From: Antedon mediterranea
Lineage: Eukaryota; Animalia; Echinodermata
Reading direction: 5' to 3'
Assembly: GCF_964355755.1 (NCBI RefSeq)
Contig: NC_092670.1
Coordinates: 24,166,795 to 24,230,794, forward strand
DNA length: 64,000 nucleotides
Shown: piece after piece, positions 1-64,000 of the stretch
Layout of the letters: the number at the start of each line of letters is the position of its first letter
Numbering within the stretch: the stretch's first letter is position 1
The notes under the pieces: generated by a model
What the model saw: the letters and a program-made list of their open reading frames with translations, nothing else
What the model was told of the DNA's origin: nothing
Database searches by the model: none
Made by a program: the position numbers and the translations under genes

Positions 1-370
1 CGTACGCATGCGTTACATGCGCTACGCACGTAATTGTATTGTCATATGATGATTTATGCCCTGAAATTTATGAGTACCAAATTGTATTTAATTGTGATTC
101 ATGGTTGTGAAGATATGATTACAAACGTGATTTCGTTAAATCGTGCGTAGACCGCGTAATTTTTTATTGCGCACCGTGAAAACATAACCACATCGATTCC
201 TGGCCATAAGGAATATACTGTGAAAAAATTGACTTAGCTAGATTAAACTGATATCAAGATAAGGTCAGAAAGCGATAAAACGCATAGTGATACCGGACCG
301 ACAGACAGACCGACAGACCGACCGACCGATCGACATAGTGAACTATAGAGTCGCTTCCACGCGACTAAAA
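1..370 (+). mobile_element. 3' part of a Helentron/HINE-like non-autonomous repeat (copy 1)
   Basis: (ACCG/ACAG)n microsatellite at about 291-333, then tatagagtcgcttccacgcgactaaaa (terminal hairpin plus A tract). About 19-265 is the near-perfect reverse complement of about 575-821. The family call comes from general resemblance only. Confidence 0.55.
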
Positions 371-512
371 ACGAAAATCAAGTACAAGAAAAAAATCGGT
401 TGACAAATTAACTTTAACTGACACAAATTCATTGAAAAAAGCAAAGAGCCCTGCAAAAAAGACAACTGTTAAAAAAGTTACCAAAAAAGAAACACCAAAA
501 AGAACAATTAAA

Positions 513-985
513 TCGCCACTCTACAGCTCACTATGTCGGTCGGTTGGTCGGTCGGTAAACACTAACTTGTATATGACCTTATCTTGATATCAGTTTAATC
601 TAGCTAAGTCAATTTTTCACAGTATATTCCTTATGGCCAGGAATCGATGTGGTTATGTTTTGACGGTGCGCAATAAAAAATTACGCGGTCTATGCACGAT
701 TTAACGAATTCACGTTTGTAATCATATCTTCACAACCATGAATCACAATTAAATAAAATTTGGTACTCATAAATTTCAGGGCATAAATCACCATATGGCA
801 ATACAATTACGTGCGTAGCGCTTAAACTTTTCTAAATTTATTTTCGATGAAATAAGAGTACGTTTCAGGCAATTTTAAGCGTTTACAAAATTGCCATGAG
901 TGCGCATATTTTTGCGCGCGCACTGCGCGTTAAATGTTATTACGCACTCTTTTTGCCCGATTTCTGTTTTCTTGACATACTTTTG
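513..985 (-). mobile_element. Second, inverted copy of the same repeat family
   Basis: About 575-821 is the reverse complement of about 19-265; cactatgtcggtcggttggtcggtcgg mirrors ccgaccgatcgacatagtg of copy 1. Confidence 0.55.
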
Positions 986-2320
986 CTACAATACAATAAT
1001 ATGCTGTACTTAATGTTTTATTATGTCAAATAAATACCGTATCGTCTTTTGAAACGATCTTTGTAGCCATTTAAACATAATTATGTCGCATTATGTTACC
1101 AACAAATCTTGGCCGTATTCTTCGGATTAATGAAAACGCAGTGTGAAATGAGTTTATGGAAACGAGACTTATATACAAGGTTCTTTTCAAACATGGAACA
1201 TTTGGCCTATAACCTTCTTTTTTTCTTTGCAACAGTTAGGCCCAAACCTCTGTAAATCGCGTTGCATTCGTTTCGCTACCGAATTCGTGGCACATTCATT
1301 AAAAGCGTTATCTCAATCGGTCTACTTGAACTGTTTAGATTATGATTAAATACATGCTATAATAATATCAAAGATCGCATCTGTTATCTTTTACTAAAAT
1401 ATGAATATTTATAATAAAAACATTCATACTACCCGTTTTACCAGAATGTATTTTATTCAAGTCTTTGTTATGAACATGTGGTGTTTTTTGTGAATTTTAC
1501 AAACATCGTGTTCAATCCACTATATATTACAAATACTTACTGTGTTATAAATTAAACAAATTTAACGACACTGATTATGTGCGAATAAAATATTTACTAT
1601 GGATAAAAAATATCACATCAATTAACATTCAGTGCCTGATTTTGCGGTATGGAACTAGTTAGAGTACCTCGAGGTCTCACTTGTGTGTGTATGTGCCACT
1701 GGCCAATCTAGCTATCAACCTGGTACCTTTACCTGATGGTATCCACATGCTATCTCGTGATAAATCGAGAATCAAAAGCTCGAGTCTCTAAAACTCGAGT
1801 CGTCTGTACACAGATATTGTGTTACAGAATATTGTGTTTAATATTCATAACGACTATTATTACACTTTGTGATGCAACCATCACAGCCAGGAGCACCTGC
1901 TAGATCGTTGGTTCAACCCCATACCCCATGTGTTAAAGGTTTATCCTTTTAATTAAAATTATTTTCCAATTCTTTGATCGTATATATTAGGCTTATATAC
2001 ATTTTTTTTCCATCAGTGTTGGGGATTTACTCAGTGGCGTCCATACATTTTGTACATTGAACACTTTGTATTATTAAGAACTAATTACTATAAAAGGCCT
2101 ATAAACGATTTAGTTGAAAACAAAGCGTGTGGCACGGTATAATAAGATTTAGGCTTTACTTTTAATGTATTTTACACGTTTATACATACAATACATTGAT
2201 ATTATTAGAATATGACACAATATTTGGCTACTTTTTGTATCTTTGGCTATACAAAATGAAATAAATACAAATTTAAAATGTAAAAAAAATGAAAATAGCT
2301 TAAAGAAATTTCTTTCTAAA

Positions 2321-2463
2321 GGCTTTGTACTGTCTACACTATCAAAATTGATTTGACAAACAAAATGATGTGCCCAAAATATGGTAGTAATGTTACGCCA
2401 TCGTGTCCATGGTGCATATCACATTTTCTTGTCATATACAGTTTATAGTGTAGACAGAGCTTT
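2321..2463. mobile_element. Short MITE (ctgtctacactatcaaa...tagtgtagacagagc family)
   Basis: Terminal inverted repeats; related copy at about 21083-21241 and a partial copy at about 61575-61662. Confidence 0.6.
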
Positions 2464-2499
2464 ATAGGCCTATAGTTCAAATTATAATTTAAAAATGAC

Positions 2500-2826
2500 C
2501 ATCATTTAGCATCAAGACTTGATGACTGTTAGTCTGAATTTACTTTAAACAGAACAATCTTGCTGTTTTAGAGACGTGGCTTCTTGTTAAACAGATCGTT
2601 ATGAATGTACTTTATCATTATTAGCATCAAGACTTGTTGAACAGACCGTTAGTCTAAATTCACTTTTTAAACAGAACAATCTTGCTGTGTTAGAGGCTTG
2701 ACTTCTTGTTAAACAGGTCGTTCTGAATGTACTCTATCATTATTAGCAAGACTTGTTGAACAGACCGTTAGTCTAAATTCACTTTTTAAACAGAACAATC
2801 TTGCTGTGTTAGAGATTTGGCTTCTT
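2500..2826. repeat. About 120-bp tandem repeat, nearly 3 copies, overlapping the GPCR stop codon and 3' UTR
   Basis: aaacagaacaatcttgctg recurs at about 2547, 2669 and 2788. Confidence 0.85.
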
Positions 2827-5800
2827 TCAGTCGTTTTGATCTTGCTCTCCATATGTTGAATTGTTCTTTAACCTGTTACGACAAAAACACATTATTAAAA
2901 CATAATTTACAACATAAAACAGCACAAAATAAACCGAAGCACCACCTTAGTAGAACCCGTCCTTTGTGACAGTCATATTCAGGGAACTCTTTCCTGTGAA
3001 ACGAATAAGGAACAAGCTGTTTTTATTTAACACTGGGCCAATCCGTATTCAGAGGACACCCCTCAAGGGGACACTTTCTTGTGAATCGAATAAGAAGCAA
3101 TATATTTAACACTACACCCTATCAATGGATACATACCATATTATATTCAGGGGGACTCTCTGGGTCGAGAAGCTGTCCCCTGTCATACGGGTTCTACATT
3201 ACACACATGCTGTTTAAAATGATCGGTGCCCTGTCATGTATTTGTTTTATTGCAAAGTATTGTTCCATATGCTTTTAACGTAATTACGTTCACGAGGACA
3301 CTTAATCGTGTAGATATATACAATTTGTTTTTGTTTATACGACTACGATACGGCAATGTAAACAATCGGCATCTTTGGTTCCATAATCATAACTGGTTTT
3401 CCCATTACTATTCCCATTTTGATAGGACTTTAGTTTTACAGTATTAGCATTTGAAACTATTAGGTTTGAGTTAATTTAATTGGAAAACATGCATATGATG
3501 ATGTTAAAGAAAGATCAATTATCATGACGTCATGATCAAGATTATCAGAAAAAGAAAAAAAAATTGATGGTGGCTAATTATTGCAATTAAATATTAATTG
3601 CAAATGCATGACATTTTAATTATATTATTTTACATGGCCTAACCCGCTTGCATTGTACAGTGTGTGTTTTTTGCACAGTAACGTAATTTTTAAGTTATCG
3701 AATTTATTACTATTTGTACACAAAGAGACCATACCTCGATTTACATGAAAATATATATCATTATTTGTGACGTCATTAAAATCTCGAGTTATCTGTATAT
3801 TTGAGGACCGACACATAAAATAGCACGCCCTCTGTCGGTCTGCATTTGTTCAAATACAGTATTTCTTTTTATTTAGATTTAATTAATGTATTTATTTATA
3901 ATTTGTTTAAACGTGCATATGTGTGTTTGTGTGAAGAATATTAAATAAAATTGAACTGAGATTGCATATTAGAAAAATAATAATGATAAAAATTCCTGTA
4001 ACTTTTATTTTATATTTCAACAAAATGATAATGTCTCTGCGGATACTTACCTCTACATCCATGACACAATACACTATGAATATTGCAAGGCCTTGAGGGC
4101 AATTCAGAATAACGAATATATACTCGAATACTATGCTTGCGCTTGAAAAGGCAAACGGTCCAAAAACCCAAGTAATTCCAAAAACAGGAAGCAGAAAAAT
4201 CGTCGCTTTCATTGTTTTTCTAAAAAGAAGATTAATTATTATGATTAATTATTTTGACACGTTCTATTTACTTTCCACATTTATCAAACTACACGTTATG
4301 ATAATCCATCGATATTTGTGTTGTGTGTTTATTACCAAAAGTTAATTAAATTTAACCTACATAACACGTTTCAAATTGTAATATAATTATATTCTAAACC
4401 TTTAACTCGGGGTTATCTTAGAGTATGATATGAATAATGATGATGTTCAAAAAGCAGTTGTAACATGGTAGATTTAAAACAAATATATCATATACTATTT
4501 TAAATCTCCCTATTGTAACGTTCAAACGTTATTCGCGTTACGCGTACGTGCTTGCGTTGCGTCCTAACAGTGGCACTTACAATGTACTCTCATTAAAACT
4601 CTTCTCATTTCTGCTTTGTCTTGATTTGGACTTCAAATAGACAGTTCTTAGCGTCATCACTAAAATAATCATATTTACCTGTAACAAAAAACATGTTATT
4701 TTGAAATTTATTGATTGATATGAATTAATAATAAGGATACGCATGGTGACTGTTAATGATTTCGCACTTTATTCATTACTGGATAGCACTTAACAAGATT
4801 TGAACAATCAATCATCACCTTACAAAAATGTACCGAGGCCTAATTTATCAAAGTACTGAGATGTTTTCCGGATTTCAAACACGGCAATGCCTCAACGAAT
4901 ACCGGTAGGCCTGTGTACTTTTTTGTAAATGTTCGTAAGTAGTTATCTCTTGATTTCCGATAGGAATTTCACATGACGGATCAATTGATTCTTAATGACG
5001 TCATTGATAATGTTACTTATGTTAATGAGGATTTTTAAAAATGATGCAAGTCAAATTCATATCACTTTACCGTAATTATAATTAAAGCCGGTATTACTAA
5101 AGCATAGACTGCTCCATTGCTTTCGTTTAACCAACATCTGAAATGCAAAAAAAGATTATACTATATTATACTGTTATTTGTGCCATACTGACTGTTTTCG
5201 AACCGCGCGCGTTATAGATTGAAAACGAACGCCGACCTTTTCACGATGAGCAACAAGTCGAAAAGTCATTCTGAGTGTCAGTCAGAATCACGCGCACCCT
5301 TTTCCGCCAGTTCTGTATAATAATAAACGACCGGGCAGTGTTTAGGTGTTGTGAAGTGTGAAGCAAAGTTTAAATGGCTGTTCTATGGATGTTGCTAATT
5401 GACCAGTCTGAACTGTCTCTTGTGTATGGCGCGCCAAGCTGTCATTCATTCGAAAATAAAGATATCTTAGTTTAAAACTAAGATATCTCTATTAATAGAG
5501 ATATCTCTTTTTAGAACTACGATATCTCTATTTAAAACTAAGATATCTCTATTTAAAACTAAGATATCTCTATTAATAGAGATATCTCTATTAATAGAGA
5601 TATCTCTATTAATAGAGATATCTTAGTTTTGTTTCCGGTTCAGTGTTTTATGGGTAATACGATTTTCCATCTATGACTGAGGTAAGGTCAAGTTCCCATA
5701 TTTATGGCGCGCCAAGCTGTCATTTATTCAAGCAATAGAGATATCTTAGTTTTTAATAGAAATATCTTAGTTTTAAATAGAGATATCTTAGTTTTAAATA

Positions 5801-8800
5801 GAGATATCTCTATTAATAGAGATATCTCTATTAACAGAGATATCTCTATTTAAAACTAAGATATCTCTATTAAAAACTAAGATATCTCTATTAAAAACTA
5901 AGATATCTCTATTTAAAACTAAGATATCTTAGTTTTTAATAGAGATATCTCTATTAATAAAGATATCTCTATTAATAGAGATATCTCTATTAAAAACTAA
6001 GATATCTTAGTTTTAAATAGAGATATCTTAGTTTTTAATAGAGATATCTCTATTAATAGAGATATCTTAGTTTTAAACTAAGATATCTTAGTTTTAAACT
6101 AAGATATCTTTATCTCCGAATAAATGACAGCTTGGCGCGCCATACATATTGTAACAATATCTTAATAATAAAAGGCTATAATGAAATAAAATGGAACAGA
6201 GGCAGAAACAGGATGTTTGAGAAAAAATGATGAGGCTTATAATGAGCACATAAACACTTTCCATGCATTCCAACCGAAAAAGGGGATAAAAACCATGGTA
6301 TTTGATCACTATTTAATTATGGATTATAGAAGTTTCTATGTACAATTTTGAATAAGTTTTAGTGAAATAGCTTGGTGGATAATGCCGATCATTTTTAATG
6401 GTAAAACAAAATTGAAATACCTCTAGTTTTCAATGCCTAAAAAATTGTTTATAAAATACGTGTTATTCCAGGCACAGTCAGTGGGGAGGAGTAGAAGATG
6501 TAGATGAAGATAATTGTTATCTCCATGTTTGTAATTTAAACTTGAACACGTCGTCGATACTCATTGCAATGAAATCGACTATCGTCCTTTTGAGCCGTCC
6601 TTATTTTGTACAATATACTCCCGAATATACTATTAATTGGAAAGGGAAAAAATACTAGTCCTTGGATCTACCTTTTAATGATGCATGTTAAATGCGTGCA
6701 ACGTTTAGTACTTTTGTGCAGTATTACAGCTCAAAACTACACGAAATTAATACAGTACAATATCGGCTCTCAACAATTTTATTATAGTATTTTTCAGTTT
6801 TTGTAGCACTGTATAGCTTATACCTTACCTAGAAATCAACAACCATAAACACCTTGGTGGGATGTCCCTAATGGGTCATTACTCTTCCATTCTAAATGAC
6901 ACACTTCCACCACATTCACAACTATACCATTCCCTTCATACTTTGCAACAGGAAACAAAACTAAGATATCTATATTAATAGAGATATCTCTATTAATAGA
7001 GAAATCTCTAATAATAGAGATATCTTAGTTTTTAATAGAGATCTCTATTAATAGAGATATCTCTATTAACAGAGATATCTCTATTAACAGAGATATATCT
7101 CTATTAAAAACTAAGATATCTCTATTAAAAACTAAGATATCTCTATTTAAAACTAAGATATCTCTATTAATAGAGATATCTCTATTATTAGAGATATCTT
7201 AGTTTTAAATAGAGATATCTTAGTTTTAAATAGAGATATCTTAGTTTTTAATAGAGATATCTTAGTTTTAAATAGAGATATCTCTATTTAAAACTAAGAT
7301 ATCTCTATTTAAAACTAAGATATCTCTATTAAAAACTAAGATATCTCTATTGCTTTAATAAATGACAGCTTGGCGCGCCATAATTGTGTTTTAAACTGGT
7401 CGTTTTTTGCATTGAGTACAGGTGGAAACCAAGTTTTAGGAAATCGAATACCAGCCATTAGTCTTAAATGAAAGCCTAAAATAGAATGTCGTGTTTCATT
7501 TTAATTGCAGCGTTGGGAGCGTTATCTATTTTTTTCTTCTGTTGTTTATCATTGTTTTTTCTTTTAAATGTATACATGTAAAGGTCATTATTTTATTGAA
7601 GGTCATCGGAAATAACGGTCACATGATTCGACGGTTACAAACGTGAGCATTTCCGATAGTTAATCAAATCCATTTAATTCGAGGCTAATTATATAGATAT
7701 TTAAAATATTGAAGATGTAATTAGCATTCATATAATCACCTGTCCGTGTTAAACTGGTTATAACAATTTATCATCTGTATAAAATATCGATTAGCCAATC
7801 AGAAAGCTTTACCGTTGGGCTCGTTTGATTGTAAATTATATCGCTTTTTAACTATGATTGGAAAGTTCATTAAAGGATTCTTTTCACACGAATCTTTCGC
7901 ACTTTTAAACTGTGACGTATACCGTGGCAAATTACGCGGCAATTTTACGAGACTGGTCCATAACCCTGGTCATGGCTATAGCTTCTAAGCAATAAACCCC
8001 ACAGAGCACGGTGGACATACAAATATATATTTTTTGTCAGCAAACTGCGCCCCGTAGCAAATTGTTAAACGATTATGTTTCTCGTTAATAGCTGGTGATT
8101 CCACTGTCATGATATCTATTTCCCCAATAAATTCGATTTTAATTCGGCAAGCTCAGATACGATCATGAACGGCTAATGAACAATCATGACCCACCATGTA
8201 TGTTGGCGCCAACTTATATTAATTATCTAACTAAACTGCCCGTCTGATCATTACTGCTTATACAATAGAACCCCTCCTATGGGACCCTATCCAAGAGGGA
8301 CACCCTATTAAGGGGACACTATCACGTGAAACAAAGAGAGTCAATATGTTTTAACACTTTCAGCCAACTCCTTGCTTAATGGGATGTGCCTATTAAGGGG
8401 ACACTATCACGTGGAACGAAGAGAGGCAATATGTTTCTTTTAAATGTATTTATTTATTTATTCATTTCGCTTTAACACTTTTAGCCAACCCCTTGCTTAA
8501 TGGGATGCCTCTATTAAGGTCACACTGACACGTGAAACGAACAAGAGGCATTGTATGTTTTAACACTTTCAGCCAACCCCTTGCTTAATGGGATGCCTCT
8601 ATTAAGGGGACACTGAAACGTGAAACGAACAAGAGGCATTGTATGCTTTAACACTTTCAGCCAACCCCTTGCTTAATGGGATGCCTCTATTAAGGGGACA
8701 CTGACACGTGAAACGAACAAGAAGCATTGTATGTTTTAACATTACCTATTCAGGGGACACCTTTTAAAGGAACAGGTTGTTGTGTCCTGAAGGTGTCCCT

Positions 8801-11800
8801 TTAATAGAGGTCATCTGTATCAATTACTTACGGTGAACTCGATCTGTAATTTCCATCTACGTCAACAGAAAGAGTGGTTACAATAACTAACGCCGATACA
8901 CCGTAGCATACTATAAAATAGTTTCGAGGAACATTTTGCCTGGTTGAGAAGCTTTTAGTGACTTTGAAAGCTATGAATACGGCCTCTGCCATCATCCACA
9001 TAAACATATTGAGAACGGTAAAATGTAAACAGACTCCAACACCTACGCAAACCTGAATATACGGAAGGTAAACAATAACATTATTAATATATACAAAATG
9101 TAACATTATTTAAGATACTCATTTTTGTATTTTTGTATAATGTACTTTGTCAGAAGGCGTTAATTGAGGGGATCCCTCAGGATGTAAATCCTTTTTGAGG
9201 ATTTAGAGGGCTATTATTATTATTACATTTATTTACCCAGGGTAGCCCAAACAGTTAAAAACTGGTTTCCACTGGGGCCCTGCATTTTACGTTATTTTTT
9301 TAATTTTTTTATTACGCTATATAAAATGTAAAAAAGCAATAGCACACAGTTAATAATGTTTGTATTACAATTAAAAATATTGAAAAAAAAAATCTATCCC
9401 TGGTACCATACGCAATGATTGTTTTTTGTTGGTTTTATCTGTTTTTGTCCATGTATGGTATGGTATCGAAATATCAGTTCTCATCATGTCATTGAGTAGA
9501 GTATTATTATGTCAACAGAAAGTACATAAGCTTGTTACTAAAATGTAGGCCTACATATTATTATAATTAAGAGAGATAATAACAGTAGTTATTTTTTCGA
9601 TGGAATTATATAACAAGTTGCGACGGCCTAATGAAGTAAGAGTAACGAGTATTTATCAGGTAGATGATGTTGTGCGTGTGTGGTGATGATGATGGAGTGA
9701 AACCGTATAATATTGCCAATAAATAACTGATGAATAATATAATTATTGTAATAAGGATTATGAAGGACACCAATGACGTCATATAAACAAAATATTACAC
9801 AATGATATGAATATTAACGAGCTTTTTAATATTTACAATTTTGTGTATACTCATTAATTCTACTAATAAACAAAACATAAATTCTCAACCAAGATTGATT
9901 GTGATTATGATAAACCCCAAAGATTCAAAACCAAAAAACCAAAAAATAAAACATTATATGATGCCCTGCATTGCACTTTACAATGTTTAACGCATGATGA
10001 TGAAGATGATAATATCGATCGTTTAATAGTGCGTACTATTTCACGCCATGTGACCCACATTCGTCCAATCAAACGACAGGAATTTATTTAGGTGTATATA
10101 ATAATAAATAAAGTACCGTTTTTGATGTGCTGTCGATACCAGACAAGAACAAAGTATACGTAGCTATCAGATTGATTACCAAGTTTGTGTGGATGAAAAT
10201 ACGTGTTGAGTTCCACAAATCTCTGAAAAAATGGATATTTTATAAATTTCTATTATTTAATTCAACCTATATTCCGTTATTTTTCAAAATGTCATAAGCG
10301 TACAGTATTCGTTGAATCGAAACTTTACAAGTTTTGAACTTGCACAAACCGGCAACCAGAGATGAAGAGCGCTGCCAAACTGTTCAGTATAAGATGGTAT
10401 GTAAAGGCTACCAATAACAGGTGCAACGCGTAAAGAAAGTAGAACGAGGGAAAATTGAACGGAATACATTGGACGTTTATATAGGCCTAGTTGGAGAAAA
10501 CAAAACACTGTTTGTCTTTTGAATTTTTGATGGAATTTATATGAATTATATACTATATTAAGAAGACTTCAAATGTTTGTTTGTTCTTTTTGCGTATAAA
10601 GTGGCATCAACAGAAGAATTTTCTCAGTTTGATCAAGGAATTATATGCGATAATTAAAATGCAAATGTTCGTTTTATGTATTGAATTTGGATTTTATAAC
10701 TGTGGAACAAAATGGACTAGAGCTAAGGTGGTCGATGCAAATGTAAGTTAAGTTAAATTGTGTTATGCCTACTTTGGCTCCTTTCTGAGATTTAGTTGTT
10801 TTGAAAGCAATAAGTAACTATCGTAACCATGGCAAACCAATAGCTTTAGGCAAGAGTTGTAATCATGGAATAATTCAGCTCACCTGAAGAAACAGTAGAC
10901 GGACAGCAGACATACAAGGCTGATCAGAGATATTGACAGTAGCACATAACTAATCGTATCCAACGCAATCATATCGGTGTATGATTTCTATGAGAAAAAA
11001 TATTAAAATATCAATATAAAACAAAATCGACGTTCTCTGATAATATCGCGATAAACATATCTTAGTATGCGAATGAGTGTCTTCAAAAAGATCATTGTTT
11101 CTTTGAACAATTCTATATAATAATAATGGTTTTTAATTTTTAGCCTAAAACCGTTATAGAAAGACATCGGTTATGTTGTAGTTTATTCTATACACTGTAC
11201 CGTGCTATATTTATCATTAGTATTATTATGGATTTCTTTGCTTCAATACATAATCAAAATATTATCCTTAACGTGTTATCCTCATCGTCAACATGTACAG
11301 TTAATATACAGTTCTCATCCGCATCCATAAAGGGTATTTTTTGTTTATTTTGGTTGCGAAGCGCGAAGAACTCGGTAAGCCAATGTGCCAAGGCTCGATT
11401 CTAAATCCAATAATGATTATCATTCCAAATTGCGCACAATTGACACACGTCATTTCATTCTCGTGTATTAAGATGGGTAAACTCCTAAATCTCATCTCAA
11501 CGGTTTTATTATACATTGCGTACGGACTTTGGGTTTCTGTGACTCAGTAAAAAGTGACAACGAACGTATTTCATTTTCAAATCAATGGTGCTTAACTTTC
11601 CCAAGATAATGATAAATGCTGATTATTTTTACGCTTACACTAATAATATTCAGCATAAGCATTTTATATGTATTACTTTTAAGCTGAGTATCTTTCTGCT
11701 ACACCATGTTTAATGGCTTATATTATAGCATCATCCTTCGTACATTCAAATTGTCCTGGAGGTGATATTATGTAAATTAGATTTAATTCTTTGCCTCAAG

Positions 11801-14800
11801 TAAACTTGTATATTAATGATGCTGCCTTTACCTTAGTAAACTTTTGTGTTTGATTATTCATTATGCGTTTGTTTCTAATCAGTAAGTGCCACTTAATGAA
11901 ACATTGTGCTTAAGTTTACAATTAAGTAGTTTTATTTGTTATTATGTGTTTTAATGTATCAATCAAACACACAGGGAAGTCTGAAATGTCATTAGAAATT
12001 AATTAATGATCGTGTTTTTTATTTTTCCTGTTGAAATATTTTATACAATAAAATTCAACATTTCTTTAAAAGTATCTCTCCTTCTCTCCCCACCCACACC
12101 TCTCTCTCACTCTCCCCCTAATTATTGTACTAGAAATCGTCTGTCTGTCTGTCGGTTGGTCCTATATCCCTACATGTGTAATTTTCGCGTACGTATTAAC
12201 AATATGATTACATACGTTATATGAGTTGACCTGTAGCAATATTCCAAAACTTGTGAGGTGGTTACAAACACATTTCACGTCTCCATCACTCATTATTTCA
12301 GTGCTGCATCCATCTGTGGACCAACTCCTGAAATAGAAACAATGTGAATGAATGAATGCGCTGCTTGCACAGCATTTATTATAAAGTATATACAAATATT
12401 TAAAATTTGTTGTTTGTACACAGACAAAGCTTGAATTATAAAAAAAAAACAAAAAAACAAACATGCTAAAAAAAAAACACATCAAAAGACACAAAAACAT
12501 ACAGGCAAAAATGTGTATACCTTAACTAATGTAAAAACATACTCCTATTTTAAGAAGTGAATAGAGGCCACTATCATAGTTAGCCTGTCATAATTGTAAT
12601 TCTGTATAATAATACTATTTGAAATTACCCTGACATTGAAACAATGTGTACTTTAACCAATGTAATAACAAACTTAAGATTCAGCATTAATCGTTTTCGG
12701 TGAGTTACAATGTAAAAACAAACTTCTATTTTAAGAAGAAGAGGCTACTTATCGGTAGGCCTATCATAGTTAGCCTGTCATAATTGTAATTCTGTATAAC
12801 AATACTATTTAAAATTTCCCTTGAAACAACAGTAGGTCTAATACACTCACTTGTACGTGTTGTTGATGAAAGAACAATTTGCGTTTAATGGTTTGTCTTC
12901 TATATAGTTTGCTAGTGCCTGTAAGTATACAAAAATACAAATTTGAATTAGGTCGATATAATAAAATAAGAACTAACTAACTAACTCACAAGCGCCTTGA
13001 GCATTTTTGTGGATATGTGCCCTATATAAATCTTATTATTATTACTAAATAACTAACTAACTGTAATTGACTATTTAGAATTAAAATAATCTCAAGATGA
13101 ACCTTTTTTTGCGTAAACGATGTACTCTGTATCTCAAATTTGGTACGATTAGAATAAACGCTTATTGACGTGAAATGACCAACCATTTGCACTCCTTCCA
13201 ATTCACTAAAATAAACAAACAAAACATTAGAAAAGGTTTTTAATTTTGAAATATATCATAACTTATATAATTACATTTACGATATGAAGTACACTTGGTA
13301 TTACAATTTGAAAATTAAATGTAACTACAATCTCCTTGTGTTATCTGGATAAACCGACATGTTTACATTTCTCAAAAACTGATAATTAAATTTATCTAAC
13401 ATCCCCGTAATCAAATGGTATGATCGAAAATTTCAACCGCCTATGACCATTGAAAAAAAAAATTTGAGGCAATTTCCCATCAACATTTGCTATAATAGTA
13501 TCGAACTTTAAAAAAATCTAAATAAGAAACTAATGTTTTCTATTATAATAATATTCAATCATATTGACCTTTTGGAAGCATTGATGATTTGCAAGTCAAC
13601 ACGTAGAACAACGGAATGGCAATTTGAACCTGTAATTGGAAATTAAATTTCCTCGTAAAAAACAATGATTACAATTTCGTTAAAATGAACTTGAGAAATG
13701 TTTAAACACAACCAACTCTTTATTTGGGAAACACCGGTGGATGTTAAGGTGACACCCTTAGGTGTATGACTACAGGGTAAGCAGCAGTAAGCAGCGTTCC
13801 GCAAACTTTTGATTTCGTGGCCTAAAATCCGGTTCCCGGGACCAAACCGCGATCCAACTACTCAGCTGGACCAGGACAATACTTAAGAATATGGACCTGT
13901 AGGTAACCGGAAATTGCATTGTAATTTAATTGAAGAGTAAACTTGCGCTGATGATCCACCGAAATTTAGCGCAGTCCGTGTAACGCACACGACGCATGTC
14001 ACCGGATTCGCGTCACACTCTCAAAACATTTTACATTACATCGCTTGGGCGTTGGGTATGTTTACGATATTTTTAGCAAGGTCAAACCTTTACAGTAAAT
14101 TGTAACTCACATGCCTATTGATGAAAATCTAACTACAATGAAGTAGCTTTACGTAAGAAGTAAGTCACATATTTTGTAATACTCTGACGTCAGAGTAGTT
14201 CCCAGTCTCTCATTTCTGAGCCAAAGAATATGCAATTCTCTTTAGGATTATGCAAACATAATAAATATTTCATCAAATCGTTAATATATAGATGACAACT
14301 TACAATTGTTCACGTCGATTTGAAACGCTAATTCATCTCCGACATCAGACCAGTTTCTGTTGTTAAGTGAAAAGACTGCAGTATCTACAAAAAAAGCCCG
14401 ATTCATTATTTCAAAAGTATAAACAGTAAGTTTCAACGTTTTCAGATCAGTTTTTTCCACAAATAAAACGCATCGAAGAAGGCAAATTGATATATAGCAC
14501 TATTTAATAAACAATTGTAATATTTAAAGAATAAAAAAATATGATAAAATAGAAAACACTATGTTATAACATGTATGAATATATAGTCTATCGATGCATT
14601 TTTCAGTACTCTGCTTTTGGATTTATTGATAAAAAATTTATATTTATTGATAACATTGATACAGATACCAAAATCATTTGTATTGTCAGGTGATTTTTGT
14701 CAAATTATGTGAATTAAATGAATAATAAAATTGATAGTTGCTTACTCAAATATTTGTAATTACTTTGGCTCTCAGTCTGACCGGGTTGTAACTCATTTAG

Positions 14801-17800
14801 AAGCGATTGTCCTATGATGTCTGCTGATAATGACAACTGAAACAACTCCTACATAGTAAAATAATATGATTACAGTTTATGAACATTATTTTGTGCCTAA
14901 GCGTTACCTAGATAAATAGACTAATATCATAGACTATTCTTCTTGAGGAGCAAGATTTAACTCGAAAAGTTTAGAAATTCTCTCCATAGAAGTATACGCA
15001 AATGATGCCATTGCATTCAATACGGTATAGCTCTAAATAACACGTACCAGTTTTGGTGTTCCCTTTTCTCCGCTTCCCCTTAAGTCTGCCAAAGACAACA
15101 GGTTTTTCAATGTTTGGTGACCATATTTCCCGCTGCTTTTTGTTCCAATTTCCATTGTTGCATCTGTATGCTTGTTCTCTTCAGTTGTTTTCTAAATCAA
15201 TTAATTTGTTTCACAATAAATTCCAAGTAAACGTAGTTTTATATATTTTGAATGAATTCAAAATAAGATAAAGTATTTTTCAGTTTTTATTGTCTATGAT
15301 TAATTTAAATCATAGTAGGAAAATGTGTTATTAATTGATTCGTTCTGGATATAGGCCTAATCTATATTAAAGTATTTGTTTAATTTTAACTGTTGGTACT
15401 TGTACAAAATTCTAATTAGAATGGAAAACTGTATTATTATCATATGATTCGAATAATACCTGTTAATGAAATTATCAGATCTCTGCTTCATTATTAATAA
15501 TTGTTATATGCTATGTTTTAAGTTTCTTTGTTTATTGATGGTATCCATCTGTCCGTGCTGTATATAGACTTACAAGCACAATCATATTGTACTGAATTAA
15601 TACATTATACACATGTTGGCACACAAGTACGTGATTCAAAACCTGGCCTTATTCCACCGTCAGGACAATTCAATTTTAATATGTGAATCTTTGAAACCAT
15701 TTAATACAGCGTGCTTGGTGGTTTTATGGAACTAAACGTTATTGTATTTAGTAATACACCATTTGGTATTAAGATATTACTATATTTATATTAATATTTA
15801 TAACCATACTCATTAATAATTCATGGCAATTGCCTTCTCATTTATATTCTAATAAATGTCTCTTCACCTACAAAAATAACGTAAAAGATGTATTTAGATG
15901 TATTTTGAAAGTCTCTTTCGTACCTATGGTTATAGATAAACAGCCTTTTCTCCTCGAGGATCAAAATACTCGAAGAGTAGTAAATTCATTGAACACCCCT
16001 CTCTAAAAATTACCGTTTGGTAATTTTCTTAATGTTCAAATGAAATGTAAGTAGCCTTTAAGATTAATCTTATAGTCTCTTGTAAACAACATTTCTTACC
16101 GGTGCTATTTTAGAAAATTCTTCATCATCCAATGACGTAATGTCCATGATTTCCGTCATCACAATTGTTTCAAATGCAATACCAACATCTAATTGAAATG
16201 AGATAATATTGCAATTCTTGCAGTAGTGATTTCCATTTAAATCATTCATTAATTGAATGAGGTTTTGCATTATTTCTTATACAAAAAATTAAAAAAAAAC
16301 TGTCGTTTCCGGTGTTTTGGTTCATCCATCTGTCAATTTACGTTATACCAATCCATCCAACAATGTATTCACATGTTTTGTTCTTTTTTTTATCCATTCT
16401 TTATCGTGTATAATAGTCATTCATGTTCTCTGAAAAACTGTCAACATATTACACGACAACAGAATATACGCTGAAATGTTCTTACGTGCACAATAACCTT
16501 CCTATGAGCTTAAAATAAATTCTACCAGATGCATACCTTCGATGTTGCTTTTCTTTTTACATACTGCGAATCCGTCGTGCCAGTTTGGATTTCTGTGTGT
16601 TTTACTCCTCCACCATTTGCCGCTCTTTGATTCAATCGATACACCTTAGATAATAAAGATAACATTTATGATACCAGTTATTAGTAAATGAAGAATAACT
16701 AGAATATCTCTTTTATTTTATTCATGTTTTTTTTCCAATGAACCTGGTGATTGATTTAAAATATGTATTCTGAGTGTAAGCAGGGAAGAATGAATTTCAT
16801 TCTTGCCTGGTGTAAGTATTCTCACCATATTTCTTGTAAGAATCAAAATGTTTGACCCTAGGTTTCCATGGTGGAGTGAATGTTAAGTTCGTACCATCTA
16901 GCCAAACAAATTTTGCATCAGAAAGCTATGATAAAAAGTTGAGCATTAGTTTCAATGTTAATGACTTTATAGACCTTATGATCACAATAATTTAGCAGGC
17001 ATTTTCTGTCGGTTGGTAAGTTTTTAATACAAATGAACGTGTTATAGTACTTACAGTTACATTTTCCTTGACGGTTTCTATATTATATAAACCAATATAG
17101 CAATGTGTGCTGTTTTGAGAACACAAGTTCTTTACAAAGTTGTTCTCGATTTCATTAAGTATTGATGTCAAATTTGAGTTCATTTTCTCACATTCGTTTG
17201 ATGCATTCTTCCAACTACTATCATTAAATAGGTAGTAACAATGTTTATTGTGGTATTTCCAATTAGGTTCGCATTCTAATCGAATAATAAATAATAACAA
17301 TGGTAAAAAAAAGCTCTTATTCCCCCAGTCTGTTATCTTTACATTTTTTTAAGATGCTAAAATTATGTTTATATTACATCTTTACTAAATGATTAACTGA
17401 ACCTTTCCAGGCTCAATATTCCGTATAATCTTAATCCAAACAGTTATATAATACTTGGATATTTATAAATAATGTAAGACCTTAAAATATTACCTGCAGC
17501 AAATCTGCTTCTTTTTTTACATACTGCGAATCCGTCGTGTCGTTTTGGATTGTTGTATTTTCTACTCATGTGCCAGTTTCCGCTCTCTGATTCAATCGAT
17601 ACACCTGTATAAGAAAAAGTAAGGAATAAGTATAAGGTAATTGTAATGTATTTGTTATCGCATTTGTGATGACTGTAATTTAAAAATCTAGGGAGAACGA
17701 TGAAACTAATTGATGATGTGTATATAAATATTTTACAATAGCATTAGTATTATTTTTACCGTATTCCTTGTAAGAATCAAAACTTGTTTCTGTCAATGGT

Positions 17801-20800
17801 TTAGTGAATGTTAAGTTCGTACCATCTGCCCAAACAAATTCTGCATCAGGAAGCTATGATAAAAAGTTGAGTAAGCATGAGTATTTTAGTGATTTTATAG
17901 ACCTTATGATCACTAGTTTAGCAGTCAAGTGGTTGGTAAGTTTGTAATACAAATGAACATGTTAGGCCTATTAGTACTTACAGTTACATTTTCCTTGACG
18001 GTTTCTATATTATATAAACCAATATAGCAATGTGTGCTGTTTTGAGAACACAAGTTCTTTACAAAGTTGTTTTCGCTTTCATTAAGTATTGATGCCAAAG
18101 TTGAGTTCATTTTCTTACATTCTGTTGATGCATTCTGCCAACTACTGTCATTAAATACGTAGTAACAATGCTCATTGTGGCAACTCCAATCAGCTTCACA
18201 ATCTAAATAGAATGATACTGTCACATTTGTTTTTAACCATAACGACCCACTGCTATGTATAAGCGAATTCGAATAAGCGCCCCGTTTTGAATAAATACCC
18301 CCCACCCCTACCCCCATAGAACATGATAACCCCCCACCCCGGGGATTTATTTCCTCGATTAAACGCCCCGCCACATGCACACAGTGTCAACACATTTCTA
18401 TTTGTAGTAGAACTCATTGATTGACATGATCTACAATTCACCAAACATTTTGAAGTTTTACTTTATTTATCACTTCTCGATATTAATTGTGTTGTATTTT
18501 TTAATATCTATGGGGTATTTATTTGAGTATACATGTTCCCATGTAAAAAAAATAAACACCTACCAGAATAAACACCCCCATACTTAATATTCCATATAAT
18601 CTTAACATATAAAAGCAATTACTCAAATTATTAGAATAAATAAGTTAATAATGTTATTATTATGTACCTACAATAATTTCAGATTTTTCATTTTTCAAAT
18701 TGTATTGTTTAATATCAATAAGTCACAATAAAATAACAATAATAATGGTATTAGTGTATTTTTAGCAGTAATTAATAGGATTAAGGAGAGGCCATCATTT
18801 AGTATTAATACCCTTTTTAATGGGATTAAATTACAGCTCGTCTTTTAATTAACACCATTTTTAGATTATACTTAATTAATTTTAATACTATTAGGTACTA
18901 TGTACCTAAAACGAGTAAAAAAACTCACTATCGGTTGAAATGTGTGCACCTTTTCCCGACATATAATGAGTTTGTTTTTCGTTTAGAAACTGAATTGTGT
19001 TAGGTTATGCATGTTATGGTAAAATGTAAATAAATTGAAGTAGTATTATTCTATTAACAATTTACTCACATATAGCCATAAAAGCTATAGCTGTTAAAAA
19101 TGTATAGTCCCCCCCCCCCCACCCCAAAAAAAGTTGAAAATTAAAGATTTGAAAAAAAAAAGGAATTTCAATGACCCACTTCGCAGGTTTTAATAAAATT
19201 AATAAGTTACGTAGAAAAGAAAAAAAAAACAACATGTTTTTACTTCTAAAAATACAAAGTACACTTAGTCACATATAGCTATAAAAGCTATAGCTGTTAA
19301 AGATGTATTGTCCCCCCAAAAAAGTTGAAAAATAAAGATTAATTAAATAAAAATGTCAATAACCCACTTTGCAGGTGTTAATAAAATTAATAACTTACGT
19401 CAGAAAAGAAAAAAAAAATGTTTTTACTTGTAAAAAGACAAAATAAACGGTTAAATTCAACCAAAAACCCATTGACTTCATTTCATTTACTTCATATACA
19501 TATTTATTCAGTTATTATATATGACAACAACAACTGGGGCCCTCACTAGAATCAATAGCTTGTCTCATGAGGGCCCCTACAATACAAGTAAGCAGAAATA
19601 CATAAAAGAAAAAACATTATAAAACAATAAACAAAATATAAGTCAATCACGAAGGAGAAACAATACAGAGCAGTCAGTTTGACTATGTTTTGCTTTGAAT
19701 TATAGTTTTTGGGTAAATAATTTAGTTTTTCGATCCAATTTGTTGTCAAAGTTAATAACTATTATGTGAAATTAAAATGGCATAAGACTATTCAACAAAA
19801 ATATTTAAAAACTTTTTTCGGGTTGACAATATAATATTCAATATTCCCATTGTTAGATGTGTAGAGGGTAGGGAGAGAGAGTAGTATTACTTTCAATTAA
19901 GTTGATTATAACAAACAATCGTTGGCCGAATTCATCTCACCCTAAAGATTGGTTCCGTGAACGCAACGCAAATACGTAAGCGCATCGGAAGTAATTCGAC
20001 CAATCATAGCGCGATATATCATTATCACTCCCGTCGTGATTGGTCAAATGTCTTGCGTTGCTTCTCCTATAACACATATGCATGCACCGTAAGGGAAGTC
20101 CTTAGATATTTTAAGTATGAAGAGATTGTCATTGACAAAAAAAAATCTATTTTTTAAGGAAACCAAAAAAAAAAGTCAATTTGAAATCTTGTATACTTTT
20201 AGTTCTTTATCATTAGTTTACTAGACATTAACGTTGTAATTGTTGCTGCCGTTGTTTTTTTAACCGGATCCTGATCGGGCCTTGTAAGGAAGACACTGAT
20301 TTTATTCTATGGGGTCACAACGTGCTTCAATCCTATTAGACAATTGTTACGCACGCTTTTTACAACTGAATACATTTAAGTTAAAATTGCTGATTTACTG
20401 AGTTATTGCGAGTATAATCACTGTAGAGTATATTTACTTTAGAACAGATAGGACTAAGACTTACATTTCAAATAACAGTAAAATCGTAGTATGTGCATCA
20501 TTACATTATTTTCAAGGTTGGGACAGTTTAAATTCAGTTTCTCATAAAATTATATACTCTACTGAGAACTTAGCTGGTAATTATGACAATGAATAATTGA
20601 TCCAATTCTTTTGAATATTTTAACAGAATTCATAATCGCGGAAGTACAGTAATATTAATTTGTTTACCCTTGTGTTTGTTGTTGTAGAATGACTGTTATT
20701 GTGATTTTAATATATTAACGCATAATACCTGTTGTTTCTGATTGATCAATTGTGTCTTATGCGGATTCACCCATGACAGAATGATACTGGCAATTATTAT

Positions 20801-22023
20801 GTTTTCTTTATTTTGTTTGGCTATAATATGATATAAAGCAAACTCAGAGAAGAAAAAAAGGGAGAAGACATGTTGGGCAATTGTTGTCACTTCAACATTT
20901 TTTTTTAAATGCATCAATTATTACACCCAATTGTAGCTGGAATGTTTAGACTAATTAAAATATTACATAAATTCATCTTGTTCCAAATCAATAACATTTT
21001 TTAATTTGTTACTTTTTTGTTGAAACCAAAACAACAAAAATCTAAATTCCTAGAGGAATTTGTCGACACTTTCGTCAAATTTAGACTCTGTCTACACTAT
21101 CAAAGTTTATGTGACAAAAATGGGATGTGCCCATAAATGGACATGATGATGTCATATCACTACTATATTTGGGCATAGTACTACCATATTTGGGCACATC
21201 ACACCTTTCTTGTTAAACTAGTTTGAGTGTAGACAGAGCGTTAGTGTTTGGATTGTAATTACTTAAAATCTAATTTGGTTCAACTTGAATACAGTATACA
21301 AATTCAAGAATTACCTAACGCACGTTTTCTCCAAAGTTCAACACGTTGTTTAGACAAGTAAATATATTATCTTAATCAGTGGAATCGGCATAGTTTACAC
21401 ATAACCATTAACAAAGTACACTGTGTTACCATATAGTGCAATCCAATATTATTATTCATCTTGTAATACCATATACAGTACTTCAATATCTGTTGTTGAC
21501 TTTACGAATTACATTACTTTTTTGTATTATCTTCCCGGCATCAATTTTGTTAATTTGTAGTTCGTTTGCAATAGCAACCGATATATTAGCTTCTGATATT
21601 CTTTCAATCAAAATTGAAAACAACAGCAGTAACAACAATATTTTAATGAATAATTAGTATAAAATTAATTAATTAAATGAATTGAACAGTAATCCAGAAT
21701 TTATTTCACTAATTATGATTTAATAACCGGAATAAAAAAAAAATAAATTCAATGAATATTTAATGAAATAATTTTTAAAAGTTCGATAATGATTCGAAAA
21801 TTTATTATCGAACTAAACCAGAAAGTAGTTCACGAGAGCTTTAATAATCGAGTTTTTTTTCTCGGATCTCAAATTACATGAAGCAAACAGCTATCATCAA
21901 TGTATAAAACAATATGAAATATCTGAATAAAGTATAATTAATAAATGAATACTTACATGGCGAGGCTTTGGTCATGAAAAATAGACTGGCAAATGAAATC
22001 ACATACATTTCAAAATAAAACAT
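2786..22023 (-). CDS. Adhesion GPCR with signal peptide, 2 C-type lectin-like domains, GAIN/GPS and 7TM; 21 coding exons, about 791 aa
   Basis: Exons joined by eye with GT-AG ends and matching phases: 22023-21957, 18202-17982, 17853-17760, 17604-17494, 17275-17055, 16925-16826, 16644-16537, 16188-16100, 14848-14746, 14384-14304, 13629-13569, 13205-13103, 12918-12851, 12327-12231, 10987-10884, 10222-10117, 9052-8832, 5137-5071, 4678-4581, 4219-4051, 2872-2786 (2376 nt, open). Motifs: GPS WSTDGC..CVCNHL/TSFGILL; TM2 IFIHTNL; TM3 CLHF..WMMAEAV; ECL2 CWL; TM6 LLPVFGITWVFG; TM7 LNCPQGLAIFIVYC. Extra small exons cannot be excluded. Confidence 0.88.
2948..3198. mobile_element. Degenerate MITE of the agtagaaccc...gggttcta type
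   Basis: Inverted ends agtagaacccgt / acgggttctac and internal ggggacac motifs shared with the element at 8261-8819. Confidence 0.5.
5427..7380. mobile_element. TA-flanked TIR element with palindromic AGATATCT satellite arms (outer copy)
   Basis: TIR tggcgcgccaagctgtcatt / aatgacagcttggcgcgcca, flanked by TA on both sides; subterminal arrays of 16-19 bp units (agatatctctattaatag, aaaactaagatatct). Confidence 0.8.
5705..6142. mobile_element. Short copy of the same TIR family nested in opposite orientation
   Basis: Has both TIRs and TA flanks; its left end matches the outer right end (aagcaatagagat) and its right end matches the outer left end (ataaagatatctt). Confidence 0.75.
8261..8819. mobile_element. 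Tc1/mariner(pogo)-type MITE with internal ~89-bp tandem repeats
   Basis: tacaatagaacccctc...agaggtcatctgta ends; repeated unit aacactttcagccaaccccttgcttaatgggatgcctctattaaggggacactgacacgtgaaacgaacaag. Confidence 0.6.
12520..12830. repeat. Intronic tandem duplication, about 180-bp period
   Basis: ctatcatagttagcctgtcataattgtaattctgtataa at about 12571 and 12761. Confidence 0.8.
19066..19442. repeat. Intronic tandem duplication, about 200-bp period
   Basis: tcacatatagc..ataaaagctatagctgttaaa at about 19066 and 19269, with matching downstream sequence. Confidence 0.85.
21083..21241. mobile_element. MITE (ctctgtctacactatcaaa family)
   Basis: TIR ctctgtctacact / agtgtagacagag; homologous to 2321-2463. 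Confidence 0.65.
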
Positions 22024-22878
22024 CGTTCTTTCTTTTGTAGGCTATAGGCCTATTCAAATGAAAATGTATCGTCTGTTTTGAAACTGCGTCCGAACTCGTC
22101 GCAAACAATTTTTATTCCGTTTATTTCACGTGATGCATTGTTCAAAATATGATCAACATTGTCTAAATGTATGATGCTAATGAAGTTGTATTGGTGAATT
22201 GGAGCTGAAGGTGTTGGCATAGACCTTTTATAACCAGCTCACCAAACTGCACTCATGTCACGTTTAAAACACTGTAGTAGAAAATGGTGTTCACAATTCA
22301 CAAAGAAATATTAGATAATAATTCTTACTGTGATTGATGACGCGTTTTGGTTTCTTCGAAAAGATCCTTTTCGTCGATCCAGCCTACATTTTGTTGAAAG
22401 GCTTATAATTGTCCGATAATAATATAACGGTTACCTGAAAATGCGTTTCTTATGCCTACTGTGTGTCCGAAAAGCAATCCTCTTTTAGTTTAACAACAAT
22501 CGCCGAAATCGGCGATTATTTTCCCGAGTAACGTAGGCCTACATTCGTTACTGAAGCTTGGCGACGATTTACTTCTTCACCACCTGCAGTGTCGTTTGAT
22601 GGTGACACTCTTTTATCTACAGTGCTCATTTTAATAGAATGATGACGTCACTCAATCTCCCAATAATAATAATACAGTGTGATGTGAAGTAAGCTTTTAT
22701 TGTTTCTACATACTCATCGTTAATACCAACGAGAAATCACTCAACCATAACATAGTAACAGGTAAAATAAAATGTAAAGCTTACATACATTGTCATAATA
22801 TTCATATATTCTGGTTCATTTGCATTTATTATTCATGAGCATTAGCAACACAATAGTCTTTGTTTTTAATAGTCTTTT

Positions 22879-22989
22879 CAATCAATCAACCAACCAATCA
22901 ATCAATCAACCAACCAATCAACCAATTAATCAATCAATCAATCAATCAATTAATCAATCAATCAATCAATCAACCAATCAATAATCAAT
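22879..22989. repeat. (CAAT/CAAC)n microsatellite
   Basis: Directly visible. Confidence 0.95.
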
Positions 22990-24503
22990 ATAAGTAACAT
23001 AACATTTTTCTTGCAGTTAAAAACGGATTTTTTAAAACACAACTTTAAAATATGAAATGCGAATAGACCTACTTTTAACAACACCACGTTAATATGCATG
23101 TTAAAACGCTAAAGATGAGAGAGTTTGAAACAAGAAATTAATAGCATCCTTAACGAGAATCGAACGCGGATTCAGTTTAATATAGTTTTTTACTAGGTTA
23201 TTTAACAAAATGACACCGTCTCCGTTTTCCCGTGAAATCGAAATTCTGTGTGGACGTATCTTTACGCGCATTGTCATGGTTTCTTTTCAATGTTTAATCA
23301 AATAATTAATTTGATATCTGGTACTGTGACATGCCATACCTTTATTATTTACAGTAACTTATTAATTTTACTGTCTAAATTAGCTCAGATTTATTAGTTT
23401 TTTTTTTTCATTGATTCAAATTCAGTTCCAAAGCCAACTTCGGAACTCAACAAAATGTGTTCGGTTGAATAACCGTCGTTCGCTTCTCGAAAAATTTCCC
23501 TTAAATAGTGGTGTACCGAAGGAGGGATTCTACTGTATTTAATTTGTTATGCCCTTTTGAAGAAAAAAAATGCAATGCTTGTGTACCTGTATTATGATGC
23601 ACTCATTGATTGTACACGCGCCTTGTAGTCACCAGGATGTGAGTTCATCCTCGGTTGATCAACTTTCGTTGAAATAATAATTTAAGTGTAACAATCTTAC
23701 AGGATATTGTGTACACTTATATAAGGAGTACTAATCATCTGCGAAAGTATTAAGTAACCATACTACTATGTAGCAATAATCAAAAGAGGGCGCAATGCAC
23801 AAAATTAAAAACAAATAGTTACACCGAGCATCGGAAAATGTAATCTGAAATATTAGTGAAAAAGAATATAGAGTAATGTGATAAAATAGATGTTAAAATG
23901 ATACATTTTTCGTATATAAAATAAATGTAATACAAACACAAATCACAAAGAAAATATAAACACGACCAATCCGTTGTATTAGAGCGAAAGTGGATTTAAA
24001 CACTCTTAAATATTCATTATAGTTAAATACTGCAAGGACTATCTGCCCTATCATCGAAATGATATCAAAGTAAAGCAGAGATACTGTTATTTTTAAAATT
24101 ATAGTTCAAATTGAAATATATCATATGTATAATTATTTTTTCATTTTGTATTAATTATTTTTTAAACAATAGGCCTAGGCCTAATAGTTTTTTAAACTTA
24201 ACTGTATGATTTATTTACATAAGAGACAAACGAAAATATAGTTAATTAAATATTAATAATTATTTTGTATAATATATTACATTTTTTAATTATACAGAAT
24301 GTTCTATATACAGCAGCACCGCATTGCATTTTCACTGATTTTAAAGGTACCACTACAATTTACGTTGAGTATCTTATCCTTATTAAAAGTGTATAACATT
24401 TACATTAGAACACTATTATATACATTATCGGTATTCAAGTTTCAAACCAAAACAATTCACATTTGATTTTCGTTTCCTATATACACCAGAGGTCGTTTTG
24501 TGT

Positions 24504-26387
24504 CTAGCCTCCACGCAGACGGCCCGTCATTTGAATGGTACTCTCATTGGCGATGCCATACGATTGTAAATTTCGTTGGTCTTCGAGATTTTTGCCGCCA
24601 AATACCAACAACTGTTGACTTGGAGAAATTCCAGTTTTTATCTCGATTTTCTTTTTCAATTCACGCACGAGGGTAGATCTCTTCATGCCCGAAAATGTAA
24701 GTGTATTTCCGTTGGTGGTCTTGACGAATACTTGAAAGTTGTCGATTGTGATGTCCTGGCAGTCTCTGTTGAGCAAGTAAAGTAAATTTAAACGTAACTT
24801 ACTAGTATTTAAATAGAAAAATGGTAGTGCATTGGTAATTTGTATCTAATTCATGAAATAGTAGGCATCCGCATAAGCTTTTTCCGTTCTCATACTTTAA
24901 AAAACATTCACATTTTATTTCAAATCCAATTTATTGATGTCATCATACGTCGATATAGGCTTACAGCAATTTATTTCTCGGGTGGTGGTCAACCACTAAA
25001 CAATTCTTCGAAAGGCCAAAGGTTAAGTTAACTATTTGCAATATTCGAACCTAATATTATCAATGACCTCGTTGGCCTCTTAATTGTTGTCGCCATTATA
25101 ATCATCGTTATCATTATCATCGTCATCATCATATTCATCATTATCATCATCATCGTCATCGTCATCATCATCATCGTCGTCGTCTTCGTCGTCATCAGCA
25201 TCATCATCATCATCGTCGTCGTCATAATCGAATCATTTTCATCATTGTCATAAATAATGATTGATCATTACTCACCGTCCTTGTAAGAGAATTTCTATGA
25301 TCTTTTGATCTGATTGGACGATTTCTCTCAACCATCTCAACACGTTTCTGAGTGATTCTTGAGTAAACTGCTCAAAAAGATTCTCTGATGGATTGTGGAA
25401 GTTTGGAAGATCGTATTTCTCCATGTATTTGATGAGCGTCCGCAGCAGGTCCTTAAAGCGATCATGAAGATAATCTTGGTGCCATTGTGTAACGCTTGTA
25501 TCATCGTTAAGATACAGCATGCATGTCTTTAGATGGTATGACGACAACATTCCAAGTTGAGAAGCACCTCTCTTTACTCGAATCGTCTTCAAGATCTTCA
25601 GACAAGCTCTGCGGCATTCATTCTGCCAATCCATATCACTTATGATTATCTGTTCCTTCTGTGTGTAACTCCTACGCCACAGCTGATCGTAGATGTTCTG
25701 TCCAGGTGCCTGTCGAGAGTTTGGACTTTCTGCTTTTGGGTGTCTCTTTGCTACGTACCTGGTGCCATCGAGTTCGATGCACGGCACAATATCAATCGAT
25801 AGTTGTTTTCTGCTGTCATATGTAACATTTATTGTTAAGGCTGGTCCATTAACACTTTGTCTAGCAGTAATCCCAAACAATTCTTGGTTTATCTGGTTCA
25901 CTACTCCCTGAACCAAGGATTGCATCTGTCGAAATGTGGATATCGGGTTGATATAGCCATTAACAACGCAGTCGTTCAGATGTGTGGCACCATTTCTAAC
26001 TTTCTTTATGAAATAATAGCCTGACGAGTGAGTATTGCATCCCTCGGCATTTTCTTCTGCTTTCCACAGATCAGTGCCCATCTTTATAGGGACCAGAAGG
26101 TCAAATTCATCCTCTCGTATCACCTTCAAACCCTCATAAGAGCTTCCTTGGTGGTAAATTGTTCCAAACACGAAGTTAGATGTCTTGAAATTATCTTCCA
26201 GGATCAGTTTGATCTTCTCAACGACAGTCTTAGCGCGCTTTTGTTCAACAACAGGAATGCTCACATGTTCGTGGAAGTATTTTCTCAAAGCGTTAAGAAG
26301 TGGATCTCGGCTGCTTTCGAGCTGTCCAATTTGATTTTCTTCTTCTCCATCGGTATCCCGTTTACGAACATGTTGTTTATTCGCCAT
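24504..26387 (-). CDS. cGAS-like receptor (cGLR, Mab-21 NTase) fused to a C-terminal ubiquitin-like domain ending RLRGG; 2 coding exons (26387-25276, 24765-24504), 457 aa
   Basis: cGAS/Mab-21 motifs HQGSSYEGLKVIREDEFDLLVP, SIDIVP, WRRSY..KE, LKILK, LSSYHLKT, LPNF..SENLF. The ORF's TGA is part of the donor CG|GTGAGT (phase 2); the acceptor tttacttgctcaacAG|A GAC TGC restores the Ubl frame. Start context is accATGg with an in-frame TAA just upstream; an acceptor at 26405 implies a non-coding first exon. Confidence 0.9.
25095..25250. repeat. Degenerate (CAT/CGT)n trinucleotide microsatellite in the cGLR-Ubl intron
   Basis: Directly visible; accounts for the spurious Met/Thr-rich ORF 25028..25225. 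Confidence 0.9.
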
Positions 26388-27131
26388 GGTACAATTTTAA
26401 CTTTCTGAAAGTATAGCAATATTTGTTTTTGGTGAAACATTACAGAATATAGATTCCTACACAAGCATGTAGGCCTAAACTTGAAATACGAATTTATTAA
26501 TTTTTTTATTTAGTAATAATTATTATACAGATATTGCCTGCTTAGAGGTGAAATATACTATTTGAAATCCCGAGGGAATGGTATTTGCAACCAATCACGT
26601 TCACGTATTTACATAGCCTATGTAATATAAACATATTCAGCATGAATAGCATTTAAATTGTGATAATATCACAATGTAAATTCTATTCTAAAATCCATTT
26701 TGTAAATGTTCTTACAAATGGTCCATGATGAGATAACAATTTAGAAAGGCCCTATATAGACAAGACAATTTATCATTTCAAATTTTTAAATGTATACAGT
26801 TATTTGAAAATGTATTTAGAAAAACATACGATATGCCTAAAGGTGTTTACCCCACCCACATATGCATAGTTTGGATTTTATTCTTCCCCACCCTCCCTGA
26901 CATTTCTGGCTAAAACACTTGTCGACAGTAATTGAAATACATTTTGCACTAAGCCTATATATTCCAAACCATAAATCAAAATGATTATAGGCCTATTAAG
27001 CAATATTTATTCAAAACAACGCATTCATCAGACATGACATGACAATCCTTTATCTTATAATGAGCTCATTATGATTGATTGTATATATACAGATTATAGA
27101 TTTTTAAGGCTTGCTTGTCTGCGAGAGAACT

Positions 27132-28102
27132 TGGAATTTCCAATTGAATGACGTAATCACACGTCACGGCAATAAACTCGCTGAAGCAAATTTGACACCG
27201 ACGTGACGTACATTATTACATAAGTTGGGAATTCCCATTCTTGTGTAATAATAAACGTCAAAAGCCTAGTAATTCTACCATGTCAAAACTGTTTTGGAAA
27301 TCGCCAAAGCACGTTAATGGAATTAATGGCTGAGTAGTACAGTATGATAAAAAATTTATTATTCTTATTATTCTTATTGTATCTAAAAACTCTGTAAATA
27401 AAATGTTTATAGTTCACAATTTTAGCGGTAAATGCAGTATTCGATTTTGAAACAGTTGGATGAAAAAAGTGGGGCACAATTAATTTATATATAATAAATC
27501 ATAACATTTATCATAAATCATGACATTTATCATAACATGAGTGAATGTCATTGGGGATATGCCTGCACAGTATACATTTAATTAGTGGCGTCTTTGGCAT
27601 TTCACACATTATCATTAGTCTTATTATGGTCATCAAAATATCATAAATTATAATATTAATAATCTAATGTTTTTCAGCTCTCATCGTTTTCATAACAGCA
27701 AAATTGTAGTACAATCACAGAGTTCATTTCCCTCCGATATTGTGTATTTAAAATGGACTTGCTCTATGTAGGCCTATCGGTTATTTTTCTTAAATAGCCC
27801 TCTTAAATTAATTATACAAAACAATATAAAATGTTTTTAATTATTTCATTACATAATAAACATATGAATAACAACTAACATGACATGAAGACAATAACAC
27901 GTACGTGGTATCGCATCATAATATGTAACGTTCTTGTACTTACATGTATTTGAATTGTAATTTCTCTCTGTGCTCCGTACGTATTTAAACGTAATAGGGC
28001 CTACGCTCTTCGTTGAAGGTTGTGAGTAGACTAAGAGCATATTGCACAAATAATACTCTTATGTCGACATCAGGGAATTTCCAAACGAACATGGAAATCC
28101 CC
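27132..28102. promoter_or_regulatory. Cluster of NF-kB/Rel-type sites and CRE-like sites upstream of cGLR-Ubl
   Basis: TGGAATTTCC 27132-27141, GGGAATTCCC 27227-27236, GGGAATTTCC 28073-28082, GGAAATCCCC 28093-28102; TGACGTAA 27149-27156 and TGACGTA at about 27204. Function is inferred. Confidence 0.6.
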
Positions 28103-28269
28103 AATCTAGAATTCTAGAACGTTCTCTTCTTCATTCTATGTTTGTGTTGGGATTTTCGCTGAACTATTTATAGTAAAGCAATGAACATTTGCTCTGTTGC
28201 TCTGTCAACTCACAAATGCGGCGGATCATCATCAAACTGTGATTGGTCAGATTCTGTAGCTTTCACTAG

Positions 28270-29463
28270 CAGGGGTGGCGCCAGGATCTTCCGGACGCGG
28301 GGGCTACATTCCCCGACGAGGGGGCTATGCGAGCGAAGCGAGCATCACTAGGCTGGGGGCCAGGGGGCCGCCAAGGGCCCCCGGTGGGGGTCCAGGGGGG
28401 CGAAGCCCCCGGAAGCAACGCGTTCTAGCGTCATTTGAGGTCATTTTAATCAGATTTAGGGTAGCCATTTTTTCCATTTTTTATAATGCATAAATAAAAT
28501 ACTGCGTGCAAAAAAACGATGCGCGGTGACTGTTTCAATCCATATTTTTCAATTTAAAAAATAAAAGTTCAAAGAAAATTTAGAAAAATAGAGTTGGAGG
28601 TCCCGGAAATTGGACTTATTATACTTCAAAACATGAAACAAAATATATAAGTCCCTATCATGGTTGTGACTGAGCTAAGAAATGTTTGAGAGATGTTAGG
28701 TCCCGGAAAATGCACTTCTTGTACTTCGAAATATGACCGTCGGTAAACTTCGCCTGGAAAATAACTATACAGTACACATTTTGGTCCCCTGATGGAACAT
28801 GATATCACGCGTCTCGACCCAACGTTGAACGATTCGTACAAAGGGATACCGCCAGACAAGTGCGTACCTAACTATTGTTTAGTAGTAAGTTAGATCGCTG
28901 GCAATAATGAATGCATATAAAGTGCATAATATCACTCTGACGTACTCTCACGGTCAATGAAACGTCGCGGTTTTCTAGGCGCTGAAGCTAGCTACGAAGT
29001 GAACGCGAACGCTTTTTACTGTATATTATATTCCCCGACAAAAAGTACCCGTGTTCCCTTCGGTAACCGTCGGTAAACTTCGCCTGGAAAATAACTACAT
29101 TACACATTTTGGTCCCTGGATGGAACTTGATATCACGCGTCTCGACCCAACGTTGAACGATTCGTACAAAGGGATACCGCCAAACAAGTGCGTACCTAGC
29201 TAATGTTTAGTAGTAAGTTAGATCGCTGGCAATAATGAATGCATAAAAGTGCATAATAGCCCTCTGACGTACTCTCACGGTCAATGGAACGTCGTGGTTT
29301 TCTAGGCGCTGAAGCTGTATGAAGTGAACGCGAACGTTTTTTACTGTATATTATATTCCCCGACAAAAAGTACCCGTGTTCCCCGACGGGGGGGCTAGGC
29401 TCCCCGACGAGGGGGCTAGAGCCCCCGTAGCCCCCCCCCCCCCCCCCGCTGGCGCCACCACTG
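28270..29463. mobile_element. Non-autonomous hAT-type element with 8-bp TSD
   Basis: TIR CAG(G/T)GGTGGCGCCAG; perfect TSD ttcactag at 28262-28269 and 29464-29471; internal ~330-bp tandem duplication (about 28737-29058 and 29067-29382). Confidence 0.92.
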
Positions 29464-29675
29464 TTCACTAGTAGACAGGCAGCTCGGCAGCCCAGACATT
29501 TAGTTAGATGACCTAGTTACCAATATCTAACTATGTGAGTGTGTTGTGGGGTTACCTGAAGTCAAAGAAAATGCGAGTCTGTCAAGTGCCCCACGCTGCG
29601 TAAAAACCCGGTGCTTAAAAATGGTACCAGATAAACTAGAAAAATACTACCTAATTTCACCACCATGAGATACCC

Positions 29676-30976
29676 ATTGACATCGTCATACCAAATTCAC
29701 AAACGACAGACAATTTATCCGCTGCAATAGGTCCGCCAATTCCCCCCCCCCCCCTCCCGCCTATACGAAGGGCTTAAGATGGGGATATCATATGAGTGAA
29801 ATACCACCTAATTTCACCACCATGAGATGCCATTGACATCCACATCCAAATTCACAAACGACAGACATTTTATCCACTGCAATAGGCCCGGCAGACCCTC
29901 CTATACGGAAGGCCTAAACATAGGAATAGCATAAATGAACACGTTGAGTTCATACAAATACCAAATCGGTAACGACTAATTGTCCGCTGCACCGCAAGGA
30001 CCAGACACGTTTGACTATAGAGACCCTCCCTTTTCTCCCAACTACTGCAGGCTATCTGATATTTGTAGATACCACCAGCAACCAATATCATATCATTTAC
30101 GACATTGTAAGGAATACAAAATGACCTATCACAGACCACTTATACACTTGGTCCTGACATAACCCGCTAAAGTTTGACCTGAGACACCCCTCCCCCATCC
30201 AGTCCCCTTCCCCCCAACTAGCTATCTTAGATATTGTAGATACCATGTCCACCGGCACACAATATCATATGATCTGGCACATTGTAAGGATACAAAATGC
30301 CTTATTACAGTCTACAGACCACCTATGAACTCCCTTTGGTCCTGCCAAATCCTGCTAAAGATAAATTGATATTGTAGATATTACCAGCAACCAATGTTAT
30401 ATTATCTACCTATTGCAGATATAATGATTTAGAAATGTATAAAAATGAGCTACAATTACCTACTGTACATATACTGCCTTGTTTTATCACCCCCATTTGA
30501 ATATAAGGTACGTCTTAGCTCACCTGGCTGTCCTTTGTAGGTACCAGAATATAAATACCAATATTCCCGCAAAAAATCAAATAAAAAAAGTTTAATTAAG
30601 TCTCTGGTCAAACATTAGCGAGGTCTGTCAGAAGTGTATAAGTGGTCTGTGATAGGTAATTTGGTATTCCTTACAATGTGGTAAATGATATACTATTGGT
30701 TGCTGGTGATATCTACACATATAAGATAGTCTAGTTTGGGGAAGGGAGAGTCAAACTTTAGGGTGTCTGTTACTTGCGGTGCAGCGGACAATTAGTCTGT
30801 TGTTACCCATTTGGTATTGTATGAATTCAACTTGTTCATTTGGAATTATTTGTGAGTGGTACCTCACTCAACTATACTATCCCCATTTTTAGGCTATCCG
30901 TATAGGGTTGTCTAGCGGGCCTTTTGCAGCGGATAAAATATCTGTCGTATGTGAATTTGGTATGAGGATGTCAATG
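29676..30976. repeat. Foldback (long inverted repeat) segment within the left TIR
   Basis: cattgacatcgtcataccaaattcacaaacgacaga..tatccgctgcaa vs its reverse complement ending at 30976; about 29930-30150 mirrors about 30635-30842. Confidence 0.8.
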
Positions 30977-32259
30977 CACCCGATTCTCGTACGGTTCATG
31001 TCTAACAACAAGAAACTGCTGCGGTGTTCCATGTCAAGCGACCATAACAGGCCCATCCATATCACGCATGTGTCACTGTTGCATGTCCCAGTACTGTACT
31101 ACAGTAAAACTTAATTCATCTAATGTGAAATTGTCCGCCGGCAACCAGAGTTGAGTCGTAGGCCCAACCAAACAATGGAACTCGCTCGCATTATAATTAT
31201 AGACCTAGGTTATACTACTAGGAGGCAGTGTATGCAATTCTAGGATTTAGATTTTATTTCTGTTTAAGTAAACTATCGGGATATTTCAGTAAATATTTCG
31301 ATGTTTTTCCACCAAGAATGTTATGCCCAGTCATTGGTATTAGTTACCGAAATGTCTGTACAATTTCACCAAATTTGGTACGGGTTGACCTGATCGTCTC
31401 TAAAATGGGCCCGATATCGTCTTAGACGAGTCCTCCTAAATACCAAGCCCCCCTATCAATAATTATCACTGGAGGACCCTTTAAAAAAATAAACCTCCAT
31501 GCTTGAACCGACCCGATCGATCTAGCCTGCCTAAGGAGACCGTGCAGTTTTGTACCAAGATAAGTATAAATAAATATAATTATTTCGTTTTATGTAGGCT
31601 AGCTAGGCCTAGCCTTTTTGTGCAGTGGTGGCCTAGCTTGACCTTATCTAGTAGTAGGCTAGGCTAGCCGTGATTATTTACCCATGCATCCGCCTCAGGA
31701 TGCTCTAGCTGATTGCTCTACGAGGCCAGGCCTTATTATACACCCTTATTATAATGATTCATACCCAAGTTTTATTAAATGCTAAAAAATGCCTAGGCTA
31801 GTATAATGTTCGATTCGGGTACGAACTGACCAATACAATTTGGCATGGGTACGAGTTTGTTATGGTACGGGTGAGATCCCCACTAACACCTCCCCCACCC
31901 ACTAGCTAGGCTAACCAATGGCGATCCACCTATGGCATGGCTAGGCCCAGTATCAACCATCATGATGTTCAACTACATTTTTGCTACAAATTACAATTAT
32001 AATAATTGTAACTATACATTGTTACTAAATACAGGTCAACCCCGTCCCGTACCTATACCAACTCGTACCCATGGCAGCTGACGCGTATCCAAGTAAAGTT
32101 TAATGCTATGTAAAACATTTATTTTATTATTAATTTTCTTGAAATGGGACCCTCTGCCCACTTTACTTCACGGCATTTTTCTCGCTCTTCTGTGGTCGAT
32201 CTATAAAACCTATGATAGACTTCAGGATTTCATATTCTAGATAACAATTTTTAAAAATA

Positions 32260-33858
32260 AACTAGACATGTAACTCGTCACTTTGACGAGTTTGGTTATC
32301 CGCCGCGCAAGTGGTGCAACATTAACATTAAGGGGATAGGTTGAGGACAAAAGGAAGTGTTCACGTTGGCATTATGACCTGAACTGAAGAATATGATATG
32401 TTGTTATTGCTGAATTTTATTATTTAAATTCATATATAGTATACACAGTATAATCTGTATCCATATCACATACAGTGTAGAATAGGTGAAATTACGGGAC
32501 CCGCTATTTATTGCAATTTTTAACATGTTGACGGTTTTAAAATGAAACGCGAAGGTAGCAATTCCGAAAGGAAATTATCTCAGCAACAACGTATTAGCGT
32601 GTAGAAGAAATTTGAATACGTGAAATATTGATGCGCGCTCTTTTAAATGTAATGAATTATGACGCAAAAGATGAAAATACGACCTTTTTTATATAACTGG
32701 CCATATGATGACGTCACAACATCCGATTGGCAACATTTTTACATAATTTCGTATCTACAATCCAATAGCTTCCAGAAAAAGTTTTAATCGTGATTATCAC
32801 ATTTTATTCTTATGAGCTATAACAGATTAAAATTTACTGTAAAGATGAAATTAATGCCACACGTGATTTAAATTTTTAGGCATGATGACGTCAAAAAAAT
32901 TAAAATATTTTTAACTCCTGCGAAAGATACTTGATTGACCTAGACAATATCAAAATCTGGGTGAAAATGGAAAACGGATAAGTGGAGAAGCGCTCTATTC
33001 AATGTGATGAGCTATGACGAAAGGTACAAAAATCCTAAATTTTATATTCGCGTGGCCATACGATGACGTCACAATGTCCGGTTAGCCATATTAATACCTG
33101 ATCCGATATCTATAACTCATCTACTTCCAGAATATGCCATCCACAAAAAGTTGACCGTCTAGTTTAGAAATTACGACTGTTTAAAAAAAGGCATATTTTA
33201 AACAAATTTTTTAACCTTTTCTTAAAAAACGCGCGCAAATTGTCCAATTCGACGTGCTCGTATGACGTATCTTTAAGTCGAAATTGTTTAAAATTTGGTA
33301 AAATTACTAGAAAAGGCTGGAAAAATATAAATCACGCGAAAAAAATACGTTTTCAATGCTACGTGCGCACCGCACACGTAAAAATGTGCGCACGCGTTGG
33401 AATTTTTGACATGCTTAAAACGACATGAATCGCGTAGAAAGTTGATTATAAATTAATTTTGCGCATTTTGAAATTTTAAATGCGCGTGCGCGCGTAACTT
33501 TGTGTAAAACACGCAATTTTTTTTCAACAGAAAGTTAGCGCATAATATAAATTAAACTTTTGCAAAGTTTCAAGTTGAAATGTTATTTGGTTGTCGAGCT
33601 ATGTTAAATACGACAAAATCGTTAAATCGCGCGTAAGTCACGTTGCGCAATTGTAAACATCATGAAAAGCTTCGCTGCACATCTTCATGTGCATGACGAT
33701 ATGTTGAGAAAGTTACAAAATGTTATGTTTGCAAGTTTTAGAGAAAAGCGATCCACAAAAATCATACAGAAAGAAAGAAGACAAATAAAAAGTTGATGTT
33801 GATGATTTCGTACAATCACAAGAGGTTATCCTGCAACTTCGTTGCGGATAACCAAAAA
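32260..33858 (+). mobile_element. Helentron/HINE-like insertion
   Basis: Starts aactag..ggttatccgc and ends with the hairpin ggttatcctgcaacttcgttgcggataacc plus an A tract; internal repeated gatgacgtca motifs. Confidence 0.55.
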
Positions 33859-35747
33859 TGTTATTGGTTAGTGTGATTAAATTTATATTTGTACGTATGT
33901 TTCCAAACCAAATACATATAGGCCTACAGTTCTGTATTAAATTTAAAACATTATATTTCCAGATGGTTGTAGCTGTACTTTCAGAAATAAAAGATATCGT
34001 CATGAATTTTTCCCACCCTCGTACCTCCTAGAATTTGATACTACGGTATTAATGCTGTATGAAAATATAAGAAGGGCATTTCCATGGTGAGAAATTTCAG
34101 TGCATATTTATTTAAATTACTTGGATCTGGGCAATGTCATCAGATAATTATTTGCACGTACAGTAGTTACACTAACCCTATTATCAACTAATAATGTGAT
34201 TTAATAATATTTTTTACAGTTATTGAAGAAATACATGATTCATTGTGGAAATCGAAGTGATTCAAATACAATAAAAGAAGATAGAACAAAGTTGTTAAGA
34301 GTGTGAAATGATGTCCACCATTATTCAGATGTACATTGTGCAAAAAAAATATTTAGACAGTAGGGTCGTTCTATGCAAAGTTTGGTTTGTTTATTTTCAA
34401 AAATGATTATTGTAACTATACATTGTTACTAAATACAGGTCAACCCCGTCCCGTACCTATACCAACTCGTACCCATGGCAGCTGACGCGTATCCAAGTAA
34501 TTTTAATTTTTAAGATCAAAGATCTATTATTTATAATTTACTCATAGTTAATAATCGTCATGATACTCTCACTTTCAAGCATCTTCGCTCCAGTAATGAT
34601 ATGTCAAATGTTTATGCAAAATGTTTTACCTCTATAATATAATTTCAAAAGCTTTTAATTGATTGATACATAATAAATATTATTTTATATTATATCTTGT
34701 ACAACTTTAACTTTATGTATTGTCCATGTGTTCTTTTTTTAATGTAGAGTGACACTGCCACACCCACCTCAGCCAAAGCATAGGTGAAGTTACAATTGTA
34801 ACAAAATAGCACCCTTAGAAATTATAAATGCTTTTTCAAGTAAAAGTTTTAACTATGAATTATTTTACGTTCATAAAGTTAGGGGAGACTGTACTCAATA
34901 AAAATATGTAGTTCCCCATAGTATCTGAATTGTATGTACATTTCATTACCCAAATGATATCGGACCTATATTTTAATGTATAATGATAATGCAACTATAA
35001 ATGTAAATTTACACAATGTTTATGCAAAATGTTTTACCTCTATAATATAATTTCAAATGCTTTTAATTGATTGATACATAATAAATATTATTTTATTAAT
35101 TTTGATTTCATTTACTTTACAGTAGTATCTTTTGTTTTTTATTCAATATGTTAATTAGTAACCAATTGAAATAAAATTTAATACATGTTGCGATCCGTGA
35201 AATACTAATAATGTATTTAACTTGTTTGCTTTAATTAATTATCAACAACATTTACACTAACACCAAATTGCATGTCAGTCAGCCATAACAGGTAATTTTA
35301 TGATGGTACGGTACACTTGTTCGGCTACCATATAAAGGGAGAATTTCCAGTATACAGAAAATGCCACTGGTAAACACTCTAGACTAAACTAAAGCATTTT
35401 GAAGAATACAGTAAATAGGATGTACAACAAACCAAGTTTAATTGTTCTAGATAGTTATTCATTTAAAATACCATTTACATACAGTTATATACAATAAGGA
35501 TTTAAAAATATTACATACACTATGACTATATAACTACACAGGCTTTTGCCAGTATTAATGTGCAGCAATCATACCAACTCACCCAGCCTGATGAAGTCAT
35601 GTTGATAACATAACATATTACAAAATAATTAATATGTACAGTAGTGTATACAATATTAATCATTATAAGTTACCAGAGGCAACTTTCAAGTTTGTCTGAA
35701 TTGATCGGGGCTGCAATCAGATAAGTAAACATGTTCCTGCTTTTTTT

Positions 35748-35898
35748 ATTTCTTGCACACCCCCCTTAAATGCCGTAGGATGTTTTGCCATGGTTCCCAG
35801 GTACACTCTGACTCGGGAACCCAATCCACTTAATACCAAGTATTCCTTCTTTTTTCTTCTATACCGAGTTTTGACAATGTGCTCCAAATCAAATACAC
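35748..35898 (-). pseudogene. Frameshifted chromodomain-coding exon
   Basis: After acceptor ttttttcAG the frames read GVFDLEHIVKTRYRRKKKEYLV / KWIGFP / ESECTWEPWQNIL (two frameshifts), matching the chromodomain pattern Y-L-V-K-W-x-G-F/Y...TWEP..N. A phase-compatible upstream exon lies at about 36346-36403. Confidence 0.7.
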
Positions 35899-38800
35899 CT
35901 GAAAAAATGCAATTAATAAAATGTCAATTACATCATATACATGTAGTCTGTGTGAAAAAACAGTCCTATTAGCTCCTAAGCAAGTCCCCTTTATCTTAGC
36001 GGCAATACATTCTGGCTTTCACCCACACCTCACAGGTTCAATTCCCCGTCCAATAGGAAAGTGAGTGGCAGCGGTTGGATGGATTTATCTGAGCTAATAA
36101 TTAATGCTCATATCAATAACAATGACCAGATTATTTTATTGTTGATCAACTTCACAATTTACAAGTTAAAGGGCCAATTTCATTATTGACTGATCTGGTA
36201 AAGGGTGGTGGCACACCAATAACTGATTCTACCTATCTTAAAGATGCATTGGTTTTATAGTAGATTTATTTGGATGATGCTATATTGTACAGTTATGTAT
36301 ATGTTATTCTACATATATGTTACTCTACATATACAAACACATTACCTGGTTTATTCTCATTGATGGGTACCCACACTTTTACATAAATTTTCCATATCTG
36401 TAGCTGAAAAATATAAATACGTCACTGCATTAGATATTTTAGTAATGATACAATAAAATTAGCTTTTAATGTTACCATGCAGCAAACAAAATATATATAT
36501 ATATTTCTCACAGAATTTGTTATAAAGTGTAATAAGTACTTTTTAGGATGAGAATTAAGGTATAATCTCTGAGAAGCTACTTACCGCACACAAATGATGT
36601 GAACTGATAAAAATTGCTTTGCTTTGGTGGTACTGTACCTCTAAATCATGCCACTCTCTGCGAGTGGTGCTAAACCATTCTAAGGTTTTCAAGAGACCTT
36701 CTAAATCATGAGAAATTTGATTTGATACACTAATAAAGATGCTTAATAATATTGGCTGCTACCATCTTCTGTTGACTGCAATGTAGAAATTGAGACGGAC
36801 AGTGAATTTTTTATAGGATTAAACATTTCATAAACTGTAACATGGCTTAGTTTTACAGTGGTCGTACAGGTAGGCCTATAGAATATATAATAATGGATGG
36901 TTTTAAATTTGTATAACGCATACTAGTACTAGTAGTATGTAGTACTAGTAGGCTAGGCAGCCTTCATCATTAGGCCTGTTTTTAGTATTCAAAGAAATTA
37001 TTTAGACTCAAGCTTTCTTTGAGACAACTTTGCTGTAAGTATAAGAGTTAGTTTAGTTAGTTGCTGGCCAGAGACTCGTCAACTTTATTGTTGATATTTT
37101 TTATTACTCCGTGGATAACATATTTTCCCGTAACAGTAAGCCTAACTATTATTTCATTTCATCACATTTCATAATTTGTTTCTGTTTAGGTAGTATAAGT
37201 GTTATTATTTGATTTATTAAACTAGAAATAAATGGAACTACTAGTAACTTCCCTATTTAAAAATGGTCTTGTCTAGCATCGGCCTTGCCTTCTGCTGGGT
37301 ATAGGTAGGAGGTAGAGCCCTCAGAGCCCGCCGAGGCACTCTGGTAGACATGAGCTAGGCCCCCACTAAACCAAAAGACCTACTCGTAGGCCGACCTCTC
37401 TCGCGGAGTGACTAATAAGCATACGCGGCTAGAGCGAATCTCTTCCCGGTTCCCCATACACTGAACCACCACTAGCTAGCCTACAATATTTAGTGAGACT
37501 CGTCAATTTACTATTAAGGCATGCATTGCTAGATATTTTACACATTGATAATATATTTTCTCATATTGGAAGTACTTATTATTTTAATTCATTATGTTTC
37601 ATACTTTATTTTTTTAGACATTAGTTTCCTTTCTTGATTAAATGAATTGAAAATAAATAAACATATTGCATTAATTAACGGTTCCTTTAGCAAAATGGAA
37701 TATCCTTTCCTGTAGTGTAAGAATACAAAAATAATTGGGAGCTCCGTACCTGTGCGATGAAGTCTGTGAGTTAAAGAATACTCGAGCGGAAGAATAACAC
37801 ACACACTAACCATATCAATTTACTAGCAAAACAGCGTCCTCTCCGATTTTTTCGCGTAGATTTTAAATAACGAAAAAATAAATGTCAAATAATAGCTAAT
37901 AATGACTAATTAGTACACATACTTAATATTTAATAGTGTAAGTTTGTTCCACACATAAAACAGCATTTAATTCCAAAATTGTAATACAATTATATTGGAA
38001 AGTTAGATTTGTATTGGTAATTGAAATTTATATTATTTGGACTAATAATAAAACTGTAAAACAGCATTCAAAAACTATTGCGGAAAAATACTTAATCAAT
38101 TGCAATTTTGTTCAAATTTGGTACAAGCATTTTATATGTATTTGTTCATCTTTGGTAGAAAAATTGGGTAATTTACTAAGATTTTAGATTGTTTGGACCA
38201 TTTGTATTTTCAAAATATGATGCCTATGAACACACTATGCAACTTGAACTCATTTTTTAGTGAAAATGCTCCTATTAATAATGTACAAAACAAAAAGAAT
38301 GACACAGTATTATTCTTTTACAATAATAATAGGTGAAGGCAAATCTTACAACTTTAAGTGACACAACATTTTTTTTTACGGAGACAGAGTATTATTCTTT
38401 AAAATAAAAAAATATGTTACTATTATTAGGCCTAATGCCTTATTTTAAAATGTATTAAACTTAGTTGATTGAAATTGACCCTTTCAGGTGTAGCTACACG
38501 TCTAAATGAACTACCTAATATCATTTTATTAATTACACATAAATACGGGTACATGGGAAGAGGATGTTATCAAAAACAGTTATAACACCCTACATGGCAG
38601 TGCACCCGTAGCCATTTTTTTTTCTTTAAAAAGGGGAAAATGCAAGCAACTGAAGAAAAAATATATTTAAGTCTACCTACTGTAGTAGATGAAAAAAATG
38701 TCTGCTGGCTAGGAGAATTGGCCATAATTCTCATGAGTTAGGCATTTACTAGCAATTTCGCTGATGGTCTCTGTGTGAAAAGGGCACTTAAGAAAAAAAA

Positions 38801-38924
38801 AGTTGGTGGAGTTGGGGGGGGGGGGGGGTAAGGGGTTATTCGAACCCATTTGTCGAAATAAATGAATGAATGAATATTTGAGTGGCCATTATGATGACGT
38901 TACAACATTTTTCATGAACTCAAT

Positions 38925-39419
38925 AGGGAGGTTTCGCAACCTTACGAATACGATAACGAAAACGGATACGTCATACATTTGTGAAACTTTTGAGCTGATC
39001 CCCATTTAATATTCGTAAAGCGTATTCGTGTTGACGAATATCGCCAGTCATATTCGTAACTACAAAACGAGTATAGTTTTTGATCTATTTTGCACATTTT
39101 GCATTTGAATCAGGAATGATTCATGATTATAATATAATTATAGATTTATTGAAAGTAATTTACTAAAATGCCAAGTCAATTTTGATAAATAGCAGTTTTT
39201 AAAGTCCTCACTCGCGTTGATGTTACGCTAGGCCTAGGCAGCCAAGCACCAAGCAACACGTACCTGCGCTTCGCTCAAATTTACCGCAGTCATCATTTGG
39301 ACGCGCCTCAATATTTCGTTGCCATGCGAAACAGATTTTTTTATGGCTTACGAAAACGAATACGTGTGTGTGACGTATCTGTTTTCGTTATCGTATTCGT
39401 AAGATTGCGAAACCTCTCT
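38925..39419. mobile_element. MITE with ~50-bp TIRs
   Basis: agggaggtttcgcaaccttacgaatacgataacgaaaacggatacgtca / tgacgtatctgttttcgttatcgtattcgtaagattgcgaaacctctct, flanked by AT on both sides. Confidence 0.85.
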
Positions 39420-40309
39420 ATTTTCTTCATTTCAGCCTTTTAGTGGAATATTTAACAGTAAGATGACTAATAATGCTTATTATAACCATTATTATTTCGC
39501 ATAATGTGCAACACCCATCAATTGGTACAAGGGTATATTACAAAGTGAACATTACTAAAAGTAGGCCTGTAATAATGCTCTGTTGCAAAATATACTCTCA
39601 AGAAACTAGGAGTGTTGTATACATTTTATTGCAATACCATATAAATCAATAGTAACAACAAGACGTGTAATTTATTGTATTGTTAATTGATAAAACAAAA
39701 TATTAATTTGTACTATAAATATCTAAAACATCTCTGCGAAATACAAAATTATTTTAATATTATTAACAGTAATTTCTTTGTCACACTAAAATATCACATA
39801 CAACTAAAATTATTTGATATTTATTTTTGAAATGTTTATTTGATAATGCTTTTAAGGAATATTTTTAGGTGCTAAATTCTGTCTTGGACGGGTGATGGCA
39901 TTTCATCCTCAACCCCTATTTCTTCATATGTCTGTTTATGTATTCACACGACACAATCCTGTATTTTATCCTGTAACAATAAATACAACTGTAATTACAT
40001 GATCACCGAAACAACACATTAATAACATACAACATAACATAAAATGATTAGTAAAAATGTTAATGTTAAAGAAACCAACTATTTAATTGTGTAAAATAAT
40101 ATGCCATGTACAATGTTGCCGTTGCAACTAAATAAAAACACAGAAATGAATACAAGTGTAACTACACATTAACACAAACAGTGGATAGGGGAAAATCTGG
40201 CTTTGTACTAGGCTGCTGTATTGTAGACTTACTTTTAATCTGCACAAAAATATCCCCATCCTCATGATATTTCATATGGACCACTACTGTAGCTTTAAAG
40301 ATTGATTGA

Positions 40310-41030
40310 AAATAATTGTTAAACATATCAGCCTTTTGTTAAGCATCTCAGCTTAAAAACAGAAGTACCTCCAAGATTTAAGGCTGACGGTTAAGAGTAA
40401 TTAGATTTATAAGACTTCTTCATCCAAGACCAAAATTTGTTGTTGTTACATTTCATTTCATTAGCAAGTGCTTGTAAGTAAGAGTAGTACTTGCTCCTAC
40501 AAAGGAGCAGTAATACAGAATCAGTAAGATACTTCTTCTTGAATTTAAGGATTTTTCTTTGGACTTAACACTAGCAAAAAGTTCAGCATCAAACAATGGA
40601 GGTAGCTTCCTACGAGGTTTATACATAGGAACAAGATCGCAAGCAGTAGCTAAAACAAAATCATAGAAAAGGTCACACAGATTCATCAACATTATTGCAC
40701 AATTCCAAGAGAATACACGGTATATGATACACGGTATATGATACAAAGTATCAATTCAGTCAGCATTATTTAGTCTTTAAAAATTGAAAATTATTTAAAA
40801 TGATCAACATCACGTATGCTATTACAATATGTATAAGTACGGTTAAAGAAGAATGATCAGAATTAAAAATGTCATCATTACAATTAACACTATTAGAAAT
40901 ATCCTTATTGCTACAAATCAGGTCTAAAACATAAGTAGGTTCTTTATTAATTACATTGAAAAAAACCAAAAAGGATTAAAAACAGAGTCCAAGAAACTTA
41001 AAATCGACAGCTAGTAGACAAACCATGTAA
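40310..41030 (-). mobile_element. Decayed CR1/L2-type LINE fragment (endonuclease end and linker)
   Basis: EPTYVLDLIC..NSDH (APE C-terminal LDL/SDH motifs), then VPMYKPRRKLPPLF and KFWSWMKK, broken across frames. Confidence 0.65.
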
Positions 41031-42667
41031 TCATTATGTTAGTTAATATGTACAGCAAGTTGCACTGGCAATGCAACGAATAGAAAACACTGGCATCAAT
41101 ACCAATACAACTACACAGTACAAACAGTGAATAGAGGCAAATTGGGCTGTCTACCTGACTGTGCACAATACCACAAAGTGAATAAGTGCAAATTTGGCTT
41201 TAAACTAGACTGTGCTGTAGACTCATAACTTACTTTTAATGTGCACAATATCAACATCCTCATGACATTTCTATGGGAATTTTTTTCCAATAGCATGCAT
41301 GACAACCTGTGGATAGAAGCACAATGACTGATTAGGACATATTTCTTAGTTAAATCATGGACCTATAAATTAGATTAATTTATAGGTCCATGGTTAAATT
41401 ATCAAGTTAAAATAGACAGCTAGTAGTAGACAAATCATTTAATGATATTATGTTAGTTGATATGCTGTGTAGGCCTACATCAAGTTGTACTGGCAATGCA
41501 ACTAATATAAAACTACAAAGCACAAACAGTGAATAGAGGCAAATTTGGCTGTACATGGCTGTTTAGTAAAATCACAACTTACTTTTAATATCAACATCCT
41601 CATGATATTTCTCTGGAAATGCTGCAAGTTCAATAGGAACAAACTGTGGACAGAAACAAAATGATAATGCCTAATTAAGACATGTTTAGTAATTAAACTA
41701 TGAAGTCTAAAATAGACAGCTAGTAGACTAGTATTTTAGAGCTAGTATTTTATCTTCAACAAGTTGTACTGAAAATGCAACTAATATTAAAAACCCAGCA
41801 ATTTATAGCTTGTTGACAAACCATCAAATCATTTTGTTAGTTACATGGCATGTACAAAAAGTTGTACTGGCATTGTACTAATATAAAATAAAACTCTCAG
41901 GTACAGTTACAATGATATACTGTAAAATCTTTTATTTTCATGGCACTAAATTTTTGCAATTTCATGATTTCAAGCATTTCGCCATTTTGATTTTCATAGT
42001 GGAGCCTTTTTCGTCCATAAGTTTTTCAACATACACTTAATAATTGTAGCAAAACCATAATGCTAAGTTTTAACCAAAATATTTTGCTTAGTATTAAAAT
42101 TGTTATTTGGCTAGGGCTAGCTTAGCAGCCATAGCCTGCCTAGTTTTCAAAGCATTTTAGTTAGAATTTTACTCACTATGCCTAGGCCTATGCTGGTATA
42201 ATATTCATAACAATACAGTATTTCCCTCGATTTGTTTTAAAAACTACACATCAACCCTACCATATATATTAACTGTCAATAATTACTGTTTAACAAGAGG
42301 TCAAACTATAGCCTGAGAACACATCAACACGGTATCGGCTAAATTTATGATTCTTCAACTCGCCTTTTTTTTCAGAATACCTTTTTTTCCGATTTTCATT
42401 ACACGTCATCTGTGTATTTTTAGCGTGTTAAACATAACTGTAACCTCAAAAGGTTTAGCAGAAAGCCTTAGCAGCAAGTAAGTTGGTAGGTCTAACAAAT
42501 GTTCCATACATTTAAATGTTAAATCAGATTATGTGAATCAAATTTGCTGGCTTATAATTAAACAAGATAGTTGACATCAGACTTCAACTTGTAAGTTTGG
42601 CACGTGTAAACTTGGACACTGGGGAAAAACAGTAAAACTGTCATAACTTGTGAATGATTTTACTTAC

Positions 42668-42800
42668 TTTACAAATTTCAAGAACATGAAGAATTTTCTG
42701 CCGGTGTGTTACCAGCAGACACGACTGGCAGAAATATACTTTTGGACCACAGTCCAAACATCCAAAAAAATTTTCATTATTAAAATCTGCACCACATGAA
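42668..42800 (-). pseudogene. Exon remnant with a CxC2/CxC3-type Cys/His cluster as associated with KDZ transposases
   Basis: CLDCGPKVYFCQSCLLVTHRQKILHVLEICK followed by a GTAAGT donor; the CxxC-x6-CxxC-x4-H-x5-H spacing resembles KDZ-associated clusters (recognised from memory, not searched). Confidence 0.55.
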
Positions 42801-44649
42801 CTGTGGGCCCGCCGGCCCATCATCTTCAGTTTTGGGTCAGTCATAGGCGTTGGGCACAATAGTCTTACCGTTGGGTCTGATAGTTCTAATGTTTAGCTGG
42901 GCTTGGTTGTTTTATATTCTGGTTTGAAAATCTTTTTCAATATTTTAAATAACCAATATTCCATGATCAACTGTTTTATGAGTTCTTATACCTACTTTTC
43001 GACATGCCATGGATAATAAAGAGAGAAACAACTTAAGTTTATCGTTATAATAATAATATTCATTTTTTACCTAATTTACATTTGCAATCTTCAATTTAGT
43101 TGAGTACTGCGTTTATTTATAACATCATTTGACCTCATTTTTCAAAACTGAGGGGAAAAAAAATGTGCAAATTTGTTTAATACAGTAGTACAAATAATCA
43201 TCTGTTTTATAAAATGTTGTTATTATGAATGAACCGATCACTGATTGTCTTTTCCCATTTAAAAAAACAAATTTGCGGCCCAAACGTCCTGAATTAGTAC
43301 ATTAATTAGTTTGTCCTGATCGTCTTGAAATGACCCTCATCATCTGTGAACCTCATTATTAGTTTGACAACCGGCTATGCTTAGCTACTAGCATAGGTTT
43401 AATAGGATCCGTTACGAGTAAGCCAAATAATTAGGTACGGGTTGATTTGGGTACGGGCCCGGGTACGGGTTTTAGCCAAAGTGAGTACGAGTTGACCAAT
43501 TTGGCCCTTGTTGGGTACGAGTTGGCATCCGGGTACAAGTTGGTTTGGATACGGGTTCACCAGCATCCTTGGGGCTATGGCATAGGGCCTGTGGTAGGCG
43601 GGAGGGTCTAGTAGGCTAGGCCTGGCCTACCTACCTAAACAAGGCCCAAAGGCCCTAAGCCTAGCCTAGCTAGGCTATAATCCCTATATAGGCTAGTAGT
43701 AGTACTAAACTAGGCTAGCCTAGTAGACTATCTAGGGGATTCTAGAGGGCTATCATAACCTACTACTAGATGGTCAGTTTATTCAATAGTTAATGTACAT
43801 CTAATAGAATTTTAAGGGACAAAGACAACCAAGTGGGAATTGATCAAGCAGATAGATCCTAACTAACAACATTGGTACGAATGAGGGACGAATTGACCAG
43901 ACCGATTCAATTCAGCAATTGGTCTAGGTGCACACGGCACGTACGTAATGTGGTAGCTGGTTGATGGCCAGCAGGCGCGACAACTTGTTAACACAGTTTT
44001 ACATCGCTATAATATACAGTATCTACTATACAATTAAGTTTTAATATAACTAAGCTTATATAATATTATAGGCAGGATAATGCATCACTTGATATTTTTT
44101 ATACTTAATTTAAATAGTTTATACGTAAGTATTATTTTTAATTTATGTCAAAAGATGACCTTTTGATACGCGATTTTTAAAAAAAATATCACTTAATCTG
44201 TCAATAAAAAATTAATAGATATAATATGTCAGGCAAGTAAAAAAATGTAATAATGCATTTAATTAAAGTGTAAATGAAATGTCCATGCAACTGATATTAC
44301 AATATATTTACAAATATGATCAAAATAATATTAATTGAAATTATTCATTCAGTCTGCTGGTTGCCGGTGTAAGATTGAAATGTGTCCATCATTCAAAAGT
44401 GTCCGGGTGGACACTTTTCAGCATTGGATAGTGTCCAATTGCATGTTTCAACGGGTTCGCGGGCGTTTTCCAACAATTTAATGCTGTCCGGCGCGTTTAA
44501 TAATGTCTGACCCTTGGATTGAATACCGTCCGTGGTTGAGATTTGAGATTCAGGTTTTGATCGTGATTGCGCATGCACTTGTCTTTTTTTAACGACCACT
44601 ATTTGTTAATAATGCCAAACTAGTTTTTATTTTTCAAAGATAACTTGGC

Positions 44650-47260
44650 TTAAAACACCTCCAATTAGCGACCATTATATTATTTGGTATGAATAAAGAC
44701 AAGAAGAATAAATAACAATATAATAATAATCATGTAATAAAAACAAGTAATTATACTGGTCCTCTTCCAATTAAAGAACACTTTAGTTTAGACACTTCCA
44801 ATTAGCGACCATTTTTATTGTTTTGTATGAGTAAAGACAAGAGTAATAATAGTTTTTAATCATGTGACAAAAAACAAGTAATTGTACTGGTCCTCTTCCA
44901 ATTAAAGATCACTTAAAATTAAACACTTCCAATTAGCGACCGTTTTATTATTTTGTATGAGTAAAGACAAGAATAATAAATAGTTTATAATCATGTGATA
45001 AAAAACAAGTAATTGTACTGGTCCTCTTCCAATTAAAGATCACTTAAATTTAAACACTTCCAATTAGCGACCGTTATTATTGTTTTGTATGAATAGAAAC
45101 AAGAAGAATAAATAGATTTTAATCATGTGATAAAAAACAAGCAATTGTACTGGTCCTCTTCCAATTAAAGATCACTTTAATTTAAACACTTCCAATTAGC
45201 GACCGTTATATTATTTTGTATGAATAAAGGCAAGAATAATAAATAGATTTTAATCATATGACAAAAAACAAGTAATTGTACTGGTCCTCTTTCAATTAAA
45301 GATCACTTTACTTTAAGACACTTCCAATTAGCGACCGTTATATTGTTTTGTATGAGTACAGACAAGAAGAATAAATAGATTTTAATCATGTGATAAAAAA
45401 CAAGTAATTGTACTGGTCCTCTTCCAATTAAAGGTCACTTTACTGTAAGACACTTCCAATTAGCGACCGTTATATTATTTTGTATGAGTACAGACAAGAA
45501 GAATAAATAGATTTTAATCATGTGATAAAAAATAAGTAATTGTACTGGTCCTCTTCCAATTAAAGGTCACTTTACTTCAAGAAACTTCCATTTAGCGACC
45601 GTTATATTATTTTGTATGAATAAAGACAAGAATAATAAATAGTTTATAATCATGTGATATAAAATAAGTAATTGTACGGGTACTCTTCCAATTAAAGGTC
45701 ACTTTACTGTAAGACACTTCCAATTAGCGACCGTTATATTATTTTGTATGAGTACAGACAAGAAGAATAAATAGATTTTAATCATGTGATAAAAAACAAG
45801 TAATTGTACTGGTCCTCTTCCAATGAAAGATCACTTTACTTTAAGACACTTCCAATTAGCGACCGTTATATTATTTTTTATGAATAAAAACAAGAAGCAT
45901 AAATAGTTTATAATCATGTGATATAAAATAAGTAATTGTACTGGTCCTCTTCCAATTAAAGGTCACTTTACTGTAAGACACCTCCAATTAGCGACCGTTA
46001 TATTATTTTGTATGAGTACAGACAATTAGAAGAATAAATAGATTTTAATCATGTGATAAAAAACAAGTAATTGTACTGGTCCTCTTCCAATGAAAGATCA
46101 CTTTACTTTAAGACACTTCCATTTAGCGACCGTTATATTATTTTGTATGAGTACAGACAAGAAGAATAAATAGATTTTAATCATGTGATAAAAAACAAGT
46201 AATTGTACTGGTCCTCTTCCAATTAAAGATCACTTTACTTTAAGACACTTCCAATTAGCGACCGTTATATTATTTTGTATGAGTACAGACAAGAAGAATA
46301 AATAGATTTTAATCATGTGATAAAAAATAAGTAATTGTACTGGTCCTCTTCCAATTAAAGGTCACTTTACTGTAAGACACTTCCATTTAGCGACCGTTAT
46401 ATTATTTTGTATGAGTACAGACAAGAAGAATGAATAGATTTTATTCATGTGATAAAAAACAAGTAATTGTACTGGTCCTCTTCCAATGAAAGATCACTTT
46501 ACTTTAAAACACTTCCAATTAGCGACCGTTATATTATTTTTTATGAATAAAAACAAGAAGCATAAATAGTTTATAATCATGTGATATAAAATAAGTAATT
46601 GTACTGGTCCTCTTCCAATTAAAGGTCACTTTACTGTAAGACACCTCCAATTAGCGACCGTTATATTATTTTGTATGAGTACAGACAATTAGAAGAATAA
46701 ATAGATTTTAATCATGTGATAAAAAACAAGTAATTGTACTGGTCCTCTTCCAATGAAAGATCACTTTACTTTAAGACACTTCCATTTAGCGACCGTTATA
46801 TTATTTTGTATGAGTACAGACAAGAAGAATAAATAGATTTTAATCATGTGATAAAAAACAAGTAATTGTACTGGTCCTCTTCCAATTAAAGATCACTTTA
46901 CTTTAAGACACTTCCAATTAGCGACCGTTATATTATTTTGTATGAGTACAGACAAGAAGAATAAATAGATTTTAATCATGTGATAAAAAATAAGTAATTG
47001 TACTGGTCCTTTTCCAATTAAAGGTCACTTTACTTTAAGACACTTCCATTTAGCGACCGTTATATTATTTTGTATGAATAAAGACAAGAAGAATAAATAC
47101 TAGTTAAGACAAGAAGAATAAATAGTTTATAATCATGTGATAAAAAACAAGTAATTGTACGGGTCCTCTTCCAATTATAGATCACTTTAGTTTAAACACT
47201 TCCAATTAGCGACCGTTATATTATTTTGTACGAGTAAAGACAAGAAGAATAAATAGTTTA
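44650..47260. repeat. About 132-bp satellite array, about 20 copies
   Basis: gcgacc recurs at 45331, 45463, 45595 and so on; each unit holds two cttccaatta motifs; diagnostic variants recur 663 bp apart. Confidence 0.97.
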
Positions 47261-47998
47261 CTTGTTTAATCCCCAATCAATTAAAAGTTGCACCTTTTTA
47301 TAATCAACACGATATAGCTGATCTCTTGAAAAAACATAATCAGTTTTACTGAAGTATTATGTTAATTGGTACATTGATCGTCACATCGAGAATATGGTAG
47401 GGGTGTCACACTATGTGCGTCTAGGGTGAATGCAAAGATAATGACATCGATATAGCGCCACATCAACACGTTTTTATGCACCTTTGGTGTAAGTATTTAT
47501 TTTAGTATTTTGTCCTTAAATCAGAATTTATATTCAAAGAAAAAATGACTTGTTATGTAAAAAAACAACAATTCGGTATCTGGAATCTTAAAATTAATGT
47601 ATCTATAAAAATAATTAATATGGGATAGGCCTGAGACCTCATACATTTGTTAATAGGGCTACTTTATTGAACCTTCATTTTATCGGATGTTATAAGAACG
47701 CTTGCTTCAACCGATTCTTTTTTTGAACAGCATTTTGTTTAAAGGCGATTGTGTTATTTTCAATGTTTAATAAACTTCTGGAATTTCAGAGAAACCCATT
47801 TTAATAAACAAAAGCTTCTTATAAAATGTGCTTACTGGATAATGTTTCATACATGTTTGGCTGGTTCAAATTTACTTTACTTTTGCTTTTCCGCTACTCC
47901 CCTGTTATACTATATATTTGTTGTTATGTAGAAAGATTGAAAATAAATTCATTCATTCATTCTTCTTTTATTTCGGAAAAAAAAAATTCTCCATAGTT

Positions 47999-48107
47999 CA
48001 GTAACAAGTGTACATTATTGTAAATATAACAAATACATATACATATATATATATATATATAATATATATGTATTTGTTATATTTACAATAATGTACACTT
48101 GTTACTG
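47999..48107. repeat. Inverted repeat with ~43-bp perfect arms around an (AT)n core
   Basis: cagtaacaagtgtacattattgtaaatataacaaatacatata vs tatatgtatttgttatatttacaataatgtacacttgttactg. Confidence 0.92.
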
Positions 48108-48142
<35 letters not shown>

Positions 48143-48216
48143 TGTGTTCCAACCGTACCACGCCGAGAATGTTAAAGGGTCGTTATCCGGTCGAGTTAAA
48201 GAACAATACCATGAAA

Positions 48217-48288
48217 GCCCCAGTGGTCTAATGGTTAGGGCAACTGCATATCAAGCCGACGGTCCGAGTTCGAGCCTCGGTTGGGGCG
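48217..48288 (+). tRNA. tRNA-like unit, copy 1 (tRNA-derived repeat or pseudogene)
   Basis: A box TGGTCTAATGG, B box GTTCGAGCC, acceptor stem GCCCCAG/TTGGGGC, T run downstream; anticodon stem imperfect. Confidence 0.5.
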
Positions 48289-48482
48289 ACTTTTTCTCAT
48301 TCTCTCAGATTTCCTCATCTTTATCGTTTCAAAAATTAATTAAATCATTTTCAGTGTATCACCGGGCGGTTTGGAATTTATTTCTATGCCTGTTGTGTTT
48401 ACAACTGAGGACTAGTGCTGTTCCGCCGTACCACGCCGAGAATGTTAAAGAGTCGCTATCCAATCGAGTTCGAACCGTGAAA

Positions 48483-48554
48483 GCCCCAGTGGTCTAACGG
48501 TTAGGACATCTGCATATCAAGCAGGCGGTCCGAGTTCGAGTCTCGGTTGGGGCG
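48483..48554 (+). tRNA. tRNA-like unit, copy 2, intact cloverleaf with ATC at the anticodon position
   Basis: Acceptor GCCCCAG/TTGGGGC, D stem GTCT/GGAC, anticodon stem TCTGC/GCAGG with loop ATATCAA, T stem CCGAG/CTCGG; part of a ~266-bp tandem duplication (about 48150-48655). Confidence 0.55.
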
Positions 48555-49781
48555 ACTTTAACTCATTCTCACAGATTTCCTCATCTTTATCGTTTCAAAT
48601 TAATTAATTAAATTTCAGTATATTACCGGGCGGTTTAGAATTAATGTTCTATGCTACATAGTCACGTGGTTAGAACAATAGTTTCATATATCTACTATGT
48701 AGATTGGATGAAGGAAAAGCAAATTCATGAATACATTACAAATAAATGTATGAATTGTGAATTACAAAAATATTAAATGTTGTTGTCTTGTCAGAATGAG
48801 TTGTAAATATGAACGAGTTTTGTAAACATAAATTATATATCATTGATCATTACTTATATTAACAGGATAAAATAATAATAGTGTAATAATAATGAACAAT
48901 AGTTACAGAAAAATATTTATTTATTTATTTATTTATTGCTATTAAAACTTGTTTCAGTAAGTGTGTTTGTATTTATTTTACTTTGTTATTGATCATCATT
49001 GGTCTGGCTACCAATACATTGGAAGCACGCAAGCCTCGCTACCACGTCAAGGTTGATGATCATAGCGAGGGTAGGTTGCACGTTTGTATGTGCCCCTTTG
49101 ACCAAAGAAAACATATTATAGAAGAAAATTGCATAACATTATGAAACAGAATCATATGAGTTGTAAATATGAAAAAGTTTTTTAAACATAAAAATACAAT
49201 AAAAATAAACACTAGTTACAATCTAATTCACGTACTTTTACCTTACCGGACCTTTAGTCGCGTTATTCTTTTATACAATCTGCTTTTTAATTAATTTTTT
49301 AATCCTTGTAGCGATCAAAGCAGGGCGCATGACACATCATTGCATGTTTACACTGGACACACTGTATTTGATCTGTTGTTACCTGCCATTAGACCCCTTG
49401 AGCCTTTGACGTACTTATGCTCAGATATTCGTCTTCCGTTGATTCAATGAAAGATGGTGACGCTTTAATTAGCCGCTGTGGTGAATCTATGTTCTTCTTT
49501 CTGGTCCGACAAATGCAATTGGTATTTCTTCGTCGATGAGTTTCAGACAAAGCCGACAATCTCCTCTTGACGGAAGCACCTGTAAAAAATCAAAGCATTA
49601 ACGAAACTTACCTCTATAAGGTAAACAAATACCCTTTTCACCATTTAATGCTTCTGTGTATGTTGAGATTACCGGTCATAGGTAGGCCTACAGTTAAAGA
49701 GTGACGTTGTATGAATCAACATATAATTGTCCAGGTACTTCATTGTTGCTCTGATGAATCCTTTCCGGGAAATGTTCCATG

Positions 49782-52700
49782 TCACAAAGATTCAATTTTT
49801 TCAAATAGGTTTTTGTTCATGGACATATAGTTTAGTATGTAATCCCGTACAACTACATGGTAGTTCTGGACACCAAAGAGAATATAACTCAAAGCCCTAA
49901 AAAGACAGTTGCCGTCCCCTCTCATATTAACAACTTTAGTAGGCCTGGCTGCCTTGTCCATTTCACATTTTAAGTGAGTTTTGTGAAAATTTTTGACATT
50001 GATACCAAATGGTGCTGCCTTTTCAAGCTGCCAATTGGCATCGACAGGAAAGAATAACTTTCTTGAAGTTTTCGTGTTGAGGTATACCACATCACTATCA
50101 GATACAGGCCTACTGTTGTCATGGTCATCATCCGGTGCGACATTATCATTGTCTAATGTAGGTATGTTATCGTGATTATCCAGTGTGATATCATCGTTCT
50201 TGGATGTAGGTATGTTAATGTGATCATCCGGTGTGATATCATAATTCTTGGATGTAGGTCTGTTATCGTTATCATCAACATTCTTGGATGTAGGTATGTT
50301 AATAATGTGATCATCCGGTGTGATATCACCATTCTTGGATGTAGGTATGTTATCATGGTGCGTTACTTCAGGTGGGATGTCTGGCGTTCGCTTTCGTTTC
50401 TTTGGAGGGAGATGCTTATCATTGGTATTACATTTCTGTTTAGTGCTTGATGATGGACAGTTCAAAGAGGTTGTTTTATCGGACTTGTAATGTCTGATCT
50501 TGTTTCCGTTAACAATAGCCCTTCTTCCTTTTAGTCGATATGTATTGTGAGTGAGGACTTTTTCTATAATATATGGACCAGTCCATCGAGCATTAAGTTT
50601 GCCTCCCTTTCTTGACAAATTTCTGGAATTCTGCAAGAGCACTTGATCTCCTGCATAGTACGTGTTGCTTTTAACACCAGCATCATGATAATGTTTTTGC
50701 TTTTTCTGTGCTTTTTTGATATTTTCTGATGCCTTTCTCCTTGAATCTTTGAGTTTCAAAAAAGCGTCCACTCTTATTTTTAAAGGAACAGTTCCGGATA
50801 TGTCATCTTTATTAGACGAAACGATGGGAATACGTAATTCTACAGGCAACACAGCCTTTCTACCGTAAACTAATGAGAATGGGTCACATTTCGTAGACTT
50901 GTGCTCGGATGTTCTGTAGGCAAACAACACGTATGGGAGTTGTATATCCCAGTCATTTTGGTCTGCGTTGGTCAACGTCATAAGCATTGTGCAAAGTGTT
51001 CTGTTAAAGCGCTCCGTTTGCCCGCCTGTTTGAGGATGGTATGGTGAGGCAACTCTGTGGTCTACCCCAATCAGCTTACAGAAGCTGTCATTCAGCTCAT
51101 TACAAAACTCTCTACCCTGGTCTGTAATCAATATAGAAGGTGTTCCATGTCTGCAGACAAAATCAATAAAAGATCTCAGCACTGTTTTAGCAGATTTATC
51201 TGGAATTGCATCAGCTTCCACCCATTTGGTAAGGTACTCCGTAAATACAAGTAAGTACCGATTACCTGAAACACAGCAAATAATAATATAATAAGCCGTA
51301 ATAATAGTAGTGTCAAAATGTCATGATGAGATGTACAACACCCGAACTGTACGAATGAAATAACAATAATAATAACAATATTAATATCAATAAATATAAT
51401 AAGAACAAGAACAATAATAATATCGTGGATTTACATAGCGCCTAATGTTGTAAAACCTCTATGCGCTGAACAGTATTACCCCAGTCATGGTTTGGATCAA
51501 ATTAAAACAGGCAGAAATAAAGATTATTACAGTATAGCCATAATCGATGTAAATCCGGTGACAATAATAAGAGCATCTGATTCTTGGTAAATCTAGTTTT
51601 TGTTGACAGTGTAAAAAAGAGAACTGTCATAATTTTAGTTTAGTTAACAATTTCAAGAAACCTCACAGAAATTGCGCTTGTGCCTTTACAATAATAAATT
51701 TAAGTTCAGCCCTATTACAATAAAGGCCGAACAGAACTAATTATTAACTGTAATTTTAGGCCCTGAAGAATGAATTACAAAGTTTTCTGAACGTATTTCA
51801 TTCATGTCTTCTTGCTTTTTACTTTTACGTTTTGATTTAGCTTTTTTATCCAGTCACAGCATTTTTGTTTTTCAGTAATTTGTCATGAGATACCTTACCA
51901 TTTTCTGTCTTTACCAAAGGCCCAACAATATCCATACCGATCTGTCTGAAAGCAGTATCTGTTACGGGTATAGGTTGAAGTGGCACTTTTGCTTTTTTTA
52001 AAACTTCTTTCCGTTGGCACTGATCACAGGCGGCTATAAAATTACGAACACCATCAAATGACCCCTTCCAATAATACCTTTCGCGTATCTTTTTCCAACT
52101 GTTAAAAAAAAAAAAAAATGTGTTTATTGTATTGATGATATTCAATCTCTTTGTAGGTTTACTATTGACCTTAAAACTGTATTATGGATTCTTTAAATAT
52201 TTTAATTTTATTTTGTTTTTTAATATTATTTATTATTTATTACCGCAGTTCACATCACCATTCTCATCAATGCATTATAATAACATTACAGTTTGGCGTT
52301 CCATATATTTTAACTTTTCGTTTAAGGCAAGCACTGGGCACAACTGATTAATTAACTTTTAATATTTATCTATGTTTCTAGTTTTTTTATTTGACAATGA
52401 TAAATGAATATTGAAAAGAGAAAAGATACCTTCTATGAAAAATGTCCATCAGTCCGTGATGATTCCGTGTCACATTGTACCAGGGAGATTTACATCTCCC
52501 TGATTGTACCGTGTTTACATTCTAAATACCCCCATATAAACTTCAAATTGAGTGCAGCCTCCCATACAAAATAACTACGCCCTCAATCTGGTAATAATTC
52601 ACTCAGGCAATAAAAAACTAACTTGAAAAGTATAAATAATTAATTGTCCTACTAGAATTATTGTGTACGCTTGGTGAATGTGCGACAGAGTAGATATAAA

Positions 52701-54992
52701 AATCGCCACTTTTTTTTTAAAATAAACAAGGGGAAATATATACGTTTTAACACTACATACTGGTTAAATTTATTTATTTTTAAAATGTAGAGGACACCCT
52801 ATTAAGGAAACCGGGTACTTTTTAGTGAGCCACAATGGTAGATTGCGAGAGGTAGTGGTCCTTTAAAATAGGTGGTCACTTACGAAAGATGTGGTCGATA
52901 AGGGAGGTGGTCGCTTACGATATGTGATCGATTATGAGAAGCGGTCTCCTAACAGAGAGGTCGTTTATTAGAAGTGGTCACTTAAGAGAGGTGATTTATA
53001 CAAGAGTTGGTATATTATGAGAAGCGGTCCATTTAGAGATATGGTGGTCTTCTAAAAGAGATCATCACTTACGAGAGGCGGTCGAAAATATAAAGCGGTC
53101 GCTTACGAGAGTTGTGGTTGTTAAGAGAGGTGGTCGCTTACTACGAGAGGTGGTCGATTATGAGAAGCGGTCCATAATGAGAGGATGTGATCACTTACAA
53201 TAGTTGGTCGATTATGGGAAGCGATCCCTTAACAGAGACGATGGCCGTTTAATAGAGGTGGTCACCCAAAAAAGTTGTCGTTACGAGAGAGGAAGTCGAT
53301 TATGAGAAACGGTCCCTTAAAAGAGTTGGTTGCTTACGATGTGTGGTCGTTTTAGAAAGTTGGTCGGTTACGAGACGTGGATAGATGGATAGCTAAGTAA
53401 ACAGATGCATTTGCACATGATTTAGACATTTAGGTTTGTAAAATATATATTTTCTACATTAGCTGGCGATAGTCCTACATTAGCTGGGATGCAATTTTCG
53501 TTCCTACATTCGTTGTTGATCGTTCTACATGGTGTTAATTTTTTTCATTACATAAGCTGCAGGTGGTTTTACTCCATTACCGGGGGATTGGAAACTAGTT
53601 TTGTTATTGAAAATGCGTTTTTTTTAAAGAAGTATTCCCTAAAAAAAAATGTAATAATCCACTTTAAAGTTACATAATAAAAGTCTTCTTCCTTACATTT
53701 TTTTTGTCAAATTGTGTTTTCTTTCATAAGTATACATTTTAAACGAACGAAAGTTAATACTGATATGGCTTTTTGCATTATGAATGAGCAACTAATATTG
53801 AACATATTTATTATACCAAGACCTGAATAAGTTTTCATTCGGGAAGTATTTGTATCACTATTTAAAACTAAGATATCTCTCATGAGGGATATCTCTATAT
53901 TACTTACTTACCAAGATATTTAGAATGGAAGATTCTTGTCCCATTCGGAATATCACAAGTGGATTTTTTTCTGTGTTAGTTATGCAGTGGGCACGTGTAG
54001 AGTACCGTATATGAACTGTTATAAAACTAAAACATTACTATTATAGATAGAGCTAGTTGTACTGTATTCTTCTTGGTTTTTCGAGGTGTAATAAGCCTAC
54101 AAAAAAATATCTATTAACATAGATATTTCTTTTAAAAAGTAAGACATCTTAGTTTTCAATTGAAATAATCTATCTTTATTAAAAGAGATATCTTAATTTT
54201 GAACTAAAGATATATGCGTTGTGTAGCACTGTGTAAATTATATAATAATAATCTGTCAAATTATTGAAACAGTGCTCATATTCGGAACATTTTTGATTAA
54301 TTATTGAATGCCAATATATGTTTTGTATTTTTTACATGTGATATTTTATGTTCAACTTCAATATATTTATACAATTAATTGCGATAATATATTGAGTAGA
54401 AATTATTATCGACTTAACATATTTTTCATTCATGGAGGTATAAAAATATGTTTGAATCTATATATAAAATACTAACTTCATAATGTACACGGTCATTATA
54501 CATTTTTCAATTGATAAGTATTAGTTATTATTCATTTAATTCATTCATTTAATCATTTGTTTCGAATTCTGTGGTCCACAGAAAGTAAAATTACGTATAA
54601 AATCATTTAAAAACAATGCTGTACTAATTACTAATACTCATCTCAGGATGGCATTCCACCTGGCCAAACATATAAACAGTTTTAAAGTCACCCAGAAACT
54701 TATCGAAGCTTAAATATTATTTAATTGACAAACTTTAAACTTACGTTTTGTTGACACCCAAGTGACCACCATGTGCCTGCTTATGGATACTGTTTAACAC
54801 TTCGTTTTTTTCTTTCGGTAACAATACACGCAACAATCTACCAGAATGTTGTTTGTAATACAAGATATCACGAAGAATTGTAAAGTTCTTGGCTTTCCGT
54901 CGCAAACTTCGTTTTAATATTTCAGAATAATTTACAGGATAAACGTTGTTTTGTAGATAGTTTCTCAAGGCATCAAACTCATGATCGGCCAT
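49782..54992 (-). CDS. Ginger1 transposase (Gypsy-like DDE integrase, H2C2 Zn finger, GPY motif, partial OTU); 3 exons, 643 aa
   Basis: Exons 54992-54745 (phase 2), 52098-51899 (phase 1) and 51265-49782 join in frame (1932 nt). H..HGGHLG / CDQC, GMDIVGP, ITDQGREF, YHPQTGGQTERFN, WTGPYII, OTU MRGDGNCLFRALS. Confidence 0.9.
50105..50358 (-). repeat. Coding minisatellite in the integrase-OTU linker
   Basis: About 5 imperfect repeats of PTSKNxDITPDDHxNI. Confidence 0.85.
52830..53600 (+). repeat. gagaggtggtcg-rich repeat, homologous to the foldback at 56480-57510
   Basis: Tandem degenerate gagaggtggtcgcttac units ending ttacgagacgtggatagatggatagcta, which recurs at about 57298; reverse complement at about 56690-56780. 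Confidence 0.7.
53860..54212. mobile_element. Degraded member of the AGATATCT TIR family in Ginger intron 1
   Basis: ctatttaaaactaagatatctct motifs; about 53921-53956 resembles the reverse complement of about 6859-6894. Confidence 0.55.
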
Positions 54993-56479
54993 AATGATAA
55001 TAAGTAAAAATAGAAAGAAGGCAGATTGTAACGAACAACACCGTGATTGGAACTTTGCAAGCAAAGTGAATGATTTTTTAAATGTAGGAGGTTTTGAACA
55101 AACATTGAGCCAATCAGCTTCTTGCTACATTTGTTTTAACCAATTGCCGATTAGAAGAAAGAGCAAACAGTTTTGTCAGGTGTAGGCCTATAATTTAAAC
55201 TTTGTGCCTTAAGTGGATGTCACGAACTCCTTTTACGTATGTTTCCGAGCGGTTGAAAATACTTTAGAAACTCCCTTGTGACATAAAAGTATACACACCA
55301 AATTCACAAAGTTGTAAAATAACTCAAAAACAAATCTTTAATTTCAATCAACTTCAACTTTCAACAACCCAGTAAGCATTTTAAACAACAGCTTCACAAT
55401 AACTTTTACAATCTAATATCCAACCTCTAATATCCAACAACATGACAATAGTTTTACATCCCTTTATATACAAGATGTTCCTATCCTTCTATATCATTCT
55501 TTATACTTCTTATTCTATTTGATTACAGTTTCTATTAATAGCATACTGGAATGTTCCTGATTGTTATTATATTAATTATACATGATGTCTTAAATGTAAA
55601 CATCTTATTCTAGAATGTTCATGGTTAGGGAATGGTAATTTATTACAGTGGCAAGTACACAAAAAAATGAGAGAAAAAAACTATTGGAGGGAAATGCCAT
55701 TTATTAAATTAAATTTCGAAGATACTCTTATTGGTAAACGCTTCAGTCGTTCTATTACACAATAAATAGCACATTCAGATAGGAGTATAAAATATAATCA
55801 TATAGTTATTCTTTATTACATATTATACGTTCATCTCAAATTATATTATAATATTAATTGAAATTGTATTTAAATTTGTATCCGTTTTTGTCGACAGGAC
55901 CACAATGCAAAACAAGTATATTTCTACTTGATTGTGTATAATCCTGTATAAATATGTTGTTAAATAAATAAAATAATATTAAATAGTAATCTACGTAAAA
56001 TAATATTATAGTACATAAGTTCGTATTAAAACCGTTCAGGCTATGAGGCAACCCCCGCTCCCTGTATATTAAATAGAAACATTTTTTATAATACTTATAC
56101 TAGAATCATATACTAATTTATTTAGTTATTTTTTAAAATAAGAGAATTAAATTACGTAACATACTGTGGTATATAATTCTTGTAATGAAATCATATTCAT
56201 GGTAAGCGTAATCTTAATTTGAGATATGGCAAGTTCGCACCCCTTCTCCTGACAAATAACAGATGACAGTTAACACGACTACCGGTAATTAATATCTCCC
56301 GAGAGCCGCTGTTTTGAGGTTGACCTGACAATTGTGGCCTGAGTTATGGGACATTACCCTTGCTGGACATCTGGTAAAAATAAATACTGATTATGCTGCC
56401 ACTTTAGTACACAAAACAATAAATAAAAAAAAATAAAAAAACACAACTTGTGGCATTTCCTTTACACTAGTCCCTGTTC

Positions 56480-57510
56480 AAAACCGCTAGTGTAGAAAAC
56501 GGCAGCAAATGTCGTCGAAACTGTCAAATCCACCCATGTAGTAAAACCTAGAACTAGCTAATGTAGAAACACCAACAGTTATTTATTAAATAAAAATCAA
56601 CATTAGCTAATATACAACTTAACAGGTAATGAAGTAACGAAAATTGCCTCACAGCTGATGTAGTTAATATCGCCAGCTAATAAAATAATAATTATATATT
56701 TTACAAACCTAAATGTCTAAATCATGTGCAAATGTATTTCTCTACTTAGTTTAGCTGTCAGTCTATCCACCTCTCGTAAGTGATCGGCTTTCAAAACGTA
56801 ACACTCTGATCGTAAGCAACTACCCTTGTTAGCGACCACCTTTAATATTTAAAAGGAACTACCTCTGTTAAAGGACCGCTTCTCACAATGGACAACTTCC
56901 TGAAGGGGTAACCTCCTCTCATAAGGGACTGCTTTTCATAAACTACCACCGCTCGTAGACGACCACTTCTTTTACCGACTACACCTCCCGTAAGTGACCA
57001 CCTCAATAGAGGTGGTAATTTGCGAAAGGTGGTCGTTACGGATGGTAGTCGATTATGAGAAGTGGTCCCAGTGGAGAGGTGGACGTTTTTTTTTATAGAG
57101 AGGTCGACACTTTAGGCGTGGTCGTTAAGAGAGGTAGTCCGTCATGAGGTTGATTATGAGAAGCCGAGGTGGTGGTCCTTTAAAATAGCTCGTCCTTGAC
57201 GAGTGGTGTGGTCGTTAAGAGATGGTGGGCGATTATCAGAGACGGTGGTCGTTCAATAGAGGTGGTTACTTACTAGAAGTGGTTGTTGGTTGGTCACTTA
57301 CGAGACGTGGATAGATGGATAGCTACCGGTAAGTAAAGAAATGCATTTTCACATGATGTAGACAGGTTTTTAAATTATACAATATTTTCAACATTAGCTG
57401 TGAGGCAATTTTCGTTACTACATTATCTGCTGACCGTTCTAAATTAGCTGGTGTTGATTTTAAAAATTGATACATAAGCTGTTGGTATTTCTGGTATTAG
57501 CTGGTGGTTT
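56480..57510. repeat. Foldback structure of the gaggtggtcg family
   Basis: The left half (accacctc motifs, tgtctaaatcatgtgcaaatg) mirrors the right half (gaggtggt motifs, cattttcacatgatgtagaca); centre near 57005. Confidence 0.65.
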
Positions 57511-59639
57511 CTATGTTTATATGTCCATATAAAACAAAAATACAACCGCGATTTTTTAAACTCAGCTGCATGTACAGACATTGTGGCAAAGACGTTTTAA
57601 ACGCTTCATTTCAATATAAGCCATTATTCTATGAATTTGATGTATAACGGTATTGGACTGTTTGTATTGGGAACGAAATACCCTAATATTCGAAAAAAAC
57701 AAAAAACCGAAATACCCTTGAGTGAACGAATAATTATGATGCGCAATTAAGGTGTTTATTTTGCCATATAAAATATAAAAAACAAATATTTTTTGGTAAT
57801 ATGCATCAACAATATTTTTCAAATGTATTTTAGATAAATAAATAAATAATGTAAAGTCTATAGAAACAAAGCAAATATTGTGACTAACCAATTCAATGTT
57901 TTATTAAATAAAAACAAAAATCAGGCATCTGTGAAAAAAATATAATGAAAAAGAACTGACTTTAACAATGACGAACTTACTTGTTTAAAGAACTTTTGTT
58001 ATCAGTTGATATTATTAAATTAGTAGCAGTATTATGAATATTACAAAATAATATTTTGAGAACTGAAAAATATTTTGAGGGAACGAATATATTTAGGGAG
58101 AACAAAATAAGATTTCAAGAACTGAATAATATAAAAAACGAATTACTACTTCGAGACAAGGAATGATGATGATGATGATGATGATGATCGAGAGAACGAA
58201 ATAATTTCGAGGGAAATTATTTCGTTCTCTCGCGAAGTAGTAATTCGAATTTCGAATGAAATAATATTTCGAGATAACGAAATAGGTAGGCCCTATGCCT
58301 ATATGATTTAGTGATATTCATTCCCTCGAAATAATAATACAGTAGGCTATATATTTTTCAAGTTGTCGATTTACTTCAAATTGACAACAGGTTGTATATA
58401 CTCAATCAAAAACAAACAATTTAATTTGATTAGACTATATGTCTCCAGATATAATAATAGTAATATTTATTTCAATCCACTTGATATTTTGCGATTCAAG
58501 TTGGTATTCTAAGGAATTATAATTACCCTAACGGGAGTTGGTGAACGTCCAGTGCCCTAGTTTTTACGGGGTTAATATGATGTCGATGTCTCGATGGTCC
58601 TACTTTTTTATCGATGAAAGCTGCCCGGGTGGTTGCGGCCATTTTCAACAGCTAGTATTACAATATTCAATGCTGAAAATTGTCCAGTGGACACTTTCAA
58701 ACACCGGACAGATTTAAATCTTACACCGGCGGACAATTTCACATTAGATGAATGAAGTTTACAGTAGTACAGTACTGGGACATGCAACAGTGACACATGC
58801 GTGATATGGATGGGCCTGTTATGGTCGCTTGACATGGAACAGCGCAGCAGTTTCTTGTTGTTAGACATGAACCGTACGAGAATCGGGTGGTCAATGGGCA
58901 TTTCGTGTGATGAAATTAGGTGGTATCTCTCTCATCTAACTGGTACCGATATTTTCCCCTTTCGGAGTCTCCCACGTCCATACGAGGGGAGGGGGGTGGG
59001 GTTACCCGGCAGACACCGATTTTAATTGACTTTAGGTAACCCTCTACATCATCATATAGTTAGATATTGGCACCTAGTTCATCTAACCAAATGTCTCTGG
59101 GCTGCCGATCTATAGACTCAGTATTGGAAGACTATGGTAGCTTACATATTCGTTGCCAACAAGTCCTTCTCAGGTATCAATTCGTTTGATGTCCTTGGAA
59201 CAATTTATAAGTAAAATAAAGTCATACCGATTTACTAATATAGATATTTAATTGTCATTGTTCATACCAATCTATTATTATAAATTTACGTATAAGGACA
59301 AAATTCGGTAAATCGCGCGTTACTTCTAGAATTTTTACTCGATGGTGTATATAGTTGATTCATACTTTCGGTACTGATTTTAACCACCCGATGTAACCCT
59401 GTTTACTAACTACATTGAATTATATAATTAGTAATTGACAATTAAAACGAATTTAGGTTCAACGATTTGCCCCAAATAGGGGTGTTTTCCGATCGTGGTA
59501 TACACTGTCTAATGGGTGTCCATCTTTAAAAATACCCGCACACAATAATACGAGGATGATTCACATTTACCTATCTCCTTCTACAATAATAATAATATTC
59601 TATAATAATAAGATAGTAATATAGTGATTCATTACAAAT

Positions 59640-60500
59640 AATTATTGATAACAAATGGTATGATGACAACCACCTCTCTATAAATACTGAAAAAACAAAG
59701 GTTATGTTACTAAGACACAATCATACAGCTGACAGTAATGATTTAAATATACAAATTGGAACCAGTAAATTAGAACAAGTTGATAGTATAAGGTATCTGG
59801 GAGTCGTAATCGATGAAATGTTAACTTGGAAACAAAATACTCAATGTATTAGTAAAAATATTGGATATAAAATAACAATGCTAGGTAAAATAAGTAGTTT
59901 AAGTAAACCGTTACTAGAAACTCTATATATAAGTAAAATTCAGCCTTGTAGTGATTATGCTATAACAGTCTGGGGAAATACGACAGAGTTAAACAAAAAT
60001 ATTTTAAAGCGACATCAAAAAAGAGCTGCTCGAATTGTAACTAACAACTTCGATTATATTAACGTAAGGGGTGACAACATCATCCAGAACCTACCGTGGC
60101 AAACTCTTGAAGAGAAACGAGATTTCTCCCTAGCATGTCTAATGTATAAATGTGTTTACGGCCTTGCACCAATTAGATTAGTAAATGAAATATTCACACC
60201 CACTTAACACGAGGAGGAAAATTTGAATGTAACAATACCTAAATACACCCTTAGTAAAATGAATTCGTCCTTTAAAGTTGCAGGCGCAAAAACATGGAAC
60301 AGTTTACCAATTAATATTAAATCGGCACCAACAATTACGTCCTAGGCTAGATACAAATCTCATTTCTTTCATAAAAACTGTATTATATTTAATTAAGTTT
60401 CTCTTTTGTATATTTTGATTAAGACAGGACCACAATGTAAAACAGATACACTGTTATCTGATTGTTTTATCCTGTATAAATATATTATTTATTTATTATT
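59640..60500 (+). mobile_element. 5'-truncated CR1/L2-group LINE (RT C-terminal region plus 3' UTR)
   Basis: WYDDNHLSINTEKTKVML, RYLGVVIDEMLTW, DYAITVWG, QKRAARIV, LMYKCVYGLAP, GAKTWNSLP; AT-rich tail. The 3' motif acaggaccacaatg also occurs at about 55894. Confidence 0.88.
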
Positions 60501-61034
60501 ACTATAATAATTGTTTTTAATAGATGAAAACCGGAAAAACACCTCGAGTACAGCATCATAATGTTGAAGACAAACCAAATTTCTTTAAAAAATACTATTT
60601 TAATTGAGTTAATATACAGTACGTTTATACGTACAAACGTATTGATTGGCAATGAATTGAACATTCCAATCTCCCAGTCTCCCAGTATAAATATTTGGCA
60701 TAATACAAATAGGTAAATTCATGGGCCCTTGGGGAAAAACCCAAAACCTTATTATAGGTAATAATGTGGGTATTGTTAGATATATAAACACACATACAAA
60801 ATAGAGGGTACTCCGAGCGTACAAACCTCCGCCTACTGTAAAATTCCCCTACATAAAATGTCCACGGAAAATATATATATTTTTTATTTGTTCTAAGTGT
60901 AAATAGGCTAACTGCACACTAAAAAGTTGTGGATGAGAGTTTGGTGTAATGGTTATATATCCAGCCTCTCACAGTTGAGATCACTGGTTCAAGTCCCGCT
61001 TTTTTTTTTATTATTATTATTATTTTTTTGTTTT

Positions 61035-61286
61035 GGTGGACCTTGATCTTTGATCCTGACCCTTCAAAATTTAATCACAATTATATGATGAGGCATTGAT
61101 CATTGTGGCTAAGTTTGGTGAGAATCGGATAAAAACTGTGGTCTCTAGGTTAGTTGTGACCTTGACCTATGACCCTTTCCCCTCAAATTCGAACTCGTCC
61201 GACTGTGGCCTCCAGGCTGTTCACAGACACACGCACACACAAACATACATGGGTGAAAATATAACCTCCTTGGCGGAGGTAATAAA
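61035..61286 (+). mobile_element. Helentron/HINE-like fragment, preceded by a decayed tRNA-like head (about 60935-61000)
   Basis: gaccttgacc motifs, (CACA) tract, terminal hairpin acctccttggcggaggt. Confidence 0.55.
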
Positions 61287-61802
61287 CTTATTATTGACAG
61301 TTGCTTCTCAATGTTTGTATTAATTAATAATTACACAATAAACGTCGTAGTGGTGTATAAATGTACTTTACTATTTCAATCGACTATGACAATGACAGTT
61401 TCAACAAAGTATTAAATCGCAAATGTTTGACTCTGTTTGCTGGTATATTATTTATAAAACATGAAAACAAATATTTCGTTACTGAGTGGATAAAAAATAT
61501 AAATTGTTCCCCTTTGCACCCATCCTCTTCCCCATTCCTCAACCCTAATGTTACATACAAAAAAACAATTTGGTTATGTACCCAAAAATGTTCATTCCTA
61601 GGTCATATATGGGCAAATCACATTTTTTTGTCACATAAAGATTGATAGTGTAGACAGAGCTTGATATATACAATATTTCACCGAACATTATTGCTACCGT
61701 TTGTCCTTTTCGTGACGTTATTCCGTGTAGGAAAAGGCTTATATTTTATAGGCTGTAGCCTAATGTAGGCCTGTAACCTTTTAGGATTGATTTCGATCTG
61801 TA

Positions 61803-63417
61803 TTATCGACCTCCTCTTAATCTTGGTAGGAGATAAATTGTACTCTGGTCTTTAATGTTGTAATAGCCCAACGTGTTGCCATCTTCTAGTTGTCTACTCT
61901 CAAATGTTAGTCTCTGTTGATCCACTGGAATACGCTCCCTTCCTGCGATTTCATGTTTCAGTTGTTTTACTGTGGTTGATTTGCGCATGTTTTGATAAAC
62001 GATAGATTTTCCATCATGGTTTTTAACAAAAATGTCAAATGTATCGGAGGTACGTGTTGCATAACTAAAGGAAAAAATATATATAATGTAGAAATATTAA
62101 TTATGTAAATATAATAATATAATTCGCAAAGAATAACAAAATGATAATCTCAAGTTTTTATGTAATTTGTCAGCGTTTACTTAGCAAAATAATAAGTTTG
62201 ACACCGCAAATCTCTCCGGAAACCAACCCGATAATTTATAAAGCGCTATCTGCAGTGCATTAAAGACCTCAAGCTAAAAATGGAATGTTTGATAGTCTAA
62301 ACCAGTAAACTGTGAACAGATAAACAAAATGATTATCATCGCACCAAACTTCGCGATACTGGATTATTAAACTATATTTCGAATAGGAAAAACAATCAAA
62401 TTAGCATATAATACAGGTACTATATATGCAAGCAATCCAACATTGTGCAATAAGCATCCAATGATGTTTCCATGGTATTTGGGGGAAAATAAATTCCACT
62501 TATTACTGGCTTACATTTTATTCAGTAGGAAACTGATAATTCATCATCACGCATAGCTCTTTTAAGCCATCCCAGAATGTTGTCCAGTGAGGCAGGCTTA
62601 TACCGATCAAGAAGATTCACTGATTCGCAGAAGAAGTTGGGCACGTTGCGTTTTTCAAGGAAAAGCATCAGAGTCTGAACCAAATCTTTGAATCTATCTG
62701 CTAAACTGTCTTGGTGCCACGATAGGTCAGGACCGTCCTTGTTTAAATGCAGCATACAGTCTTAAGGTGATATGACGACAGCATTCCTAGTTGTGAAGAT
62801 CCTGCCTTCTTCTGAACTGTCTTCAGAATTTTCAGGGTATCACTACGGCATTCATTTATTTTGTCAATGCTGTTGAATATACTTTTTTCTCTATCCGAGA
62901 AACTCTCCCTCCATAATTGATCGTATTCAGAAGTATTTAAATGACGAGGACCTTTAGCCACAAAGTGCCTACCATCAATAGTTAAGCTTGGAACTATATC
63001 AATAGACATTACTTCCACCGTTGGATATTAAATACATGGCTGGACCACCAGATTCCTTAGGGGTTATCGTCATGCCTAGGTCATTCTCATCGCCATGAAC
63101 TATTTTGTCTACGGTTGACTGCATGTTCTGACGAACTGTATCAGGGTTCAATCGCCCGGCTTTTATAAAATCAGCCAATGTAGATTCAATCGAATGTGAC
63201 GTTTTCTCAATCAAATAGTAGCCATCTAATCTTCCTTCTGTGATTCTCCAATTATTAGTAGACAGTTTCAAAGGAACCAGTAAATCAAATTCGTCTGCCT
63301 TAATCACCTTCAAACCTTCGTATGTACTTCCTTGATGAAAGATCTGCTTAAAGTTAAATGATGAAGAGTGATGGGAGATCTCGAACTTTTTTATATTTTT
63401 TCAACGGCTTCTTTTGC
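61803..63417 (-). pseudogene. Second cGLR-Ubl paralog, pseudogenised (NTase exon about 63417-62515; Ubl exon 62064-61803 ending RLRGGR)
   Basis: FHQGSTYEGLKVIKADEFDLLVP, SIDIVP, YDQLWRES and LGMLSSYHLKT align with copy 1. In-frame TAA after AVEKI; frameshifts near 63380, 63030, 62757 and 62538; SINE-like insertion at the 5' side. Donor AT|GTAAGC at 62514 and acceptor cctttAG|T at 62065 are both phase 2. Confidence 0.88.
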
Positions 63418-63590
63418 GAGGCGAGTCATATGGCCAAGCGGTTAAGGCAGGGGCGCCGTTTACCGTACCTAAAGAGCCAACAACAACATCGGCAAGGGTT
63501 CGAGGCCGACTCGCTCCTAGTTCTGGTGGTGGAACAAGTCTTCTCGGATAAGGACTATAAACCGTAGGTCCAGTGTACACAGTTATAAGT
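63418..63590 (+). mobile_element. tRNA-derived SINE (possible Deu/Nin-like core) interrupting cGLR copy 2
   Basis: A box TGGCCAAGCGG, B box GGTTCGAGGCC, then gtcttctcggataaggactataaaccgtaggtcc; cGLR homology stops abruptly at 63417. Confidence 0.65.
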
Positions 63591-63593
63591 TAC

Positions 63594-64000
63594 CAGTGGC
63601 GTATCCGGACCAGGATTTTGAAGTTGGGGGGGGGGGGGGGCCGGGAATTGCCAATTTGCCGACAAAATTGGTGTCATTATCTGTACATACACGACGTCTC
63701 TGATCAATATATGTTCTAGGATTACATAGTCATATTGCCTTATATGGGATGACGATGCAAAATTAAAACCAAACCAACATTATCTGTTAGTATGTTGTAT
63801 TTACAATAAAGAAAGAATTAGGAAAATCTGATTGGTAGTTTTCGAAATATAGGGTCTAAAACATCGCCGAAAATGATCGTTTTTAGCCACGAAAGAAGTA
63901 AAACAATTTGCGGCCTCAGTCGACAATTCTATTAACTACGCCATTTTTGGTTAAAATAATTACATATAATTACGTTTTTTAGTAATTTATTTTATATATC
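63594..64000. mobile_element. Start of a probable hAT-type non-autonomous element
   Basis: CAGTGGCGTATCC..CCAGGATTTT plus a poly-G head, similar in style to the element at 28270; the other end is not seen in the window. Confidence 0.4.

Follow-up and report, generated by a model that had tools for sequence, protein, structure and literature searches.

Enzymes of the cGAS-like kind are known to be conjugated through their own C-termini in bacterial CBASS systems, and the nearest animal case is the OASL protein of birds. In CBASS, Cap2 conjugates the tail of the CD-NTase, and this conjugation promotes cGAMP synthesis (as described in PMC12355090). Chicken OASL is a 59 kDa protein whose C-terminus reads LRLRGG, and it is reported to form conjugates through this motif, chiefly with itself, when overexpressed in DF-1 cells (PMC8764230). 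With regard to activating enzymes, UBA1 reads the Ile44 patch of ubiquitin together with R42, R72 and R74, activation of ISG15 and FAT10 proceeds even though their corresponding patch is polar, and UBA6 tolerates residues other than Arg at position 72 (PMC12355090).

The locus described here joins a cGAS-like receptor (cGLR) to a ubiquitin-like domain (Ubl) that ends in a free diglycine. It resides in a window of 64,000 nt, meaning the whole stretch of DNA analysed, from Antedon mediterranea, a comatulid crinoid of the Antedonidae (GCF_964355755.1, NC_092670.1, 24,166,795-24,230,794, forward strand). The features relevant to the following sections are listed below by window position.

26387-25272, minus strand: nucleotidyltransferase (NTase) open reading frame of 371 codons from the ATG at 26387, with its stop inside the donor CG/GTGAGT.
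25276-26387, minus strand: coding exon that supplies residues 1-371, the Mab-21/cGLR nucleotidyltransferase of the MiD51-related clade (Pfam and fold matches).
25791-26147, minus strand: active-site motif G81-S82, E94, D96, D199 (sequence; homolog alignment).
24845-24504, minus strand: Ubl frame (open reading frame list).
24766-25275, minus strand: phase-2 GT-AG intron of 510 nt containing a GAT/GAC simple repeat (sequence; skipped by an X1 contig).
24504-24765, minus strand: coding exon for linker, ubiquitin-like domain and stop (Pfam ubiquitin 1e-20; 37/76 versus ubiquitin).
24504-24521, minus strand: free C-terminal R-L-R-G-G and TAG stop (sequence; predicted disordered).
26395-26425, minus strand: probable splice acceptor (26405/26404) of the 5'-UTR; a stop codon in frame lies ahead of the ATG (sequence; X1 contigs end at 26404 and other runs reach 26407, a weak hint from one run).
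27133-27260, no strand assigned: site cluster with an NF-kB-like palindrome at 27227-27236, a GGAAATTCC site at 27141 and four TGACGT motifs (pattern match).
61803-63400, minus strand: second, broken cGLR-Ubl paralog, with its NTase in three frames and its start missing.

The two open reading frames are one spliced gene, as the original prediction had proposed. Joining them at the donor CG/GTGAGT (25276/25275) and the acceptor AACAG/A (24766/24765) yields a coding sequence of 1374 nt, whose translation is letter for letter that of P0001, a 457-residue NCBI model from Antedon mediterranea that is named cGAS-like receptor 3 and carries PF03281, PF20266 and PF00240. This model derives from the same genome and so is not independent of the window sequence. 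Spliced sequence is provided by one contig of run X1, which joins 24765 to 25276 and thereby skips a 510-base segment bounded by CT..AC on the plus strand, equivalent to GT-AG on the gene strand; the same run has zero depth in bins 24819-25169. None of the runs listed is recorded as RNA; the assignment of X1 as RNA is a guess (probable RNA), and the data consist of contigs, which carry no strand or level information. The joint is missing in the other three of the four runs (X2, X3 and X5, one sample), which cover 24819-25052. The phase-2 intron is matched in phase and place by the second locus of the window, and fused models are also present in Anneissia japonica.

All four runs carry a second haplotype or close paralog across 25300-26500, with many substitutions and with small indels near 26024-26030 and 26310-26322. 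Among the differences listed (40 of 110 rows), 25 are coding, 13 of them synonymous and 12 not, and none falls in the tail or in the three catalytic acids. Farther upstream, a high-copy short interspersed element occupies 26520-26630 inside the probable 5'-UTR intron, where depth is very high and loose ends are many.

The NTase half matches Mab-21 (8e-17), Mab-21_C (2e-17) and MID51-like_C (4e-13) in Pfam, and both its core (PF03281) and its C-terminal helix bundle (PF20266) score above the cut-off. The GS motif and acidic triad that were said to be kept are present as G81, S82, E94, D96 and D199, in the contexts QGS (preceded by His rather than a hydrophobic residue), E94-F-D96-L and I-D199-I, and G81, S82, D96 and D199 are invariant in 26/26 aligned homologs. 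By sequence, the closest solved relatives are the membrane-anchored protein MiD51 (4e-36, about 30% identity), then a cGLR1 (3e-19) and cGAS. A structure model built from 26 homologs reached a pLDDT of 82.9 and a pTM of 0.75 (an earlier model from seven sequences only reached pLDDT 58), and its predicted fold superimposes on MiD51 with Z 33.8 and rmsd 2.3 A over 316 residues and on mouse cGAS with Z 31.6 and rmsd 2.3 over 313 aligned residues. E94 and D96, positions occupied by His and Gln in MiD51, are intact here, and no transmembrane segment is found in the 457-residue protein (best 19-residue hydropathy 0.62). In the ESM Atlas, OASL appears at 0.85, which is a lead only, and there is no usable feature match after OAS clusters are left out. 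The NTase has a pI of 8.57; nucleic-acid-sensing cGLRs are given a pI above 8.5 by Li et al. 2023 (PMC9980059), who use a different pI algorithm. The spacing between D96 and D199 is 100, and although the same authors write 50-90, their curated Table S1 lists orthologs that are spaced alike (PMC9980059). By motif and predicted fold the protein is a cGLR, predicted to be catalytic, and not a member of the OASL, MiD51 or CBASS groups.

The second exon encodes a domain that matches PF00240 at 1e-20 and has strands and a helix predicted at 380-452, consistent with a beta-grasp. The count of 37/76 identities to ubiquitin in the original alignment is reproduced against a ubiquitin unit, with a one-residue insertion. 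A short linker, of low confidence in the predicted model, separates this domain from the NTase. Behind the folded beta-grasp the tail is predicted to be disordered (pLDDT <50 at 454-457), and a flexible, conserved diglycine in this position is the signature of a conjugated modifier. Residues equivalent to R72, L73, R74, G75, G76 and K48 are kept, whereas the surface that UBA1 contacts carries the changes L8T, R42L, I44V, H68Q, V70T and L71G, and the Ubls of clade B have I44Q/T. The Ubl thus lacks the full set of UBA1-type substrate features (the Ile44 patch with R42, R72 and R74). The Arg72 equivalent noted earlier is indeed kept here but is not invariant, being present in 5/7 family members and replaced by Gly in the other 2/7. 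The Ubl is very basic (pI 9.7-10.4).

Homology searches place this protein in a small family. The first search gave 19 proteins from 1245 candidates, of which seven, all from Antedon or Anneissia, have a ubiquitin domain. Two profile searches (25 and 9 matches) together with an exhaustive search added two Antedon isoform models, P0138 and P0170. The exhaustive search, which used the fused alignment, was swamped by polyubiquitins and is a poor test of range, because only 9/150 matches listed were best in the NTase. In total, 171 proteins were fetched, 29 of which match the NTase and nine of which match both domains. Conservation of the diglycine in homologs is borne out by 7/9 of these double-domain proteins, six ending in L-R-G-G and one in L-R-G-G-R. 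The other two, P0138 and P0170, are encoded on another Antedon contig and have a Ubl without the diglycine followed by a long hydrophobic, repetitive tail, which is possibly a membrane anchor or a gene-model artefact; the motif is therefore not required for the fold. Three close paralogs in clade B (P0004, P0014 and P0015) are modelled without a Ubl, and so the tag looks dispensable in some copies. Reading P0004 as a Ubl-less splice isoform is unsupported, because it has its own accession and is not a named isoform.

In the NTase tree, the diglycine fusions fall in two clades, each of which holds both species (support 100/99), and all Ubls share the insertion. On these grounds the fusion most likely precedes both the duplication of the paralogs and the split of the two crinoid families. 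Independent acquisition of the Ubl by each species is rejected: an AU test against a grouping of the two Antedon diglycine proteins gave p 2e-9, although the group was named after the first tree had been seen and the tree omitted 5/24 rows of the earlier set. Some invertebrate proteins of the MiD51 clade (P0016 from Owenia, P0017, P0019 and the second half of P0026) combine acidic catalytic residues with an N-terminal segment of mild hydrophobicity, which suggests that MiD49/51 descend from an active membrane-anchored cGLR. Tandem double-cGLR proteins were encountered as well (P0026 from Anneissia, and P0129).

The tail and the body of the Ubl have changed very differently. All seven diglycine members keep the ubiquitin residue at 4/4 of positions 73-76, compared with 13/72 positions of the body (Fisher p 0.0019), in a sample of seven sequences from two species that includes three near-identical Anneissia sequences. 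A variant of the test limited to non-core positions (1/47 kept) uses a partly circular core list and is given no weight here. Pairs of Ubls within the family are as low as 28/76 identical. The second window locus has a phase-2 intron at 62514-62065 and an intact Ubl exon that ends R-L-R-G-G-R-stop and is 83/87 identical to P0011. Between the two window loci, the Ubl exon DNA is 111/231 identical and the residue is changed in 46/77 codons, whereas R-L-R-G-G is identical even though 4/5 of its codons differ synonymously. In these alignments the last four residues stay fixed while the rest of the Ubl drifts, which argues for selection acting on the diglycine end.

The original prediction knew of no described cGLR-Ubl with a diglycine. 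No describing paper was found in the full-text literature, a search in which most subscription journals lay outside coverage, but the architecture itself had been catalogued. Table S2 of Li et al. 2023, as available with PMC9980059, has 3,832 rows for 3,138 cGLRs, including six ubiquitin/UBQ rows, of which four are shown or matched as Anneissia and two lie within the same accession run. It thus already holds the architecture, apparently without comment or test. The main text of the preprint (10.1101/2023.02.22.529553, PMC9980059) contains neither 'ubiquit' nor 'Anneissia', the passages covered make no remark on the diglycine, and the table of the biochemical screen in the same source includes no Anneissia protein. 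Given the origin of the six rows, the cGLR-Ubl architecture looks crinoid-specific within the survey of Li et al., and our own searches are too insensitive to exclude other groups.

Several observations suggest an immune role for cGLR-Ubl proteins, namely their family, the turnover of paralogs, the presence of 47 cGLR and 3 STING genes in Anneissia, and marginal kB-like sites upstream. The kB pattern matches six times in the window against 1.84 expected, a count that 4/100 shuffles reach and in which the palindrome is counted twice, and four of the window's 33 TGACGT/ACGTCA motifs fall in 27100-27300. The upstream cluster is a possible immune-inducible promoter. Two more NF-kB-like sites lie at 28073-28102, roughly 0.85 kb farther upstream than the first cluster. 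Elsewhere in the window, adhesion GPCR exons with C-type lectin, GPS and 7tm_2 domains occupy 3907-18386 (minus strand), and LTR retroelement fragments with an integrase core occupy 49782-55124 (minus strand). No Cap2 or Cap3 genes reside beside the cGLR among the long open reading frames scanned in the window, which encode GPCR, lectin and integrase sequences as well as the second cGLR.

That the cGLR-Ubl tail is activated by an E1 and conjugated is our preferred explanation, held at about even odds. For the enzyme half, synthesis of a nucleotide second messenger is predicted. The free L-R-G-G tail would be charged by an E1 of the host and attached to lysines on other proteins or on the enzyme itself, which would in this way serve as its own ubiquitin-like modifier. 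The basic NTase (pI 8.6) might be turned on by nucleic acid and signal to STING, and conjugation could tether, cluster or turn over the enzyme, perhaps substituting for the N-terminal membrane anchor of MiD51-type relatives. The paralog ending in G-G-R, a form that we take to resemble the precursor of a ubiquitin-like modifier, would be a pro-form trimmed by a deubiquitinase. Conjugation is favoured by the diglycine behind a beta-grasp, by this G-G-R form and by the examples of chicken OASL and CBASS Cap2. Against it stand the eroded UBA1-contact surface, R72G in 2/7 members, the close paralogs that lack a Ubl and the D96-D199 spacing of 100. Because of the eroded surface, use of plain UBA1 is disfavoured, and a permissive UBA6-type enzyme fits the Ubl better as the candidate E1. 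A fuller proposal, which we hold only tentatively, is that crinoids rebuilt CBASS-style conjugation by capturing a ubiquitin exon. The protein would be charged by an E1, perhaps dedicated or of the UBA6 type, and ligated to host or pathogen proteins on infection, thereby priming or placing cyclic dinucleotide synthesis; deubiquitinases would serve as the off switch, and sister paralogs would have swapped the C-terminal slot for a membrane tail.

Conservation of the tail is equally predicted if the diglycine stays free and is read non-covalently. The tail might mimic the C-terminus of unanchored ubiquitin and be bound by a ZnF-UBP domain of the HDAC6 or USP5 type, or presumably by a diglycine degron reader, so that the enzyme is localised or removed. 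The ZnF-UBP of HDAC6 recognises the unanchored diglycine as well as an RLRGG peptide while hardly touching the body of ubiquitin (PMC3268394), a mode that suits a conserved tail on a drifting body that has lost its E1-contact surface. However, such binding gives no reason for retaining an entire folded beta-grasp, conserved core included, ahead of the tail; processing would still be required for the G-G-R members; and the OASL precedent is covalent (PMC8764230). We judge this main rival to conjugation unlikely, though with a real chance of being correct. Less probable still is that the Ubl acts in regulation or in binding partners, like that of mammalian OASL, with a tail merely inherited from the donor ubiquitin gene. 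The persistence of the Ubl without diglycine in P0138 and P0170 fits this explanation, as does the impaired RNA binding that follows removal of the Ubl region from duck and ostrich OASL (cited in PMC8764230), and a Ubl of pI 9.7-10.4 could aid nucleic-acid binding. Passive inheritance conflicts with a tail kept at 4/4 positions against 13/72 in the body and with synonymous turnover of the tail codons, and the motif is missing from mammalian OASL itself (PMC8764230).

Two further explanations carry little weight. The tail could be bait for pathogen deubiquitinases or ligases, with cleavage or modification activating the enzyme; the tail of OASL is a substrate of viral OTU proteases (PMC8764230), and a variable Ubl surface with paralog turnover would fit an arms race, but a protease has nothing to cut at a free diglycine before it is conjugated or extended. 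We regard this explanation as very improbable. It is scarcely credible that the protein is a non-catalytic adaptor of mitochondrial fission like MiD49/51. MiD51 is the best match by sequence (4e-36) and fold (Z 33.8), and some Anneissia models carry the name MID51-like, but the protein is without a transmembrane segment, retains E94 and D96 where MiD51 has His and Gln, and belongs to a multi-copy family with fast turnover.

The cGLR-Ubl protein shares features with several described systems. MiD51 (with MiD49; MIEF1/2) is the closest solved structure, but it is without two catalytic acids, whereas the cGLR-Ubl protein has these acids, has no anchor and adds a Ubl. Other animal cGLRs share its Mab-21 NTase, full catalytic motif and basic pI, and the Anneissia orthologs P0002, P0003 and P0005 appear in Table S1 of Li et al. 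(PMC9980059). ISG15 and FAT10 are likewise immune Ubls with a diglycine and a polar surface for the Ile44 patch (PMC12355090), but these are stand-alone tandem modifiers with known E1s and no attached enzyme. Avian OASL, as described in PMC8764230, is also a large immune protein of nucleotidyltransferase fold with a C-terminal Ubl and a free diglycine. However, it is a vertebrate protein with a tandem Ubl rather than one, it keeps L71/R72 where cGLR-Ubl proteins vary, and it belongs to the OAS superfamily, whose origin is separate from that of cGLRs (PMC10732462). No PF10421 (OAS1_C) match and a single ubiquitin stretch are found in the cGLR-Ubl protein. Type II CBASS CD-NTases, which come with Cap2/Cap3, are cGAS-like enzymes whose C-terminus is adenylated and conjugated in bacteria, as would be the case here, but the bacterial enzyme is without a beta-grasp and relies on an operon-encoded E1-E2, in contrast to a spliced animal gene with a Ubl. 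With its exon captured from ubiquitin, the crinoid protein would depend on the host's machinery, and the likeness to CBASS would therefore be convergence rather than inheritance.

By analogy, the cGLR-Ubl protein likely works as avian OASL or the Cap2-conjugated CD-NTase does. If so, it would represent a third independent arrival at C-terminal conjugation of such an enzyme, and no earlier one would be from the animal cGAS branch. Outside vertebrates, it would also supply a ubiquitin-like modifier that carries an enzyme. The family also has built-in controls, with members that end in GG, members that end in GG-R, members whose Ubl is followed by a membrane tail and members with no Ubl, and the effect of conjugation on a cyclic dinucleotide synthase is therefore directly testable with few purified proteins.

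Follow-up and report, generated by a model that had tools for sequence, protein, structure and literature searches.

Bacteria are known to conjugate cGAS-family enzymes, and in birds OASL, a nucleotidyltransferase with a ubiquitin-like (Ubl) tail, is known to conjugate. Chicken OASL, as described in PMC8764230, is a nucleotidyltransferase with Ubls ending in LRLRGG that conjugates to itself, a modification named "OASLylation", whereas in the bacterial CBASS type II system the cGAS enzyme itself is reported to be conjugated by Cap2/Cap3 through its terminal glycine, after which more cGAMP is made (PMC10097602). Among animals, the cGLR list of Li et al. includes orthologs, from the crinoid Anneissia, of the proteins considered here (PMC9980059); Anneissia has 47 cGLR and 3 STING genes (PMC9980059, supplement), and Table S2 of the same study contains six rows with a ubiquitin domain, all six from Anneissia and all assigned automatically, among about 3,000 cGLRs from 583 species. 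The screen table of Li et al. contains no match to an Anneissia protein, and the words "ubiquitin" and "Ubl" do not occur in the preprint main text of that study (PMC9980059) or in PMC10732462. Among openly licensed papers, we found none on the combination of a cGLR with a Ubl. An automatic annotation of the domain pair has therefore already been published, and the LRGG tail or a possible conjugation is undiscussed in the openly licensed papers searched.

The window analyzed here, a stretch of 64,000 nucleotides of Antedon mediterranea (NC_092670.1, positions 24,166,795 to 24,230,794), carries on its minus strand two genes of the same plan, copy 1 and copy 2, which lie 35 kb apart (Table 1); no further copies were found in the 64-kb window. 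The spliced product of copy 1 is identical to P0001, an A. mediterranea protein of 457 residues with Mab-21 and ubiquitin domains, and an in-frame stop is present four codons upstream of its ATG. The nearest intact relative of copy 2 is P0011, an A. mediterranea protein of 415 residues that ends in RLRGGR. For copy 2, an earlier note on this DNA had proposed a cGLR exon, a phase-2 intron and a Ubl exon, and this plan, with the splice junction given in Table 1, was confirmed. The same note held that the introns of the two copies match in phase and position; both are indeed phase 2, with the donor at an equal place relative to exon 1, but exon 2 of the copy-2 type begins one codon shorter. An alignment of the two intron sequences scored 21, no better than shuffled sequence (mean 22), and the intron of copy 1 contains a long GAT-type triplet repeat (window 25100-25240). 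At the two donors (25275 and 62514) an unspliced reading stops at once (CGG TGA and ATG TAA, respectively), because any GTRA donor in phase 2 has this effect; intron retention at either would yield the enzyme without the Ubl.

Table 1. Features of the two cGLR-Ubl genes and their surroundings (window coordinates)
Feature	Position	Strand	Description
Copy 1 Ubl exon	24504..24765	-	Ends MTGRLRGG-stop
Copy 1 intron	24766..25275	-	Phase-2 GT-AG, 510 nt
Copy 1 exon 1	25276..26387	-	Intact cGLR/MiD51-like domain, triad E94 D96 D199, no N-terminal membrane anchor
Merged tract, broken and intact versions	61763..62016	.	X1 contig, 0 differences
Copy 2 tail codons R-L-R-G-G-R-stop	61803..61823	-	Final codons GGT CGA TAA
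Copy 2 Ubl exon	61803..62064	-	77-residue ubiquitin-like domain, frame open, end LLPRLRGGR-stop
Copy 2 intron	62065..62514	-	Phase-2 GT-AG, 450 nt, AT/GTAAGC ... CCTTTAG/T
Copy 2 exon 1 remnant	62515..63417	-	Mab-21/cGLR nucleotidyltransferase, 5'-truncated, four frame breaks
tRNA-derived SINE	63419..63590	+	A box 63431, B box 63497, paired stem; 3' limit approximate

Elsewhere in the window, exons on the minus strand at 3907-18386 read as an adhesion GPCR, with what we take to be C-type lectin repeats, a GPS motif and a seven-helix end. Fragments at 49782-55124 (minus strand) presumably derive from a Gypsy-type integrase, and one at 59620-60207 (plus strand) presumably from the end of a LINE reverse transcriptase. 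Two calls of tRNA-Asp with the unusual anticodon ATC, at 48217-48288 and 48483-48554 (plus strand), are probably the heads of a repeat element.

Copy 2 had been taken for a functional paralog with a single 1-nt frameshift, and neither part of this description survives. When compared with P0011, exon 1 has four frame breaks, near positions 63395, 63010, 62759 and 62538, and its longest open stretch is of 133 codons; moreover, homology ends at 63417, with the loss of the first 28 or so codons, the start codon among them. Directly adjoining this break point, and in the orientation opposite to the gene, is an element that we take to be a SINE; contig depth is about 1e5 on this element against about 24 on the copy 2 gene. 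An Rfam scan of the element gave no match at the gathering score; SNORA9 matched at 21 bits, far below its gathering score of 85, and was set aside as chance. A search of the rest of the window for the missing 5' piece of copy 2 did not recover it, the best local score being 27 where the 95th percentile of shuffled sequence is 30, and a pattern search for it returned eight matches at two to three mismatches, none of which near the gene. In run X6, as read by hand from the loose end of a contig, an intact gene runs on beyond the 63417 point with P0011-like codons.

An assembly error behind the breaks was ruled out, as contigs from runs X1 and X2 show no differences to the window across the lesions: in X2, three contigs match over 62256-62830, 62901-63222 and 63202-63440, and in X1 the match reaches 63451. 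X1 and X2 represent one sample, which may be the source of the window, and they test the accuracy of the sequence rather than the frequency of the lesions. Runs X6, X9 and X10 have only the intact type at the exon 1 sites listed, in contigs that show presence and not absence. With four breaks, no start codon and a SINE junction, all matched by the X1 and X2 contigs, copy 2 is a pseudogene or a null haplotype, and alone it adds little beyond presence/absence variation and exon homogenization (see below). We hold with high confidence the joint claim that copy 2 is dead and that the gene family to which it belongs is real.

Exactly two versions of the gene are present in X2, at depths of about 298 and 293, with 58 differences in 546 bases of exon 1 and intron. 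At 61770-61930 the two merge into a single contig with no differences and a depth of 512, and the depth of the merged tract is about 1.5-1.7 times that of either version in the X1 and X2 contigs. Over some 250 bases, the Ubl exon of copy 2 is thus the same as its live counterpart, whereas exon 1 is about 10% different. At a divergence of 10.6%, the probability of finding no difference in even 100 free sites is about 1e-5, and we therefore infer that the Ubl exon was recently exchanged between the broken and the live version. Since the clean tail of copy 2 was borrowed by this exchange, it cannot be counted as separate evidence for selection on copy 2. At the protein level, exon 1 of copy 2 is identical to P0011 at 232 of 302 aligned residues and retains the E-x-D...D catalytic codons; the Ubl exon is identical at 82 of 86 residues. 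The two versions of equal depth point toward a heterozygous locus, the 77% protein identity of exon 1 toward a sister paralog, and the choice between an allele and a paralog of the P0011 locus is nearly evenly balanced.

A 455-base contig from run X10 spans the Ubl exon with two differences and extends past 62066, where its next 28 letters are the end of an intact-type exon 1, i.e., a spliced junction; this support consists of one contig from one run, in which the shorter side of the junction covers about 30 letters, and the RNA status of the run is a guess. The same exon 1-Ubl junction is contained in the public gene models of two species. At window positions 61825-61826, a G to C change was seen at both bases in runs X5 and X8, which converts the Pro that precedes RLRGG to Gly, the residue found in the Anneissia proteins and in copy 1; in X6 and X9 the change was seen at 61825.

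The Ubls match PF00240 (E 1e-19 to 1e-21), with a pLDDT of 78-92 over the Ubl of the predicted model, consistent with a beta-grasp fold, and those of crinoids are 43-50% identical to ubiquitin. The Ubls of copy 1 and copy 2 had been described as quite diverged, and as sharing a one-residue insertion relative to ubiquitin. They are 41% identical to each other, and both have 77 residues against 76 in ubiquitin, the extra residue being located after strand 2, in line with that description. The insertion is found in all eight crinoid Ubls that end in LRGG and in P0162 (see below); 2 of 26 other Ubl units also insert in the same loop, and the insertion is a fair, if not a unique, marker of the family. 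LRGG itself is invariant in the eight crinoid Ubls that end in it and makes up four of the 22 invariant columns among 77, an arrangement with a chance of about 0.005 if the invariant columns were randomly placed.

According to PMC12355090, the E1 enzyme UBA1 contacts Arg42, Arg72, Arg74 and the Ile44 patch of ubiquitin, with Arg72 as its specificity filter, and ISG15 and FAT10 have polar patches. In the seven distinct Ubls, Arg74 is kept in all and Arg72 in six, P0005 and P0006 having a Gly at position 72, and Arg42 is kept in three, so that some of the contacts with UBA1 are missing. None of the seven retains Ile44 or Val70, and one retains Leu8; His68 and Leu71 have also drifted. The proposal that RLRGG was under selection can thus be upheld at the level of the family, where LRGG is invariant while the Ile44 patch is eroded, but not for copy 2's own tail, whose exon has been homogenized with that of the live gene. 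Nor is a GG-R end of the precursor type, also proposed, a trait of the family: six of the seven intact fusions stop at GG, and P0011, together with copy 2, adds an Arg. This Arg is thus a derived one-codon change and not an ancestral precursor tail. Its codon, CGA, is one base from TGA and is followed by TAA; the simplest origin for it would be a stop-loss, halted by the next codon. The likeness to ubiquitin-family precursors, one residue after GG, is confined here to the P0011/copy-2 line. The extra residue resembles that of four polyubiquitins (P0053, P0066, P0099 and P0168), which end in GG plus one residue, making a trimming of the P0011 Arg plausible.

Like the fusions, avian and reptile OASL is a nucleotidyltransferase-fold protein with a C-terminal Ubl that ends in LRGG, as far as described in PMC8764230. 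The four top Atlas feature matches of P0011 are OASL clusters (0.86; a lead only), and the copy 2 Ubl scores 78 bits against the chicken OASL Ubl (7sbi) and about 66 bits against a single ubiquitin. The fusions differ, however, in being Mab-21/cGLR proteins without PF10421 (OAS1_C), in having one Ubl instead of two and in their echinoderm host. In addition, no OASL is among the best 60 matches of the copy 1 Ubl, and a shared Ubl ancestry is thus only possible. In OASL of reptiles and birds and in tandem-Ubl proteins of fish (P0045, P0047, P0044, 7sbi), it is the last Ubl that the crinoid Ubls resemble; the fish proteins are, as we assume, ISG15, and P0045 and copy 1 have YGIANESTIQMT in common. 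The tree gives weak support to a descent of the crinoid Ubl from the ISG15/OASL line (90/87, with outgroups picked by shared words), and such descent may be considered as a lead only.

Among the 193 proteins collected, 28 match the enzyme profile, and eight of those, the seven fusions and P0162, also match the Ubl profile. The enzyme domain of copy 1 has 19 relatives, 15 of which are from crinoids; seven of the 15 carry a PF00240 Ubl, against none of the four others, and eight have no Ubl in their gene models, some of which may be incomplete. Six further, distant proteins were found by profile search, none with a Ubl. As far as searched, the Mab-21-plus-Ubl family is specific to crinoids; in a profile search of 1.84 billion proteins this covers the best 150 of 34,006 matches, which are dominated by polyubiquitins, so that a distant non-crinoid member could be missed.

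In the enzyme tree, from which the near-duplicates P0006 and P0010 were omitted (both were included in another analysis), copy 2 groups with P0011 (100/98), inside a branch with P0004, P0005 and P0007 of Anneissia (100/100), and copy 1 groups with P0002 and P0003, also of Anneissia (98/99). The seven intact fusions come from two crinoid families. Because both genera are represented in both branches, the branches split before the divergence of Antedonidae and Comatulidae, in agreement with the view of the earlier note that this is an old gene family and not a chance adjacency. A single clade of fused enzymes was rejected (AU p 5e-36), and the enzyme tree requires either one gain and three losses of the Ubl or a minimum of three separate events, be they gains or transfers of the exon. 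A single gain is favored, given the shared insertion, the intron site shared by the two genes of the window and the one, weak, Ubl group. That group was obtained in a tree from which 11 of 34 units were dropped as redundant or poor, and its support (77/89) argues against independent origins of the Ubls, but weakly so.

With regard to decayed tails among the paralogs, there is one such relative, P0162, and the eight crinoid Ubls mentioned above keep LRGG. P0162 (553 residues) has Mab-21 and Ubl domains with the same insertion, no GG, and hydrophobic repeats behind the Ubl. A tail-anchored form of the protein or an error in the gene model may explain these features; lacking GG, P0162 speaks against the tail being needed by every member. 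Other members vary in other ways. P0005 and P0006, named isoforms X2 and X3 in Anneissia, have different enzyme exons and identical Ubls (77/77), and XP_033108723.1 carries the start of the same Ubl; either several enzyme exons are spliced to one common Ubl exon or the exon has been homogenized, as in copy 2. P0004 has a Ser/Thr-rich tail ending in CSVN in the place of the Ubl, and in P0052 a hydrophobic stretch separates two enzyme domains arranged in tandem.

P0001 and P0011 match PF03281 and PF20266, the nucleotidyltransferase core and the helical bundle, above cut-off, and PF21297 was also matched. The motifs h[QT]GS, [DE]h[DE]h and h[DE]h are found in all seven intact fusions and in copy 2 when read through with X; the triad of P0011, which corresponds to that of P0001 (E94 D96 D199), is E70 D72 D166. 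With the Mab-21 and Mab-21_C domains, the QGS loop and the acidic triad, the fusions resemble described cGLRs. They differ from these in being nearest to MiD51, and copy 2 in having no open frame; the spacing to the third acid is of 91-102 residues in the fusions, against 50-90 in Li et al., whose list nevertheless includes the Anneissia orthologs (PMC9980059).

The nearest solved structure by sequence is that of MiD51 (E 4e-36), followed by cGLR1 (3e-19) and cGAS (about 1e-9). A Foldseek search with the predicted model, which is of poor confidence at residues 242-375, gave MiD51 (E 3e-15) and cGAS (3e-11), and MiD51 was also the top fold match in the Atlas search (TM 0.70). MiD49 and MiD51 carry an N-terminal membrane anchor. 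Unlike these closest solved structures, the fusions have a C-terminal Ubl, no N-terminal anchor and the catalytic acids, the active site reading EDEFD in the fusions and ADHIQ (H-x-Q) in MiD51. The best hydropathy window is 0.2-0.9 in the seven fusions, against 3.4 in P0013; within the anchor-bearing branch, a strong hydrophobic stretch is present in one of five unfused proteins, P0013, and that of P0009 is moderate (1.4).

A terminal GG with nothing behind it provides no site for cleavage from a fusion partner, leaving activation by an E1 or recognition by a diglycine reader. With chicken OASL and bacterial cGAS as precedents, we lean slightly toward conjugation as the function of the LRGG tail, and give about even chances to the fuller proposition that the intact members are conjugatable cGLRs, covalently attached through the Ubl to other proteins or to each other. 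The N-terminal domain would make a cyclic dinucleotide after sensing a ligand, and a ubiquitin-pathway E1, UBA1 or UBA6, would activate the last glycine, Arg72 being accommodated by the pocket of the E1; echinoderms have UBA6. As in ISG15 and FAT10, the altered surface may prevent the Ubl from being taken for ubiquitin. Attachment, dependent on E1, to targets or to the protein itself would then position or prime what is probably an immune signaling enzyme, and could stand in for the membrane anchor of MiD51 and of some unfused crinoid relatives, a step that is weak, since one of five unfused proteins has a strong hydrophobic stretch. In the P0011/copy-2 line, where a stop-loss would have added the Arg, a deubiquitinase would have to trim it, like the cap residue of polyubiquitin. 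Copy 2 would make no protein, and its Ubl exon would have stayed free of lesions through exchange with the live gene, by recombination or conversion. P0162 and the eight of 15 crinoid relatives that are unfused indicate that some parts of the family can do without the tail. The bacterial CBASS enzyme is similar in that a cGAS-family protein could be linked to targets by its C-terminal glycine, with an increase in signaling, but there the tail is the enzyme's own and is activated by a dedicated E1-E2 encoded in the operon, whereas the crinoid tail belongs to a true beta-grasp domain; the relation is an analogy and not homology.

The alternative that survives best is that the Ubl acts non-covalently, its free GG docking into a zinc finger of the HDAC6 or USP5 type, or the Ubl binding a receptor in the way that human OASL binds RIG-I. 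It would account equally well for an invariant terminal LRGG, zinc-finger ubiquitin-binding domains are described as binding free diglycine ends (PMC3268394, 10.1101/2023.02.21.525740), and several E1 contact residues are lost. Yet chicken OASL, the closest architectural analogue, conjugates with the same tail, and the mammalian OASL that binds RIG-I is described as having no LRLRGG end (PMC8764230). Arg72, moreover, is kept in six of seven Ubls; with docking, the extra Arg of P0011 would turn the interaction off until trimmed, and on balance we regard this alternative as rather unlikely.

It is improbable that the Ubl is a built-in, FAT10-like degradation or turnover tag that keeps a dangerous signaling enzyme scarce. 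Although the Ubl is fused to the enzyme and Lys6 and Lys27 are largely kept, proteasome receptors read the hydrophobic patch of ubiquitin, which is eroded in all seven, Lys48 is replaced by Arg in the copy-2 branch, and a degron in cis needs no terminal GG. FAT10, which is also described as being without the Ile44 patch (PMC12355090), speaks for such a tag. Similarly, there is little to recommend the idea that the fusions are mitochondrial fission adaptors, recruiting Drp1 as MiD51 does, with the Ubl in place of the anchor as the tie to organelle proteins: MiD51 does rank first by sequence, fold and Atlas search (TM 0.70), with PF21297 matching, but the fusions have an unbroken acidic triad at the place of the H-x-Q of MiD51, and tandem expansion, frequent loss and the 47 cGLRs of Anneissia resemble the turnover of immune genes. 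Finally, that copy 2 itself works, its breaks being sequence errors and GG-R a selected precursor tail, is hardly credible: in its favor, nothing disrupts the splice sites, the triad codons or the Ubl frame, and P0011 has GG-R in an intact gene, but the start codon is missing, contigs of two runs reproduce the SINE junction and all four breaks without a difference, and six of seven intact fusions have no extra residue.

Conjugation through the Ubl of the intact members can be approached with the crinoid set itself, which provides constructs ending in GG (P0001), capped by GG-R (P0011), without a tail (P0162) and unfused (the remaining relatives), and thus a probe for conjugation control of an animal cGLR, along with catalytically intact relatives of MiD51. 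More speculatively, and at odds that we consider doubtful, feather stars may have independently evolved a self-tagging, active MiD51-related cGLR, in which the anchor was traded for a conjugatable Ubl and the enzyme is primed by being attached to its targets. If true, this would be an animal counterpart of the conjugation of bacterial cGAS and an ISG15/OASL-like modifier outside the vertebrates, with diverse sensor exons placed on a homogenized, and in Anneissia perhaps shared, Ubl exon.
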